Below are positions 1 through 64,000 of a stretch of 64,000 nt of DNA, in pieces. Position numbers and translations under genes: made by a program. The notes under the pieces are model-generated. The model saw only the letters and a program-made list of their open reading frames with translations. It made no database searches and was not told the DNA's origin. Every line of letters starts with the position of its first letter. The first letter of the stretch is position 1. The DNA is from Mobula hypostoma (Eukaryota), in assembly GCF_963921235.1 (NCBI RefSeq), contig NC_086110.1:620001-684000 (forward strand), written 5' to 3'.

Positions 1-1309
1 GTAATTGTTATACGTCAAAACAACAGAACCCCACTACCAATTGCACAAACAAATGAATTATTTCTGGAAATACTGAATTCAGTTTGAATCCCATTATATT
101 TTTCATCGACTTTTCATACCGATTGAAAATATATGCAGGTTTAGTCACGTCAATAACCTTACAACGTGTTACATCGAAAAAATAATTTGATGGTAGAGCA
201 AACTTCTCTTAGCTAACGTATTTTATAGTAATTGTGTTGTTATCAAGTGTTTATTTGCATTCTATCAGATCCTGCGTAATAATTATTTCATTCTCCTTTA
301 TAATTGGGTACAGGAATTACATGAAGCAATCTTAAATCTTGAATTTGGGACCTTCACTGCAGATACCAGTTCCACATTTCGGATTAGTATTGGTTCCATA
401 GAACCAATCAGGTGGGCGAGATTGAGTCAAAACAAAGCGAGGAAAGTTGATAACAAAACGCAGGTTAACTATTTTTGGAGAAACTTAAGGGAAGGAGGCT
501 TTGGAAGCAAGGTGGGCTACACTATCTAGTATGATTAACGGCCAAAATCTTACAATGCAGAAGGACGTCCGAGATTTTGTTTAATGACATAATGATGCAA
601 AATGATGCGGTGAGTAATTCATAATACAATAGTTGTGTTACTATCAAAAACCATTTAAGGAAAACAGCGTTCAATTAAGAATGTGATTCAGCAGCGACAG
701 AATAACCCAAGAAGCTGATGGAACAAATCTCCTTCTTGTACACAGTGTAAATCCTACACTAGGTTTAATGAGAAAACCAGATCAATTTATAAACAGAAAT
801 AAAAATGCCACTTTTAAATAAGGAAAAAGTGTTGTATCAACTGTTCCGTAACTGGCTTAATAATATGTTACTATTTAGAGGAAACGGAATAAAGGTATCT
901 ATCTGAATGGACTGGAGGTGGAAATCAGTATATATGGAGAGGATATGGAACTTGTGCTTGTTGCAATGATTGGCTGAAAGTAGTTCGGCACAACATCATT
1001 CTGTATAATCGACAGGCATTGAAATGCTAACTGATCAGATTCCTATAAGGACAATAATTAAATATCTCAGAATTCATCACACATGCGATTGGTTATCCAA
1101 CAACGCTCTAATCTGTGTTGCATTAAGACTCCTTATTCCAACATGTGTACCCGGAACAAACCTGTTTGAAATACGAGAATCATCGGGAAATATTTAACAG
1201 TGCGATGTGTTCTATTTTCTACATTAAATTCGACCAAGGCTTAAACAGTAATTGGGAGTTCCATAGGGAGGGTTGACGTAAACAGAACCCTAGTGCCGCA
1301 CGTGGCTAA

Positions 1310-1900
1310 TCCCTTAAGGTAGTGACACAGATGGGTAATGTGGTGAAGAAGACGATTTGAAATTCCTGCCTGCTGGTCAACAATTCGGACGTCAGAAATT
1401 GCACAAGTCGTTGCTAAGAACACACTAGAGATATTTTCCGCGGTTCCCTTGGCCTAGCCACAGCACAGATGTCATTAATCTGGTATGAATGCGTGCAACA
1501 CTGGGTCTGGAGGGTTTCATTTACATGGAGAATCTACGACTCTTGGTCTGCAGAGAAGGAGGTCGAAGGGTGATCTGATAGATGCTTATAAAGTTATAAG
1601 GACCTAGATAACATGGGTATTCAGAGTCTTCTTCCCAGATTCTCGGTGTCTGCAACTGGAGAGATAGACTTAAAATGAATGGCGTAGGTTTAAATTGAAC
1701 TTAAAACGTACCTTTTTCTACTCACTTGGCAGTTGGTACATGTAAAGGCATGCACAAGGAAGCTGAGGAAGCGTGATAAATGAAAATGCCCCCCCCCCCC
1801 AAAAAAAAAACATTCAGGCATGCGAATGAATTGCAAAAAAATCTGTTCAGGGATATTGTGGTTTGTTCGGCATTTCAGATTTGGGTTGAGAAGTGTCCGT
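1310..1900 (+). mobile_element. Decayed CR1 LINE 3' fragment in gene A intron (duplicate near 33790-34400)
   Basis: Degenerate CR1 ORF2 C-terminal sequence (e.g. RR.KGDLIDAYKVI) in both duplicates. Confidence 0.5.
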
Positions 1901-2479
1901 CTTGGTTGTATACACCTACGAGTCGTGTGAAAAAAAAAATCAAATGATTTTTGTGCATTTTAATAATCTTTGAATTGCAGCGGTTAAAAAGGTTTCCTGC
2001 AGTTCTCTGCTGTCTGTTAATATGCAATAAAAACAATTTGTTTTCTAACAGACTGAAATATCATGGCCGATCTGCATTTGCACTTTTAAGTTAGAAGGTA
2101 CAAAGTACCATGACTTTGCCGCCACGGAAATATAATTTTGTTAAATCGGCTTGGAGTGGAAATTGATTATGGTGGGCAATGCGAAATGAAATAAATCAGA
2201 GATGTAAGAAATCGAGCCAAATTAACGTAAGTATTATTTCATGCCCAAACCTCCTCCTTTCGCAAGCATTCTAGGCCGAGTCCATGGCAGAGTTTCTCTA
2301 GATCTCGTTATGAAGAAGAAAATTATCCGATTTAAGAAGAGGCGCAGACGTTCGGGTAGCTAGGTCAGATTCAGCAACAACATGAAAGAAGTGATTGTAA
2401 TCGGACATTGTCCTGAGCTCGTTAAGACGCGAATCATTTCAAAGTAAACTTCCAGTCGTCAGTTGCCTATAGAAATAAT

Positions 2480-4740
2480 ACATTACTATATCAATAACGT
2501 TAATGATCTAAACACAGCGTAGTGAGCTTGTTCCGGGGTCAGTTATTTAGTGACATTTAATGTCATTCCTTCAATAATGCCTTGTAATATCAGGTGTAGT
2601 CTTTTATAATGTTTGGTTTCATTATTTCCTTAATAAACTGTTTCTTCCGTCATTCATTTTGCTGCTCTCTGACAGTATGCGATTTTCCTCACCGGACGTG
2701 GTTCAGATGTAACATTCACATATAAGAACAGAACTCAGTGACTACCAAACCCTTGCAACCCCTCACCAGTGACAAAACGCTCGACCCCTCTCTTTGGTTG
2801 TTTCAGAGTAAATTTCTTCGTATTTAACATACTACGTTCTACCCCTATTTTCTAATTCTCTGAACCCGCTGCAAGTTCCGTGTCGCTTGAGAATAACACA
2901 CCGTCACACATGTGCTTGAATTGTTTGAAACAAAGGGTTGCGGGAAACGTTGATAGAGACCTAAAAGTTTGTGTTTTGACGAGATCTGAAAATATTCCGT
3001 GATATTTCGACATAAGTACAACCAAAACCTATGGTAGAGCATAGGCTTCCAATTCAAGAAAAAAATACCGGTATCCACCCACTGCAAATCTCAACTCAAT
3101 CCTTCCTTGGAATCGATTCACCGATTCTACCTGGTCTACATCCTGAATCTACAAACCTGGATGTTCTGTGGAGGATATTCATCAGAGCCTTTGTATGGCT
3201 CCAGAAGTTGTGGTAAACGTATATTTCCGGAATAAATAACATTACAACAGGTTAAAGAATAAACAAAAGATGATTGAAGGACGCAGAGGACTGAGAGCGC
3301 AAGATTGTGGAAGTCAGCATATTGGAACATGCAGGAATCAGGGGAAACCAAGGGAATCAAAAAGAATAGGTAACAGGAGTTAAATAATAGGCAGGGATTG
3401 CAGTAAGAAACATAGAAACATAGAAACATAGAAAATAGATGGAGGAGTAGGCCATTCGGTCCTTCGAGCCTGCACCGCTATTTATTATGATCATGGCTGA
3501 TCATCCAACTCAGAACCCCGCCCCAGCCTTCCCTCCATACCCCCTGACCCCTGTAGCCACAAGGGCCATATCTAACTCTCTCTTAAACATAGCCAATGAA
3601 CTGGCCTCAACAGTTTCCTGTGGCAGAGAATTCCACAGATTCACCACTCTCTGTGTGAAGAAGTTTTTCCTAATCTCGGTCCTAAAAGGCTTCCCCTCTA
3701 TCCTCAAACTGTGACCCCTCGTTCTGGACTTCCCCAACATCGTGAACAATCTTCCTGCATCCAGCCTGTCCAATCCCTTTAGGATCTTAAACTTTTCAAT
3801 CAGATCCCCCTTCAATCTTCTAAATTCCAACGAGTACAAGCCCAGTTCATCCAGTCTTTCATCCAGTGGATGAATAAAGCTAAAATCTTCGATTCTCTTG
3901 TGATCAGAACAGCATTTATAAAGCAAATATGACAAATATATTATACTATTTTCCATACTTTCAAATGAATCTGGTGAAATATTTATTTTTAAAAAATCAC
4001 GGATCATCGTTTATTCGTTGTTTTGGAGGCTATATGTTTTTTGCGTTGTCTCTGAGCCTACAGCAAGTTAAGACAAAATGATGAAAATTCCCTGTGGTTC
4101 AGTATGGAATATCAAGAAGATTTTTTTTTCTTTATGGGTAACGTCTCTAGGTTGAGGGAAAGACCTGAAAATGATGTTGGAACAAAAAGAATAATACAGC
4201 CCCTTTTTGGACAATATAGTGCTTTGGTAATTTGCAATCTAGCTCGATGCGGTAATTCAGACGTAAGGTGAAAAGAGGGCACATAACTAAAAAAGAAAAA
4301 GTTGCTTCCAATACATGGTAATACGTAATTGACCAGCAATTACGGGTTTCATCGATGAGTAAATTAAATTATACATTTCCCAGTGACTGTTTAGACTTGT
4401 ATTTATTCTGTTCACAGTCCCTACCCCGGGCTGTTAAACAAGGATATGCAATCGCAAAAAGGGTTACAACAGTTAAATATTTAGAAATTCTAAATGTAAC
4501 AAGTGTTTCTAACTTTACCTCATTTGGACCACCTTTTGTTACACGTTGCATTAATTATATATACAAAGTTCAGTTGTGTGATTTAATGTGTTCTGTCCTC
4601 CATACTGAACAAACATACTGCCATTTATTTTACCAATTGCTGCCTCCAAGAAAACTTAATATTACATGCTATACCGCATTCACGACAGAAACTCACACAA
4701 TGTCATGAAGTCTTTAATATATTTAAAATAATTAATATCA
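2480..4740 (-). mobile_element. Highly decayed LINE ORF2, possibly L1 clade (duplicate about 34960-36800)
   Basis: Broken minus-strand frames loosely resemble L1 RT motifs in the expected order (LP..A.I..L.K; S.LN; DSFESME..YL; C.P.LLF...IPL). Only a by-eye resemblance. Confidence 0.35.
3406..3860 (-). mobile_element. Young 5'-truncated CR1 LINE with (AGAAACAT)n tail, specific to duplicate A
   Basis: Encodes the CR1 ORF2 C-terminus (ERLDELGLYSLEFRRLKGDLIE...RVVNLWNSLP), is nearly identical to 43047-43480, and is absent from the homologous site at 35909-35915. Confidence 0.9.
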
Positions 4741-4784
4741 TTGTTTTGCTTTTTGACACGTTCTACCGTTTAACTCAGTGCATG

Positions 4785-5020
4785 AGATCATAAGAAATAG
4801 GAGCAGAAGTAGACTTTCTCACCCATCAAGTCTGCTCCATCATTCAATAAGATCATGGCTGATCTGATCTTGGGCTCATCTCCATACCAACCTGCATTTC
4901 TCCCATAACATTTAATTCCCTACTATGCAAAACTCTTATCCAACCTTGACTTAAGTATATTTACTGAAGTAGCCACTACTGCGTCATTAGGCAGAGTTGC
5001 ACAGATTAACTACTCTAAGC
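4785..5020 (-). mobile_element. CR1 3'-end fragment (duplicate about 36857-37090)
   Basis: cataagaaataggagcagaag...ctgctcc...tcaataagatcatggctgatctg is the CR1 3' UTR stem-loop and tail motif seen in other copies here. Confidence 0.6.
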
Positions 5021-5229
5021 TGAATAATAAACTACGTTTTTTTTAATAAAACAGAGAACGATCTAGAACACGATCAATACCACTACGGTGCTGTAAAACT
5101 GTGTAATAGTTCCTAATAGTTACAGACGGAGTAATTCATATAGTGCACCTGCTGTATTTTTAAGAATCAGAATTGAAGGCAGCAGATATGGCAGCTCACA
5201 GGACTAGAATCACAATCAACGGCTCCTCA

Positions 5230-6211
5230 GACGGCCTTAGATCACCAGGACAATACCAATAACTTGTCACGATGCTGTTTGCAATTCGCTGACTACAGCG
5301 TATTTATCACCATCATATCGATAAGCTATAGGCCTCTGTACTTCCCCTTCAATTTGATTTTCGTCTTGCAAACCTGAAACCACACTTTGTATTAATGACT
5401 CCTCCTCAGAGATGATCAACACTGGCGCAGCACTGGGATGTGTCCTTATCCCACTGCTCTACTCTTTCTATACCCAGGGCTATGTGGCTAGGCATAGCTT
5501 AAATGTCATCAATACGTTTGGTAATGATACAACAACTGTTGGCAGAGTCTCTGATGGGGAGGGGAGGGCGTACAGGAGCGAGCTGTATCAGCTAACAGAG
5601 TGGCGTTGCAGCAACCACCTTGCACTCAACATCGATAAGACCAAAAAGTTGACCGAGGACTTCAGAAACCCTAGGACGAAGGATAATGAACCACACCTCA
5701 GATTTCGAGAGAGTGGGAAATTTCAAGCTCCTGGGTGTCAATATCTCTGCGTATCTAACCTGTTCCGAGTATATCGATATCGCCATAATGGGGACAAGAT
5801 AGTGACTATATTTCACTGGAAGTTTGAGGAGATTTGGTTTGTCACCTAAGACACTCGAAAACTTCTACAGATGTACCAGGAGAGCATTTTGATAGGTTAC
5901 ATCACCATCTGGTGTGCTGGGGAGCGATTACCGTACTGGATCGAAAGAAGCTACAGTAAGTTATAAAATGAGGCTTTTCTATCATGGGTACTAGCACCCG
6001 TAGTATCCAAGACATCTTCAAGGAGCAGTGTCTGGGGAGGGCTGTGTCCATTATTAAGGATTTCCGTTACCCAGTATATGTCCTTTTCTCATCATTACCG
6101 TGAGAAAGAGGTATAGAAGCGTGAAGACACACACTCAGCGATTCAAAGACGTTTTACTTCCTCTCTGCCATCCGATTCCTCATGGATAATGAACCAATGA
6201 ACACTACCTCA
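5230..6211 (+). mobile_element. Rex1/Babar-like LINE, decayed RT and 3' region
   Basis: ORF 5412-5849 has INTGAALGCVLIPLLYSFYT...FGNDTTTVG, a decayed form of the PQGCVLSPLLYSLYT/FADDTT motif of Rex1-like RTs. Confidence 0.75.
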
Positions 6212-6403
6212 GTGCTTCAGCACTGGACTTCAAGGCGGATGGAACTGAGTTCAAACCCAGCCGGGTCCCAGCCTGGAATGCAGCAGTATCTACCCGGAAG
6301 AAATGCCTATCAATCTAATTCCGCATCCTGCCATGGAAAAGTTATGGACTCCCAGGTCCAGGATGTCACGAAGAATCGGACTCGACTTAACGACTGAGCA
6401 ACA
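6212..6403 (+). mobile_element. tRNA-head SINE with RTE/BovB-like 3' tail, nested in the Rex 3' UTR
   Basis: Pol III B-box gagttcaaacc at 6247-6257. The 3' end gtcacgaagaatcggactcgacttaacgactgagcaaca resembles the BovB/Bov-A terminus. Duplicate at 38301-38502. Confidence 0.65.
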
Positions 6404-6998
6404 TTTATTCAATTTTTCTATTTGCAAAGGGACAGACAGACTCGAGTGTCCAAATAAACTCTTCTCGGGCTTTTCGAAGAATGGCAGAGTATGACATCGA
6501 GATATCGGTTACAATTGATATATGTACCCGGCTGCAAACCCGCGATGAGTTTATTCGTCGTATAAGCCGGCAAAGCCCTCGATCTTCTGCAGAATCGATT
6601 TTAATGTTCTGCGGATAATGGCTGATCTCTTAACTTACGAAGGGCAGGTCATCATCTGTAACTCACAGGTCTCGAATTTGATTAAATGATTTCAGTTAGC
6701 ACATGTAACATTCTAGTCCATTAACTGCCCATCTACCGAGATAAATCTTTCATTATATGTACATCACAGGAAATGTATCTTCAGATATAAAGGAACATTA
6801 AATTACATGAAATTAGAGAACAATGTTCTTTCCCAGATTCCACTGTTCCACCAACAGTAAACAGTGGTTATTGAAACCCGAAATGAAGAATGCTACTGTG
6901 GATGGAGAGGCGGTCTCTTATTGTACTTTATCAATATCTAACGCGATCCGTTTAACTTAGTAGTTAAATTTGTCTAAGACACGCCGAGTAAGAATTAC

Positions 6999-7319
6999 CG
7001 TGTACAATAACGTTCGTGCCATTGCCTTTGGAAATCTTTCCTGTCCAGTCTCTCACACCGCAATAAAATATTCCAGAGTCCCCGAATCTCACGTCGAAGA
7101 TATGGAATTCGGCAGAACCTTGCTCTGTAGTTATAATACTTATCCTTCTGTCTGCAGTAGGATCTATATATCCTTCTTGTCCCCCTTTCCACCAGTAAAC
7201 AGCCACCGCTGCGTTCTGAGCGAAGATTGGGTAGGTGCAGTAAATTGACACATTTGCACCCGCTGCCTTAGTCTCGTTCACAGGAATCTGGCGCACTGTG
7301 ATCGAGGCCCTGTCAGCAA
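6999..7319 (-). CDS. Gene A exon 2: V-set Ig domain with germline-joined J-like motif (VJ exon)
   Basis: 321 bp, phase 1-1, acceptor ttcattctgacag, donor gtaatt. Shows Cys(B) IYC, Trp(C) VYW, DSGIFYC and GNGTNVIV, with no stops. Confidence 0.93.
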
Positions 7320-7561
7320 CTGTCAGAATGAAAAACAATAGTTATCAGAGTATAATGGTTGGCTTTATTGACAAAAATATTAAAATAAAATATGCATATA
7401 TAATATCACTGTGACTGAAATAGATCGATTCGACTGTGAGTAAAGTAAATCAATTTAAAATACCAAAACTGCGGTTTACTTCTTGGGCAGCTGCTCGTCA
7501 CAAACAATTCCGAATATCTCGAACTCGTTATTGCAGATCAACGACGGAATTGTATACATAC

Positions 7562-7616
7562 CTGTGTACACAATCTGCAGGACGAAGAGATTAAGGAGCT
7601 TATGAAATATATGCAT
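7562..7616 (-). CDS. Gene A exon 1: signal peptide MHIFHKLLNLFVLQIVYT
   Basis: ATG plus 18 codons plus 1 nt, donor gtatgt, phase 1 matching the V exon. Same size and position as the gene B leader. Confidence 0.82.
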
Positions 7617-7749
7617 TGTGAATAAAAGTGATGAAATCAGACAGTATTAACTGTATTTCCAAGTTCAATCACATAGCACAGTGATGAGAAGCTGTTCGAG
7701 GGTCGTGTGGAAATGGATTTGCAAATAGACTGCACAACCCTTACATCTT

Positions 7750-7767
7750 GGTTTCACTTTGACGTCA
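7750..7767 (-). promoter_or_regulatory. Candidate IRF-E (AAAGTGAAAC) abutting a perfect CRE (TGACGTCA) about 140 bp upstream of gene A ATG
   Basis: gtttcacttt at 7751-7760 and tgacgtca at 7760-7767, in the last block still alignable with the gene B promoter. Motif match only. Confidence 0.35.
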
Positions 7768-7961
7768 TTGCGGCGATATAGAGACATTTAAAATAACAGA
7801 CGACCTAATGGTACAGATGTTATCAGGAGGATACAAAATGAGACAGGGCAGGTAACAGAAATGTGTCTGCGGAAAAATTGTATCCGACGATAATTCCATT
7901 AGTTTGAATATAATTATGCGGAAAGATAGGTTTGTTCCTTGGGATGCATATTTAAATTAGA

Positions 7962-10900
7962 TGTAACCTCCAGGCTCAATGGGCTGCGTTAGTCTAGGAG
8001 AAGACAGTCGTCGCCCCCGCCAGTTGGTGAAATCTCCTTTGTGTGGATGCTGCCTGATGTTTTCACCTGTTACAAATCAGTACCACGAAATAACGAACAG
8101 TTCACCATATACAATTAAATAATTGAGCTTTATGATCCTTAATTTGACGATCGTTTTAGTTAAAAAAAAAGCCCATTTTAAGGAAACATTCTAATGCACT
8201 CGTTGGACCTCACGATTTTCCCGTCCGTTCGTTCTCCATCATTATCCCCTGGCTGTTGTCGACTCCCGATCCCATTCCAAGTCCACGCCATCCTGTAGTC
8301 TATATCCTCGTCCTTCTCTCTTCTCTCTACACCCTCCGCCGAACAAAAGCCGCGTCTCCCTATTTCTCAGGAATACAGGAAAAAAATTCTCCCCCCATTA
8401 GACGCCTCACATTCCAAAGCTTCCGTTAGTCATAACGCAAACACTGTTGCTACACAGATACCATTAGATTAGCAGTGAAACCTTTCCCAGGGCGTAACAC
8501 GCTCCACCTACTAAACTTAGTCATATCCTGATGACTTTGAGATAATTTTCCATCCCTTCTGTCAGAACACAAAGTCCAATCCAGGTGTAAAAGGCAGTGA
8601 CATTGCTCCCCAAAGCAATTTGGACCACACCCCGTTTCCCCAGTACTATATAGGCCAGCTTATCCGGTAGCCTTCTGATTGTGAGACCTCCATAGTCCCT
8701 CATCTACCTCTTCATGTTTCGACACTACTTTGGATACTTCTGGTCTACCTGGCAAGGCTTCCCCTGTCCTATCACTCGTCCCTACCTACAACTCGGACCG
8801 CTTGGTCCCTTGACTGAGCTCCGCTTCATGTTTTTCCAATGTCGACCTACACACTATGCATTCATCCAGATACACCAGTACTTCAAGAAAGCTCATATGC
8901 TCCATGACCCTCTGGAAGTTTACAGGCGGACCCGATATACCCTAGGCAGCCCTTCGAACCTGAAGAATCCCAGGTGACATAAAAATGCCGTCTTCTCTTT
9001 GTCAGCCTCACTCATGGTGATCAGATAATATCCACTCCTGAACTCCAGCACACTAAAGCACTTCGGACGACCCAGACGGGCCAGTGCTTCTTCGATACTT
9101 GGGACAATATATTGGCCGGAGACGGTACGCATGTTCAGAGTCCTATATGTCCACACATATCTATACCTTTCCATTCCTCTTTCTGGCCAGCACTATTGTG
9201 TGACGCATAGGGGCTTCTGGACTTGATGATGATCTCAGCTTCCTTCAACTTACAGAATGCTACCGAACGTCTTCCACATCTGCAGGAGCCAGTTGCTGTG
9301 ACCTCTCTCTGAATAGGGTGTCTTTGGTCACCCGCATAGTGTGAAGAGAGCTCTTGGAACAACCCACATTAAACTCGTCAGTGGAAAAGACATCTTCCAG
9401 CTTCAACATCTTCTCTATTAACTTGCTCCTCTAACCCGCTGGTACCTGGGAGCCCCCGAAGTTGAATGACTCAGCGGTCAACATTCCGCCCCTTGCAGAT
9501 CATTTCTCCCCCGCTTGTCTCACAGGCACACAAGCATTACCGTTTCCGGGAAAAGAAGCACCAGGGGAAGCCACCGCTTGAATGTGACCTCCCACTTAGA
9601 AGTGTTTCTGATAATCTGTCCCATCTTGTTCGCCTCTACAATCGAGCGCTTCTGCAGTTTGGGCCTCACCAGTTCCACAACAGGCACTCCCGACTCCTCT
9701 TCGTGGTCTTCCGGAGCATCCACCAAGAAGGCCTCGCCCTCGGCCATTCCGGAAAATGTGGGGTTTTCCATTACTCTGAATATTTCCCTAGGCCGTAACA
9801 TGATTGGCTTGGACTGAAGAGCCACGCAGTCTCTCGTCTAAATTCGTTTCCCAGCCCAATGCAGCCACGCACTTCCTCAAAAGCAGCTCGAAAAGCCGCG
9901 TGAACGGACAATGTTCTCAAGGAGCTCTGTTCAGCTTTCTCGGTACAGGCTCCCATGAGCCTCATCACTATAAGAGTGTTGGTCTCCACAAGAATTGAAT
10001 CACCGCCCTTCTCAACGGCGTCCAGACAGCCTAGCGGTAACGTATCAAGCCCCTCAGCCACTCCCACGTCGGCCTCCGAAAGCTCTAGGTTCACTGACAA
10101 GTAAACATCATACGGATAACCAGCCGCAATAAGACCCCAGATACCCAGTGCACTGAATGGCGTTGTGGTTGTAAAATGAACGGTAGAAGAAAGTGACTTG
10201 CGGCTCTGTCTCAAGTATGTCTCCAGTATAAATACCTTCTATCAGTAGCGATACGCTGGAGCTTAGCCCCATTAAGCCTTAAAAATAGGGTTCTTTGCTT
10301 TCGAGTGTTCCTTACTATATTGCGAGAAATGTGCCCCCCACGCCTCACCGATACACCTCGCTATCCTTCACTGGGTCTGTTTGAAGTATTCCCAACGACT
10401 CTCTCTGCTCAGGTACCCGTAGGCTCACTCTCCGCAGTGTTTCCTGTCGTTCAAATTCCCGCCTGAAGTGTCCCTATTCACCACAGTGTAACAGACAATA
10501 CCAGCCGCTCCTTCCCCTCAATTCTCAGAAACAATAGAACCCTGTCTTTGAAATCTCCGACCCCGGCTATGGGAAACTCATTGGTGTTTCGGCCCGCTCC
10601 GCTGCTGTTACGTCAGAGCTGGTCTGCAGTGAAACGAGATCTGTGCCCGCCGGTTTATCAAGCTCCTCCACTCTACAATCACAATTTTCCCGACAGCTTT
10701 AACAGTATTTACCTGGCGAATTAACAATTCATCGGATTACGAATATCTATCCCACTCAACTCGCACGCATTAATTACCTGTAACACCCATGGATGAACAT
10801 CATCAATCCAGCCGGCCACATCCAAACTAGCACAGACTTAAAACATAAAACCCACTGGTTCAATGCTTAGGGTAATCACACAGCATCCAACGAAATCAAT

Positions 10901-11483
10901 TCCGGAACGATGCATTCACAAATGTAACCCTTAGTTTCGGCGGGTTGCATTAGTCTAGGAGAAGACAGTCGCCGCCCCCGCGAAAGTGGTGAAATCTCAT
11001 TTGTGTGGATGCTGCGTGATGGTTTTCGCTGTTACAAATCAATACTACGAAATAACGAACTGTACACCATATGCAAGTAAACGATTGAGGTTTATAATAC
11101 TTAATTTGACTGAAAGGCTAGCAAAGAAAACAAAAAAAAAGAAGAAAATTGGCCCATTTTTAGTAAACAGTCTATTGCGCACGTCGGAGCTCACGATTTT
11201 CCCGTCCGTTTATTCTTATTCGATTTTCCCCGGGCCTCGTCGACACACATTACAAGTCCACTCCGTCTGCAGTCAACCTCCTCTCCGTTCTGGCATCTTC
11301 TCTTTCCATCTCCTGCCGAACAAAAGCCGGCAACTTCTTCACTGTGGGGCACACGAGAGGGTAAAACTCTCCACTCATTGGACGCCGCACTTCCAAACCC
11401 CCGTTATCTCTAGTTATAAGCCAAACACTGCGGCCATAGAGAAACCACTACATTAACAGTGAAACCTTTTCCAGGGTGTTTCA
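7962..11483 (-). mobile_element. Internally deleted Gypsy/Ty3 LTR retrotransposon with two LTRs (7962-8498, 10923-11483)
   Basis: Direct repeats start TGTAAC and end in CA. Internal minus-strand RT remnants (SPYAS; EEALARLG.PK.FSVL..RSGYY; DKEKTAF.C.LGFF). Flanks taga/caga fit a decayed 4-bp TSD. Confidence 0.85.
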
Positions 11484-11689
11484 CAGAGAATGGCCAATTT
11501 TGACGTTATCAGACAGGATTGGAAAGGGTGTATTGGCTCAGGTTCTTCTCTGGCAAATGAATATGAGGACTTCAGAAATTTCGGGAGTACCACGTCTGAA
11601 TGTACCTGTCAGAATAAAACACAAGGCAAACAGTTTTACTGACCCTTTGCTATAGAGAGATATCTGAAGACTGGCTTAAAATAAGAAAG

Positions 11690-12535
11690 AACTACATAGC
11701 ATATATTGCAGGGAGACATTGATAGGATGCAGAAGCGAGCTGAGAAGTTTCAGCTGAAGTTCAATTCAGAAAAGTGTGACGTGGTACACCTTGGAAGGAC
11801 AAGCTCCAAGTCAGGGTACAATGTAAATGGCATGATACTTGGAAGTGTGAAGGAGCAGAGCGATCTGGGGGTACATGTCTACAGATTCCTGAAAGTTGCT
11901 GCACGGGTAGATAGGTAAGAAAGCTTATGGGATGTTAGGTTTCATTAGTCGAGAGATAGAGCTTAAGAATCTCGAGGTAATGATGCAACTCTATAAAACT
12001 CTGGTTTAGCCACACTTGGAGTACTCCGTCTAGTTCTGGTCGCCTCACTATAGAAAGGATCTGGTAGCATTGGAAAGGGCACAGAGGAGATTTACCAGGA
12101 TGCAGCCTGGTTTAGAGAGCATGGATTATGATCAGAGATTAAGGGAGCAAGGGCTTTACTCTTTGGAGAGAAGGAGGATGAGAGGAGACATGATAGAAGT
12201 ATACAAGATATTAAGAGGAATAGATAAAGTAGATAGACAGCGCCTCTTAGCCAGGGCACAACTGCCCAATAAAAGCGGACATGGTTTTAAACTTAAGGGT
12301 GTGAAGTTCAAGGGGGATATTAGAGGATTTTTTTTTTCACTCAGAGAGTGGTTGGTGTGTGGAATGCACTGCCTGAGTCAGTGGTGGAGGCAGATGCATT
12401 ACTTAAATTTAAGGGACTACTAGACAGATATATGGAGGAATTTAATGTGGGACTTATATAGGAGGCATGGTTTGAAGGTTGGCACAATATTGTGGGCCAA
12501 AGGGCCTGCACTCTGCTGTACTATTCTATGCTATC
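11690..12535 (+). mobile_element. CR1 LINE 3' fragment
   Basis: QGDIDRMQK.AEK.QLKFN.EKC; ERAQRRFTRM.PG...GLYSLERRRMRGDMIEVYK; ends in a tattctatg tail. Confidence 0.85.
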
Positions 12536-12989
12536 TAATATAAAGACAACAAAGAACAAATGGGTTACTTGACAAGTGTGTGAAATGAAAGAGACACCAA
12601 AGAGCGAAATCATGAGGCCAGAAGTTTGCGCTATCGGACATTGAGAAGGGGAATAGCAACATTTCTACAGATATAATAAGGCCAGTAGACCAAACTGGTC
12701 GTCATGATAATCACAGTGGTCAAGTTTTAATCGAAGCGAGAGAGATCAGAAAGATCTTACAAGACGTTGGCGTCGTTGCACTCAGCTTGACAACGATGAG
12801 CTCATGCATTGATTAACAAGGAGGAGATCTTGAAATGCTGATCCAATTTGGGTGGATAAATCCACAGGGCTGACAAGATGTTTATTTTTACCCTGATAAA
12901 TGTGAGGTGTTTCAAGTCGATAGTGCGGTTAACAAAGGTTAAGTGATGCTTGTTTTTATCAGTCAAAGTATTTTTGACGCTGCAGATAT

Positions 12990-14520
12990 TTTAATGAGGG
13001 ATTCAGAGATGACAGAGGAACTGAATGCGTATTTTGTATCAGTTTTTACAGTGGAAGACATCTGCAGTATATCGGACATTCAAGAGTGGGAGGGAAATGA
13101 AGTATGTGCAGTAAACATTATGAGTAAGAAGGTGCTCAGGACGCTTAAGGGTCTGAGCGTGGATAAGTCTCCTAGAACCGTTGGAATGCACCCTTGAGTC
13201 TGCAAGAACTAGCTGCAGAGACTGCAGAGTCATTAATAATGATCTTTCAAGAATCGATAGATTCTGGCATAATACCGGATGACTGAAAAATTGAGAAAGT
13301 TACTCCGCTATTTGAGAAAGGTGGGTGGCAGCAGAAAGGAAATCATAGACCCGTTAGTCGTTGTGAAGTTGTTGGAATTGATTGTTGGGGATGAGATAAC
13401 GGACTACCTGGAGGCACATTACAAGATTGGCCAAAGCCACCATAATTTCCTGAAAGGAATTTCCTGCCCGATTAGCATACTGCAGTGTTTGAGGAAATTA
13501 CAAGCAGTGTAGACAAAGGAGATGCAGTAGACGTGTTGTACTTGCATTTTCAGAAGTCCTTTGAGAAAGTTCTGTACATGAGGCTGTTCAGTAAGATAGG
13601 GCCCATGGAATTACAGGAGAGTTGCTAGCATGGGTGGAGCATTGGCTGATCGGCAGAAAACAGAAAGTGGAAATAAAGAGATCCTGTTCTGGCTGTTTGC
13701 ATGTTACCAGTCGAGTTCGACTGGTTCGGTGCTGGGACTACTGCTATTTACGATGTCTGGCAATGATGGGCACTGTGGGATTAATGGATTTGTGGCTAAA
13801 TTTGTCGATGATACAAAGATAGGGGGATAGTATTGAGGAAACAAGGAGCCTGAAGAGGGAATTAGGTAGTTTAGAGGAAAGGGCAAAGAAGTGGCAAATT
13901 AAATACAATGGATGGGTAACTAATTCAAAATTCAGAAATGCAAAGGGACTTGGTAACCCTTGTGCAGGATACCCTAAATGTTAACCTTCAAGTTGAATCG
14001 GTGGTGAAAAAGACGAATGCATTGTTGGCATTTTTTTTTAGAGCTATAGAATATAAAAACAGGGGTGTGATGTTGAGGCTCTATAAGTACCCGTAAGACC
14101 ACACTTGGAGTATTGTGTGCAGTTTTGGACTCCTTATTTTAGAAACGATATATTGACATTGGAGAGTGTTAGGTCAAGATTCACGAGAATGATTCCAGGA
14201 ACGAAAGGGTTAATGCTTGGAAAACGACTGGAAGCTCTTGGGCTGTATTCTCTGCAGTTCAGGAGAAGGAGGGGGCATGTCATAGAAACGTTCCGAGTAT
14301 TCAATGGCCTGCAGAGAATAGATATGGCAAAGTTAGTTTCCATGGTGGGAGTGTCTAGGACAAGAGGGCACAACTTCAGGATTGAACGACATCCACTTAG
14401 AACAGAGTTGCGGAGAAATTACTTTAGTCAGAGGGTCATAAATCTGTGGAATTCGTTGCCAGGTGTGGCTGTGGAGGCCAATTTATTGGTCGCATTTCAG
14501 AAATAGATAGATAAGTTTTT
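12990..14520 (+). mobile_element. CR1 LINE ORF2 fragment (decayed)
   Basis: MTEELNAYFVSVFT, KFVDDTKIGG and EYCVQFWTPY.RNDI motifs across broken frames. Confidence 0.85.
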
Positions 14521-14899
14521 GATTCGCCAAACAGCACGCATCGAATGTAAGAGAATAGCTTCAAAGGGTATGAGAAAGTTTTTTTTTTAACCCGGAGACT
14601 GGTGGATGCCCTTAATGCAGCGTCTGATATGGCGGTAGAGGAAAATGCATTTGAAGTTTTTGAGCGTCGTCTTGATAGGCATATGATTATGAGGAAGATG
14701 GGGAGATGTGGAGGAATTCGTTTTTGGGTTTTCTTAACTTAGGTTTTTGCTGGATCGGCTCAACATTATGGCCGTATGACATGTTACTCTGCTATACTTT
14801 TCTATCTACTATGTTCTATGTGGTGAACTATCGCAGGAATTGCATAGGTTGTAGCAGAGGTATTTATGGCAGTCTGAAACACAGCTGAGGAACAAACGA

Positions 14900-15205
14900 G
14901 GGGCCACAGTTTGAGGATAGAGGGGAAGCCCTTTAGGACCGAGATTAGGAAAAACTTCTTCACACAGAGAGTGGTGAATCTGTGGAATTCTCTGCCACAG
15001 GAAACAGTTGAGGCCTGTTCATTGGCTATATTTAAGAGGGAGTTAGATATGGCCCTTGTGGCTACGGGGGTCAGGGGGTATGGAGGGAAGGCTGGGGCGG
15101 GGTTCTGAGTTGGATGATCAGCCATGATCATAATAAATGGCGGTGCAGGCTCGAAGGGCGAATTGCCTACTCCTGCACCTATTTTTATGTTTCTATGTTT
15201 CTATG
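14900..15205 (+). mobile_element. Young CR1 3' end, same subfamily as 3406-3860 and 43047-44337
   Basis: RIEGKPFRTEIRKNFFTQRVVNLWNSLPQETVEA...GYGGKAGAGF, ending in (tttctatg)n. Confidence 0.9.
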
Positions 15206-16597
15206 ATCTCTGTCTTATAGGCCGCTGTTAGGCTGTCTATCGAGAGGGTGAACCGTTACAAGGCGGAAGGTCCGGATGGGGTACCGGGTAAGGCTCTGAA
15301 AACCTGTGCCAGCCGACTAGCGGACGTATTCGAGGACATTTTCAATGTCTCACTACTGCGGCCGGAAGTTCCCACTTGCTTTAAAAAGGCAACAATTATA
15401 CCAGCGCCTAGGAAGAATAATGTGGGTTGCCTTAATGACCATCGCCCGGTTGCACTCACATCGAGAATAATAAAATATTTTGAGAGGTTGGCCATGACTG
15501 GACTGAGCTCCTTAGGCAAGGAGCTGGACCCATTGCAATTTGCCTATCGTCACAAGAGCTCAACGGCAGACGCAATCTCAGTGGCTCTCCACACGGCGTT
15601 ATACCACCTGGCCAACACAAACACCTATGTCAGGAAGCTTTTCATCGATTAAAGCTGAGCATTTAATACAAACATTCCCACAATCCTGATTGAAAAGTTG
15701 CAGAACCTGGGCCAATGTACTCCTGTAATTGGATCCTCGACTTCCTAACGGAAAGAACACAATCTGTGCAGAATGATGACAACATATCCTCCTCGCAGGC
15801 GATCAACACTGCCGCACCTCAGGGGTGTGAGCTGTGTCCACTGCTCTACTCTCTATATACACATGACTGTGTGGCTAGGAATAGCTCAAACACTATCTAT
15901 AAATTTGCTGACGATACAACTATTGTTGGCAGAACCTCGGGTGGTGACGAGGGGGCGTACAGGAGTGCGATATGCCAACTAGTGGAGTAGTGCCGCTACA
16001 ACAACCTGGAACTCAACGTCAAACAGCTGATTGTGGAAATCGGGAAGGGTAAGACGAAGGAACACATACCAATCCTCATAGAGGAATCAGAAGTGGAGAG
16101 GGTGAACAGTTTCAAGTTTTTGGCTGTCAAGATTTCCGAGGAACTAATCTGGTCCCAACATATCGATGTAGATATAAATAAAGCAAGAGAGCGCCTATAT
16201 TACATTAGGAGTTTGAAAAGATTTGGCCAGTCAAAAAATACACTCAAAAACTTCTATATTGTACTGTGGAGAACATTATGTCAGCGTGCATCACTGTCTG
16301 ATATGGGGGTGGGGGGGGGGGGGCGGGGCGCTACTGCGCAGGACCAAAGGAAGTTGTAGAGGGTTGTACATCTAGCCAGCTCCATCTTGGGTACTAGCCT
16401 ACTTCATATCCAGCACCCAGGGTGAGCCCTTTTCTCATTGTTACCATCAGGTAGAAGGTACAGAAACCGGAAGACACGTATTCTGCAATTCAGGAACTAC
16501 TTTTATCCCTCTGCTATCTGAATCCTAAATGGACATTGAACCCCTGGACACTACCACACTTTTTATTTTAATATACAGTATTTCTGTTTTTTGCCCG

Positions 16598-17201
16598 TGT
16601 AACACTCTCTTCGCCTAGCGGCTTGATCTCGGGGGTGATAACCCCCTTGCCCGGCCAAACTTCAGAAATCTCGTTTGGGTGGTTGCTGCTTGATATGTCA
16701 CCTGTCACAAATCAGGTCCCCAAAATAACAAGCAGTACACAAAATGCGATTAAAGGATTAAGCTTTATAACTCTTACTTTGACGATGTGGTTGGTAGAGA
16801 AACAAAATATAAAAGAAAAATGTGGCGAATCTTATTAAACAGTCTGTGCGCAATCGTTGGTGCTCACTCTGTAGACTTCCTTCCACCATTCGATCTCCTC
16901 CGAGTGTAAACGACTTTCGGACGCCCGGTCGGAGTCCACTCTGTCTGGTGGCCTACCGAATCTCTCCATTCGCGTCTTCTTTCTTCATCCTTCTCTCTCC
17001 CTCTAGCAAACACCCGCAAAACCAACAGCTTCCGGAATTACCAGACAGGGCAACAGAATCCTAATTGGCTAACATGCATAAATATCTCCAGCCATAACCC
17101 AAACATTTCTGCTACAGAGAAACGGTTACATCAGCAGTGAACATTACAGTAAACCCATTACATTAGCATTGGCAGTGAAACATGGCAAAGAAGCCGTTAC
17201 A
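16598..17201 (-). mobile_element. Solo LTR related to the Gypsy LTRs at 7962/10923
   Basis: TGTAACA...GTTACA termini. Internal aaatcagg...aaataac...agctttata..cttactttgac block matches the LTRs at 8080-8150 and 11030-11110. Confidence 0.7.
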
Positions 17202-17267
17202 GACGTTTTTTTTAAATATATTCATTACATGTATACTGCAATTCATTTGCTTGTTTACTTATTATCT

Positions 17268-17315
17268 GTTTGTTTGTCTGTTTGTTTGTTTATTTATTTA
17301 TTTATTTATTTATTT
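17268..17315. repeat. (TTTG)n/(TTTA)n microsatellite within the LINE 3' UTR
   Basis: tgtttgtttgtctgtttgtttgtttatttatttatttatttattt. Confidence 0.8.
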
Positions 17316-17759
17316 TCCCTTCTAGATTATGTATTGCAATGAACTGCTGCTGCTAAGTTAACAAATTTCACGTCACATGTCGGACATAATAAACCTGATT
17401 CTGATTCTGATTCTACTGTTCTGCATTGTTCAGGAAAGGCTTCGGTAAAACTTGTTAAAAAAGACTTTTCTTACTTAACACCTTAGTATGCACCTTATGG
17501 ACTTTAGGCTGCTGATTATGAAAATGACCATGTTTTTTTTATCACGTGTCAATCTTCGGAAGTTGCCTTTATCTTCATGTCAATTCATCGTTCAAGACAA
17601 CGCAAGTGTTACCAACCATGTAAGAAGGCACATTTGGTGAAATTGGGGGCGTGGGTGGTCTATCTGTAGACAGCCTGGGGACTGGGATTCAACGGCACCA
17701 TGCAAGGGATGAAGCGAGGCTCAGCCAAGGGACAGAGTTGCAGGAGGGCATGAGGTGAG

Positions 17760-18624
17760 TCCCGGCCTGGTAGACCAGAAGTAACCCAGGCAGTGTTGGA
17801 ACCTGAAGGTGTAGGTGAGGGGGTACGGTGGTCTCAAAGAATCACGCTACCACCGGATAGGCTGGTCCATATAGCACCGGGGGAACAAAATGTGGCACTT
17901 AACATCTTGGGGAGCTATGTCACTGCCTTTTACACTTGGTTTGGACTTGGTGCTTTGCATGAAGGGTTGGCAATTTATTTCAATGTCATGAGGACATGAC
18001 AAAGTTTGGGGGGGGGGCGGAAATTGTACCACCCTAGGAAACGTTTAGCTTCTAGTGTAATGGTCTTTCGCAGCACTGCCAATGTAATCGTCTGTCTGTA
18101 GCAGCAGTGTTTTGGTTATGGTTAGAGATAACGGAGGCTTTGGAATGTGAGACGTCCCATTTTGGGAGTGTTTTTCTGCCGTGTGCCTGACACCGAAATG
18201 ATCTGTGTCTCTTGTTCGGTGGAAGACGGAGAGAGTAGATACGGGAAAGGAGAGGTTGTAGACACCTGAAAGGAATGGAGATGCAGTGGTGCCGGCAATC
18301 AAAGAAGCCCGTGGAAATTGGTGGAGAACCAGCAGAAGGAAAACTATGATCTCCAACTTGTACACAACGGATTGTTTCTTAAAATGGGCCCCTTTTTTTT
18401 GTTTTACTTTACTAACACTTCAGTAAACTTAACAATTATAAAGCTAAATGGTTTAATTTCATTTGGTGTACTGTCAGTTATTTCGTGGTACGGATTTCTA
18501 ACAGTATGACACATCGCGCAGCATCCACACAAACAGATGGATTTGCACCTCAATCTCACACGTTTGGTGGGACTAGAGATTGTCTTCCCTAGAATTACGC
18601 AGTTTGCAGAACCTGAGGGTTACA
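17760..18624 (+). mobile_element. Gypsy 3' internal fragment, polypurine tract and LTR (18025-18624)
   Basis: 17900-18000 is the reverse-complement homologue of 8520-8620. G-run PPT at 18008-18020 precedes tgtacc. The LTR ends gagggttaca, the reverse complement of the 7962 LTR start. Confidence 0.75.
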
Positions 18625-18729
18625 TTTGAAGTACGGAATTCATGAATTTGTCGCTAAGTTTGCAGACAGTAAAAAGATAGGTGGAGAAGCAGGTAGTTTT
18701 GAGAAAGTAGAGATGCTACAGAAGATTCG

Positions 18730-20100
18730 AGTCATACGGGGGCGCTGGTAAAGGACTCATAAGCAAGACACAGCCATTGAACTACTAGGAACAGGACTAG
18801 GAGGTTAGTCAAGGAAGCAAGGAAAGTGGGGGGGGGGGGGGGAAAGGACGCTGGACATGACACAGGCCCTGAACGAGACAGGGATACAGGGCCTGGGCTA
18901 GGAGCTTGACTAGGATAGTGGAACCAGGACATAGAAAAAGGAACTAGGAGCCTGGGCTTGAACTCCGAGCCAGAGACTGGACAAGGACCATAAAATCTGG
19001 GTATTGACAGGGGCTATCACCCCGGATCTAAGATTAGACATGACGAGGTTTGCGTTCGTCAGGGCTAGGGTACTTTGAGGCTTGGGTATGGACTCCGAGC
19101 CAGAGACTGGGGCACATCCCAGAACCTGGGACTTGACTCAGGCTCGGACTCCAGAAGTAGGCGAGGACAAGACGTGGCTACAGGAAAAGGAGCGGCAACA
19201 GGACTGGACGTGAGACTCCTGGACAGGACACGGGAACCCCAGCACAGTAGGTGGGAACACCAGCAGAGGACGAGTGAACCCCAACACTGGGCTGGGCACA
19301 GTATTCCTGGGCTGGGGGGAGACACATGGACAAGACGAGAACAGAAAGCCATGGCTTGGAAAGGACAAGGTTCTTAGATCATGGCTAGGACTTGACGAGA
19401 TCCCGAAGCCTTAACTTGGTCGGGGGAGAGACAGGACCGCAGAGCCTTGGTAGATGGAGAGAGAGGAACGCAAAGCCTTGGTCGAAGGAGAGACAGGAAA
19501 GCAGAGCCTTGGTCGAGGGAGAGACAGGAACATGGAACACTAAGGAGGCACCACTCCTTGGGAATAGTATATAGGGCCGTGACTCATGCACAGAAACAGA
19601 GCCGGGACCCCTCCTTGGGTACAGGACGTAGGGCCAGCACTTATTACACAGAATGCAGAAAACCACAAAACAGTTTCAAAACAAGGTAGCAGCAGACGGC
19701 CGGACCTACCTAGCGAAGGCGTGTACACAGCGTTAGTTCATAACAACAACGGACATTCCTTTCCTTGCTCCGGCGATGGAACTTGACAGCGCTGCAGGCG
19801 AGGGTTACAGGCGAGGGCAGGCGAGGCAAGGCGTCAGATGAGGCGAGGCGAGGCAAGGATTCAGAAGAGGCGAAGCGAGGCAAGGCTTCCGGCGAGGAAG
19901 GGGAAGGGAAGGGACTCAGACGGGAGTATACACAGGAACAATCCAGCAGACTGAGGCTGAATCCTAAAGTTATTTATGAAGCCACCAGAAAGGAAAATCA
20001 GCTGTCACAAAAGAAACTGGGGAAAAGCGGATAACCTGAATTAAGGAATATGGACCGTACCGTGAGCCGGAATGCGGATTTCATGGACCGCACCATGACA
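18730..20100. mobile_element. About 1.37-kb solo LTR (second family), inverted relative to 26104-27344
   Basis: Right end ccatgaca (reverse complement TGTCATGG), left end agtcatacgggggcg. Flanks attcg/attag fit a 5-bp TSD with one mismatch. It splits a CR1 fragment. Confidence 0.75.
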
Positions 20101-21275
20101 ATTAGGGTAATAGGCAGAGAAGTTGCAGTTGGAATAGAATGTCCTTAACTGGATCGTCGTGCGCTTCAGGTGAAGAAGTAACAGGGTAGACTGTTTTCAA
20201 GGCAGAGAGAAAGTGGGAATACCTGAGGTGCAAAGGGACTTTGGAGTTCTGGTCAATGATTCCATTAAAAAAAAAAAAATATATATATATATATATAGTT
20301 TGAGTCGGTGGTGAGAAAAGACCATACAGTATTTATATTATTTCGCGAGGACTAGATTATAAAAAAAATAAAGAAGTAATGTTAAAGCTTTATAAAGCTG
20401 TAGTGCGGCTTCAGATGGAGTATTGTGAGCATGTTTGGGCTCCTCTCTAAGGAAGAATGTTCGGACATTGGAAAGGTTCCAGAAGAGGGTCATCAATATG
20501 GCTTGATAGGCCTGTGATATGAGGTCCACCTGCTCACTGACCGTCCGTACATTCATGAAATGCTTCCGAAGGTTTTCTGAGACGTCCCTAAGTAGTTGGT
20601 CGTGGGCGCCCAGTAGGTAGCTCCGGCTGGCGAGGGCCTGTCGTACGGAATCCGTGTGCTCTGAGTTCGTTTTGGCCAGTTCGTTCTGTTACACAAGGGT
20701 GGCTGTGTACAAACCCAAGTGCAAAACACGGGCGCGGGGGCAGAGTCGGGAGGCGTTATTGCCGTAGTGAGCGTGGAATCGGTTTCCAGGAGAGTCTTTA
20801 CTCAAAGTCTTGGGTTTGGAGAGAATCCGGGAACGTTGCTAGACTGCGAATTGACGGGCCTAAGAAACATGAAAGGAATTTACTCACACCGGAGTAGACC
20901 AACGAACTGGCAGCTCCTTGTGATCACAGGGTCTTTATCCTGCATTTCCTGATGGAAAGCAGGCGTGAGTAGTTAGTGGAAATGGGATGATATGAAATTA
21001 AAGGAGGGGATTGAGGGTCAATTCCTGAGGTAAATAGCAAGGTGGGGGATTGCCAGAAGGGGCCATAACAGTGGAGGCCAAGTCATTGGGTGCATTGAAG
21101 GCAGAGGTAGATAGATTCTTCATTAGGCAGGGCATCAAAGGGTGTGGGTAGAAGTTAGTGTAGTAAAACTGAATGAAAGAACTGAATCAGCCCCCCATGA
21201 TTCAATGGCGGAGCAGACTGGTTGGGCCGAATGGCCCACTTCTGTCCCTGTATCTGATGGTCTTATGGTCTTATG
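20101..21275 (+). mobile_element. Decayed CR1 fragments (20101-20540, about 20990-21275) with intervening repeat-like DNA
   Basis: CR1 ORF2 motifs (gagtattgtgagcatgtttgggctcc; ggaaaggttccagaagagg) and a 3' tail tcttatggtcttatg. Confidence 0.55.
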
Positions 21276-21289
21276 TTGAAAGGCCACGA

Positions 21290-22290
21290 CACACCGGACG
21301 TGTTAAAGCAGGAGCACCGGAAACAGTTGATGACACCAGCAGACTAACACGTGAAGTGTCGCTTCACTTGGAAGGACTAATTGGGCACTGAACTGTAGTG
21401 AGGGTGGAGGTGTACGGCAGATGTGGGTTGCAAGGGGAAGTGTCACTTGCTTCGCTGGCAAGGATAAGTGCTAGTAGAGAGATCACTAACGGGGAACAAG
21501 TGGACAAGGAAGTGATGTAGTGATCGCTGCAGAAAGCAGAACGTGGTGTGGAGGAGAAGGAAAGGTGTGATTTGAGGAGCGAACGCTGTAGATGATGGAG
21601 GTTGGTGTATATTTTCTGCTGGATGCGGAGGCTGGTGGGTTGGTATGTTATTATTGCATCCGGTGCTTCTGGGGTAATGTAATCAGTGAGACCTGACGCA
21701 TATTGAGTGGTGTCCTGCCTGCTTCGTCGAGAACCAACGCTTCTTCCACCATAAGAGAGCGGAATCTCCTGCTGCCCACTCAGTTCAGTTCTAATTCCCC
21801 TCCCATTTCGACATGGCTGTCTATGGCCTCCTCTATTGCAGCGATAAAACCACAGTCAGGGTGGAAGATCAACAGCATATATCCCTCAGGGTAGCCTCCA
21901 GCTCGATGGAATGACATCGATTTTTCGATTCCAGTAATTGCACCCCCCGCCTTCACCATTCTCCATTCGCGTTTCCCACTCTGTCCTTACACCATGACCT
22001 CCCCATCACCTCACTCTGGTGCTCATCCCCTTTCACTTTCATCCACGGCCTCTGTCCTCTCCCATCAGAAACCCCGTCTCCAGACCTTCACTCTTTCGCC
22101 AATCACCGTTGCAGCTCTTTACTTCATTCCTCCCCTTTCCCATTTTGCCCTATCACCTCCTACATTCTGCTTCTACCACTCCCCCGCACACTTCCTTACA
22201 CCGACTTCTGATTTCTACATCCCTCCCTGGTAATGTGTTTCGGCCGCAACTTCGACTGCCCACTATTTGCTACAAATTCTGCCTGGTTTG
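21290..22290. mobile_element. Penelope-like fragments in opposite orientations (about 21290-21660 minus, 21690-22290 plus)
   Basis: Both parts align by eye with the GIY-YIG region and 3' end of the Penelope copy at 23750-25030. Confidence 0.65.
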
Positions 22291-22629
22291 TTGCGTATTC
22301 CATGTTTTGTGTGCATTACTTTGATTTCCAGCAGCTGAAAAATTTCTCTTATTTCAAACTAAAACATTTCCGATTGAATGTAAGAGAAAAAATTCTGTAC
22401 AATCACAAGAGTTGAAATGCAATTCCATTAAGTTGAAGCAGAGATTCATGTCCAATCCCGTCTGTACATTTGTTGTTCATGATATGGCCTCTTTGAATCG
22501 GCAAAAAGAAAAAAAAAAACAAGTTCGGGTTAACCGATAGTTGAGCGGTGCATTAGATTTCTCGCCACCGGACTTCTTCATCTTCCTGTTTTCCGCAAGT
22601 CAATTGTCTTCCAAAACCGATCAGTCTGT

Positions 22630-23100
22630 TATAAATACAACGGGCTGTGCAGATGCTGGAAATCCAGACCAGCACACAAAAAACAAATATGGAGGAACGC
22701 AGTAGGGCAGGCATAGGCGAATTAATAGTGGACGTTTCAGGGCTAGACCTTACATCAAGACTGGAAACGAGGGTGAAGACGCGAGCCTAAGAAGGTTGGG
22801 GTGAGCAAAAAGACTGGCTAGATGGTGATAGATGTAACCAGCTGGGTGGTGACCGAAGTATACAGGAGGTGAATCAGTTCGTTTGTTCTGGAAACAAATG
22901 GCAAGAGGGAGGTTACAGTGTGGGACTGATGGACAAGGGAATACGAATGGAGAGATCCTTAGGGAAATCGGAGATCGGAGGGTGTGGGTGAGGTAAGGAG
23001 GTGTCTTGTGGTAAGATTCAGTAGAAGATGGAGGAGGATGCAGAGAATAATGTGTAGGATGCAAAGCCTACTTGGTTAGAAGGCGGGAGAAAATGAAGTC
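22630..23100 (-). mobile_element. Penelope-like terminal repeat fragment
   Basis: tgcagatgctggaaatccagaccagcacacaaaa is the reverse complement of the 24990-25025 end of the plus-strand Penelope. Confidence 0.6.
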
Positions 23101-23149
23101 TCTCCTGTAAAGACGGCGGGAAGGTAGGCTGAGGGAGAATGTCCGAGAA

Positions 23150-23710
23150 ATGCAGTTCCCAAGAAGGGCAGACTCAGTTGGCTCAACGATTATCTCCCAG
23201 TTGCACTCAAACCTATCGTCCCGCAGTGCTATGAGAGTTTGGCTGTGGTCTGGACCAATTCATTCCTTGGCATGGAGCTCGACCCGCTGAAATTTGCCAA
23301 TTGCCACAATATGTCTACAGTTAATCTATTATCACTAGCTTGGCCTTGGATCATCTGAACACTAACAATACCCACGTTAGCTTGCTGTTTATTGATTACT
23401 CATCAGAATACAGCAACATCATATTCTCACTACGAGTCTACAATTCCAACGCCTGGACCTCTGCATGCCCTTCTGCAAGTGGACTCTTCACTTACTCATT
23501 AGATCACCTTATTCACAGCGGATTGAAAATCTTGATCACTGACGATTACCACTGACACACATGAAGGATACGTGTACAGTCCACTGCTATACTGTCTCGT
23601 TCTGCAATTATCACCGTGAGACTAAGCACAGCTCTTTTCAGATGGCGAATAGGAGGTGTACAGGAGTGAGACAGACCAGTTTCTTCAGTGGTGTAGCAGC
23701 AAAAAACTTG
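23150..23710 (+). mobile_element. Rex1/Babar-like LINE fragment
   Basis: ALDHLNTNNTHVSLLFIDYSS (cf. LFID.SSAFNT) and homology to 15500-16020. Confidence 0.6.
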
Positions 23711-23749
23711 CACTTAATGACACTCAGTAAATGATTCCTCTTCCCATCC

Positions 23750-25030
23750 TGTCACTTGTAATAATGCCATCACCTGCACTCAATTGCCCCGTCTCCACCG
23801 CACCTGCTCTCAGAATGAGGCATTTTATTCCAAGACGAAGGAGATGCCTTCCTTTGTTAAAGGAATGGTATTCCCTTCCTCCACCATCAAATCTGCCCTC
23901 AAACGAATCTCTCCCATTTCACGCACATCTGCTGTCACCCCATCCGCCCGCTACCCCAGTAGGGATAGGGCCCCCCTTGTCCTCACCTACCACCCTACCA
24001 GCCTCCGTGTCCAACATGTAATTCTCGGTAACTTCCGCCATCTCCAACGGGATCCCACCACCAAGCACATGTTTCCGTACTACCAACTTTCTGCATTCCG
24101 CAGGGATAGCCCCCTACGCGACTCCCTTGTCCATTTGGTCCCCACCCCCGCTCTCGCCCAGCCCCCATCCCTTCCCACCGATCTTTCTCCTGGCACTTAT
24201 CCTTGTAAGCGAAACAACTGTCTCCATTACACTTCCTCTCTCACCACCATTCAGGGTCCCAGACAGTCCTTCCAGGTGAGGCGACAGCTCAGTTGTCAGT
24301 CTACCGGTGTGATATACTCTGTCCGGTGCTCCCGGTGTGGCCTTCTACATATTTGTGAGACCAGATGCAACTTGGGAGATCGCTTCACTGAACATCTACG
24401 TTCTGCCCGCCAGAGGAAGCAGGATTTCCCAGTGGCCACGCATTTTAATTCCACGTCCCATTCCTATTCTGATACGTGAATCCATGGCCTCCTCCACTGC
24501 CGAGAGGAAGCCACACTCAGGTTGGAGGAAGAACACTTTATATTCCGTCTGGTTTGCCTCGAAGATGATGTCATGAGTGTCGATTTCTCTAACTTCCATT
24601 AATGCCCCTCCTCTCCTTCTTACCCAATTCATAATCATTCATGTATTTATTTCTTACTTTCTCTCTTTCCTTCTCATAATAATTTCTTGCCTGTTCTCCA
24701 TCATCCTTTGGGTCATCCCTCCCCCTTCGTTTCTTCCAAGGACTTGCGCCCCTGGTACTCTCCCTTCACAAGCCTTGTATCCCTTTTGCCAATCATCTTC
24801 CCTGCTCATGGTTTCATCTCTCCCTCTCCTGTCTTCTCCTATGAGTTTGGGTGTCCCCATCCCCCTTCTACTTTCTAATTTTCTACTATCTCTTTTTTCT
24901 CGTTAGTCCTGATGAAGGGTCTCGACCCGAAACAACGACTGTACTTCTTCCTATAGATGTTACCTGTCCTGATGTGTTTCACCAGCGTTTTGTGTGTGCT
25001 GCTTGACTTTCCAGCATCTGCAGGTTTTTT
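23750..25030 (+). mobile_element. Penelope-like element, RT C-terminus plus GIY-YIG endonuclease
   Basis: ORF 23784-24479: PLVLTYHP, AFRRDSPLRDSLVH, PGTYPCKRNNC, GVIYSVRCSRCGLLHICET..LGDRFTEH, PVATHFNSTSHS. Confidence 0.9.
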
Positions 25031-25959
25031 CTTGTTTGTGTTATCGGGCAACCTATCAGAGCACCGGCTCATTCATGCAATAGCCAACATTTGAGATCAT
25101 CATTTACAGCAGTGATTATAATTGATGTTTTGGTTTCCTATTTTTCCATATTCCGAAACGCAGGAAGAACCTTTCCTGGAATGGTGTTTATAGAGATTAA
25201 TTCAATTAATTTAATTTATAACTGCAGAAGAATTTAAGATTAGTTGGATATGTAGGGAGTAATATTCTCGATTGTGAATGCTCTTAGAATTTACCAACAA
25301 GTCCTTGCAAGTCTTGGAATCTTGTCCTTGATAAAGTCTAAACAAGAATGCTATGGCACAAATTTACGTCGTGCTCCTGTTGGTTGAAAATCTAGTCCTA
25401 AGTTCAAACTCCAGCAATGTTTTTGTTACGTGTTTGTAGTCACATACGCTGTGCCTATAGTAATGAATGGGTCTGCAAGATCAGCAGAGCTCCTAAGCAC
25501 CGCTCATAGGTAGAAGAAGGCTGTACATAATATCATGCAATACTGTCCTCTAGATTTCTAAACCGTTACAATTCGTAACACTATGGATTGTGTTATCCCA
25601 CCACTTTGTGGCTACCATCCGTTAATAAACAAAATAGGGGGCAACACCTTTGAACAAATATCATTTCTTCCAAAGGAAAGGATGTAAAGTAACTTGAAGG
25701 CTATTTCCAATCTGTTTGAGTAATCATTGTAATTTGTTCACGAGTGGTTCACGTCATGGAGAATGTATTAATTGCCCAACCATAATTGCTTCTGAACTGT
25801 AGAGGAACTTAAAAGCTTGCTGGGGTGCAGGTACATATAGACAGGTTACCTTTCCTGAAAATCTGACTGTTTTGTCGTTACCATTAATGAGCTTAAATTT
25901 GCTACTTTCAAGTATAGTTAACTTATATTGTTGCGGAAAAGATCTCAGGAGCAGCAAAC

Positions 25960-27580
25960 GGAATAGATCAGGCCGACGTATAGATGTTGTCTGAAATGTT
26001 AAGATGTAGTTTTAGGGAGCAATTGGATAGGTTGGGATTACGATGTTGAGGATGACCTTGTGGAAGTTTGTTTATGTATGAGAGGCACATGTAAGGCAGA
26101 TAGTGTTATGGTTCAGTCCATGAACTCCGGATTCCGGTTCACCGTCTGGTCCATCGTTCCTTATTCCAGATTTTCAGCTTTTCTTCTTTTTTTTTCTGTT
26201 GGGTGCTCTAATTGAGGCAGCTGATTCGCATTTTGTGCTGGCTACATAAATAGCTCCTTAATTCAGCTTCAGTTGCTGGATTGTTCCCGTTAAAACCCCC
26301 TGTCTGGATCCCTTCTCGTCCGTTCCTCCTGAAGCCTTGCCCTACAATTGGTGCCTTAAGCCTTGCTCTGCATCTAGTGTCTGTAGCCTTGCCTTGCCTC
26401 GCCTTTAAGCCCTGCCTCGCCTGCACCCTTTGTCTCGCCTGAAGCCTCGCCTGAACCACTGTCAAGTTCAACCGTTGGAGCGAGACCGGGGCCTTGCTGT
26501 GTCTGGATAAGAGACTGCCTGTCGTTGTTTGGAACTGTTTCTCTATGTCCACGCCGTCAATAGGTAGGTTCGGCCGTGTGCCGCTACCTTGTGTTAGTAG
26601 CTTTTTCTTTGCGTTCTGTGTACGACACACGGTTGTACGTTCTGCTCTCTAGGAGGGGTCTTTGCTCTGTGTAGAACCCCGGCCCCAAGTCCTGTACCCA
26701 AGGAGGGGTCCCGGCCCTGAATTCCATGTCTCTGCACTCCTGTCTCCCTCGAACGAGGCTCTGCGTTCCTGTCTCCATCGACCAAGTCAAGGCTTCGTGT
26801 TCTCGCCCTGTCCATGTGCTGCGTCCTGTGTTGGAGTTCCCTCGTCTTGTATTGGAGTTCCCTGGTCTTGCCCAGGAGTCCCTCGTTCTGTCCTGTAGCC
26901 TCGCCAAGTTCTGTCTCCCAACACCACGTAATTTCTTCGCATAGTTCCGGAGTCCGAGACCGAGTTAAGTCGCAGGTTCTGTGTCCTTGTCCGGTCTCTG
27001 GCTCGGAGTCCGAACCCAAGCCTCGAGGGACCAAAGCCATGTCCTGTCCTGCAGGCATGCCATGTCCTCGCCTACTTCCAGGGTCCGAGCCCGAGTCAAG
27101 ATCCAGTTTCTGGGTGCTTGTCCAGTCTCTCACTCGGGGTCCAGGCCCAGGCTCTTAGCTCCCAGTTCCTTGTCCTGGTCCTGCTAGCCTAGACAATGTC
27201 CTAGCCCAAGTCTTTGCTCTTGTCTCAGCTCCTAGTCTGCATCCAGTTACGTCCCTAACTCCAGCCTCTCGTCGTATCCTGTTCCTTGTACTTCAGTGTC
27301 CGTGTCTTGCATTTGGTTCTGCCTTCAACGCCCCCGTTGTGACAGATAGACAGTGTGATTTTACTACGGCTGGGGAGTCTGGAACTTGAGAACAACTGTT
27401 CTAAATGACAGGGTGATATTTAAAAGAAGAGTGTGTATTTAAGTAATAGGGTGTAGTTTATTTGGAATGAGCTGCCCGGAAGGTAATGGAGGCAGCTACA
27501 ACCAACAGTTAAAATGTATTTGAACTGGTGATTATACAGGAAAGTGTCGTGTGATGCGGGCCCAATACTGCTAATAGGGA
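25960..27580 (+). mobile_element. Decayed CR1 3' fragment interrupted by a solo LTR
   Basis: CR1-like sequence on both sides of the LTR (atgagaggca...gatag | gatagacagt...ggaatgagctgcc). Confidence 0.55.
26104..27344. mobile_element. 1.24-kb solo LTR with perfect 5-bp TSD GATAG
   Basis: TGTTATGG...GTGACA termini; GATAG at 26099-26103 and 27345-27349; internal (gcctcgcct)-type repeats shared with 18730-20100. Confidence 0.85.
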
Positions 27581-27773
27581 CTTCGTTTCTATATACTTGA
27601 TGCGCTAAATACAATCTTCTATTTAATGGTTCATTAATCTTAGCTGTTTTGTGTTGTTGGAGTTGGTGATTTCTCATTAAAATCCTATGCTTACTCCACA
27701 GTTGTTACAAAACAGTAACATAGTATGATTGATCTCGGGACACCACGATGGCCAGTAGCGTGTAATACAATCA

Positions 27774-27941
27774 TCAATGGCTATACGCTGTTCTTTTCGT
27801 TTCCAGATTTCTCGCCTCTTCCTTTATCTTTATTCCTGCATACTCGGTCTCATGAGTCTTCTGCACTCTTCTTGCGTTTTTCTGAGAAGCGGCGAGATCC
27901 ACACATGTATAAATAAGTTTATCCTCAGTTCCTTGTATGAT
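27774..27941 (-). CDS. Gene B exon 7: IIQGTEDKLIYTCVDL...HETEYAGIKIKEEARNLETKRTAYSH*
   Basis: Branch-point-like ctaac plus tattgtttccatag acceptor, phase 0; ITIM LIYTCV, ITSM TEYAGI, stop TGA at 27776-27774. Confidence 0.85.
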   Translation of the reverse strand: MIQGTEDKLIYTCVDLAASQKNARRVQKTHETEYAGIKIKEEARNLETKRTAYSH

Positions 27942-30900
27942 CTATGGAAACAATAGTTAGAGATAAGGAGCTGCTGATCCACTACTTTGGAAAAGTGATT
28001 TGTGCAGCGAACTCTGTCTTTTATCTTACCAGTGCATTAGTGAGTTCGGCTTCAGATCTGACTTTCTTGCTTTTATTATCCCTTTTAAAGTTTAGATCCG
28101 CATAAGAAGGACTGCCGGCATCTTGTCTTTCTGAAGCCTGAGAAAAACAATTTTTATACCTCAATTAACTTTGCAATTACGAACACGCTGCGCACCAGAA
28201 AACAAGATCTTTCAGAACTTCTTCGGGTCCAAGTGTGTTATATTCCTATGAAACGCATCATCAGCATGACGGAAATTGGAAAATGCAAATGCATATGGAA
28301 AAAAAAATCCAGTACGTCTGTTTTTCCAAAACAATTGGTGAGCTCGTGTGTATATATAAACTCCAGAGTCTGCTAAATCTTCCTGAAGGTCTTTTGCAGT
28401 CAAACGGGACTTTGATTTGCCTTTCTTGCAATCCTACTGGCAGTTCTCTTCCAAAGACCTCAACTTGACCTTCACCGTTCCTGTTAACAGCCATCTCTTA
28501 ATTACATTACGAATTGAGGAAACTGCTATTTAAAAACGCTTTGCTATCTTCTTATAGCCTTCTCCTGCTTTGTGGGCATCATTTATTTTAATTTTCAGAG
28601 TTTTATGTCGCTGCTTAGAGGAGCCCAAGGATGCTGATTATTGGGACAAGGTTTCAGGAGCCAAGGTATTTGTAAAGCTCTGATATTTTAATCACCTGGC
28701 CTTTCCTAACGATGATTGTAAACACGAAATACCCCTAACAGGCTAATTAAGGTCTGAAACCTTGGTAAAAGTTATCTGAGAGCTCAAGTCTCTTGGGGTG
28801 CCCGAACTTTTGCATCACGCTCCTTTCCTTTTTTTCACTCTAAAATTTTACAGAACCAAAATAATACTCTAAACTTAAAATGTTGAAAAGAAAGTTTCAT
28901 ATTTAACTTCATGACTTTCGGAGATCAGGTCATCTTCTAATCGCTTAACTATTCACAGTAACAGAAATTTTGACCAGGCGTGCCCAAACCTTTGCATGCC
29001 ACTGCACTAGCTATTGTCCTGACCTTTATTTTGTTAGTACAAATGCCCAGTTAGAAAATGACGGGAGTCAAGTCTGATTAGTTCAAAATATCAAATGCAG
29101 TATCTTGGAGAACTTAATGAGTTCCTGAATAAGAGCAGAAGACCATAAGACATAGGAGCAGAATTAAGCCACCTGGCCATTCGAGTTTGCTCTGTCATTC
29201 AACCATGCCTAATACTTTATTTTCTTCTCCTCAACTCCAGCCCCAGCCTTCTTCCCGTAAGTTTCGATGCTATGTTCAATCAAGAGCCTGTCCATCTCTG
29301 CCTTAAGTACATGACATGAATTGCCTCCACAGCGATATGTGGCAACAAATTCCACACATTCACAACTTTCGGCAAAAAAAACAAAAAAAAATCTACATCT
29401 CTGTTTTGAAAGGGCGCCCTTCTATCCTGAGTCTTTACTATCTTGTCCGACACTCTCCGACCATGGAAAACATCCTTTCCAAATCTACTCTGTCTAGGAC
29501 TTTCAACATTCAAAAGGTTTCAATGAGATCCCCCTCAGCCTTTTGAATTCCAGGAAGTGCAGACCCAGAGCCATCAAACTTTCCTCTTGTGAGACAGCTT
29601 TCATTCCTGGAATCGCCCTTGTGAAACTCCTCTGAATAAATAAATCTTTGAAGTTGCTGCACTGCATAAGCCAGAGAAACAAAACAAAAAAAATGAACCA
29701 TGCGATCCTATAACACAAGGTGTTACATGCAAAGTGACAGCCATTCCATTTCTCTAATTATGTGCTACTGATATAGGGTGTATGTGTAAAATATGTAAAC
29801 CTCTATATATGTCATAATAATATTAATCTTACCTGATTTTCCTGGTAGCGACTTAAGGTCTCATCATTTTCGGCTGCTACTAGAGGAAATAAAAAGTGAC
29901 TAATTTCATCCTCAGCGTTTGAACAGGTGCACCGAATGCGATTGCATAATCCAGAAGCAACAAGATCCGTTCGAAATCGGCCAGTGATGTAATGTCATTA
30001 TTGTCATTTTATCAAAGCACACAAATGCTGATATTACTGGTGATGAAAAATGACCTAGTGTACTGCCTAGAATTATTCAAACTCTGTGGCTTACACATGT
30101 TCTCCTGTGGCAACAAACACACTAAATTTGTAACACTTCTTGCAGAGTTAACAATACCGTTTGTAGTTGTTGCAAGATTCAGTAACATTGAGTAAAATGC
30201 GTTTTAAATCTTGTTCTGCACACAACACTCAGCTGTCAGATAGATTCTCAAGCACATCTACCTAAACCTATTTCTCCTCATGGATGCTTTACCCTTCTCA
30301 CAGCCATTTCAACTGCAATATGCTGGTGAAACTAAATATGGGCCAGGGCGATGTAACGTCTTACCTTCAGTCCTGTCTACTCTGAAACGCCTGATAAGTA
30401 ACAACAGTGCGAGGATAATGACTCCGCAGGCTGCAAGTGCACCCGTCAGGATGAAGATGAACTTGTCTCTGGTTCCTGAGGTGTGCAATAGAAGTCAAGC
30501 ATTAGCATTTTAAACAGATTAAACAATTGAATCACGTGCACCACGAACGTAAAGAAGGCGATTCGTATTTTCTTTCACAGCTTGACCTCATTGCCTTAGT
30601 AATAAATCGCAAATTTAAATAAAACGTGGATATACGTAGGACATTAATAAGTAATAATATCAACATTTAATTCCGCTTACTTTCATCAATAATTCTGTAC
30701 TGTTGAATATGTTGACAAGGCATTGATTGAAACGAGGGCTGGAAAATACACGGAAGCGATCTCAGGTCAAAGAATAAGATGGGGCAAAACAGAATTTCTA
30801 GGTAGTGTTGTGAATTGTGCCGGTAAAGTTTAGCAGATACGAGCTCTGACATAATGGACAGGCAGGCTCACATAAGGTGTAGCAGCTTGGTGTGCAGAAT

Positions 30901-33900
30901 TAGGGATTCAATATGTTGTTTTAAACCAGATGAACGGAAAATGTGCTTACGTTTATTTATAATAACATATCAGGGTAAGTTGCGAAGTTGATAAAAAAGG
31001 CTTATGCCATTCGTCTGAAGAAATATGGAATTAAAAGAAGTGAAGTCATGCTGCATTTTCATTAAACTATAGTCTGTGATATTATGATATTGTGTTCAAT
31101 TATAGTGAGATTGGGACGCGTTACAGAAGATCCAGAAAAGTCTATTTCTGTTAGAGATGAAGTCGAAAGTGCATGCATTCTTCACTTTGCTCCGTGGTGG
31201 AGGAGATAACTGAAGACCCCCACACACCGATGAAACATTTTCTTTCCATACGCAAACATTTTTGTACTACTGATTTATATATGTAACTTATGACTGCACT
31301 ATAACCTATGGTCGATTACTGCATTGTACAACTGCCAAACAACAACTCATATCAGGTCATATAATTCAGTGAATCTGATTGTGCAAAGGTAAAGTAACAT
31401 TAAAAAAGGCAAATCTGCATTGCCGATAACAGGGATTTAGAAATACTTGATATGGAAAAGTAAAGGAATTACGCCATTTTTGTTGCATATTATTCCTTGA
31501 AGCAGAAAACAGCAGCAGTATAATATGATATCTTACTCTTCTTTGTATAGCCACTGCCTTACATTTCCCTTTCCCCATTTGAATATGTTCCCTTTTTCTC
31601 TGTTTGTGAGAGATTGATAAATGCCAGACGTAAAACAAGCGTTTGAAAATATGTCTCTTACCCAATCGGATTCTATAATACTCGGATATTGGCGCCGTCA
31701 TAGATTCATGAAACACCTGGCAAGTATAAACAGACCAGCTTTCTATTACATTGAGGGAGCTTGAAACGAGATATAATCCCTCCTCGTTCTGTATTTGTGT
31801 GGTATGTATTCCAGAAGTGATTTCCATTTCATTTTTATGCCATATGAGCTCATAGTTCTTCGGGAAAAAAGCAGCAGTTGTGCACGTCAGCGCCACGGAA
31901 GGAGCGTTCTCTTCGGTGATTTTCAACGGCGCCGGCGGAACTGCAAATGATTTAAAAAAAAAAAGAGCTAGCATCTCTAAACGCACCATTATCAGAGAAA
32001 ATAATCGCTGACAGAAAATTATTCTTCACAACCTGGAATGTTAACTTGAATTTAACTGGAAAACATTAATCTCAAGTCAAGCAGGTTACGTTTATTAGCA
32101 TGAAGTTTTATGTGGCGATATACATTTTCTTTCTTTTTATTTATTTTTTCATTGACCAGAACACTGAAGTTTCAGGTGAAGATATCATGGAGAAATTATA
32201 TAAAAGCTTTCTGCGTTACCCCATGACTCCGTGACCACTATTTATTTATCTTTATTCCACATGCAAAAAGCTACAATAAGAATGGTTTGTTTTTGTTAGT
32301 TTGTTAGTTTGTTTTTGTTAGTTTAATCTAACCCTTAAATTCACATTTTATAAATTACCGGATTTACATTGTAAGAACGTTCTGCTCGTTCTGTAATGTG
32401 TTGTGCTGTAAAGCATTTTGGCTTAGGTCTTCGTAATTCTTCTAATGTTCTATATGCCGTAATTGTTATACGACAAAACAACAGAACCCCACTACCTATT
32501 GCAAAAACAAATGCATTATTTCTGCAAATACTGAATTCAGTTTGAATCCCATTATATCTTTCATCGAATTTTCATACCGATTGAAAATATATACACGTTT
32601 AGTCACGTCAATAAACTTACAGCGTCTTACATATATATAAAAAAATATAATTTGATGGTAGAGCAAACCTCTCTTAGCTAACGCATGCAATTAAATTTAT
32701 TGTGTATTTTATCGTAGTTGTGTTGTTATCAAGTGTTTATTTGCATTGTATCGGATCCTGCGTAATAATTATTTCATTCTCCTATATACCTGAGTACAGG
32801 AAATAACATGAAGCAATCTTGAATCTTGAATTTTGGACCTTCACTGCAGATACCAGTTCCAAATTTTGGATTGGTATTGGTTGCACAGAACCAATCAGGT
32901 GAACGATATTGAGTCAAAGCAAAGCGGGAAGAGTTGATAACAAAACGCAGGTTCACTATTTTTGGAGAAACTTAAGGGAAGGAGGTTTAGCACACAAGGT
33001 GATCAACACTGTCTAGTATGGTTAACTGCCAAAATCTTACAATGCAGAAGGACGTGCGAGATTTTGATTAATGACACAGTGATGCAAAATGATGCAGTGA
33101 GTAATTCATAATACAATAGATTGAGTTACTATCAAAAAACTTTTAAGTAAATAACGATCAATTAAGAATGTAATTCAACAGCAATAGTGAAACCCAGGAA
33201 GCTGTTGTGAGAACAAATCTCCTTCTTGTACAGAGTGCAAACCCTACACTAGGTTTAGTGAGAAAAAACAGATCAATTTATAAGCAGAAATAAAAATACC
33301 AGTTTAAAATCAGGAATAAGTGTTGTATCAACTGTTCTGTAACTTGCTTGATGATATGTTATTATTTAGAGAGAATGACATAAAGATATCTATCTGAAAT
33401 GACTGGAGGTGGAAATCAGTATATATGGAGAGGATATGGAACTTGTGCGTGTTGCAATGATTAGCTGAAATTAGTGCGGCACAACATCATTTTGTAAAAT
33501 CGACAGCATTGAAATGTCAACTGATCAAATTCCTGTAAGGGCAATAATTAAATCTCTCAGAATTCATCAGACATACGATTGGTTATCCAACAAGGCTCTA
33601 ATCGGTGTCGCATTAAGACTCCTAGTTCCAACATGTTTACCCTGAACAAACCTGTTTGCAATACGAAAAATAACGTATAGCGATGTGCTCTATTTTCTAC
33701 ATTAAACTGGACCAAAGCTAAACAGTAATTCGAAGTTCCATAAGGAGTGTTGACATAAACAGGACCCTAGTACCGTACGTGCCTAATCCCTCAAAGTAGT
33801 GACACAGTTGGGAAATATGACGACGACGGCAGTTTGACATTCCTGCCTGCTCTGGTCAGGAATTGGGACGTCAGGCTGAAATTGCAAAAGTCGTTGGTGA

Positions 33901-36900
33901 GAACATACTTGAGGTGTTGTCCGTGGTTCTCTTGGCCTCGCCCCAGTATAGGCGTCATTAATCTGGAATGAATGCCTGCAGCACTGGGTTTCGAGGGTTT
34001 CATTTACATGGAGAATCTACAACTCTTTGTCTGCAGAGAAAGAAGTCGAAGGGTGATCTGATAGATGCTTATGAAGTTATAAGGATCAAGATGACGTGGA
34101 TAGTCAAAGTCTTCTTCCCAGATTCTCAACGTCTGCAACTGGAGGGATGGACTTAAAATAAAAGTGCATAGGTTTAAATTGAACCTAAAAGGTTTTTTTG
34201 TCTACACACATGCCAGTAGGTACACATTATGCCATATACAAGGAAGCTGAGGAAGCGGGATAAAATGAGAATGCCAAAAAAAAACAAAAAAAAAACATTC
34301 ATACATGTGCATGAATAGAAAAAAAAATGTGCTCAAGGATATTGGGGTGTGTTCCGCATGTCAGATTTGGGTTCAGAAGTGACGGTCTAAGTTGTATAAA
34401 TCTACGACGCGTGTGAACAAAAATCAAACTAATTTTGTGCATTTTATTAACCCTACAATTTCAGCGGTTAATTAGTTTCCTGCAGTTTCTCCTGTCTGTC
34501 AACATGCAAGAAAAACAACAATTTATTTTCTAACACACTGAAAGATCATGGCCGATCTGCATTTTCACTTTCAAGTTGGAAGGTGAAATGTACCATGACT
34601 TTGCTGCCGGGGAGAAATAATTTTGTCAAATTCGCTTGGAGTGGAAATTGATTGTAGTGGGCAATGGGAAATGAACCAAAACAGAGATGTAAGAAAACGA
34701 GCCAAAATTAACCTAAGTATTATTTTATGCCGAAACCTCCTCCTTTCGCAGGCATTCTCGGGACCGTCCGTGGCAGAGTTGCTCTCCATCTAGTTATGAA
34801 GAAGAAAAAAAATATCCGATTTAAGAAGAAGCACAGGCGTTCGTGTAGCTTGGTCAGATTCAGCAACAAAAAGAAAGGAGTGATTGTAATTGGCCATTGT
34901 CCTCAGCTCCTTAAGACGGGAATCGTTTCAAAGTAAGCTTCCAGTTGTCAGTTGCCTATCACAAGAATACACTACTACATCAATACAGTTAGTGATCCAA
35001 CGGCAGCGTAGTGAGGTTGCTCCGGTGTAGGTTATTTCGCGACATTTCATGTCATTCCTTCAAAAATGCCTTGGAATCTCAGGTGTTGTAATTTATAATG
35101 TTTGGTTTTCATTATTTCCTTAATAAACTGTTTCTTCCGTCATTCATTTTGCTGCTCTCTGACAGTATGCGATTTTCCTCACCAGACGGGGTGCAGATGT
35201 AACATTCACATACAAGAACATAACTCAGTGACTACCAAAACTTTGCAACCCCTCACCAGTGGCAAAATGCTCGACCCAACGATTTTGTTGTTTCCGAGTA
35301 AATTTCTTCTTATTTAACACACAACGTTCTACCCCTGTGATCTAATTCTGTGAACCCGCTGAAAGTTCTGTGTAGCCTGAGCACAACACACCGTCACCCA
35401 CATGCTTGCTTTGTTTGAAACAAAGGGTTGCGGCAACTTTGATAGAGGCCTGAAAGATTGCGTTCTGACGAGATCTCAAAATATTTCGTGATATTTCGTC
35501 ACAACTCCAACCCAAGCCTATGTAGCTTGTAGAGCAACGGCTTCCAATTCAAGAAAAAAAAAATACCGATATCCACCCACTGCAAATAGCAAACACATCC
35601 ATCCTGGGGAATAATTCAGCGATCCTACCCGGCTGTCTGGTCTACATCCTGAATCTGTATACCTAGTTGTTCTGTGGAAGAAATTCATCAGAGCCTCTCT
35701 ATGGCTCCAGAAGTTGCCGTAACATTATATTTACGGAATAAGTAGTATTGCAGCAGGTAAAGGAATAAACAAAAAATGCTTGATGGACGCAAAGGATCGA
35801 GAGAGCAAGATTTTAGAAGTCAGCATGTCGGACCTGCTGGAATCGGGTTTAACCAGGAGAATGAAAAAGAATAAATAACAAGAGGATAATAATAAGCAGG
35901 AATTGCAGGAAACATGAAAGAATAAAGCTAAAATCTTTAATTCTCTTGTGAACAAAAGAGAATTTATAAAGCAAATTTGCCAAAGGTATTATACCATTTG
36001 CCATTATTTCAAATGAATCTGGTGAAATATTTATTTTAAAATGTCACGGATCATTGTTTGTGTAATGTTTTGGACGCTCTATTTTTTTTTTTTTTTGCTT
36101 TGTCTCAAAGGCTGCAGCAAGTTATGACAAAATGATGAAAACTCCCTGACGTTCAGAACGGAATATAAAGAAGGACTTTTTTTTCTTCTTTTTTCAGAGT
36201 AACATCGTTGAGCTCCGGGGGAAAAAAAAAACTGGAAAATAATATTGAAACAAAAAGAAAAGTACCGTCCTTTCTGGGGGGAATATAGTGCTGTAGTAAT
36301 TTTCAATCTAGCTTGATGCGGTAATGCAGACACAAGGTGAAAAGAGGCACATATTTAAATATAGGTAGCTTCCAATACATTGATGACAATGATGACCAGA
36401 AATTACGGTTTAATTGCTGAGCAAAATAAATTATAAATTTTCCAGTGACAGCTTAGAAAGGTATTTCCTCTGTCCACAGTCCATGCCCCGGATTTATCAA
36501 CAAGGACATATCATCCCAAGCAGGGTTACAACCGTTAAATATTTATGAATTCTGAATTTAACAAGTCTTTCTATTTTTACCTTCTTTGGACCCATCTTTT
36601 GATACACGTTGCATTAATTACATGTACAATGCTCAATTGTGTGATTTAATTTGTCCTGCCTTCCATCCTGAGCAAACATACTGCCATTTACTTTACCAAT
36701 CTCTGCCTCCAAGACAAACTGATATTACATGCTATACTGCATTCACCACTGAAACTCGCAAAATTTCATGAACAACAATTCCTTGTTTAATATATTTAAA
36801 TTAATAATATCACTGTTTTGCTCTTTTGCACTTTCTACTGTATAACTGAGTACTTAAGAACATAAGAAATAGGAGCAGAAGAAGGCCATCTGACCCCTCG

Positions 36901-39900
36901 AGCCTGCTCCGTCATTCAATAAGATCACGGCTGCTCTGGTCATGGACTCATCTCCATATCAACCTGCCTTTTCTCCGTAATCGTTAACTTCTGTACTATG
37001 CAAAACTTTTATCCAAACTTCTCTTAAATATGTTAACTGAGGGAGCCTCCACTGCTTCGCTGGGCAGAGAATTGCACAAATTTAGCATTCTAAACTAAGT
37101 AATAAACTATGTTTTCTTTTAATAAAACAGAGAACAAACTAGAAAACAGTCAATAACACTACGGTACTGTAAAACCGTGTAATGGTTCCTAATAGTTATT
37201 GACGGAGGAATTCATACAGTGCACGCTGCTGTGTTTTTTTTTCAGAATCAGAATGTACGACAGCAGATATGGTAGCTCACAGGACTAGAACCACAATCAG
37301 TGGAGTTTCAGGCGGCCTTAAATCACCAGGACAATACCAACACCTTGTCACGATGCTGTTTGCAGTTTATTGACTACAGTGTTTATCACCATCATTCTTA
37401 TAGTGTGATTGATAAGCTATGGGTCTCTGTACCTCACTCTGAAATTGGATTCTCGACTTGCTGACCTGAAGAAAATAATTTGTATTTATAACTCCTCCTC
37501 ACTGAGGACCAACACTGTCGCATCTCTGGAATGTGTCCTTAGCCCAATTTTCTACTCTCTCTATATCCATGGCTATGCGGCTGAGTAATAGCTAAAATGT
37601 CAACAATAAATTTGTTAATAATACAACAATTGTTGGCAGAATCTCAGATGGAAAGGGCAGGGCGTACAGCAGAGAGTGATATTAGCCAGCTGAGTGGAGT
37701 TGCAGCAACGACCTTTCACTCAACGCAGTCAGACGAGAAAGTTGACCGAGGACTTCAGAAACAGTAGGAGGATGGATCATAAAGCAATCCTCAGATTTGG
37801 AGAGAGTGGGCAATGTCAAGTTCCTGGGTGTCAATATCTCTGGGGAACTAACCTGGTCCTAACATTTCGACGTTGCTATAATGGGGGCAAGATAGCGTCT
37901 ATATTTTGTTTGATTTGAGGAGATTTGGTTTGTCACCTAAGACCCTCCAGAACTTTTAAAGATGTACCAGTAGAGCATTTTGACAGGTTGCATCACCGTC
38001 TGGCATACTGGGGAGCGACTACTGTACTGATCGAAAGAAGCTGCAGTAAGTTATATAACGAGTCAGTTCTATCATGGAGGCTAGCATCCTTCGCATCCAT
38101 GACATCTTCAAGTAGCAGTGTCTCGGGAGGGCTGCGTCCATCATTAGGGACTTCCATTACCCAGGACATTTCCACTTCTCATTCTAACCGTGAGGAAGAA
38201 GGTATAAAAGCGTGATGACGCATTTTACGATTCAAAGAAATATTTCTTCCTCTCTGCTATCCGATTTCTCATGGATAATGAACCTATGAACACTTCCGCA
38301 GTGCATCGGCACTGGACTCCAAGCCGGGTGGAACTGAGTTCAAACCCAGCCGGGTACCAGCCTGGACAGCAGCAGTATCTGCGCGGAACAAATGCCTGGC
38401 AATCTAATTCCGTATCTCGCCATGAATACGCTGTATACCCTATGGCCCACGATCTCACGAAGAGTCGAACTCGACTTAACGACTTAACGACTGAACGACA
38501 ACTTTAAATTATTTACTGATTTTATCTTTTTCCTATATTATTATGTTTTATTGTGCTTTATATTGTACTGCTGCCGGTACGTTACTAAATTTCACGACGT
38601 ATGCCGATGATTTTAATACTGATTCTGAATCTGATTAGAAGTTAATTCTGTTTAGAAGTTCTCCTTTCGCGAATTATTTAAATACACATAACAAACATTA
38701 TTCTTTTTTTTTCCATTTGCAAAGTGACAGACAGACTCGAGTTTCCAAATGAACTCTTCTCGGACTTTTCTAAGAATGGCAGAGTATGTAATATAGACAT
38801 CGGTTACAATTGATATTTGTACCCGGCTGGAAACCCGAGAAGCGGTTATTCGTTGTATATGCTGACCAAGCATTAGAACTTTTTCCAGAATCGATTTGAT
38901 ATTCTGCAGGCAATCGCTGAACTCTTAGCTTACGAAAGACACGTCATTAGCTGCAACTCACAGGTCTACAATCGGATGAAATAATTTCAGTTAACATAAC
39001 ACATGTAACATTCTATTTCAGTAATTGCCTATCTACGGACTTAACGTGCTTCATCAGATGTACATCCCATGAATTAAATCTCCAGATAAAAAAAAGGAGC
39101 ATAAAGTTATTTGAAATGAGAAAACAAAGTTCTTTCGCAGATTACACTGTTCCACCAACGGTAAAGAGTGGTTATTCAAACCCGAACGGAAGAATACTAT
39201 TGTGGGTAGAGTGGCAGTCCCTTGTTCGACTTTATCAAGATCTAACACGCTCCGCTAAGTTTAATAGTTGCATTTGTCTAAGACACACCGAGGGAGAATT
39301 ACCGTGTACAATAACGCTCGTGCCATTGCCATGGGAAAACTTTCTGGTCCAGTCACTCACACTGCAATAATAGATTCCAGAGTCTCTGAAGCTCACCCCG
39401 AGGATATGCAATTCGGCAGAACCTTGCTCTGAAGTTATAATACTCATCCTTCTCTCTGCAGTAGCATCTATAAATTGTTTTTGTTCCCCTTTCCTCCAAT
39501 AAACATCCACCAATGAGTTCTGAGCGAAGATTGGGTAGGTGCAGTAAATTGACACATTTTCTCCCTCTGTCTTCGTCACCTGCTCAGGAATCTGGTCCAC
39601 TGTGAACGAGGCCCTGTCAGCAACTGTCAGAATGAAAAATATTCCTTATCAGAGCATAATGATCGGCATCATTGACCAGAAAAAAATATATATGAACTGT
39701 CACTGTAAAGAAAAAAGGTCGAATTAATTGTGATTAAAATAAATCAATTGTAAATATCTAAACTGCGATTTACAAATTGAGCAAAACATACCTCATGAAG
39801 ATATCCCCTGTCCCCACTCCGTTAATCAGCATTTACGAGAGAAGCGTATACATACCAGTGTAAGTAATCTGCAGGACTAAGAGATACTGCAGCAGATCAA

Positions 39901-39910
39901 ATATTTGCAT
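27774..39910 (-). CDS. Gene B (7 exons, 362 aa): non-rearranging VJ-C1-TM immunoglobulin-superfamily receptor with ITIM/ITSM tail (SIRP-like or VJC1-like; orthology unresolved)
   Basis: Join 39910-39856, 39623-39303, 31940-31662, 30475-30365, 29879-29833, 28137-28030, 27941-27774 totals 1089 nt in one open frame. All introns are GT-AG with phases 1,1,1,1,0,0. Confidence 0.9.
28030..28137 (-). CDS. Gene B exon 6: ASERQDAGSPSYADLNFKRDNKSKKVRSEAELTNAL
   Basis: Acceptor ttgtttttctcag, donor gtaaga, 108 bp, phase 0-0, contains YADL. Confidence 0.85.
28200..29005 (-). mobile_element. Tc1/mariner DNA transposon 5' fragment in gene B intron 5
   Basis: Minus-strand TIR-like cagtggcatgcaaaggtttgggcac at 29005 and transposase N-terminal remnant TAKDLQEDLADSGV. 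Confidence 0.75.
29143..29735 (-). mobile_element. CR1 3' fragment in gene B intron 5
   Basis: gaccataagacataggagcagaatta tail; GLHFLEFKRLRG.LIETF; LPKVVNVWNLLP. Confidence 0.8.
29833..29879 (-). CDS. Gene B exon 5: (V)AAENDETLSRYQENQ
   Basis: Acceptor tttttatttcctctag, donor gtaaga, 47 bp, phase 1-0. Confidence 0.8.
30365..30475 (-). CDS. Gene B exon 4: transmembrane (G)TRDKFIFILTGALAACGVIILALLLLIRRFRVDRTE
   Basis: Acceptor cacacctcag, donor gtaaga, 111 bp, phase 1-1. A 23-residue uncharged hydrophobic stretch is followed by an RR stop-transfer. Confidence 0.9.
31662..31940 (-). CDS. Gene B exon 3: C1-set Ig domain
   Basis: Acceptor catttgcag, donor gtaaga, 279 bp, phase 1-1; C1 motifs LTC...FFP, LIW, GLY.VSSSL, YTCQVFH. 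Confidence 0.93.
37300..38637 (+). mobile_element. Rex1/Babar-like LINE fragment with 3' tail (duplicate of 5230-6211)
   Basis: Collinear with copy A. It retains about 200 bp of 3' UTR ending ctgattctgaatctgatt that copy A has lost. Confidence 0.75.
38301..38502 (+). mobile_element. tRNA-head/RTE-tail SINE (duplicate of 6212-6403)
   Basis: gagttcaaacc B-box; tail ctcacgaagagtcgaactcgacttaacgacttaacgactgaacgacaac. Confidence 0.65.
39303..39623 (-). CDS. Gene B exon 2: V-set Ig domain with germline-joined J-like motif
   Basis: 321 bp, phase 1-1; GENVSIYC, VYW, AELHILGVSFRDSGIYYC, GNGTSVIVH; donor gtaatt. Confidence 0.93.
39856..39910 (-). CDS. Gene B exon 1: signal peptide MQIFDLLQYLLVLQITYT
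   Basis: caaaATG start, 55 bp, donor gtatgt, homologous to the gene A leader. Confidence 0.85.
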
Positions 39911-40030
39911 TTTGAGCAGAAGCAATAAAATCGAACAGTGGTAACTGTCTGTCAGCGGCTCAGTCAAATAACACAATGAAAGGAAGCTTTAAGGGTGCCT
40001 GATGGAAAAGCTGTTGCAACTGATATATTT

Positions 40031-40046
40031 GTTTCAAATTACGTCA
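40031..40046 (-). promoter_or_regulatory. Degenerate counterpart of the gene A IRF-E/CRE block
   Basis: gtttcaaattacgtca aligns to gtttcactttgacgtca; both motifs carry substitutions. Confidence 0.25.
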
Positions 40047-41319
40047 CAGCGGCGAACAAAAAAAAAAGTTTAAAGTTGCACGCTGGCTGGACGTATCTAA
40101 TATTACAATCAAGTCAGAATTTCCACTGGCTTTCTCAGTTGTTATGAAACACATTGAGAAATGGAATCGAATGCGAGAGTAACTCAGCGGAAAGATACAC
40201 CGCTGTGGTTTCAGTGTCTTTATGAAAAACCAAAAACCCATGCAGTCACAGCATTAGAGTGAAAAGGAACAGGCAGAACAATTGAACCTATTATCTTTGC
40301 CTTCGTAGGAGTTCGCAGAAGCTTTAAATAAATAGTGTCGCATAAAGGATGAGTGCAAATGATACAGGAAAAGGAAACTCTATCAAAAACTAAGTGGAGA
40401 TATCAGTTTATAGCTTGGACGTTTGTAAAAATAACATACGATTAGATTGCAGTCTTCATAGCGAATAATGTGAAGTATTTATTAGGAGTTCCTTCATGTT
40501 CAGAATTCGAAAACTTAAAATACAGAGGCATGTTGGTAGGCGATGACCAATGGATTGGGAACTGTGCCGTCGTTGAACCGGATCCCAGGTATCTTTGTGC
40601 ACACATCCCTAAAACCACAAATAAAGTAAACGACTGCATATCTTGGGATTTTGCGGGGGCTTTAGTATGAGCGCAATATTAAAAAAAATGCCGGAATTTT
40701 CATCGGTCCTTGATCTGTATACTTGAGGTTAAATGAGCGTAGTGAATATTCACCAAACCGTTTTGCCGGGTCGTACCTGTAGACATTGGGGAGGTATGCG
40801 AAGATTAAAGATTGCACAAGAGTCAGTTAAGTATGGAATCATACAGCATCATGCAGAATCATACAGTATCATTCAGTTCGATTCTCCCACGGCGACCGAG
40901 AGGCCTCACTACTCTTGTGATTCACCTTCCAGGCCCTAACATGTTCTCTGCTATCCTCAGCTTCCTGGGACGGCAGGATAATATTCCCCAAGGTCAAATA
41001 ATAGTTATTGACATATTTAAGCGCAATACCGCACGAAACAGTGATGACTGAAATGTAGACTTTTCTGTAAAGTCTAAATACTGAAGTAAAATAGCTTGTG
41101 TAGCGGAGCTCAACACACTATAATCTTGCTAAACTGAAGATACTCCTAGATGCTTATATCAGATACGGCACAATGACTAACTTATCTTTAAAACTCGCAG
41201 CCGGTACGCTTAATATAATCACAAATGGCGCGCGATGTAGTCATGTTTATTGTTAAGCAGTAGTCCGATTGCACAGGCACACGTCTGTTACTACAGACTG
41301 TCGATATTATGATTCCAGT

Positions 41320-42050
41320 AGTTGTCCAAGTAAATGCAGGTCGATGTTATGGATCTGTTAACGAGGTGGAGGCGACATTTAAAAAGTGAGGAGGACCGTG
41401 CGGAAGTTGCTAGCAGGCTTGCGATATTGGGAGCATTCGCTTTTTTACCGCAGAATGATGAAAGTTGTGAAGGGACAGAGGGACCTTGCATTATATGTCC
41501 ACATGCAACTCAGTGTTGTAGTGAATGTTGGTAGGGTTGTTAGGAAGACGTATAGTGCGTTGGATTGTTCATTTTCATTAGTCAGGGGATTGAGTTTAAG
41601 AGCTGCAAGATAATATTACAACTCTTTATAATTCTGGTTAAATCATACTTGAAGTATTGTGTTCTCTTCTGATCTTTTATAATATGAAGTATGTGGAAAC
41701 TCTCCAGTGGTTACAGGGGATATTGACCAGAATGTTACCTGAATTGAAGTACTAGTTATGAGGGTAGGTGGAGTATGCTAGTGCGCTTCCTTTTGGATCG
41801 GAGGAGGAAAAATATTAATTTACGATGCTGTACGATAACTAAAAGCAGAGAGTGAACGGTTAGAGACACTTTCCCAAGACAGAAATTATTACAATAAGAA
41901 AACAAATTCAAATTGTTCGGAGAAAAGCCAAAGGTAAGTATTTTACGTGTAGTGTCGTGTGTGGTTGGAACGCCCTGTCAGGGTGATAGTAGAGCTATTC
42001 ATTGTACTCTTAGTACATGACTGATAGGTAAATGTTTTGGGGGACAGGCG
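41320..42050 (+). mobile_element. Decayed CR1 fragments
   Basis: CR1-like gagggaccttg...tatatgtcc, aagtattgtgttc and ggttggaacgccctg segments. Confidence 0.55.
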
Positions 42051-42059
42051 TTAGATTGT

Positions 42060-44480
42060 TCTCAGAGTAGTTAAAAGGTCGTTAGAGGTCGTCGGCTGAA
42101 ATTCCTGTACTGTGCTGTAATGCTCTCTGTTCTATAGAAGGATTGTGGGATATTACACATGCATGGGATGCTCTTCAAATCAACGCAATTAATCCGAGGA
42201 AGAATCGGAGGATAGACCAGTCTGTGTGAGAACAGTGTGGGGAATTGAATGGCTTTGTACGCCGGACAAAGCAAAGGCGGTCAGCGAAGCGGGCGCACAG
42301 TTTGCGTCCGGCCAAAAACGCAGCACCGGATGCAATAAAAAAAACCCAGCAGTTTTATCGTGTAAGACTGCTTGATCTGGAAGGATTGTTTAGGTCTTAG
42401 ATGGTAATTAAGGGAGAGTTCAGGGCAGGCGTTACACGTCTGGTAGCTACATAGCAAAGGTGGGCGTGTGGAGGGGGAGAAGTGCTGAGGGATTCTGCGG
42501 AGAATGAATACAAGAAAGCTGTAGTTGTTGGCAAGATACCAATGTGATGTCAGAAGTTGTCAATGATGATATATTGAGTCCGTAAGCTGCTGAGATGTTA
42601 GCTGAGGACGAAGGGAACTGTCCCCGATCTGAGTGCAGTTGAAGGAAATACAGTAAACACTGGTTAGGAGCGAGACACAGTTGTTGTTTTTTTTTGATAC
42701 TGTAGGATATCTTGGATGCCTTCTGGAGTAGAAATAACAATTTGGACAACAGGATATCTGGTAGAACTGAGATAAAAGACGGATGTCTTTGTGAGGGACA
42801 TGGTGGAAGATGTAGTGAACGTAGTTCTGGGAATCAGTATCGTAGTCGATGTCGCTGGAAAGCATGTCTCCTGAGGTGGAAGCATATGTCGATTGAGATC
42901 AAGAAAGGTGACAGAAGTGTTGAAATGCCTTAACTAAATTTGAGGGTGGGTAAATTGGGAAGCAAAATTGATAAAATTCAGGAGCTCATCTCAGGTGCAA
43001 AAAGAGGCATTAACACAACCAAGTGGAAGAATAGTAGAAGTGAGATAGAAACATACAAACATAGAAAATAGGTGCAGGAGTAGGCCATTCGGCCCTTCAA
43101 GCCTGCACCGCCATTTATTATGATCATGGCTGATCATCCAACTCAGAACCCAGCCTTCCCTCCATACCCCCTGACCCCTGTAGCCACAAGGGCCATATCT
43201 AACTTCCTTTTAAACATAGCTAATGAACTGGCCTCAACAGTTTGCTGTGGCAGAGAATTCCACAGATTCACCACTCTTTGTGTGAAGAAGTTTTTCCTAA
43301 CCTCGGTCCTAAAAGGCTTCCCCTCTATCCTCAAACTGTGACCCCTCGTTCCAGATCTCCCCAACATCGGGAACAATCTTCCCGCATCTAGCCTGTCCAA
43401 TCCCTTTAGGATCTTATACGTTTCAATCAGATCCCCCCTCAATCTTCTAAATTCCAACGAGTACAAGCCCAGTTCATCCAGTCTTTCTTCATATGAAAGA
43501 CCTGCCATCCCAGGAATCAATCTGGTGAACCTTCTTTGTACTCCCTCTATGGCAAAGATGTCTTTCCTCAGATTAGGGGACCAAAACTGCACACCATACT
43601 CCAGGTGTGGTCTCACCAAGGCCTTGTACAACTGCAGTAGTACCTCCTTGCTCCTGTACTCGAATCCTCTCGCTATAAATGCCAGCATACCATTCGCCTT
43701 TTTCACCGCCTGCTGTACCTGCATGCCCACTTTCAATGACTGGTGTATAATGACACCCAGGTCTCGTTGCACCTCCCCTTTTCCTAATCGGCCACCATTC
43801 ATATAATAATCTGTTTTCCTATTTTTGCCACCAAAGTGGATAACTTCACATTTATCCACATTAAATTGCATCTGCCATGAGTTTGCCCACTCACCCAACC
43901 TATCCAAGTCACCCTGCATCCTCTTAGCATCCTCCTCACTGCTAACACTGCCACCCAGCTTCGTGTCATCCGCAAACTTGGAGATGCTGCATTTAATTCC
44001 CTCATCCAAGTCATTAATATATATTGTAAACAACTGGGGTCCCAGCACTGAGCCTTGCGGTACCCCACTAGTCACCACCTGCCATTCTGAAAAGGTCCCG
44101 TTTATTCCCACTCTTTGCTTCCTGTCTGTTAACCAATTCTCCACCCACACCAATACCTTACCCCCAATACCGTGTGTTTTAAGTTTGCACACTAATCTCC
44201 TGTGTGGGACCTTGTCAAAAGCCTTTTGAAAATCCAAATATACCACATCCACTGGTTCTCCCCTATCCACTCTACTAGTTACATCCTCAAAAAATTCTAT
44301 GAGATTCGTCAGACATGATTTTCCTTTCACAAATCCATGAGATGTCAATGTAGATTGGAGTCGGGCCTGTTTCATGTCGTGAACAAAGATGCCGCCATAA
44401 ATTATTTGCGTCTGTGGCTGCAACTTTCGTTTCTAAAAATACAGGCAGCTGATGGAACGTTTTTCAGAGTAAGCACAATC
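42060..44480 (-). mobile_element. Decayed Penelope-like element interrupted by a young CR1
   Basis: Minus-strand remnants of RYID, FINFAS.F and PFLD, plus the GIY-YIG-proximal ctaaacaatccttccagatc; continuous across the CR1 insertion. Confidence 0.6.
43047..44337 (-). mobile_element. Young 5'-truncated CR1 LINE with uninterrupted RT C-terminal frame and 6-bp TSD TGAGAT
   Basis: About 400 codons without a stop ([43 protein letters not shown]). tgagat at 43041-43046 and 44338-44343. Confidence 0.95.
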
Positions 44481-45509
44481 ACTGCCAGATGGTGCAAAGT
44501 TTTGTTGAAAGGGAAATCTTTGGGTCAGTGTTCCAGAAAGAAACAGCGAGTTCCTCGTCCTTCCCAATGAGAGATAGAAGAATACAGGGACTAAACGTCC
44601 ATAGTGAAAAAAAAAACGTGTTGGGGAAGGGAATTAAAACATACTGAAGCAAGTTGTTTTGAGCGGTAGTTTGCTGACGATGCCACATATGCCATTTGTG
44701 AGTGCTCATGATGATCCCATGGGAGGTTTTTGGGGATTCGGAAACTCTAACTGAGCGTACGAGTAAATGGCAGATGAATATAGTGTGAACAAGTATAAAT
44801 TCATCCACTTTGTTACACCGAGCAGGACAGAATAAAGTACTATTAAAAAACGATAAATTTGGTATAGCTAAGGCTAAATATGGCCTGCACAGGACAAGGA
44901 AATTCACCAACAAGCAGCAGAATAAGGAAAAACAGTATTGTCGCTTTCATACGAAGAGTTCTTGAAGTAGATGGAATTATATAAGGCCTGGTTAGAAACT
45001 GCAATAGAAATTTGATTTCACTTGTTGTTTCCTCCCCAGAGAAAGGACACACTTACCAAGGGACAGGTGAATAGTGGAGTAAGAAAACATATGTACACAT
45101 ATAAAGAGCTAGTTCCGGTCACACGGGAAAATATTTTTCCCAGAAATGAGGAGACTTAGCGACTACAGTCAAAGCTACCCATGGAAGTTAAGGAGGATGC
45201 ATCTGAGCGCAATATATCTTACCACTTTGAAAGCACCTGGGCTATGACTGCAATGGCCATCTTGAGCGCACGGTTGTTCGTCACTTCCATGGAGACGGGT
45301 CGGTTGTCTATGCCCTCCGCTGCCGGGAGAGTCCAAATCCAAATCAGACAAAACCACCTCACATAGTCTCTGTTCTGTCAGTTAACAACGTGGCACCTAT
45401 TTCAAATAACCTTTAAGTATTTAGGGCAGTGTACCTAACAATCGAAAGAAATATAGGTTATATATCAGTTACAAACCGAAAGACAAATAGCAATTAGAAT
45501 TCCGTCCAT

Positions 45510-48500
45510 AGACCATAGAACCATAGAACACTACAACACAGCAAACAGGCCATTCGGCCCTTCTCGACTGTGCCGAAACTTAATCCGCTAGTCGTATTGA
45601 CCTGCTCACAGTGCATAACCATCTAGACCACTCCCATCCATGTAACTGATCAATTTAATCCTAAAACTTAAGAGCGAGCCCACATTTACCATGTCAGTTG
45701 GCAGCTTGTCCACACTCCCACCGCTCTCTGAATGAAAAAGTACCCCCTAATGTTCCCCCTAACCCTTTCCCCTCTCACCCTAAAGCCATGGCCTCGCGTA
45801 TTTATCTCTCCTAATCAAAGTGGAAGGAGCCTTCTCGCATTTACTCTATCTAAACCCCTTATAATTTTTGTAAACCTCAATCAAATCCCCCCTCATTCTT
45901 CTGCGCTCCAAGGAAAATCAGTAGTAACCTCTTCAATCTTTCCCTATAACTCAACTCCTGAAGACGCGGCAACATCCTAATAAATCCTGTCTGCACTCTT
46001 TCAATCTTACTGATATCCTTCCTAGAGTTAGGTGACCAGAACTGAACACAATACTCCAAATTTGGCCTCACCAATTTCTTATACAACCTCACCAAATCAT
46101 CCTACCTCCTATACTCAATACTTTGATTTATGAATGCCAGGATGCCAAAAGCCTTCTTCATAACCCTGTCTACCTGTGACGCCGCCTGTGACGTCTACCT
46201 GCGACTTACAGTGAATTATGTACCTGAACTCCCAGATCAATTTGTTCCTCCGCACTCCTCAGTGCCCTACAATTTACTGTGTATGTCCAACCTTGATTTG
46301 TCCTTCCAAAACGCAACACTTCACACTTGTCTGCATAAATTCCATCTGCCATTTTCCGGCCCTTTTTTCGAGTTGGTCAAGATCCCTCTGCAAGCTTTGA
46401 AAGCCTTCCTCGCTGCCATAACGCCTCCAATCCTTAATCAGCCATTGGCTGTCCAAGTACTTGTATATGCGGTCTCAGAGCATCTTCCAATAATAATGTC
46501 AGACTCACCGGCCTGTAATTACCTGGTCTACTTTTGGAGCTTTTTTTTTAAACAATGCAACAACATGAGCTAACCTCCAATCCTCTGGCATCACACCGGT
46601 GGCTAAGGACATTTTAAATATTTGTGCTAGGGCCCCTGCAATTTCTACACTAGTCTCTCTCAAGATCCGAGGAAATATCATGTGAGGCCCGGGGGATTTA
46701 TTTACCTTTATTCGCTGAAAGGCAGCAATCACCTCCTCCTCTTTAATCTCTATATGTTCTATGACACAACTGCTTGTTTCCCTTCCTTCCATATTCGTTA
46801 TGCCAGTTTTCTGAGTAAATACTGATGCAAAAAAGTGTTTAAGATCCTCCCCAACTCGTAGACTCTACACATAAACGATCGCCCTCATTTTCTAGGGGAC
46901 CAATTTTGTCACTTACTATCCTTTTACTCTTAATATACTTGTAGAAACCCTTCGGCTTTGCTTCACATTATCTTGCCAAAGCAACCTCATGTCTTCTTTT
47001 TGCCTTCCTGATTTCCTTCTTTAGTATTTTCTTACATTTTCTATATTCTTCAAGTACCTCTTTTGTTCCTTGTTGCCTATACCTGCTATACACCTCTCTC
47101 TCTTTCTTAATCAGATCGCCAATATCCCTTGAAGATCAAAGCTCCCTATGCCTGTTAACTTTGCCTTTAATCCTAGCAGGAACATGCAATCTCTGCACTC
47201 TCAAAATCCTGCTTTTGAAGACCTTCCACTTTCTGAACACATCCTTGTCAGAAAACAACTCTTCCAAATCCACTTTACCTAGATCCTTTCTCATTGCTCA
47301 AAATTTGCCCTTCTCCAATTTAGACCCTCAACTCGAGGATCAGACCTATCCTTATCTATCATTAACTTGAAACTAATAATATTATGTTCACTGGCCCCAA
47401 AATGTTCGCCTAAACATACTTCTGTCACCTGGCCTGTCTGGTTACATATTAGCAGATCAAGTATTGCATCCTCTCTCTCGTATGTACCTCTAAATATTGA
47501 TTTAGAAAACTTTTTTAACACATTTGACAAACTTCACGCTATCTAACCCTTTCACAGTGTGGATGTCCCTGTCAATATATGGAAATCTGAAATCCCCTAA
47601 TATTACAACTTTCTGTTTCTTACATCAGTCTGCTATCGCTCTGCAGATTTGCTCCTCCAAATCTCTCTGACTATTGGTCGGTCTATAATACAACCCTATC
47701 AGTGTGGTCACACCTTTTCCGTTCCTGAACTCCACCCACATGACCTCTGTAGACAAGCCCTCGGGGCTGTCCTGTCTACGCACAGTTGTGATATTTTCCT
47801 TGACTAGTAATGCCAATCCTCCCCATTTCATCTCCCCCCGCCCCCGTCACGTCTGAAACAATGGAACCGCGGAACATCCAGCTGTTAGTCCTGCCCCTCC
47901 AGCAACCAAGTCACACTAATAGCAATAATGCCGTAATCCCAGTTGTCAATCCACGCCCTACGCTCATCTGCCTTATCTGCAATACTCCTTGCATTAAAAC
48001 AGATGAACCTGATAACTTTTCTATCACGTAGAAACCTTCCATTACTGTCCATACATGCAGTCCTCACATGACCTTTATCATCCTCCACCTCACTATCTGT
48101 TCTAACACACTGGATTCCCATCCCTTGCAAATCTAGTTTAATCCCTCCCGAGAAGCACTAGCAAACCTACCCAAAAGGATGCTAGTCCCCCTCTATTTCA
48201 GGTGCAAAGCGTCCCGTTGGAACAGGTCACACCTTCCGTGGAACAAAGCCCAATTATCCAAAAACATGAAGCCCTCCCTCCTGCACCATCTCCTTAGCCA
48301 CGTATTTTGCTGCATTCTCTTCCTATTTCTAGCCCCATTAGCAAGTGGCACGGGTAGCAATCCTGAGATTGCAAGCCTGGCGGTCCTGTCCTTCAACTTT
48401 GCACCAAACTCCCTATACTGTCTTTGCAGGACCTCCTCCTTCTTCCTATCCACATAATTGAACCTACATGGACCACGACATCTGGCTGCTCAACCTCCCT

Positions 48501-49270
48501 CCTAAGAATACCGAGAACTTAATCAGAGATATCGCGGACCCTGGCATCGGGGGGCGGGGGGGGGGGGGTGGGGTGTGGCAATAGAACATTCGGGAGTCTC
48601 GATTTTTCCCACAGAACGTCTTATCTGTCCCCCTAACTATCTAATCCCCTATCACTACTTTTCTGCTCTTCTCCCGCTCTGAGATGAGGGTCCAGTCTCT
48701 GTGCCAGAGACGTGACCACTACAACTTGTCCCTGGTAGGTCGTTCCCACCAATAGCATCCAAAACGTTTTTCTTATTATAGATAGGAACGGCAGAGAGGT
48801 GCTCTGCTCATTCTGTCTATTCCCCTTCCCTCTTCTGACAGTCACCCTGCTTCCTACCGCCTGATTTTAGGGATGACTATCTCCCTGAAACTCCTGTCTA
48901 TTTCTACCTCTGCCTCAGGAATAATCCGAAGTTCATCCTGCTCCAGCTCCAGTTTCCTAACTCGGTTTGTCAGGAGCCGCAGCTGAATGCACGTTTTATA
49001 GGTGTGGACATCAGGGACAAATGTGTTGTCCCTGACTTCCCACATACTGCATACGAAGCACTCGACTGCCCTAACTGCTGCCTCCATTACCTACTCCTAA
49101 TTTAATTAAATTAATTAAAGGAACTTACCCGGCCTTACCTCACTTGGAGCAGGCTCACCGAAGCATTTCGAGCCAAAGCCTGAAAGCTCCACTCCTACCC
49201 TGAACCACTCACACACTGGCCGCTCCTCTTCTTTTACCCTGCATTACCTATTTCCTCCTCCACCTCACTC
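45510..49270 (-). mobile_element. Near full-length, internally deleted CR1 LINE (ORF1 Zn-finger/esterase, APE and RT remnants, (AGAACCAT)n tail)
   Basis: ORF1 VECFVCSMWE...CIQLRLLT.RV.KLE and WLRRWCRREGF.FLDNW; APE FICFNARSI..K.DE; RT-proximal KSPGP..I.PR.LRE; tail at 45510-45530. Confidence 0.9.
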
Positions 49271-49279
49271 TCTGCCCTA

Positions 49280-49830
49280 ACACTTTGGTTCCCCTTCCGC
49301 TGCAAATCTAGTTTAAACCCTCCGGAGCAGCACTAGCAAACCTTCCCACAAGGATGCTAGTCCCCCTCCAGTTCATGTGCAACCCATCCCGTCGGAACAG
49401 GTCCTATCTTCCCAGGAACAAAGCCTAACTGTCTATAAACATGAAGCCCTCCCTCCTGCACCATCTCCTTAGCCATGTATTTAGCTGCATTATCTTCCTT
49501 TTTCTAGCCTCACTAACATGTGGCACGGGTAGCAATCCTGAGATTGCAACCCTGGAAGTCCTGTCCTTCAACTTTGCACCTAACTCCCTATATTATCTTT
49601 GCAAGGCCTCCCCCCTTCTTCATATCCACGTTATTAGTCCCTACGTGGACCACGACATCTTGCAGATCACCCTCCCTCCTGAGAATACCGAGAACTCAGT
49701 CTGCGATGTCGCGGACCCTGGCAACGGGATTCTCGATCTCTCCCACATAACCTCTTATCGGTCCCCCTAGTTAGTGAATTCCCTATCACAGTGCTCTCCT
49801 CTTTTCCCTCCTCCGATTCTGAGCTGAGGC
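49280..49830 (-). mobile_element. Second CR1 ORF1 (esterase) fragment in tandem
   Basis: 49295-49640 repeats 48130-48480 (aaatctagtttaa..cctcc.gag..gcactagcaaacc...). Confidence 0.75.
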
Positions 49831-50399
49831 CAATCGTAACTTGCTATACTTTCGAAGATTGGACGTAAAGGGTATATATAATTTAATAGGAAGACCGTTA
49901 ACAAAGTTGATCTGCAGCGTGACATTAAGGCCTAAGCCCATAGCCGCCTGAAAATGGCTGCACTCGTTGATAAGATGGTAAATGGGTCATCTAATTTATG
50001 GCCCTTATTAATCAAGTCATCATGTTCAAAATTTGCAAAAGTTAGTTGTGTCTCCTAAGACGCTAGGTAGACCGCATCCGAAGAACTGCATTCAGTTCTC
50101 ATCTCCGTGATGAATGGGGGATGTGAAATATTTTGAGATGTGTGGAAAAGAGGTTTACAAGGATGCAGATGGGATAGAAGTCATATGCTTTCAGGAAAGA
50201 TTGACCATGTGGGTTGTTTGCTCTTGGGCGGCAGTGGCTGAGGGGAAACTTGAAAGCTTTATAAGATTATAGGCGGCGTAGATAGCGTAGATGTGTATTT
50301 TTCCATCGCCAGGGCGTAATACTACAGAACATGAACTTAACGTGAGAACGTGCTAGTGGAAAGAAGACGTGAGAATGGAAAAGTGATGGAGTGGAAAGT

Positions 50400-50720
50400 A
50401 CCAGAGAGATATTTTGTAATGACCAACGAATAAAATGTTTCGAATCAACTGAGCTTGCCTGCTGTCTCAGGGCTGGATGTTTTTGCTCCGCACCACAGCC
50501 ACCCCCTGTTCACCTTCACGGTACCCGCCCCATATCGCTCCCGCTGCACTCCATCCTCGTTATTCCCAACATCCATGTCTCCCACCAGGTTTATAAACGC
50601 GCTCACCACTCCGCGTTGACAAAAATAGTACTGTGGAAAAGTCTTAGGCACATAGATATAGCTCGGATGACTGTAATTTGAACAACACTGTGCTGCCAAG
50701 TTGGTCATGGAGTCGATTAA
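50400..50720 (-). mobile_element. Rex1/Babar-like fragment
   Basis: Minus-strand homology to the Rex RT 5' region (YFCQRGVV...). Confidence 0.45.
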
Positions 50721-52233
50721 GGCACAGTTAGGTAGGTGTACGAATGTCCGATAATGGAGGGATATGACCATTATGTAGCCTGAAGAGATTGGTTCAGGTA
50801 AATTTTTAATTATTATGTTAATTAATTCGGTAGACCAAAGGGCCGGTTCATTTGCTGTATTTGTTTACGTTCCATGTTCTAAAGTTAAGGGAATACAAGC
50901 ACGTATGAAATGATGACAGAAGTAGCATCGTTGTAAATATGATCGTTGATGATGCATACAAGTTTGGTGATGAAATTTCTTTACACCCCTGCTTTGCCTC
51001 AATATGTGTTGCCTCGTACCTCAGAGATCTCAGTCTCTGCAGTTTAAGATTTAAAAAAAAAACGTGCAGATTCATCGAAAGGGACGCAACACACAGAAGA
51101 CATTTTTGGCCTCAATATGGTTTATCGTGAAATACCATCCACCCACTATGCCATTAATACATGACATCTGCATCCAGTAATAGCAGTCACCCTCGTGCTT
51201 GTCGATTCATCACATTTTACTTCTCAGCAGATGCGAAGAGACACTCTCTGAATGAACATGAGGATGAAAATGCAATATGGCTAATGTATCATCTGTCTAC
51301 TTCCTTTGAAAATACATCGAACGTATGAAGAGTTTGTTCAAGTCTAAGTCGTTTTACTTAAAACTAAAGCGACAATCATTTTCCTGTGAGAGTTAGTCGG
51401 TCTTCATTATTTGTGGTCGGAAAAGAATGCTCCGAATTTTGGATCGAAAAAATGCACCACGATGAGGAGCCACAAATCCAGATACCGAATCTCCACTGAA
51501 ATATCGACCATCCCTCACATTCCCCCAGATAATGCTGTATTCCCTGAGCCCATTCACTTTATCAATTTTATACTCCGGATTTCAGTGCATGCAATCTCTT
51601 GTGCTTCCAACTAAATTGAAATTTCAAATTCAGGTCGACCGAGTGCCAACGCCAGCAAAACCTATTTAGAATAAAATGAGTATGTACATAATGAAACAGG
51701 GTTATGATTTTTTTTTCATATGCAGTATATTAATAATAGAGATTTGGTAAAAAAAATAATATTTTTATCACATCCTTAGCAGAGTTTTCATTTTGGTCTG
51801 TCCAAAAGGAATATCTGCCTCAGGTCAATTAAGGTCGAGATTGTAATCATTCTGACTGAACTGTTTCGAGACAAAATATAATTGGGTACTCTTATAAATG
51901 GTTTTGATTAAAAGAAAAAAAAAACAGCGTAAGGTCCTCCAGACCCATCTTTACGATATCACATTTCTTTGTTAACAGAAAACATGCTTAAGGTATGAAA
52001 ATTTTATTTTGAAATTCGATGATTAGCAGTACTATGAGTCTTCCTGCAGGTTCCTCACAATATTTGGACGATTGATATTTTTTTTCAATGATATCCGATC
52101 TGTTTCAACCATAGATTCGCGACACATACTCAAAGTTCTAATGCAACATAGTAAGCGCATGATTCGCCAGTTAAGTATGATATGCAATAACGAAGAGAAT
52201 GTAGAAACTCGTAAATTAACTTAACTGACACAG

Positions 52234-52357
52234 AACACTGAATTTCATGAAAGAGACTCGTATTTCACCCAGAAAGTAATATATGCTTCCTTGGATCTGG
52301 ACTGCACCAAAGAAGTTGAAAAAAAATGAGCATGCCGATGAGTATGATATCTCCTAG
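52234..52357 (+). pseudogene. Possible decayed terminal exon of an inverted paralogue (VIYASLDL...[fs]NEHADEY)
   Basis: After ctgacacag: NTEFHERDSYFTQKVIYASLDLDCTKEVEKK*. Removing one A from the A8 run gives KNEHADEYDIS*, which resembles gene B LIYTCVDL...HETEY. No upstream V, C1 or TM found on this strand. Confidence 0.3.
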
Positions 52358-52840
52358 AGACCATAAGACCATAAGACCTAGGAGCCGAATTAGACCATTC
52401 AGTCCATCGAGTCTGCTCCGCAAATTCTATCAAGCCTGATCCCGGATCCCACTCAACCACATACACATATCGTCTCGCTATATCCTTTGATGCCCTGGCA
52501 TATCAGGAAACTATCATCTTCTGACTTAAATATACCCACGGGCATGGCATCCACTGCAGTCTGTGGTACAGCATTCCACAAATTCTACAGATTCACAACT
52601 CTCTGGCAAAAAAAAAAAAATCCTCCTTACTTCTGTCCTGAAAGGTCGTCACTGAATTTTATGACTGTGCTCTCTAGTTCTGGATGCCCACTTCCAAAAT
52701 ATCTAGTGCTTTCAACATTCGGCAGGATTTAATGAGACCCCCCCGCATTCTTCTACATTGCAGTGGGTCCAGGCCCAGAGCTACCAAGCGTTCCTGATAT
52801 GTTAATTTCTTCATTCCTGGAATCATCCTTGTGCACCTCA
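52358..52840 (-). mobile_element. CR1 3' fragment with (AGACCATA)n tail
   Basis: gaccataagaccataagacctaggagccgaattag; RMIPGMKKLTYQERLVALGL. Confidence 0.75.
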
Positions 52841-53304
52841 AGATACAGAAAGTAGCAGCCAATTCAACAGTATCGTGTGGTCAGCTGCCAGATACTAAGA
52901 TGGTGGGACAAGATGTATGGAGAGATCAGAAAGTTGGTCTCTGCACCGGGGCAACAGTTTAACGCTTCTTTACCTAAGCTATCGCAGCCGTCCGGAAGGC
53001 TGACGCATGAAGTACTTCACCAAAGAAGGCTTCACTATTTCCCTTTTGAAGGAAAATGGCCTATCGTTGGCGAGAATGCGATGGAGGTCTTCAAGTAGAC
53101 GAAGGCAGAACTTAATGATTCAGGGAAAGTGTCGGCAAGTATAAAAGCAATAGAGGCCTATTTTAGTTACATGAACATTCACTGATATCCAAGAAATTCA
53201 GACGGCACAGAAAGCAGAGTAAAAACTGTAATACTTTCGGCCAATATGTTGAGTGGGGGGCGGGGGTGGGTAGTGTTAGTCATGATCTCAGTATAATAGA
53301 TTTA

Positions 53305-54760
53305 CAGTGGTGCTGGAAAGTTTGTGAATTCTGCAGAGTTATATCTATCTCTGCATAAATACGAAATATAACCTAAAATGTGATCTGATAGTCATGTAGG
53401 TCCTAAAATTAATTAAACAGAACATAATTAAAATAACTGCACAAAAGCATTATGCTTGTTCGTTTATTTATTAACAAAAAATGCATTTTATGCATTTGTT
53501 GGTAAAAGTATGCTTTTTTTTGCTTTAAATAACGGGTGTGACCCACTTCTACAGCATCAATTTCAACCAAACGTTTACTGTAACTGTTGATAAGTCCTCC
53601 ACGTTGGCTTAGGGAACTTTAGGCTATTGCTGCTTACAAACCTGCTTCAAATATGGGGTGTTGGTGCTGTTCCTTGTATAAAGTGCTTTCTTCAGGTCCT
53701 TCCACAACATTTCTATAGGATTAAGTTTCGGCCATTCCAAAACACGATTTTTTTTCTTTTTAAACTATTCTGTTGTTCATTTACACGTGTCCTTCGCATT
53801 AATGTCTTGTTGCAATATCCAGCTTCTATTAGGCTTCTGGTGATGGACTGCACCCTGAAATTCTCCTGTAAAATGTCTTGACACAATTTTGAATTCACTG
53901 TTCCCTCAACGATTGCAAGCCGTCCAAGCCCTGAGGAGACAACGGAGCCCCAAACCACGAAGCTTCTCCACCGTGTTTCATTTTGGAATGATGTTTTGGC
54001 ATTAGCGTGCAATGCCTTTTTCCCTCCAAACATAGCGATCTGCATATCTGTAAAAACTGCAATATCTGTTCAACTTCTGTCTCATCTTTCCACAGAAGAT
54101 AATCCCAGAATCGTTATAGAACACCCAGATGGTCTTTTGCAGACTTGACAAGTGCAGCAACACTATTTTCGGAGGGGTGGGGCAGTGGTTTCCTCCACGG
54201 TATTGTTTCATTCTTCAAAGAACAGCATTTGGCTTCAGTTTTTTTGTTATAGTGGACACATGAACAGAGACCGTAGCATGTAGATATTTTTGCAGGTCTT
54301 TTTTCTGTTAACCTTGGTTTCCTTTTCACCTCCATTAGCACTGCATGTTTTTTTCTCTTTGCGTGATCTTTCGAAGATTTCCACTCCTAGGGAGACTAAT
54401 AACAGTTATGAGTTTCCTCCATTTGTAATATTATTTTCTTAGGGTGGGCTGGTGAATACTCATGTCTTTCCAAATGCTTCTATAGTTTTTTTTTTTTCCT
54501 AGCTTCGTGCATTTCTACAATTCTTCCCTAGGGTCCTCTAACAGTTGTTTCGATCGAGGCATGGTGCGCATAAACAGATTTTTCTTGAGAAGTACCGGCT
54601 CTGTTAGTAACCAGATTCTGTGTGTCTTTTTCAAAGGACAGGGCACCTCTACAACCCTCACATCCAATATCATCTCATTGGTTGGACCACCTAAATCCAG
54701 ATTGCTTTGGCAGAAGGTATTACCCTAAAGGTACACATATTTCCTAACAAATACATGCAA
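53305..54760 (-). mobile_element. Tc1/mariner DNA transposon, decayed
   Basis: TA|CAGTGGTGCTGGAAAG terminus at 53303-53320; transposase DDE remnants (VVWGSVVSSGLGRLAIVEGTVNSKLCQDILQEN). Right end is approximate. Confidence 0.85.
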
Positions 54761-55029
54761 TAGTAAAGTTGATATGGCCAGACGAAACTACCTAAGAACA
54801 GAGGAGCGTCGTTTCTTCCGCCAGAAAGTGTTGAATCTGTTGAATTATTTGCCACGAGCAGTTAAGGAGTCTATTTTTTTCTGTATATGTAAGGCAGAGA
54901 TTAATAGGTTTTTGATTGGTCAGGACATGAAGGGACACGGGTAGAGGCAGGAGATTGGGGCGGAGAGGAAAATTGAATCAGGCATATGAAATGGCGGAGG
55001 AGGTCGATGGTCAAGTGAACCAATTCTGC

Positions 55030-55330
55030 TCCTATTTCTTATGATTTTATGGCTTTGTGACCATAAGGTGATTCTCTATCACATGTGACCTTATCTTGAC
55101 ACCAAGTGTAGGCTGTCGGACCACACATCGAATCCGGAATGGAAATCGTAATTAAATTGTTTGACCAGCGGGTAGTCGCGCTTGTGTAGGTTGGTTCGAC
55201 GAAGCTGTCCCCCAGTTTACGACTGGTCTCGACAATATAGTGGAGGCCGCATCGAGAACAGCTGGCACAGCAGAAGACACCAGTAGATTGACACTTATGG
55301 GATGCTGCCACTGAAGAGATGGATGCCTGT
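55030..55330 (-). mobile_element. Penelope GIY-YIG fragment
   Basis: CQSTGVFCCASCSRCGLHYIVET.RKLGDSFVE. Confidence 0.7.
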
Positions 55331-55418
55331 GTGAAACCGTGGACTAAGACTGAATAAAAAAATAGGCAAGCGATTCTGTGATCTGTTCAGGGATTGGTGA
55401 ATGCAATGCCCCTATTAA

Positions 55419-56022
55419 CTGTGTCATCTGCAAACCAGAAGTTTAGAAGGCGGTAGATTAAAGCCTCGTGTATAAAAAAACCCTGATCTACAAAAGCCAT
55501 CAACCACTGAATAATAGCATTAAACTGGTGTCAGAAGGTTTCTATTGTGGTACGAATCTGCAAACTATGTGTAGATTAGGTAAGCAAAATATAAGCGCTC
55601 AATTTTGAAATGGTAGAAAGGAATTGCAATGTAAATCCATCGTTATTATACCATGGAGTGCCGAATCGTGCCCATTTCCTCAATTCCACTGTATTTAAAT
55701 ATGATATTTTTCCCATATACAAAAGCAGAAGCCGCTAAATATCTGGAAAGAAAACACGTGAAATCCATTGAGAAATATTGTTCGCTTTTGAAGGATCTGA
55801 AAAACAACGACTGATATGAAATAGTTCAAACTTTCTATGTTTAAGTGTATCATTTATCCATACTCAGGATGATGTTATAAGATATTTGCGCTGGATAAGC
55901 TTTGCAATATTTCACATGTATTGATACCTCTTACCTTGAACCAGACAACGTAACGCTCCATATTATAAAAAATGGTGGTGAACGAGTGTGGTAAAGAAGA
56001 TATCAACAATCAATATTTTCAT
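55419..56022 (-). pseudogene. Possible decayed leader exon (56022-55935) plus V-set exon (55742 to about 55419)
   Basis: Phase-1 leader-like MKILIVDIFFTTLV...*...LRCLVQG with donor gtaaga, a 192-bp intron and a strong acceptor gttttctttccag. Frameshifted V landmarks appear in order: GKNIIFK[Y], WY, SLQI, SDT, YY. Confidence 0.35.
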
Positions 56023-57034
56023 GGTGTGCTGTCATCTGCTACTTCACTGACTGATAGTAGTGTTGGTAACCGCCAGTGTTGTTGATGCATTCAGAGTTTT
56101 CAGTGTATGATTCTACAAACTTGTTGCAACTTTGGAGAAAAAAAAAACCATCAAAATGCTATCGTGCCTGGATTGACGACACGAACAAAAGTCCTTAATG
56201 TATTTTGCCTCTACCGCACCACAATCCCACACACCCCCTTCCACCCCCTCTTTTCTGAATGCAAGTTCTATGTACCCAAAATCCCTTATTTACAAAAAAA
56301 AACCTCTGATCTCCTCCTTCATAAACAAGTCCAATCACCTCCAAATATACCCCCTTTTAATAGCCACCCTGGGAAAACGGCATTGGCAGTAAACACTATC
56401 TTTGCTTCTTACCATTCAGACGCCTCCATCACCTGTCAACCTCCAAAAAGGAAAGCCACGGATGTGGTCTCTAAGTCAATCGGTATCACTGTAAATTTCC
56501 TCTGTCACCCCTCTAAAGTGTCCTTCCTATTTTGACGCAACCAGAACTGAACACAACACATGTGCCTTCTAACTGTGGAACTTGTGTGTCTGCAGCAATG
56601 CCTCGCGGATGCTGAGCTCAGGCCTGCCCTAATGAAAACAAAGACAATGTATGGAACGTTTCTTAACATCGTGTAAAATTGCGCGAGCACTTTCAGCTGT
56701 GGAGCCCAGCCACTTCGGTTCCCACACGCTGCTAAGAGTCAAAACATTAACGGTTTATTCCGGCTTTTCATTCTCATTCAACCTTCCAAACGACGTCAAT
56801 TCATATTTTTCTGGATTGAACTTTATTTGCCACCTCATCTTTACATCCTATCAACGTCCAGTTGTAAACTACGACAAATTTGTATACTATCGAAAAGACC
56901 TCCAAATTTAGTTGTATCGAAGAACGAGCTAGCCCACCCTTCCACTTCCTCATCCAAGACATCTCTAATATAAATATCAGAAGTGCAGGAATTTTCAATC
57001 ATTTTTCCAAACAGCAAAGGCAGAATACATTCAA

Positions 57035-58625
57035 TTTCACTTTACTTTATTCTTTATTGTCGCCAAACAATTGATACTAGAACGTACAATCATCACTGCG
57101 ATATTTGAGTCTGCGCTTCCCGCACCTTGGAATACAAATCAATAGTAAATACTTAAATTTTAAGTTATAAGTCATAAATAGGAAATAGAAAATGGAAAGT
57201 AAGGTAGTGCAAAAAAACCGAGAGGCAGGTCTGGATATTTGGAGGGTACGGCCCAGATCCGGGTCAGGATCCGTTCAGCAGTCTTATCACAGTTGGAGAG
57301 AAGCTGTTCCCAAATCTGGCTGTACGAATCTTCAAGCTCCTGAGCCTTCTCCCGGAGGGAAGAGGGACGAAAAGTCTGGTGGCTGGGTGGGTCGTGTCCT
57401 TGATTATCCTGGCAGCACTGCTCCGACAGTATGCGGTGTAAAGTGCGTCCAAGATTTGAAGATTGGTTTGTGTGATGTGCTGCGCCGTGTTTACGATCTT
57501 CTGCAGCTTCTTCCCGTCTTGGACAGGACAATTTCCATACCAGGTTGTGATGCACCCTAGAAGAATTCTTTCTACAGTGCATCTGTAAAAAAATAGTGTG
57601 GGTTTTAGGGGACAGGCCAAATTTCTTTCGTTTTCTCGGGAAGTAAAGGCGCTGGTGGACTTCTTGGCAGTGAACTCTGCTTGGTTGGACCAAGTCAGGT
57701 CACCTGTGATATTGACTCCGAGGTACAGAAAGCTTTTGACCTGTTCCACTGAACATCGCACCACCGATGTAAATTGGGTCGTGCGGTCCGCTACTCCTGC
57801 TGAAGTCAACAACCAATTCCTTTGTCTTTCTGACGTTGATGGATAGGTTATTGTCTTCGCACTATGCCATCAGGTTCTTAATTTCCTCTCTGTACTCAAA
57901 CTCACCATTACCCGAGATGTGGCCTACTATTGTTGTGTCATCAGCAAACTTATATATTGAATTCTATGGCAACTTGGCCACACAATCATGGGTGTACAGT
58001 GAGTACAACAGGAGACTGAGTACACAGCCTTGTGGGGATCAGCGCTCAGAGTGATTGTAGAGGAGAGCTTGCCCCCTATTTTTACAGATGCCTAGTGTCT
58101 GTGAGGATGTTGAAGATACAGCTGCAGTTCTGAGGGCTAAGGCCCAGGTTCCGGAGCTTATGAATCAGTTTATTTGGATGATGGTATTCAAGTCAGAGCA
58201 GTAGTCAATGAAAAGGAGCCTTCCGTATGCCTCCTTGCTCTCCAGGTGTTCTAAGGAGGAATGTAGGTCCAGAAAGATGGCATCTGCGGTTGACCTGTTG
58301 CTCTGGTAGGCGAATCGCTAAGTGTCGAGGTTGACCGGTAGGCTGGGGTAGATGTGTGCCATAGCTAATCGCTCGAAGTACTTCATAGCAATTGATGTCA
58401 GAGCCACAGGTCGATAGTCATTCAATCATGCCACCTTACTCCGCTTCGGCACTGGGATTACCGTTGCCTTCTTAAAACACGAGGGGATCTTAGTCTGAAG
58501 CAAGGAGCAGTTCAAGATATCAGCAAACACTCCAGCTAGCTCACTTGCACAGGCCCGGAAAATACGTCCTGGGATGCCATATGCGCCCGTCGCCATCCTT
58601 GGATTTATCTTCGGGAAGGCCTGAA
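57035..58625 (-). mobile_element. Rex1/Babar-like LINE, relatively well preserved
   Basis: GAYGIPGRIFRACASELAGVFADILN.SLL..KIPSCFKKATVIPVPK; FLYLGVNITGDLTWS; LFVPLPSGRRLRSLK.RT.RF.NSF.P. Confidence 0.85.
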
Positions 58626-58842
58626 ATACCAAACGCTGCCATCTACAGTTAAACCAATTCTAAATGGAAGAAAATATTGATGGACATCCTTGTGGGTTAC
58701 TTTTAAACATAAGTTGGTGAATTATTTACAATGAGCTGCCAGGGCAGGTGCGGTAGTGTCCGAAACTGAGATAACGTTTCCTTCCTTTGAACATATATTC
58801 AAATAATAAACGAACAGAGGGCCCTCTGTTCAAAAATTGCAA

Positions 58843-60740
58843 TAGACAACAGACAATAGGTGCAGGACTAGGCCATTCGGCCTTGCGAGCCAGCACCACC
58901 ATTCACCGTGATCATGGCTGATCATCCACAATCAGTACCCCGCTCCCGCCTTCTCCCCATGTCCCTTGACTCCACTAACTTTAAGAGCTCCATCTAACTC
59001 TTTTTTTGAAAATATTCAGAGATCTGGCGTCCACTGCCTTCTGAGGCTGAGCAGTCCACAGATCCACAACTCTCTGGCTGAAAACATTTTTCGTCAAATC
59101 CCTTCTAAATGGCCTACCCTTTATTCTCAAATTGTGGCCTCTTGTTCTGGACTCCGACATCGGGGACATGCTTCCTGCTCGTAGCATGTCCAATCCCTTA
59201 ATAATCTTATATGTTTCAATCAGGTCCCCTCTCATCCTTCTAAATTCCAGTGTATCCAAGCCCAGTCTCTCCAATCTTTCAACATATGACAGTCCCGCCA
59301 TCCCGGGAATTAACCTCGTGAACGTATGCTGCACTCCCTCAACAGCAGGAATGTTCTTCATCAAATTTGGAAACCAAAACTTCACATAATACTCCAGGTG
59401 TGGTCTCACCAGGGTCCTGCAGAAATGCAGGAGGACTTATTTGCTCTTATAATCAATTCCCCTTGAAGGACAAAATGCTATTAGTTGTTTTTTCACTGCA
59501 TGCTGTACCTGCATGCTTACTTTCAGTGATTGATATTCAAGAACACCTAGATCTCGTTGTACTTCCCCTTTTCCTAACTTGACGCCATTCAGATAGTAAT
59601 CTGCCTTCCTGTTCTTGCCACCATATTGGATAACCTCATATTTATCCATATTAACCTATATCCTCCATGCATCTGCCAAGTCAGTGAACTGTTCAAGTCA
59701 CCCTGCATTCTCATAACATTCTCCTCAAATTTCACGCTGCCACCCAGCTTTATGTCATCTGCAAACTTGCTAATGTTACTTGTAATCCCTTGATCTAAAT
59801 CATTAATGTGTATTGTAAATAGTTGCGGTCCCAGCACCGAGCCTTGCGGTACCCCACTAGTCACTGCCTGCCATTCTGAAAGGGACCAGTTAATCCCTAC
59901 TCTTGGTTTTCTGTCTGCCAAACGATTTTCTATCCAGGTCAGTACCCTACCCCGATACCATGTGTTCCAATTTTGCCTACTAATCTCCAATGTGGGACCT
60001 TATCAAAGGCTTTCTGTAAGTCCAGGTAAACTACATATACTGGCTCTCCCTTGTCTATTTTCATAGTTACATCCTCAAAAATTTCCCGACGGTTGGTGAA
60101 GCGTGATGTTCCCTTCATAAATCCATGCTGGCTCGGACCGATCCTGTAACTGCTATCCAAAGGTGCAGCCTGTTCATCTTTGATAATTGACTCCGACATC
60201 TTCCCCACCAGTAATGGCACTCTAACTGGTGTATAATCCCCTGTTTTCTTTCCCACTTCTTTCTTAAAAAGTGGGTAACATTAGCCTGCCTCCAATCCAC
60301 AGGAACAGATCCTGAATCTATCTAACATTGCAAAATGATTAACAATGCGTCTACGATTACTAGAGCCACCTCCGTAAGTACCCTGGGATGCAGACCATCA
60401 TACCTAAAGAAGCTTTTACTATCCTCCTATATATTCCTGGCTAGCGTACCTTCGTACCTCATCTTTTCTCCCCGTATTGCCTTTTCAGTTATCTTCTGTT
60501 GCTCTTTAAAAAGTTTCCCAATCCTCTGGCTTCCTGCTCATCTTTTCTGTGTTATACGTCTTCTGTTTTATTCATATACTGTCCTCGACTTACCTTATCA
60601 GACACGGTCGCCCCTTACTCCCGTCAGAGTCTTTCTTCCTCTTTGGAATGAACTGATGCTGCACTTCCTGTATTATTCCCAGAAATACCTGCCGTTGTTG
60701 TTCCAATGTCATCCCTGCTAGGGTATCTTTCCAGTCGTTG
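58843..60740 (-). mobile_element. CR1 LINE ORF2 fragment with (CAATAGA)n tail
   Basis: QHGFMKGTS..TN; DLQKAFDKVPH; [13 protein letters not shown]; FADDIKLGG; RPHLEYYVKFW. Confidence 0.85.
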
Positions 60741-60845
60741 CTTTAAATAACCATCCTGGGTTAGGTGGACCATTACTAGCTGACTTCTAATTTAACTAGT
60801 CTGGCACAACATTCTGGGATATAAAACCATAAGGCATAGGAGCAG

Positions 60846-61180
60846 AAACCGAATCAGAATCAGGTTAATTATCTGACATGCGTTGTGAACTGTGTTAATT
60901 TAGCAGCAGCAATTCAATGCAATACATAATACAGAATAATTCTAATAAATAGTAAATCAATTACAGTATATTGAATAGATTAAAAATCGTGCAACACCAG
61001 GAATAATATATATTTTAAAAAGTGAGGTAGTGTTGGCGGGTTCAATGTCCATTTCGGAATCGGGTGACAGAGGGAAAGAAGCTGTTTATGAATCGCTGAA
61101 TGTGTGCCTTTAGGTTTTGGTACCTCCTACCAGATGGTACCAGTGCGAAAAGAGCATGCTCGTGGGTGCTGAGGGTGCCA
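60846..61180 (-). mobile_element. Rex1/Babar-like 3' UTR fragment
   Basis: gaatcagaatcagg tail, the reverse complement of the (GATTCT)n end at 17413, followed by the conserved 3' UTR. Confidence 0.6.
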
Positions 61181-61379
61181 TAGTCCGGTCCGTTGAATCC
61201 TCGTTTCGGTTAATTTCCTTCTCCCCGTTTTCTACGGGGGTCCTTAATTAGCGCATCTGATTTTCATCCGAACCAGCAGCACTAAAACTGCGGCTTACAT
61301 CTACTCAGTGCTACTCCGTCTCCTGAGCAGGGCGGTAATGCACGTTGCAGGCCACCGAACAGGAAATTTGCCCATCAGG

Positions 61380-62045
61380 AAATTTGCAGATGACACTAAA
61401 ATGGTAGTGCAATGGACAGCGAGGAATAGATTACAGCACGATCTGTACCGGCTGGAAATTAGGCTGAAACATACAGACAGAATTTAATGCAGTGATGTGC
61501 AAGGTGTTGCACTTCTGTAGGACTAACCAGGTTAGGTCTTACACAGTGAAGGGTAGAACACTGAGAAGTGTGGTGGGGCAAAGGAATCTGTGAATATAGG
61601 TCCATAATTCATGGAAAGTGCATTCACAGCTAGATGGTCATTAAAAAGCTTTTGGCACGTTGGCCTTCATAAATAAAACTAACTGACTACAGGAGATGGA
61701 ATACTATGTTGCTGTTGTATAAGACATTAGCAAGGTCTAATCTGGAGTATTGTGGGTACTTTTGGTCATCTGCGTTAAGGTAAGCTGTAAATAAAGTTGA
61801 ATGAGTACAAAGAAAATTTCGAGGATGTTGCGGGACTGGAAGACGTGAGTTATTTGGAAAGATGGAATAGGTTCGGACTTTATTCCTCTAGAAGCCTGAG
61901 AGACGATTTGATACAGGTATACAAAATGTTGCTTGTTATAAGTAGGGTGAATGCAAGCAGGCTTTTTTGCACTGAGGTTGAGTGGGTCGACAACCAACAG
62001 TCATGTTAAGGGTGAAGGGTGAAAATCTTAAGGGGAACATGAGTG
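61380..62045 (+). mobile_element. CR1 fragment (decayed)
   Basis: aaatttgcagatgacactaaa (KFADDTK) to the ORF2 C-terminus. Confidence 0.7.
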
Positions 62046-62199
62046 GACAATATCTTTTGCGGGAGGATGCATTTTGAGGTCGATGAGCTTGCTCCGTTTT
62101 GTTCGTTTCTTTGTGCGGAAGGAGTGACTTCAGTGTAGATGTGCCTGTTCCGTTTTGTTCTGTATTTATTTTCTGCGGGAGGAGGGATTTGGAGCTTAA

Positions 62200-63543
62200 T
62201 GAGCTTAAGTTGATGGAGAAGATCCGGAGTAGCAGAACTTATGAACATTTGGAGAATTATAATATGATTAGGAACAGTCAGCATAGCTTTGTCAAGGGCA
62301 GGTCGGGCCTTCCGAGCCTGACTGATTTTTTTGAAGATGCGATTAAACACGTTGATGAAGTAATAGCAGTAAATGTAGTGTATATGGATTTCAGCAAGGC
62401 ATTTGACACGTTATCCCATGCAAGGCTTATTGAGAAAGTAAAGGGGCATGGGATCCAAGGGGACATTGTTTTGTGGATCCAGAACTGGCTTGCCCACAGA
62501 AGGCAAAGAGTGGCTGTAGACGGATCATAGTCGGCATGGAATTCGGTCACCAGGGGTGTGCCTCAGGGATCTGTTCTGGGACCCTTACTGTTCGTGATTT
62601 TTATAAATGACCATGCTGAGGAAGTGGAGGGATGGGTTAGTAAATTTGCTGATGACACATAGGTTGGAGGTGTTGTGGATAGTGTGAAGGGCTGTCAGAG
62701 GTTACTGCTGGACATTGATAGGATGCAAAACTGGACTGAGAGGTGGCAGATGGATTTCAACCCAGATAAGTGTGAAGTGGTTCATTTTGAATATAGCATT
62801 AATGTTAAGACTCTTGGCAGTGTGAATGATCAGAGGAATCTTGGGGTCTGAGTTCATAGGACGCTCAAAGCAGCTGCGCATATTGACTCTGTGGTTAAGA
62901 CGGCTTATGGTGTATGGCCTTCATCCATCGAGGAATTGAATTTAGGATCCGAGAGGTAATGTTGCAGCTATATAGGACGCTGATCAGACCCCACTTGTAG
63001 TAGTGTGCTCATTTCTGGTCAGCTCACTACAGGAAGGATGTGGAAGCCATCGAAAGGGTGCACAGGAAATTTACAACGATGTTGCTCGGACTGGGTTGTA
63101 TGCCTTATAAGAATGGTAGGAGTGAACTCCGCCTTTTCTCCTTGGAGTGACGGAGGTTGACAGGTGACCTCATAAAGTTATAGAAGATGATGAGAGGCAT
63201 TGACTGTGTGGATAGTCAGAGGCTTCTTCCCAGGGCTGAAATGGTTGTCGCAAGAGGACGCAGGTTTAAGGTTCTTGGTACTAGGTACAGAGCAGATGTC
63301 AGCGGTAAGTTTTTTCTTTACACTCAGAGAGTGGTGAGTGTGTGGCAGGGCCTTAGGCAATGGTGGTTGAGGCGAATACGATAGGGTCTTTTAAGGGACT
63401 TTTGGATAGGTATATGGTGCTTAGAAATAAAGAAGACTATAGGTAAACCTAGTAATTTCTAAGGTAGGGACATGTTGGGCATAACTTTGGGGGCCGAAGG
63501 TCCTGTATTTTACTGTAGATTTTCTGTGTTTCTATGTTTCTAT
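62200..63543 (+). mobile_element. CR1 LINE 3' portion with (TTTCTATG)n tail
   Basis: IRNSQHSFVKGRS.L..L.DFFED; YMDFSKAFD..SH; [10 protein letters not shown]; tail ttctgtgtttctatgtttctatg. Confidence 0.85.
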
Positions 63544-64000
63544 GTTACGTTGTTGCTGCTTTATTTTCCATGCGGGAGAAGGGATTTGGAGTTTGATGTG
63601 TTTTGTTTTACTTTAGTTTGTTTATTTGTGCGTGGGCGTGCGACGATTCGGGGACTGATGATTGTGCTGCCTTTCTTTTTTTTTCTTGGTTTCAAGGCTA
63701 CCCGGAGAAAAAAATCAATTTGTATACTTTGATAATAAATGAAACTTTGACTTTCTGCAGCTTTGACTTCTCCACTTAGCGGGACCTGAGGATGAGCTGA
63801 GAGCAGAATTGGTGCATGCGAATTGAATTTCACCGTTTTGGAGAGATTTGCATGGGCACATATTTGGTACGGTACAGAGGGCTGCGTTCCCGATGCATGT
63901 CGTTGGGAATACGCACATTAAAAAGTTCCTCATGGCCTGTTTTGTGCTGTATCTTTCTATGACTCTACAGCTTTCTGACTCTGTAACCTTGTCGAGCCAG

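What the first reader, a model, noticed from the sequence alone, without database searches (positions are those of the whole stretch)
27774..39910. Complete non-rearranging VJ-C1 inhibitory receptor: an antigen-receptor-like ectodomain on a SIRP/PD-1-like tail, in a multigene cluster
Seen: seven exons splice into 362 aa with leader, V (GNGT J-like motif in the same exon, no RSS), C1, uncharged TM and a tyrosine-motif tail, and a diverged paralogue sits 32 kb away. Established: C1-set domains are largely confined to Ig, TCR, MHC, B2M, tapasin, SIRP and a few B7-like proteins. SIRPs pair a J-like V with C1 domains, NKp30 has a joined VJ ending in GNGT but no C1, and germline VJ-C1 genes have been proposed as relatives of the pre-RAG antigen-receptor ancestor. 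Inference: this is a lineage-expanded, diversifying inhibitory receptor family in a probable cartilaginous fish that combines NKp30-like V, a single C1 and ITIM/ITSM signalling. I cannot confirm novelty without a database search.
Basis: partly seen in the sequence, partly recalled or inferred. Interest (0 to 1): 0.9.

Follow-up and report, generated by a model that had tools for sequence, protein, structure and literature searches.

The report
Ray VJ-C1 inhibitory receptor gene
This is a real, transcribed gene of the lesser devil ray for a surface receptor with one antibody-like variable domain (V and J already joined), one constant domain and an inhibitory tail; it belongs to a large gene family that I found only in sharks, rays and chimaeras, which databases predict under inconsistent names and which no paper I could read describes.

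Summary
Seven minus-strand exons (39910-27774) with GT..AG borders splice into 362 aa: split leader, single-exon VJ domain (HGNGTSVIV, no RSS), one C1-set domain, an uncharged TM helix, and a tail with YADL, an ITIM (LIYTCV) and an ITSM (TEYAGI). Spliced contigs from three public RNA runs support all six junctions.

The window comes from Mobula hypostoma. RefSeq already predicts this gene as [quoted passage not shown] (SIRP-alpha-like); its isoform X2 is 99.7% identical to my model. A paralogous V exon lies 32 kb away and is 70% identical.

Relatives turned up only in cartilaginous fishes, many per genome, under contradictory automatic names (SIRP-alpha-like, tapasin-related-like, B7H6-like, Ig-lambda-like, CD276 homolog). 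The nearest proteins outside the group are about 18-21% identical. Human SIRP-alpha is marginally the best, followed by PD-L1, CD276, TAPBPR and the butyrophilins.

The gene fails defining tests for SIRP (one C1, not two), NKp30 (it has a C1, no charged TM and an ITIM tail) and UrIg. In white shark and catshark the family does not lie on the MHC chromosome.

Most likely it is an SHP-recruiting inhibitory receptor of a cartilaginous-fish paired-receptor family. This scan had already flagged sister genes in the same genome. Interest is moderate.

The parts
39856..39910 (-). Exon 1, coding part: ATG at 39910 and most of the leader (MQIFDLLQYLLVLQITYT), phase 1. The 5'UTR continues to at least 40067.
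   Evidence: Sequence; joint 39623|39856 and an RNA contig covering 39856-40067.
39624..39855 (-). Short (232 nt) leader intron: a 'split leader' as in antigen-receptor genes.
   Evidence: GT..AG borders; RNA joint skips exactly these bases. The split leader is described for UrIg/UrIg2 and antigen-receptor genes in PMC12227049.
39303..39623 (-). Exon 2: end of the leader plus the complete VJ domain (Cys46, Trp61, YYC105).
   Evidence: Pfam V-set E 2.5e-11; RNA contigs 39303-39507 and 39410-39624; AF2 pLDDT 85-96.
39307..39333 (-). J-like G strand HGNGTSVIV (GxGT motif, which is also an NGT glycosylation sequon), contiguous with V in the same exon.
   Evidence: The family consensus is NG(T/N)G(S/T)xLxV, with both Gly at least 90% conserved. 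No RSS.
31662..31940 (-). Exon 3: a single C1-set domain (LTC145...LIW159...YTCQVFH203).
   Evidence: Pfam C1-set E 1.7e-12; best PDB sequence matches are Ig heavy-chain constant domains and UrIg2; RNA contigs and joints.
30365..30475 (-). Exon 4: stalk, uncharged TM helix (30461-30393) and the start of the tail.
   Evidence: AF2 helix 222-255; joints 30475|31662 and 29879|30365.
29833..29879 (-). Exon 5: cytoplasmic (SRYQEN). It has a NAGNAG acceptor, tag|cag.
   Evidence: Joints. RefSeq isoform X2 lacks one residue here.
28030..28137 (-). Exon 6: cytoplasmic, with PSYADL (28110-28093), a degenerate ITIM-like YxxL.
   Evidence: Joints 27941|28030 and 28137|29833. Sharks have the canonical LSYAAL at this position.
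27774..27941 (-). Exon 7, coding part: ITIM LIYTCV (27917-27900), ITSM TEYAGI (27848-27831) with the two tyrosines 23 residues apart, and stop TGA.
   Evidence: An RNA contig runs from this exon into the 3'UTR.
26996..27773 (-). 3'UTR, with the extent taken from an RNA contig. Poly(A) signals lie at 27627 (ATTAAA) and 27462 (AATAAA).
   Evidence: X1 and X2 contigs extend about 704 nt below 27700.
7000..7616 (-). Paralogue (RefSeq LOC134356411): leader 7616-7563 and VJ exon 7323-7000. Its remaining exons lie beyond the window start.
   Evidence: tblastn shows 70% aa identity to this gene's V; the exon is 100% identical to P0157.

Best explanation
This is an intact, spliced and transcribed Mobula hypostoma gene for a type I membrane receptor. 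It belongs to a multigene family that I found only in cartilaginous fishes. The ectodomain is a germline-joined VJ domain that cannot rearrange, mounted on one C1-set domain.

The V domain is the likely ligand-binding face, and it is the domain that differs most between neighbouring paralogues. The ligand is unknown.

The proposed mechanism is inferred, not shown. On engagement, Src-family kinases would phosphorylate the tail tyrosines. The ITIM (LIYTCV) and ITSM (TEYAGI) tyrosines are 23 residues apart, a spacing that would suit the tandem SH2 domains of SHP-1/SHP-2, as in PD-1 and SIRP-alpha. Recruiting these phosphatases would damp activation of the cell that carries the receptor.

Sister genes encode nearly the same ectodomain on a tail-less TM segment, so the family probably works as paired inhibitory and non-inhibitory receptors. 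Skipping of the phase-1 Ig exons yields forms without V or without C1.
For: - Gene structure and splicing: (all six junctions seen in RNA contigs).
- Domains: (V-set, C1-set); AF2 ectodomain pLDDT above 85, TM helix, disordered tail.
- Canonical ITIM and ITSM, uncharged TM.
- No RSS.
- Identity to RefSeq: 99.7% to M. hypostoma P0154, with a 1:1 orthologue in M. birostris (P0153, 89%).
- Family spread: the V-C1 architecture and the tail motifs are conserved from chimaera to rays, and all 30 relatives I looked up by name are cartilaginous fishes.
- Short-tail sister form: P0158.
- Isoforms: RefSeq isoforms without C1 (P0157, P0001, P0006) and an RNA contig that joins the leader directly to C1.
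- Tandem family members beside the window.
Against: - There are no functional data. SHP binding, surface expression and the ligand are all inferred.
- The runs are labelled 'RNA?', their tissue is unknown, and depth is low (about 5-45).
- The leader is only moderately hydrophobic, and no signal-peptide predictor was available.
- The first tail motif in rays (PSYADL) is not a canonical ITIM, and rays have lost the TVYAQT tyrosine found in sharks.
- B7-like ligands with V-C ectodomains score almost as well as receptors in fold searches.
Confidence: 0.75

Rival explanations
1. It is the ray representative of the SIRP lineage (a SIRP-alpha co-orthologue, possibly CD47-binding) that lost one C1 domain and then expanded.
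For: - RefSeq's own name for it.
- The language-model look-alikes of the whole protein are SIRP-alpha clusters, score 0.96.
- Human SIRP-alpha is the top Swiss-Prot fold hit, E 1.3e-18.
- Both have a VJ-type V, C1-set domains and a multi-tyrosine tail. From memory, the shark/chimaera tail pattern (YAxL, TxYAQT, LTYAxL, TEYAEI at spacings of about 23/14/23) resembles SIRP-alpha's ITYADL, TEYASI, LTYADL, SEYASV.
Against: - Identity is only 18%, and PD-L1 (4e-18), CD276 and TAPBPR score almost the same.
- The ectodomain alone and the tail alone are not SIRP-like in the atlas searches.
- It has one C1, not two.
- A tail-only search found only cartilaginous-fish proteins.
- A 2026 survey places the SIRP family at Tetrapoda (PMC13262535).
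- There are many fast-diverging paralogues rather than one conserved gene.
- Synteny and CD47 were not tested.
Confidence: 0.25
2. It belongs to the shark NCR3 (NKp30) family described by Kinlein et al. 2021.
For: - A single-exon VJ ending in GNGT, which from memory is like NKp30.
- Isoforms without C1 give an NKp30-like V-TM protein.
- The shark NCR3 family is reported as highly divergent, with eight subtypes (from memory; the paper could not be read).
Against: - The main isoform has a C1 domain, an uncharged TM and an ITIM/ITSM tail.
- Shark and sawfish NCR3 genes are MHC-linked. This family sits on a 193.5 Mb white-shark record and a 198.8 Mb catshark record, whereas the last listed genes on their MHC chromosomes end at about 116 Mb and about 163 Mb.
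- NKp30 is not among the 60 best solved matches to the V domain.
Confidence: 0.08
3. It is a B7/butyrophilin/B7H6-like ligand rather than a receptor.
For: - A V-C two-domain ectodomain.
- RefSeq names some relatives 'NCR3 ligand 1-like' and 'CD276 homolog'.
- Fold hits to PD-L1, CD276, butyrophilins and B7H6 fall at E 1e-14 to 1e-18, and the overall geometry fits butyrophilins better than bent Ig light chains (TM 0.45-0.50 against 0.24).
Against: - The V domain carries a conserved GxG(T/S) J-motif, which published lists assign to VJ-type receptors: CD79, NITR, SIRP, CD8, NKp30, PRARP (PMC11599192).
- Pfam prefers C1-set (1.7e-12) to CD80-like C2-set_2 (6e-7).
- It has a canonical ITIM + ITSM pair, and sister genes form a paired-receptor arrangement.
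Confidence: 0.08
4. It is a direct relic of the pre-RAG VJ-C1 antigen-receptor precursor, closer to Ig/TCR/UrIg than to any innate receptor family.
For: - It has exactly the architecture of one TCR or IgL chain (split leader, VJ, one C1, TM).
- The best solved sequence matches to the whole protein are Ig heavy chains across V-CH1, and UrIg2 scores E 2.3e-13. The best PDB fold matches are Ig light chains.
- The literature predicts VJC1-type precursors (PMC10751288).
Against: - There is no phylogenetic test.
- PDB content is dominated by antibodies, so these rankings are biased.
- The family is not on the MHC chromosome in two sharks. It could not be placed on the antigen-receptor complex either; linkage was not determined.
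- The family is young and dynamic at its tips.
Confidence: 0.12

Closest known systems
SIRP-alpha / SIRP family (mammals, birds)
   Same: A VJ-type V domain, C1-set constant domain(s), an uncharged TM, a multi-tyrosine SHP-recruiting tail, and paired inhibitory and short-tail family members. It is the best Swiss-Prot fold hit and the best language-model look-alike.
   Different: One C1 instead of two. Identity is about 18%. I found the family only in cartilaginous fishes, with many paralogues. No orthology or CD47 link has been shown, and SIRP is placed at Tetrapoda in PMC13262535.
NKp30 / NCR3
   Same: A non-rearranging single-exon VJ with a GNGT-type G strand. The isoforms without C1 are V-TM proteins.
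   Different: NKp30 has no C domain, carries a charged TM residue, is activating and is MHC-linked. This gene has a C1, an uncharged TM and an ITIM/ITSM tail, and the family is off the MHC chromosome in two sharks.
UrIg / UrIg2 (elasmobranch non-rearranging 'antibodies', PMC12227049)
   Same: Found in elasmobranchs, a germline VJ in one exon, a split leader, C1-type constant domains. UrIg2 (PDB 9dmx) is among the best solved sequence matches.
   Different: UrIg has 3 C domains and is secreted. UrIg2 has 9-11 C domains. Neither is reported with an inhibitory tail. They are linked to the MHC and to the Ig/TCR complex respectively.
PRARP (Fu et al. 2019; chicken and other non-mammalian vertebrates)
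   Same: [quoted passage not shown]
   Different: My searches found no bony-vertebrate relatives.
PD-1 (tail only)
   Same: An ITIM followed about 23-25 residues later by a TEYAxI ITSM (PD-1 details from memory).
   Different: PD-1 has a lone V domain without a C1. No sequence relationship was shown.
B7H6, CD276, butyrophilins, TAPBPR
   Same: A V + C(1-like) ectodomain. Fold E-values are similar, and RefSeq borrows these names for family members.
   Different: Published lists of joined-VJ genes do not include them, and they have different tails or roles (ligands, chaperone).

Membership tests
SIRP family | N-terminal V-set domain with a J-like GxG G strand | tested here: met
   V-set E 2.5e-11; HGNGTSVIV in the same exon.
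SIRP family | Two membrane-proximal C1-set domains (V-C1-C1) | tested here: not met
   There is one C1 exon. RNA joins V to C1 and C1 to TM directly, and tblastn finds no other Ig exon in the introns.
SIRP family | Sequence or phylogenetic grouping with SIRP to the exclusion of other V-C1 proteins | tested here: inconclusive
   SIRP-alpha is the top hit, but at 18% identity and level with PD-L1 and CD276. It is absent from the 60 best PDB sequence matches. No tree with SIRP sequences was possible.
SIRP family | Tail tyrosines bind SHP-1/2; the V domain binds CD47 | not testable with these tools
   Only the motifs can be seen.
NKp30 / NCR3 | A single VJ domain with no constant domain | tested here: not met
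   The C1 exon is present and spliced in. Forms without C1 exist only as isoforms of relatives.
NKp30 / NCR3 | A basic TM residue for CD3-zeta/FcR-gamma pairing and a short tail | tested here: not met
   The TM is uncharged, and the tail runs 116 residues past the TM segment and carries an ITIM and an ITSM.
NKp30 / NCR3 | MHC linkage (sharks, sawfish) | tested here: inconclusive
   By record length the family is not on the MHC chromosome in white shark or catshark. It was not determined for M. hypostoma.
UrIg / UrIg2 | A VJ followed by three or more C1-type domains | tested here: not met
   There is one C1.
Rearranging Ig/TCR | Separate V and J segments flanked by RSS | tested here: not met
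   V and J are contiguous in one exon, and there are 0 RSS-like sites.
ITIM/ITSM inhibitory IgSF receptors (functional class) | (I/V/L/S)xYxx(L/V/I) and TxYxx(V/I) motifs in the tail of an uncharged-TM type I protein | tested here: met
   LIYTCV and TEYAGI with tyrosines 23 residues apart. The motifs are conserved across the family.
B7 / butyrophilin | A V domain without a J motif plus a CD80-like C domain | tested here: not met
   The GxG(T/S) motif is conserved, and C1-set outscores C2-set_2.
PRARP | Sequence relationship to chicken PRARP genes | not tested

The most novel reading that the evidence does not exclude
The family would be an undescribed, surviving lineage of non-rearranging VJ-C1-TM chains dating from the base of jawed vertebrates. 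On this reading it is either the cartilaginous-fish counterpart of the SIRP/PRARP-type genes or a closer relative of the gene that RAG invaded. Its members include inhibitory forms and TCR-chain-like forms; the latter have a membrane-proximal Cys, an Arg at the start of the TM and no tail. It would give a living model of how a germline V-C1 receptor signalled before rearrangement arose.
Probability: 0.12. Interest if true: 0.85.

Novelty: new variant of a known kind. Interest (0 to 1): 0.5.

Why it matters
Single-exon VJ genes are actively sought as clues to how antibodies and T-cell receptors arose (PMC12227049, PMC10751288). This family has the exact layout of one TCR or light chain (split leader, VJ, one C1, TM), fixed in the germline and wired to inhibitory signalling. 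It is abundant in the oldest living jawed vertebrates.

It is currently hidden under five or more contradictory automatic names, which will mislead comparative studies of SIRP, tapasin, B7H6 and Ig light chains. Defining it properly would give shark and ray immunology a candidate paired-receptor (NK/myeloid-type) system. It would also add a further group to V and C1 phylogenies of antigen-receptor origins.

Tried and rejected
- My first V-exon acceptor (39599, giving 354 aa) was wrong. RNA shows 39623 is used.
- The PDB search with a V-domain family profile was swamped by multi-Ig proteins such as titin, Robo and pIgR, so it said nothing about NKp30 or SIRP.
- The word-indexed profile search and the tail-only search returned only cartilaginous-fish proteins. 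Homology of the tail to SIRP-alpha therefore remains a resemblance recalled from memory.
- The atlas searches on the ectodomain alone and the tail alone were not SIRP-specific. The tail looked only weakly (0.80) like small leukocyte adaptors: C1orf162, LST1, SIT.
- The look-up of encoding contigs gave neither DNA nor coordinates for this assembly, so synteny could not be examined.
- Accessions and gene names of family members do not occur in the MHC-paralogon supplements.
- These papers were not held: PRARP (Fu 2019), UrIg 2023, Flajnik 2012, Ohta & Flajnik 2015 and Kinlein 2021.
- Positive selection on V is not significant: dN/dS 1.68, p = 0.24. dS (0.10) is below the roughly 21% divergence of the 1.2-kb alignment that spans the exon and its flanks, so gene conversion is an alternative explanation.
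- No tandem repeats of note.
Full report
OBSERVATION

The gene lies on the minus strand. Reading the sequence and locating the exon borders by script gives seven exons:
- e1 39910-39856
- e2 39623-39303
- e3 31940-31662
- e4 30475-30365
- e5 29879-29833
- e6 28137-28030
- e7 27941-27774

Every intron is GT..AG, and the phases are 1,1,1,1,0,0. The product is 362 aa. My first choice of V-exon acceptor (39599) gave 354 aa.

RNA EVIDENCE

Three public runs of one study hold parts of the locus. They are coded X1-X3, labelled 'RNA?', and kept as Logan contigs. Laid on 27700-33699 and 34300-40299, their contigs carry the following:
- Joints 27941|28030, 28137|29833, 29879|30365, 30475|31662 and 39623|39856. 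All read CT..AC on the + strand, which is GT..AG on the gene strand.
- Loose ends at 39303 reading AACGGCGCCGGCGGAA, the reverse complement of the first bases of the C1 exon. This is the V-to-C1 junction, which spans a 7.4-kb intron too long to fit in one call.

So all six predicted junctions are seen. Exons have word depth of about 5-45. Introns are near zero except over transposon-like repeats. Contigs extend the 5'UTR to at least 40067 and the 3'UTR to about 26996.

One X3 contig joins the leader (39856) straight to C1 (31940). That is an in-frame isoform without V.

DOMAINS

- The V exon scores as V-set (E 2.5e-11) and the next exon as C1-set (E 1.7e-12, against 6e-7 for CD80-like C2-set_2).
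- The best solved sequence matches to V are pIgR domain 1, shark VNAR and TCR V-alpha.
- The best matches to C1 are Ig heavy-chain constant domains and UrIg2.
- The G strand HGNGTSVIV is a J-like GxGT motif inside the V exon.
- A scan for heptamer/12-or-23/nonamer signals over 27000-41000 found none, against 0.16 expected. The gene therefore cannot rearrange.
- The TM segment is uncharged.
- The tail holds SRYQEN, PSYADL, LIYTCV (a canonical ITIM) and TEYAGI (a canonical ITSM). The ITIM and ITSM tyrosines are 23 residues apart.
- An AlphaFold2 model built on a 20-member family alignment gives two confident beta-sandwich domains (pLDDT 85-96), a TM helix (222-255) and a disordered tail.

IDENTITY OF THE GENOME AND THE GENE

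An exhaustive HMMER search with the V exon, followed by name look-ups, led to RefSeq proteins of manta and devil rays.

The 362-aa model is 99.7% identical to P0154 of Mobula hypostoma, named 'tyrosine-protein phosphatase non-receptor type substrate 1-like isoform X2'. The only difference is one residue at the NAGNAG acceptor of exon 5.

The second V exon in the window (7323-7000, with its leader at 7616-7563) is 100% identical to LOC134356411 isoform X2 (P0157). It is 70% identical to this gene's V.

So the gene model is already public as an automatic prediction. What is missing is any characterisation.

THE FAMILY

Thirty relatives were looked up by name, and all are cartilaginous fishes. 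They come from Mobula, Hemitrygon, Hypanus, Amblyraja, Heterodontus, Scyliorhinus, Mustelus, Cetorhinus, Carcharodon, Heptranchias, Chiloscyllium, Hemiscyllium and the chimaera Callorhinchus. Each species has several members on one chromosome record.

A profile search added more members from the same groups and none from bony vertebrates. In the AlphaFold cluster library, the only strong hit is an unnamed Ig-like protein at 27% identity, E 4e-24. I did not confirm its organism, though from its accession series I believe it is a bamboo-shark entry. The next hits drop to E 1e-16 at 15-21% identity.

The automatic names contradict each other: SIRP-alpha-like, tapasin-related-like, NCR3 ligand 1-like, Ig lambda-1-like and CD276 homolog.

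The family alignment conserves these features:
- the V hallmarks
- the NG(T/N)G(S/T)xLxV J-motif
- the C1 hallmarks (LxCxTxxFxP...W, YTCxVxH)
- a tail pattern of YAxL, TVYAQT, LTYAxL and TEYAEI; rays have lost the second tyrosine

A maximum-likelihood tree of 47 ectodomains shows the following:
- This gene's subfamily is elasmobranch-wide (support 100/100).
- It contains a ray-specific clade (100/100).
- This gene has a one-to-one orthologue in M. birostris.
- The duplication that separates it from the neighbouring paralogue type predates the Mobula species split.
- Several deeper subfamilies are shared by sharks and rays.

Some members have a different C-terminus. P0158, for example, has a membrane-proximal Cys, an Arg at the start of the TM and no tail. 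That points to paired inhibitory and non-inhibitory receptors.

Earlier notes of this scan place further family genes 12 kb and 39 kb before the window and 88 kb after it. Others lie 12-13 Mb away and on other chromosomes. The scan has therefore found this family before on other DNA of the same genome.

DIVERSIFICATION

Between this gene and the neighbouring paralogue type, V is about 70% identical, C1 87% and the tail 83-88%.

For the two V exons in the window, 32 of the 37 differing codons change the amino acid, and dN/dS is 1.68. With only 6.5 synonymous changes this is not significant (Fisher p = 0.24). dS (0.10) is lower than the roughly 21% divergence of the 1.2-kb alignment that spans the exon and its flanks. 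Diversifying selection is plausible but not shown.

COMPARISON WITH KNOWN FAMILIES

SIRP:
- The whole protein's nearest language-model look-alikes are SIRP-alpha clusters, score 0.96.
- Human SIRP-alpha is the top Swiss-Prot fold hit (E 1.3e-18). But identity is 18%, and PD-L1, CD276, TAPBPR, butyrophilins, B7H6, TCR-beta and Ig-lambda follow within three to four orders of magnitude.
- The ectodomain alone and the tail alone are not SIRP-specific.
- A tail-only search found only cartilaginous-fish proteins.
- The gene has one C1 where SIRPs have two.
- A 2026 survey dates the SIRP family to Tetrapoda.

NKp30:
- The only shared features are the joined VJ and the GNGT motif.
- The C1 domain, the uncharged TM and the ITIM/ITSM tail all fail NKp30's definition.
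- Shark and sawfish NCR3 genes lie in the MHC. This family's white-shark record is 193.5 Mb and its catshark record 198.8 Mb. The last listed genes on their MHC chromosomes end at about 116 Mb and about 163 Mb.

UrIg and UrIg2:
- They share the germline VJ, the split leader and the C1-type domains.
- They have 3 and 9-11 C domains respectively, and neither is reported with an inhibitory tail.

MECHANISM

Shown:
- The gene is intact, spliced and transcribed.
- It encodes V, C1, a TM segment and a tyrosine-motif tail.
- It belongs to an expanded, clustered family in cartilaginous fishes.

Inferred:
- It is a surface receptor whose V domain binds an unknown ligand.
- Its phosphorylated ITIM and ITSM recruit SHP-1/SHP-2 to inhibit the cell, by analogy with PD-1 and SIRP-alpha.
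- It works alongside tail-less sisters as a paired system.
- Exon skipping modulates the ectodomain.

VERDICT

Novelty is limited. RefSeq predicts the gene, the scan has followed up sister genes, and the general kind is known (a VJ-type V plus C1 on an inhibitory tail, as in SIRP). The single-C1 family found only in cartilaginous fishes appears undescribed in the literature I could read.

Its bearing on antigen-receptor origins is open. It needs proper V and C1 phylogenies and synteny analysis.

Noticed in passing
window 39856 joined to 31940 (run X3 contig, 171 nt): A transcript contig splices the leader exon directly to the C1 exon and skips the V exon. The result stays in frame because both exons are phase 1, giving a leader-C1-TM-tail isoform without V.
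   Followed up: partly
window 29876-29879: The exon 5 acceptor is a NAGNAG (tag|cag). The RNA contigs use the upstream site (362 aa), while RefSeq isoform X2 uses the downstream one (361 aa).
   Followed up: yes
window 7000-7616 (minus strand): The leader and VJ exon of the neighbouring paralogue LOC134356411. Its RefSeq isoform X2 (P0157) joins V directly to the TM and tail with no C1, giving an NKp30/PD-1-like layout. Relatives in M. birostris, Heterodontus and Scyliorhinus have similar isoforms without C1.
   Followed up: partly
outside the window: P0158/P0159 (LOC134356409, same chromosome): A sister gene with a near-identical V-C1 ends in ...NLCRILLGLLVITVGIALIVNYLQSF: a membrane-proximal Cys, an Arg at the start of the TM and no cytoplasmic tail. 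Shark members have TM segments ending in D/E-H. These may be activating or adaptor-pairing partners. From memory, the TM start resembles that of TCR-alpha.
   Followed up: no
M. birostris proteins P0001, P0153, P0002: All three carry the same TM and cytoplasmic tail although their V domains differ. This could be gene conversion between neighbours or a chimeric automatic gene model.
   Followed up: no
window 28300-29700 (intron 5) and 36700-38100 (intron 2): Intronic repeats have RNA word depths in the hundreds to thousands, far above the exons. They look like abundantly transcribed transposon families. Tool-listed 'joints' inside them are repeat artefacts.
   Followed up: no
window 43143-44423 (minus strand) and other ORFs (3510-4007, 12070-12423, 14105-14506, 58981-60256, 62099-62530): A 426-aa ORF that looks like a reverse transcriptase, plus several similar fragments. 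By eye they resemble LINE-type retrotransposon debris; no domain search was run on them. No other cellular gene was evident in the window.
   Followed up: no
window 39903-39910: The start codon lies within ATGCAAAT, the Ig octamer sequence. This is probably coincidence: the 5'UTR starts at least 157 nt upstream, and the motif is not kept in the paralogue (MHIF...).
   Followed up: partly
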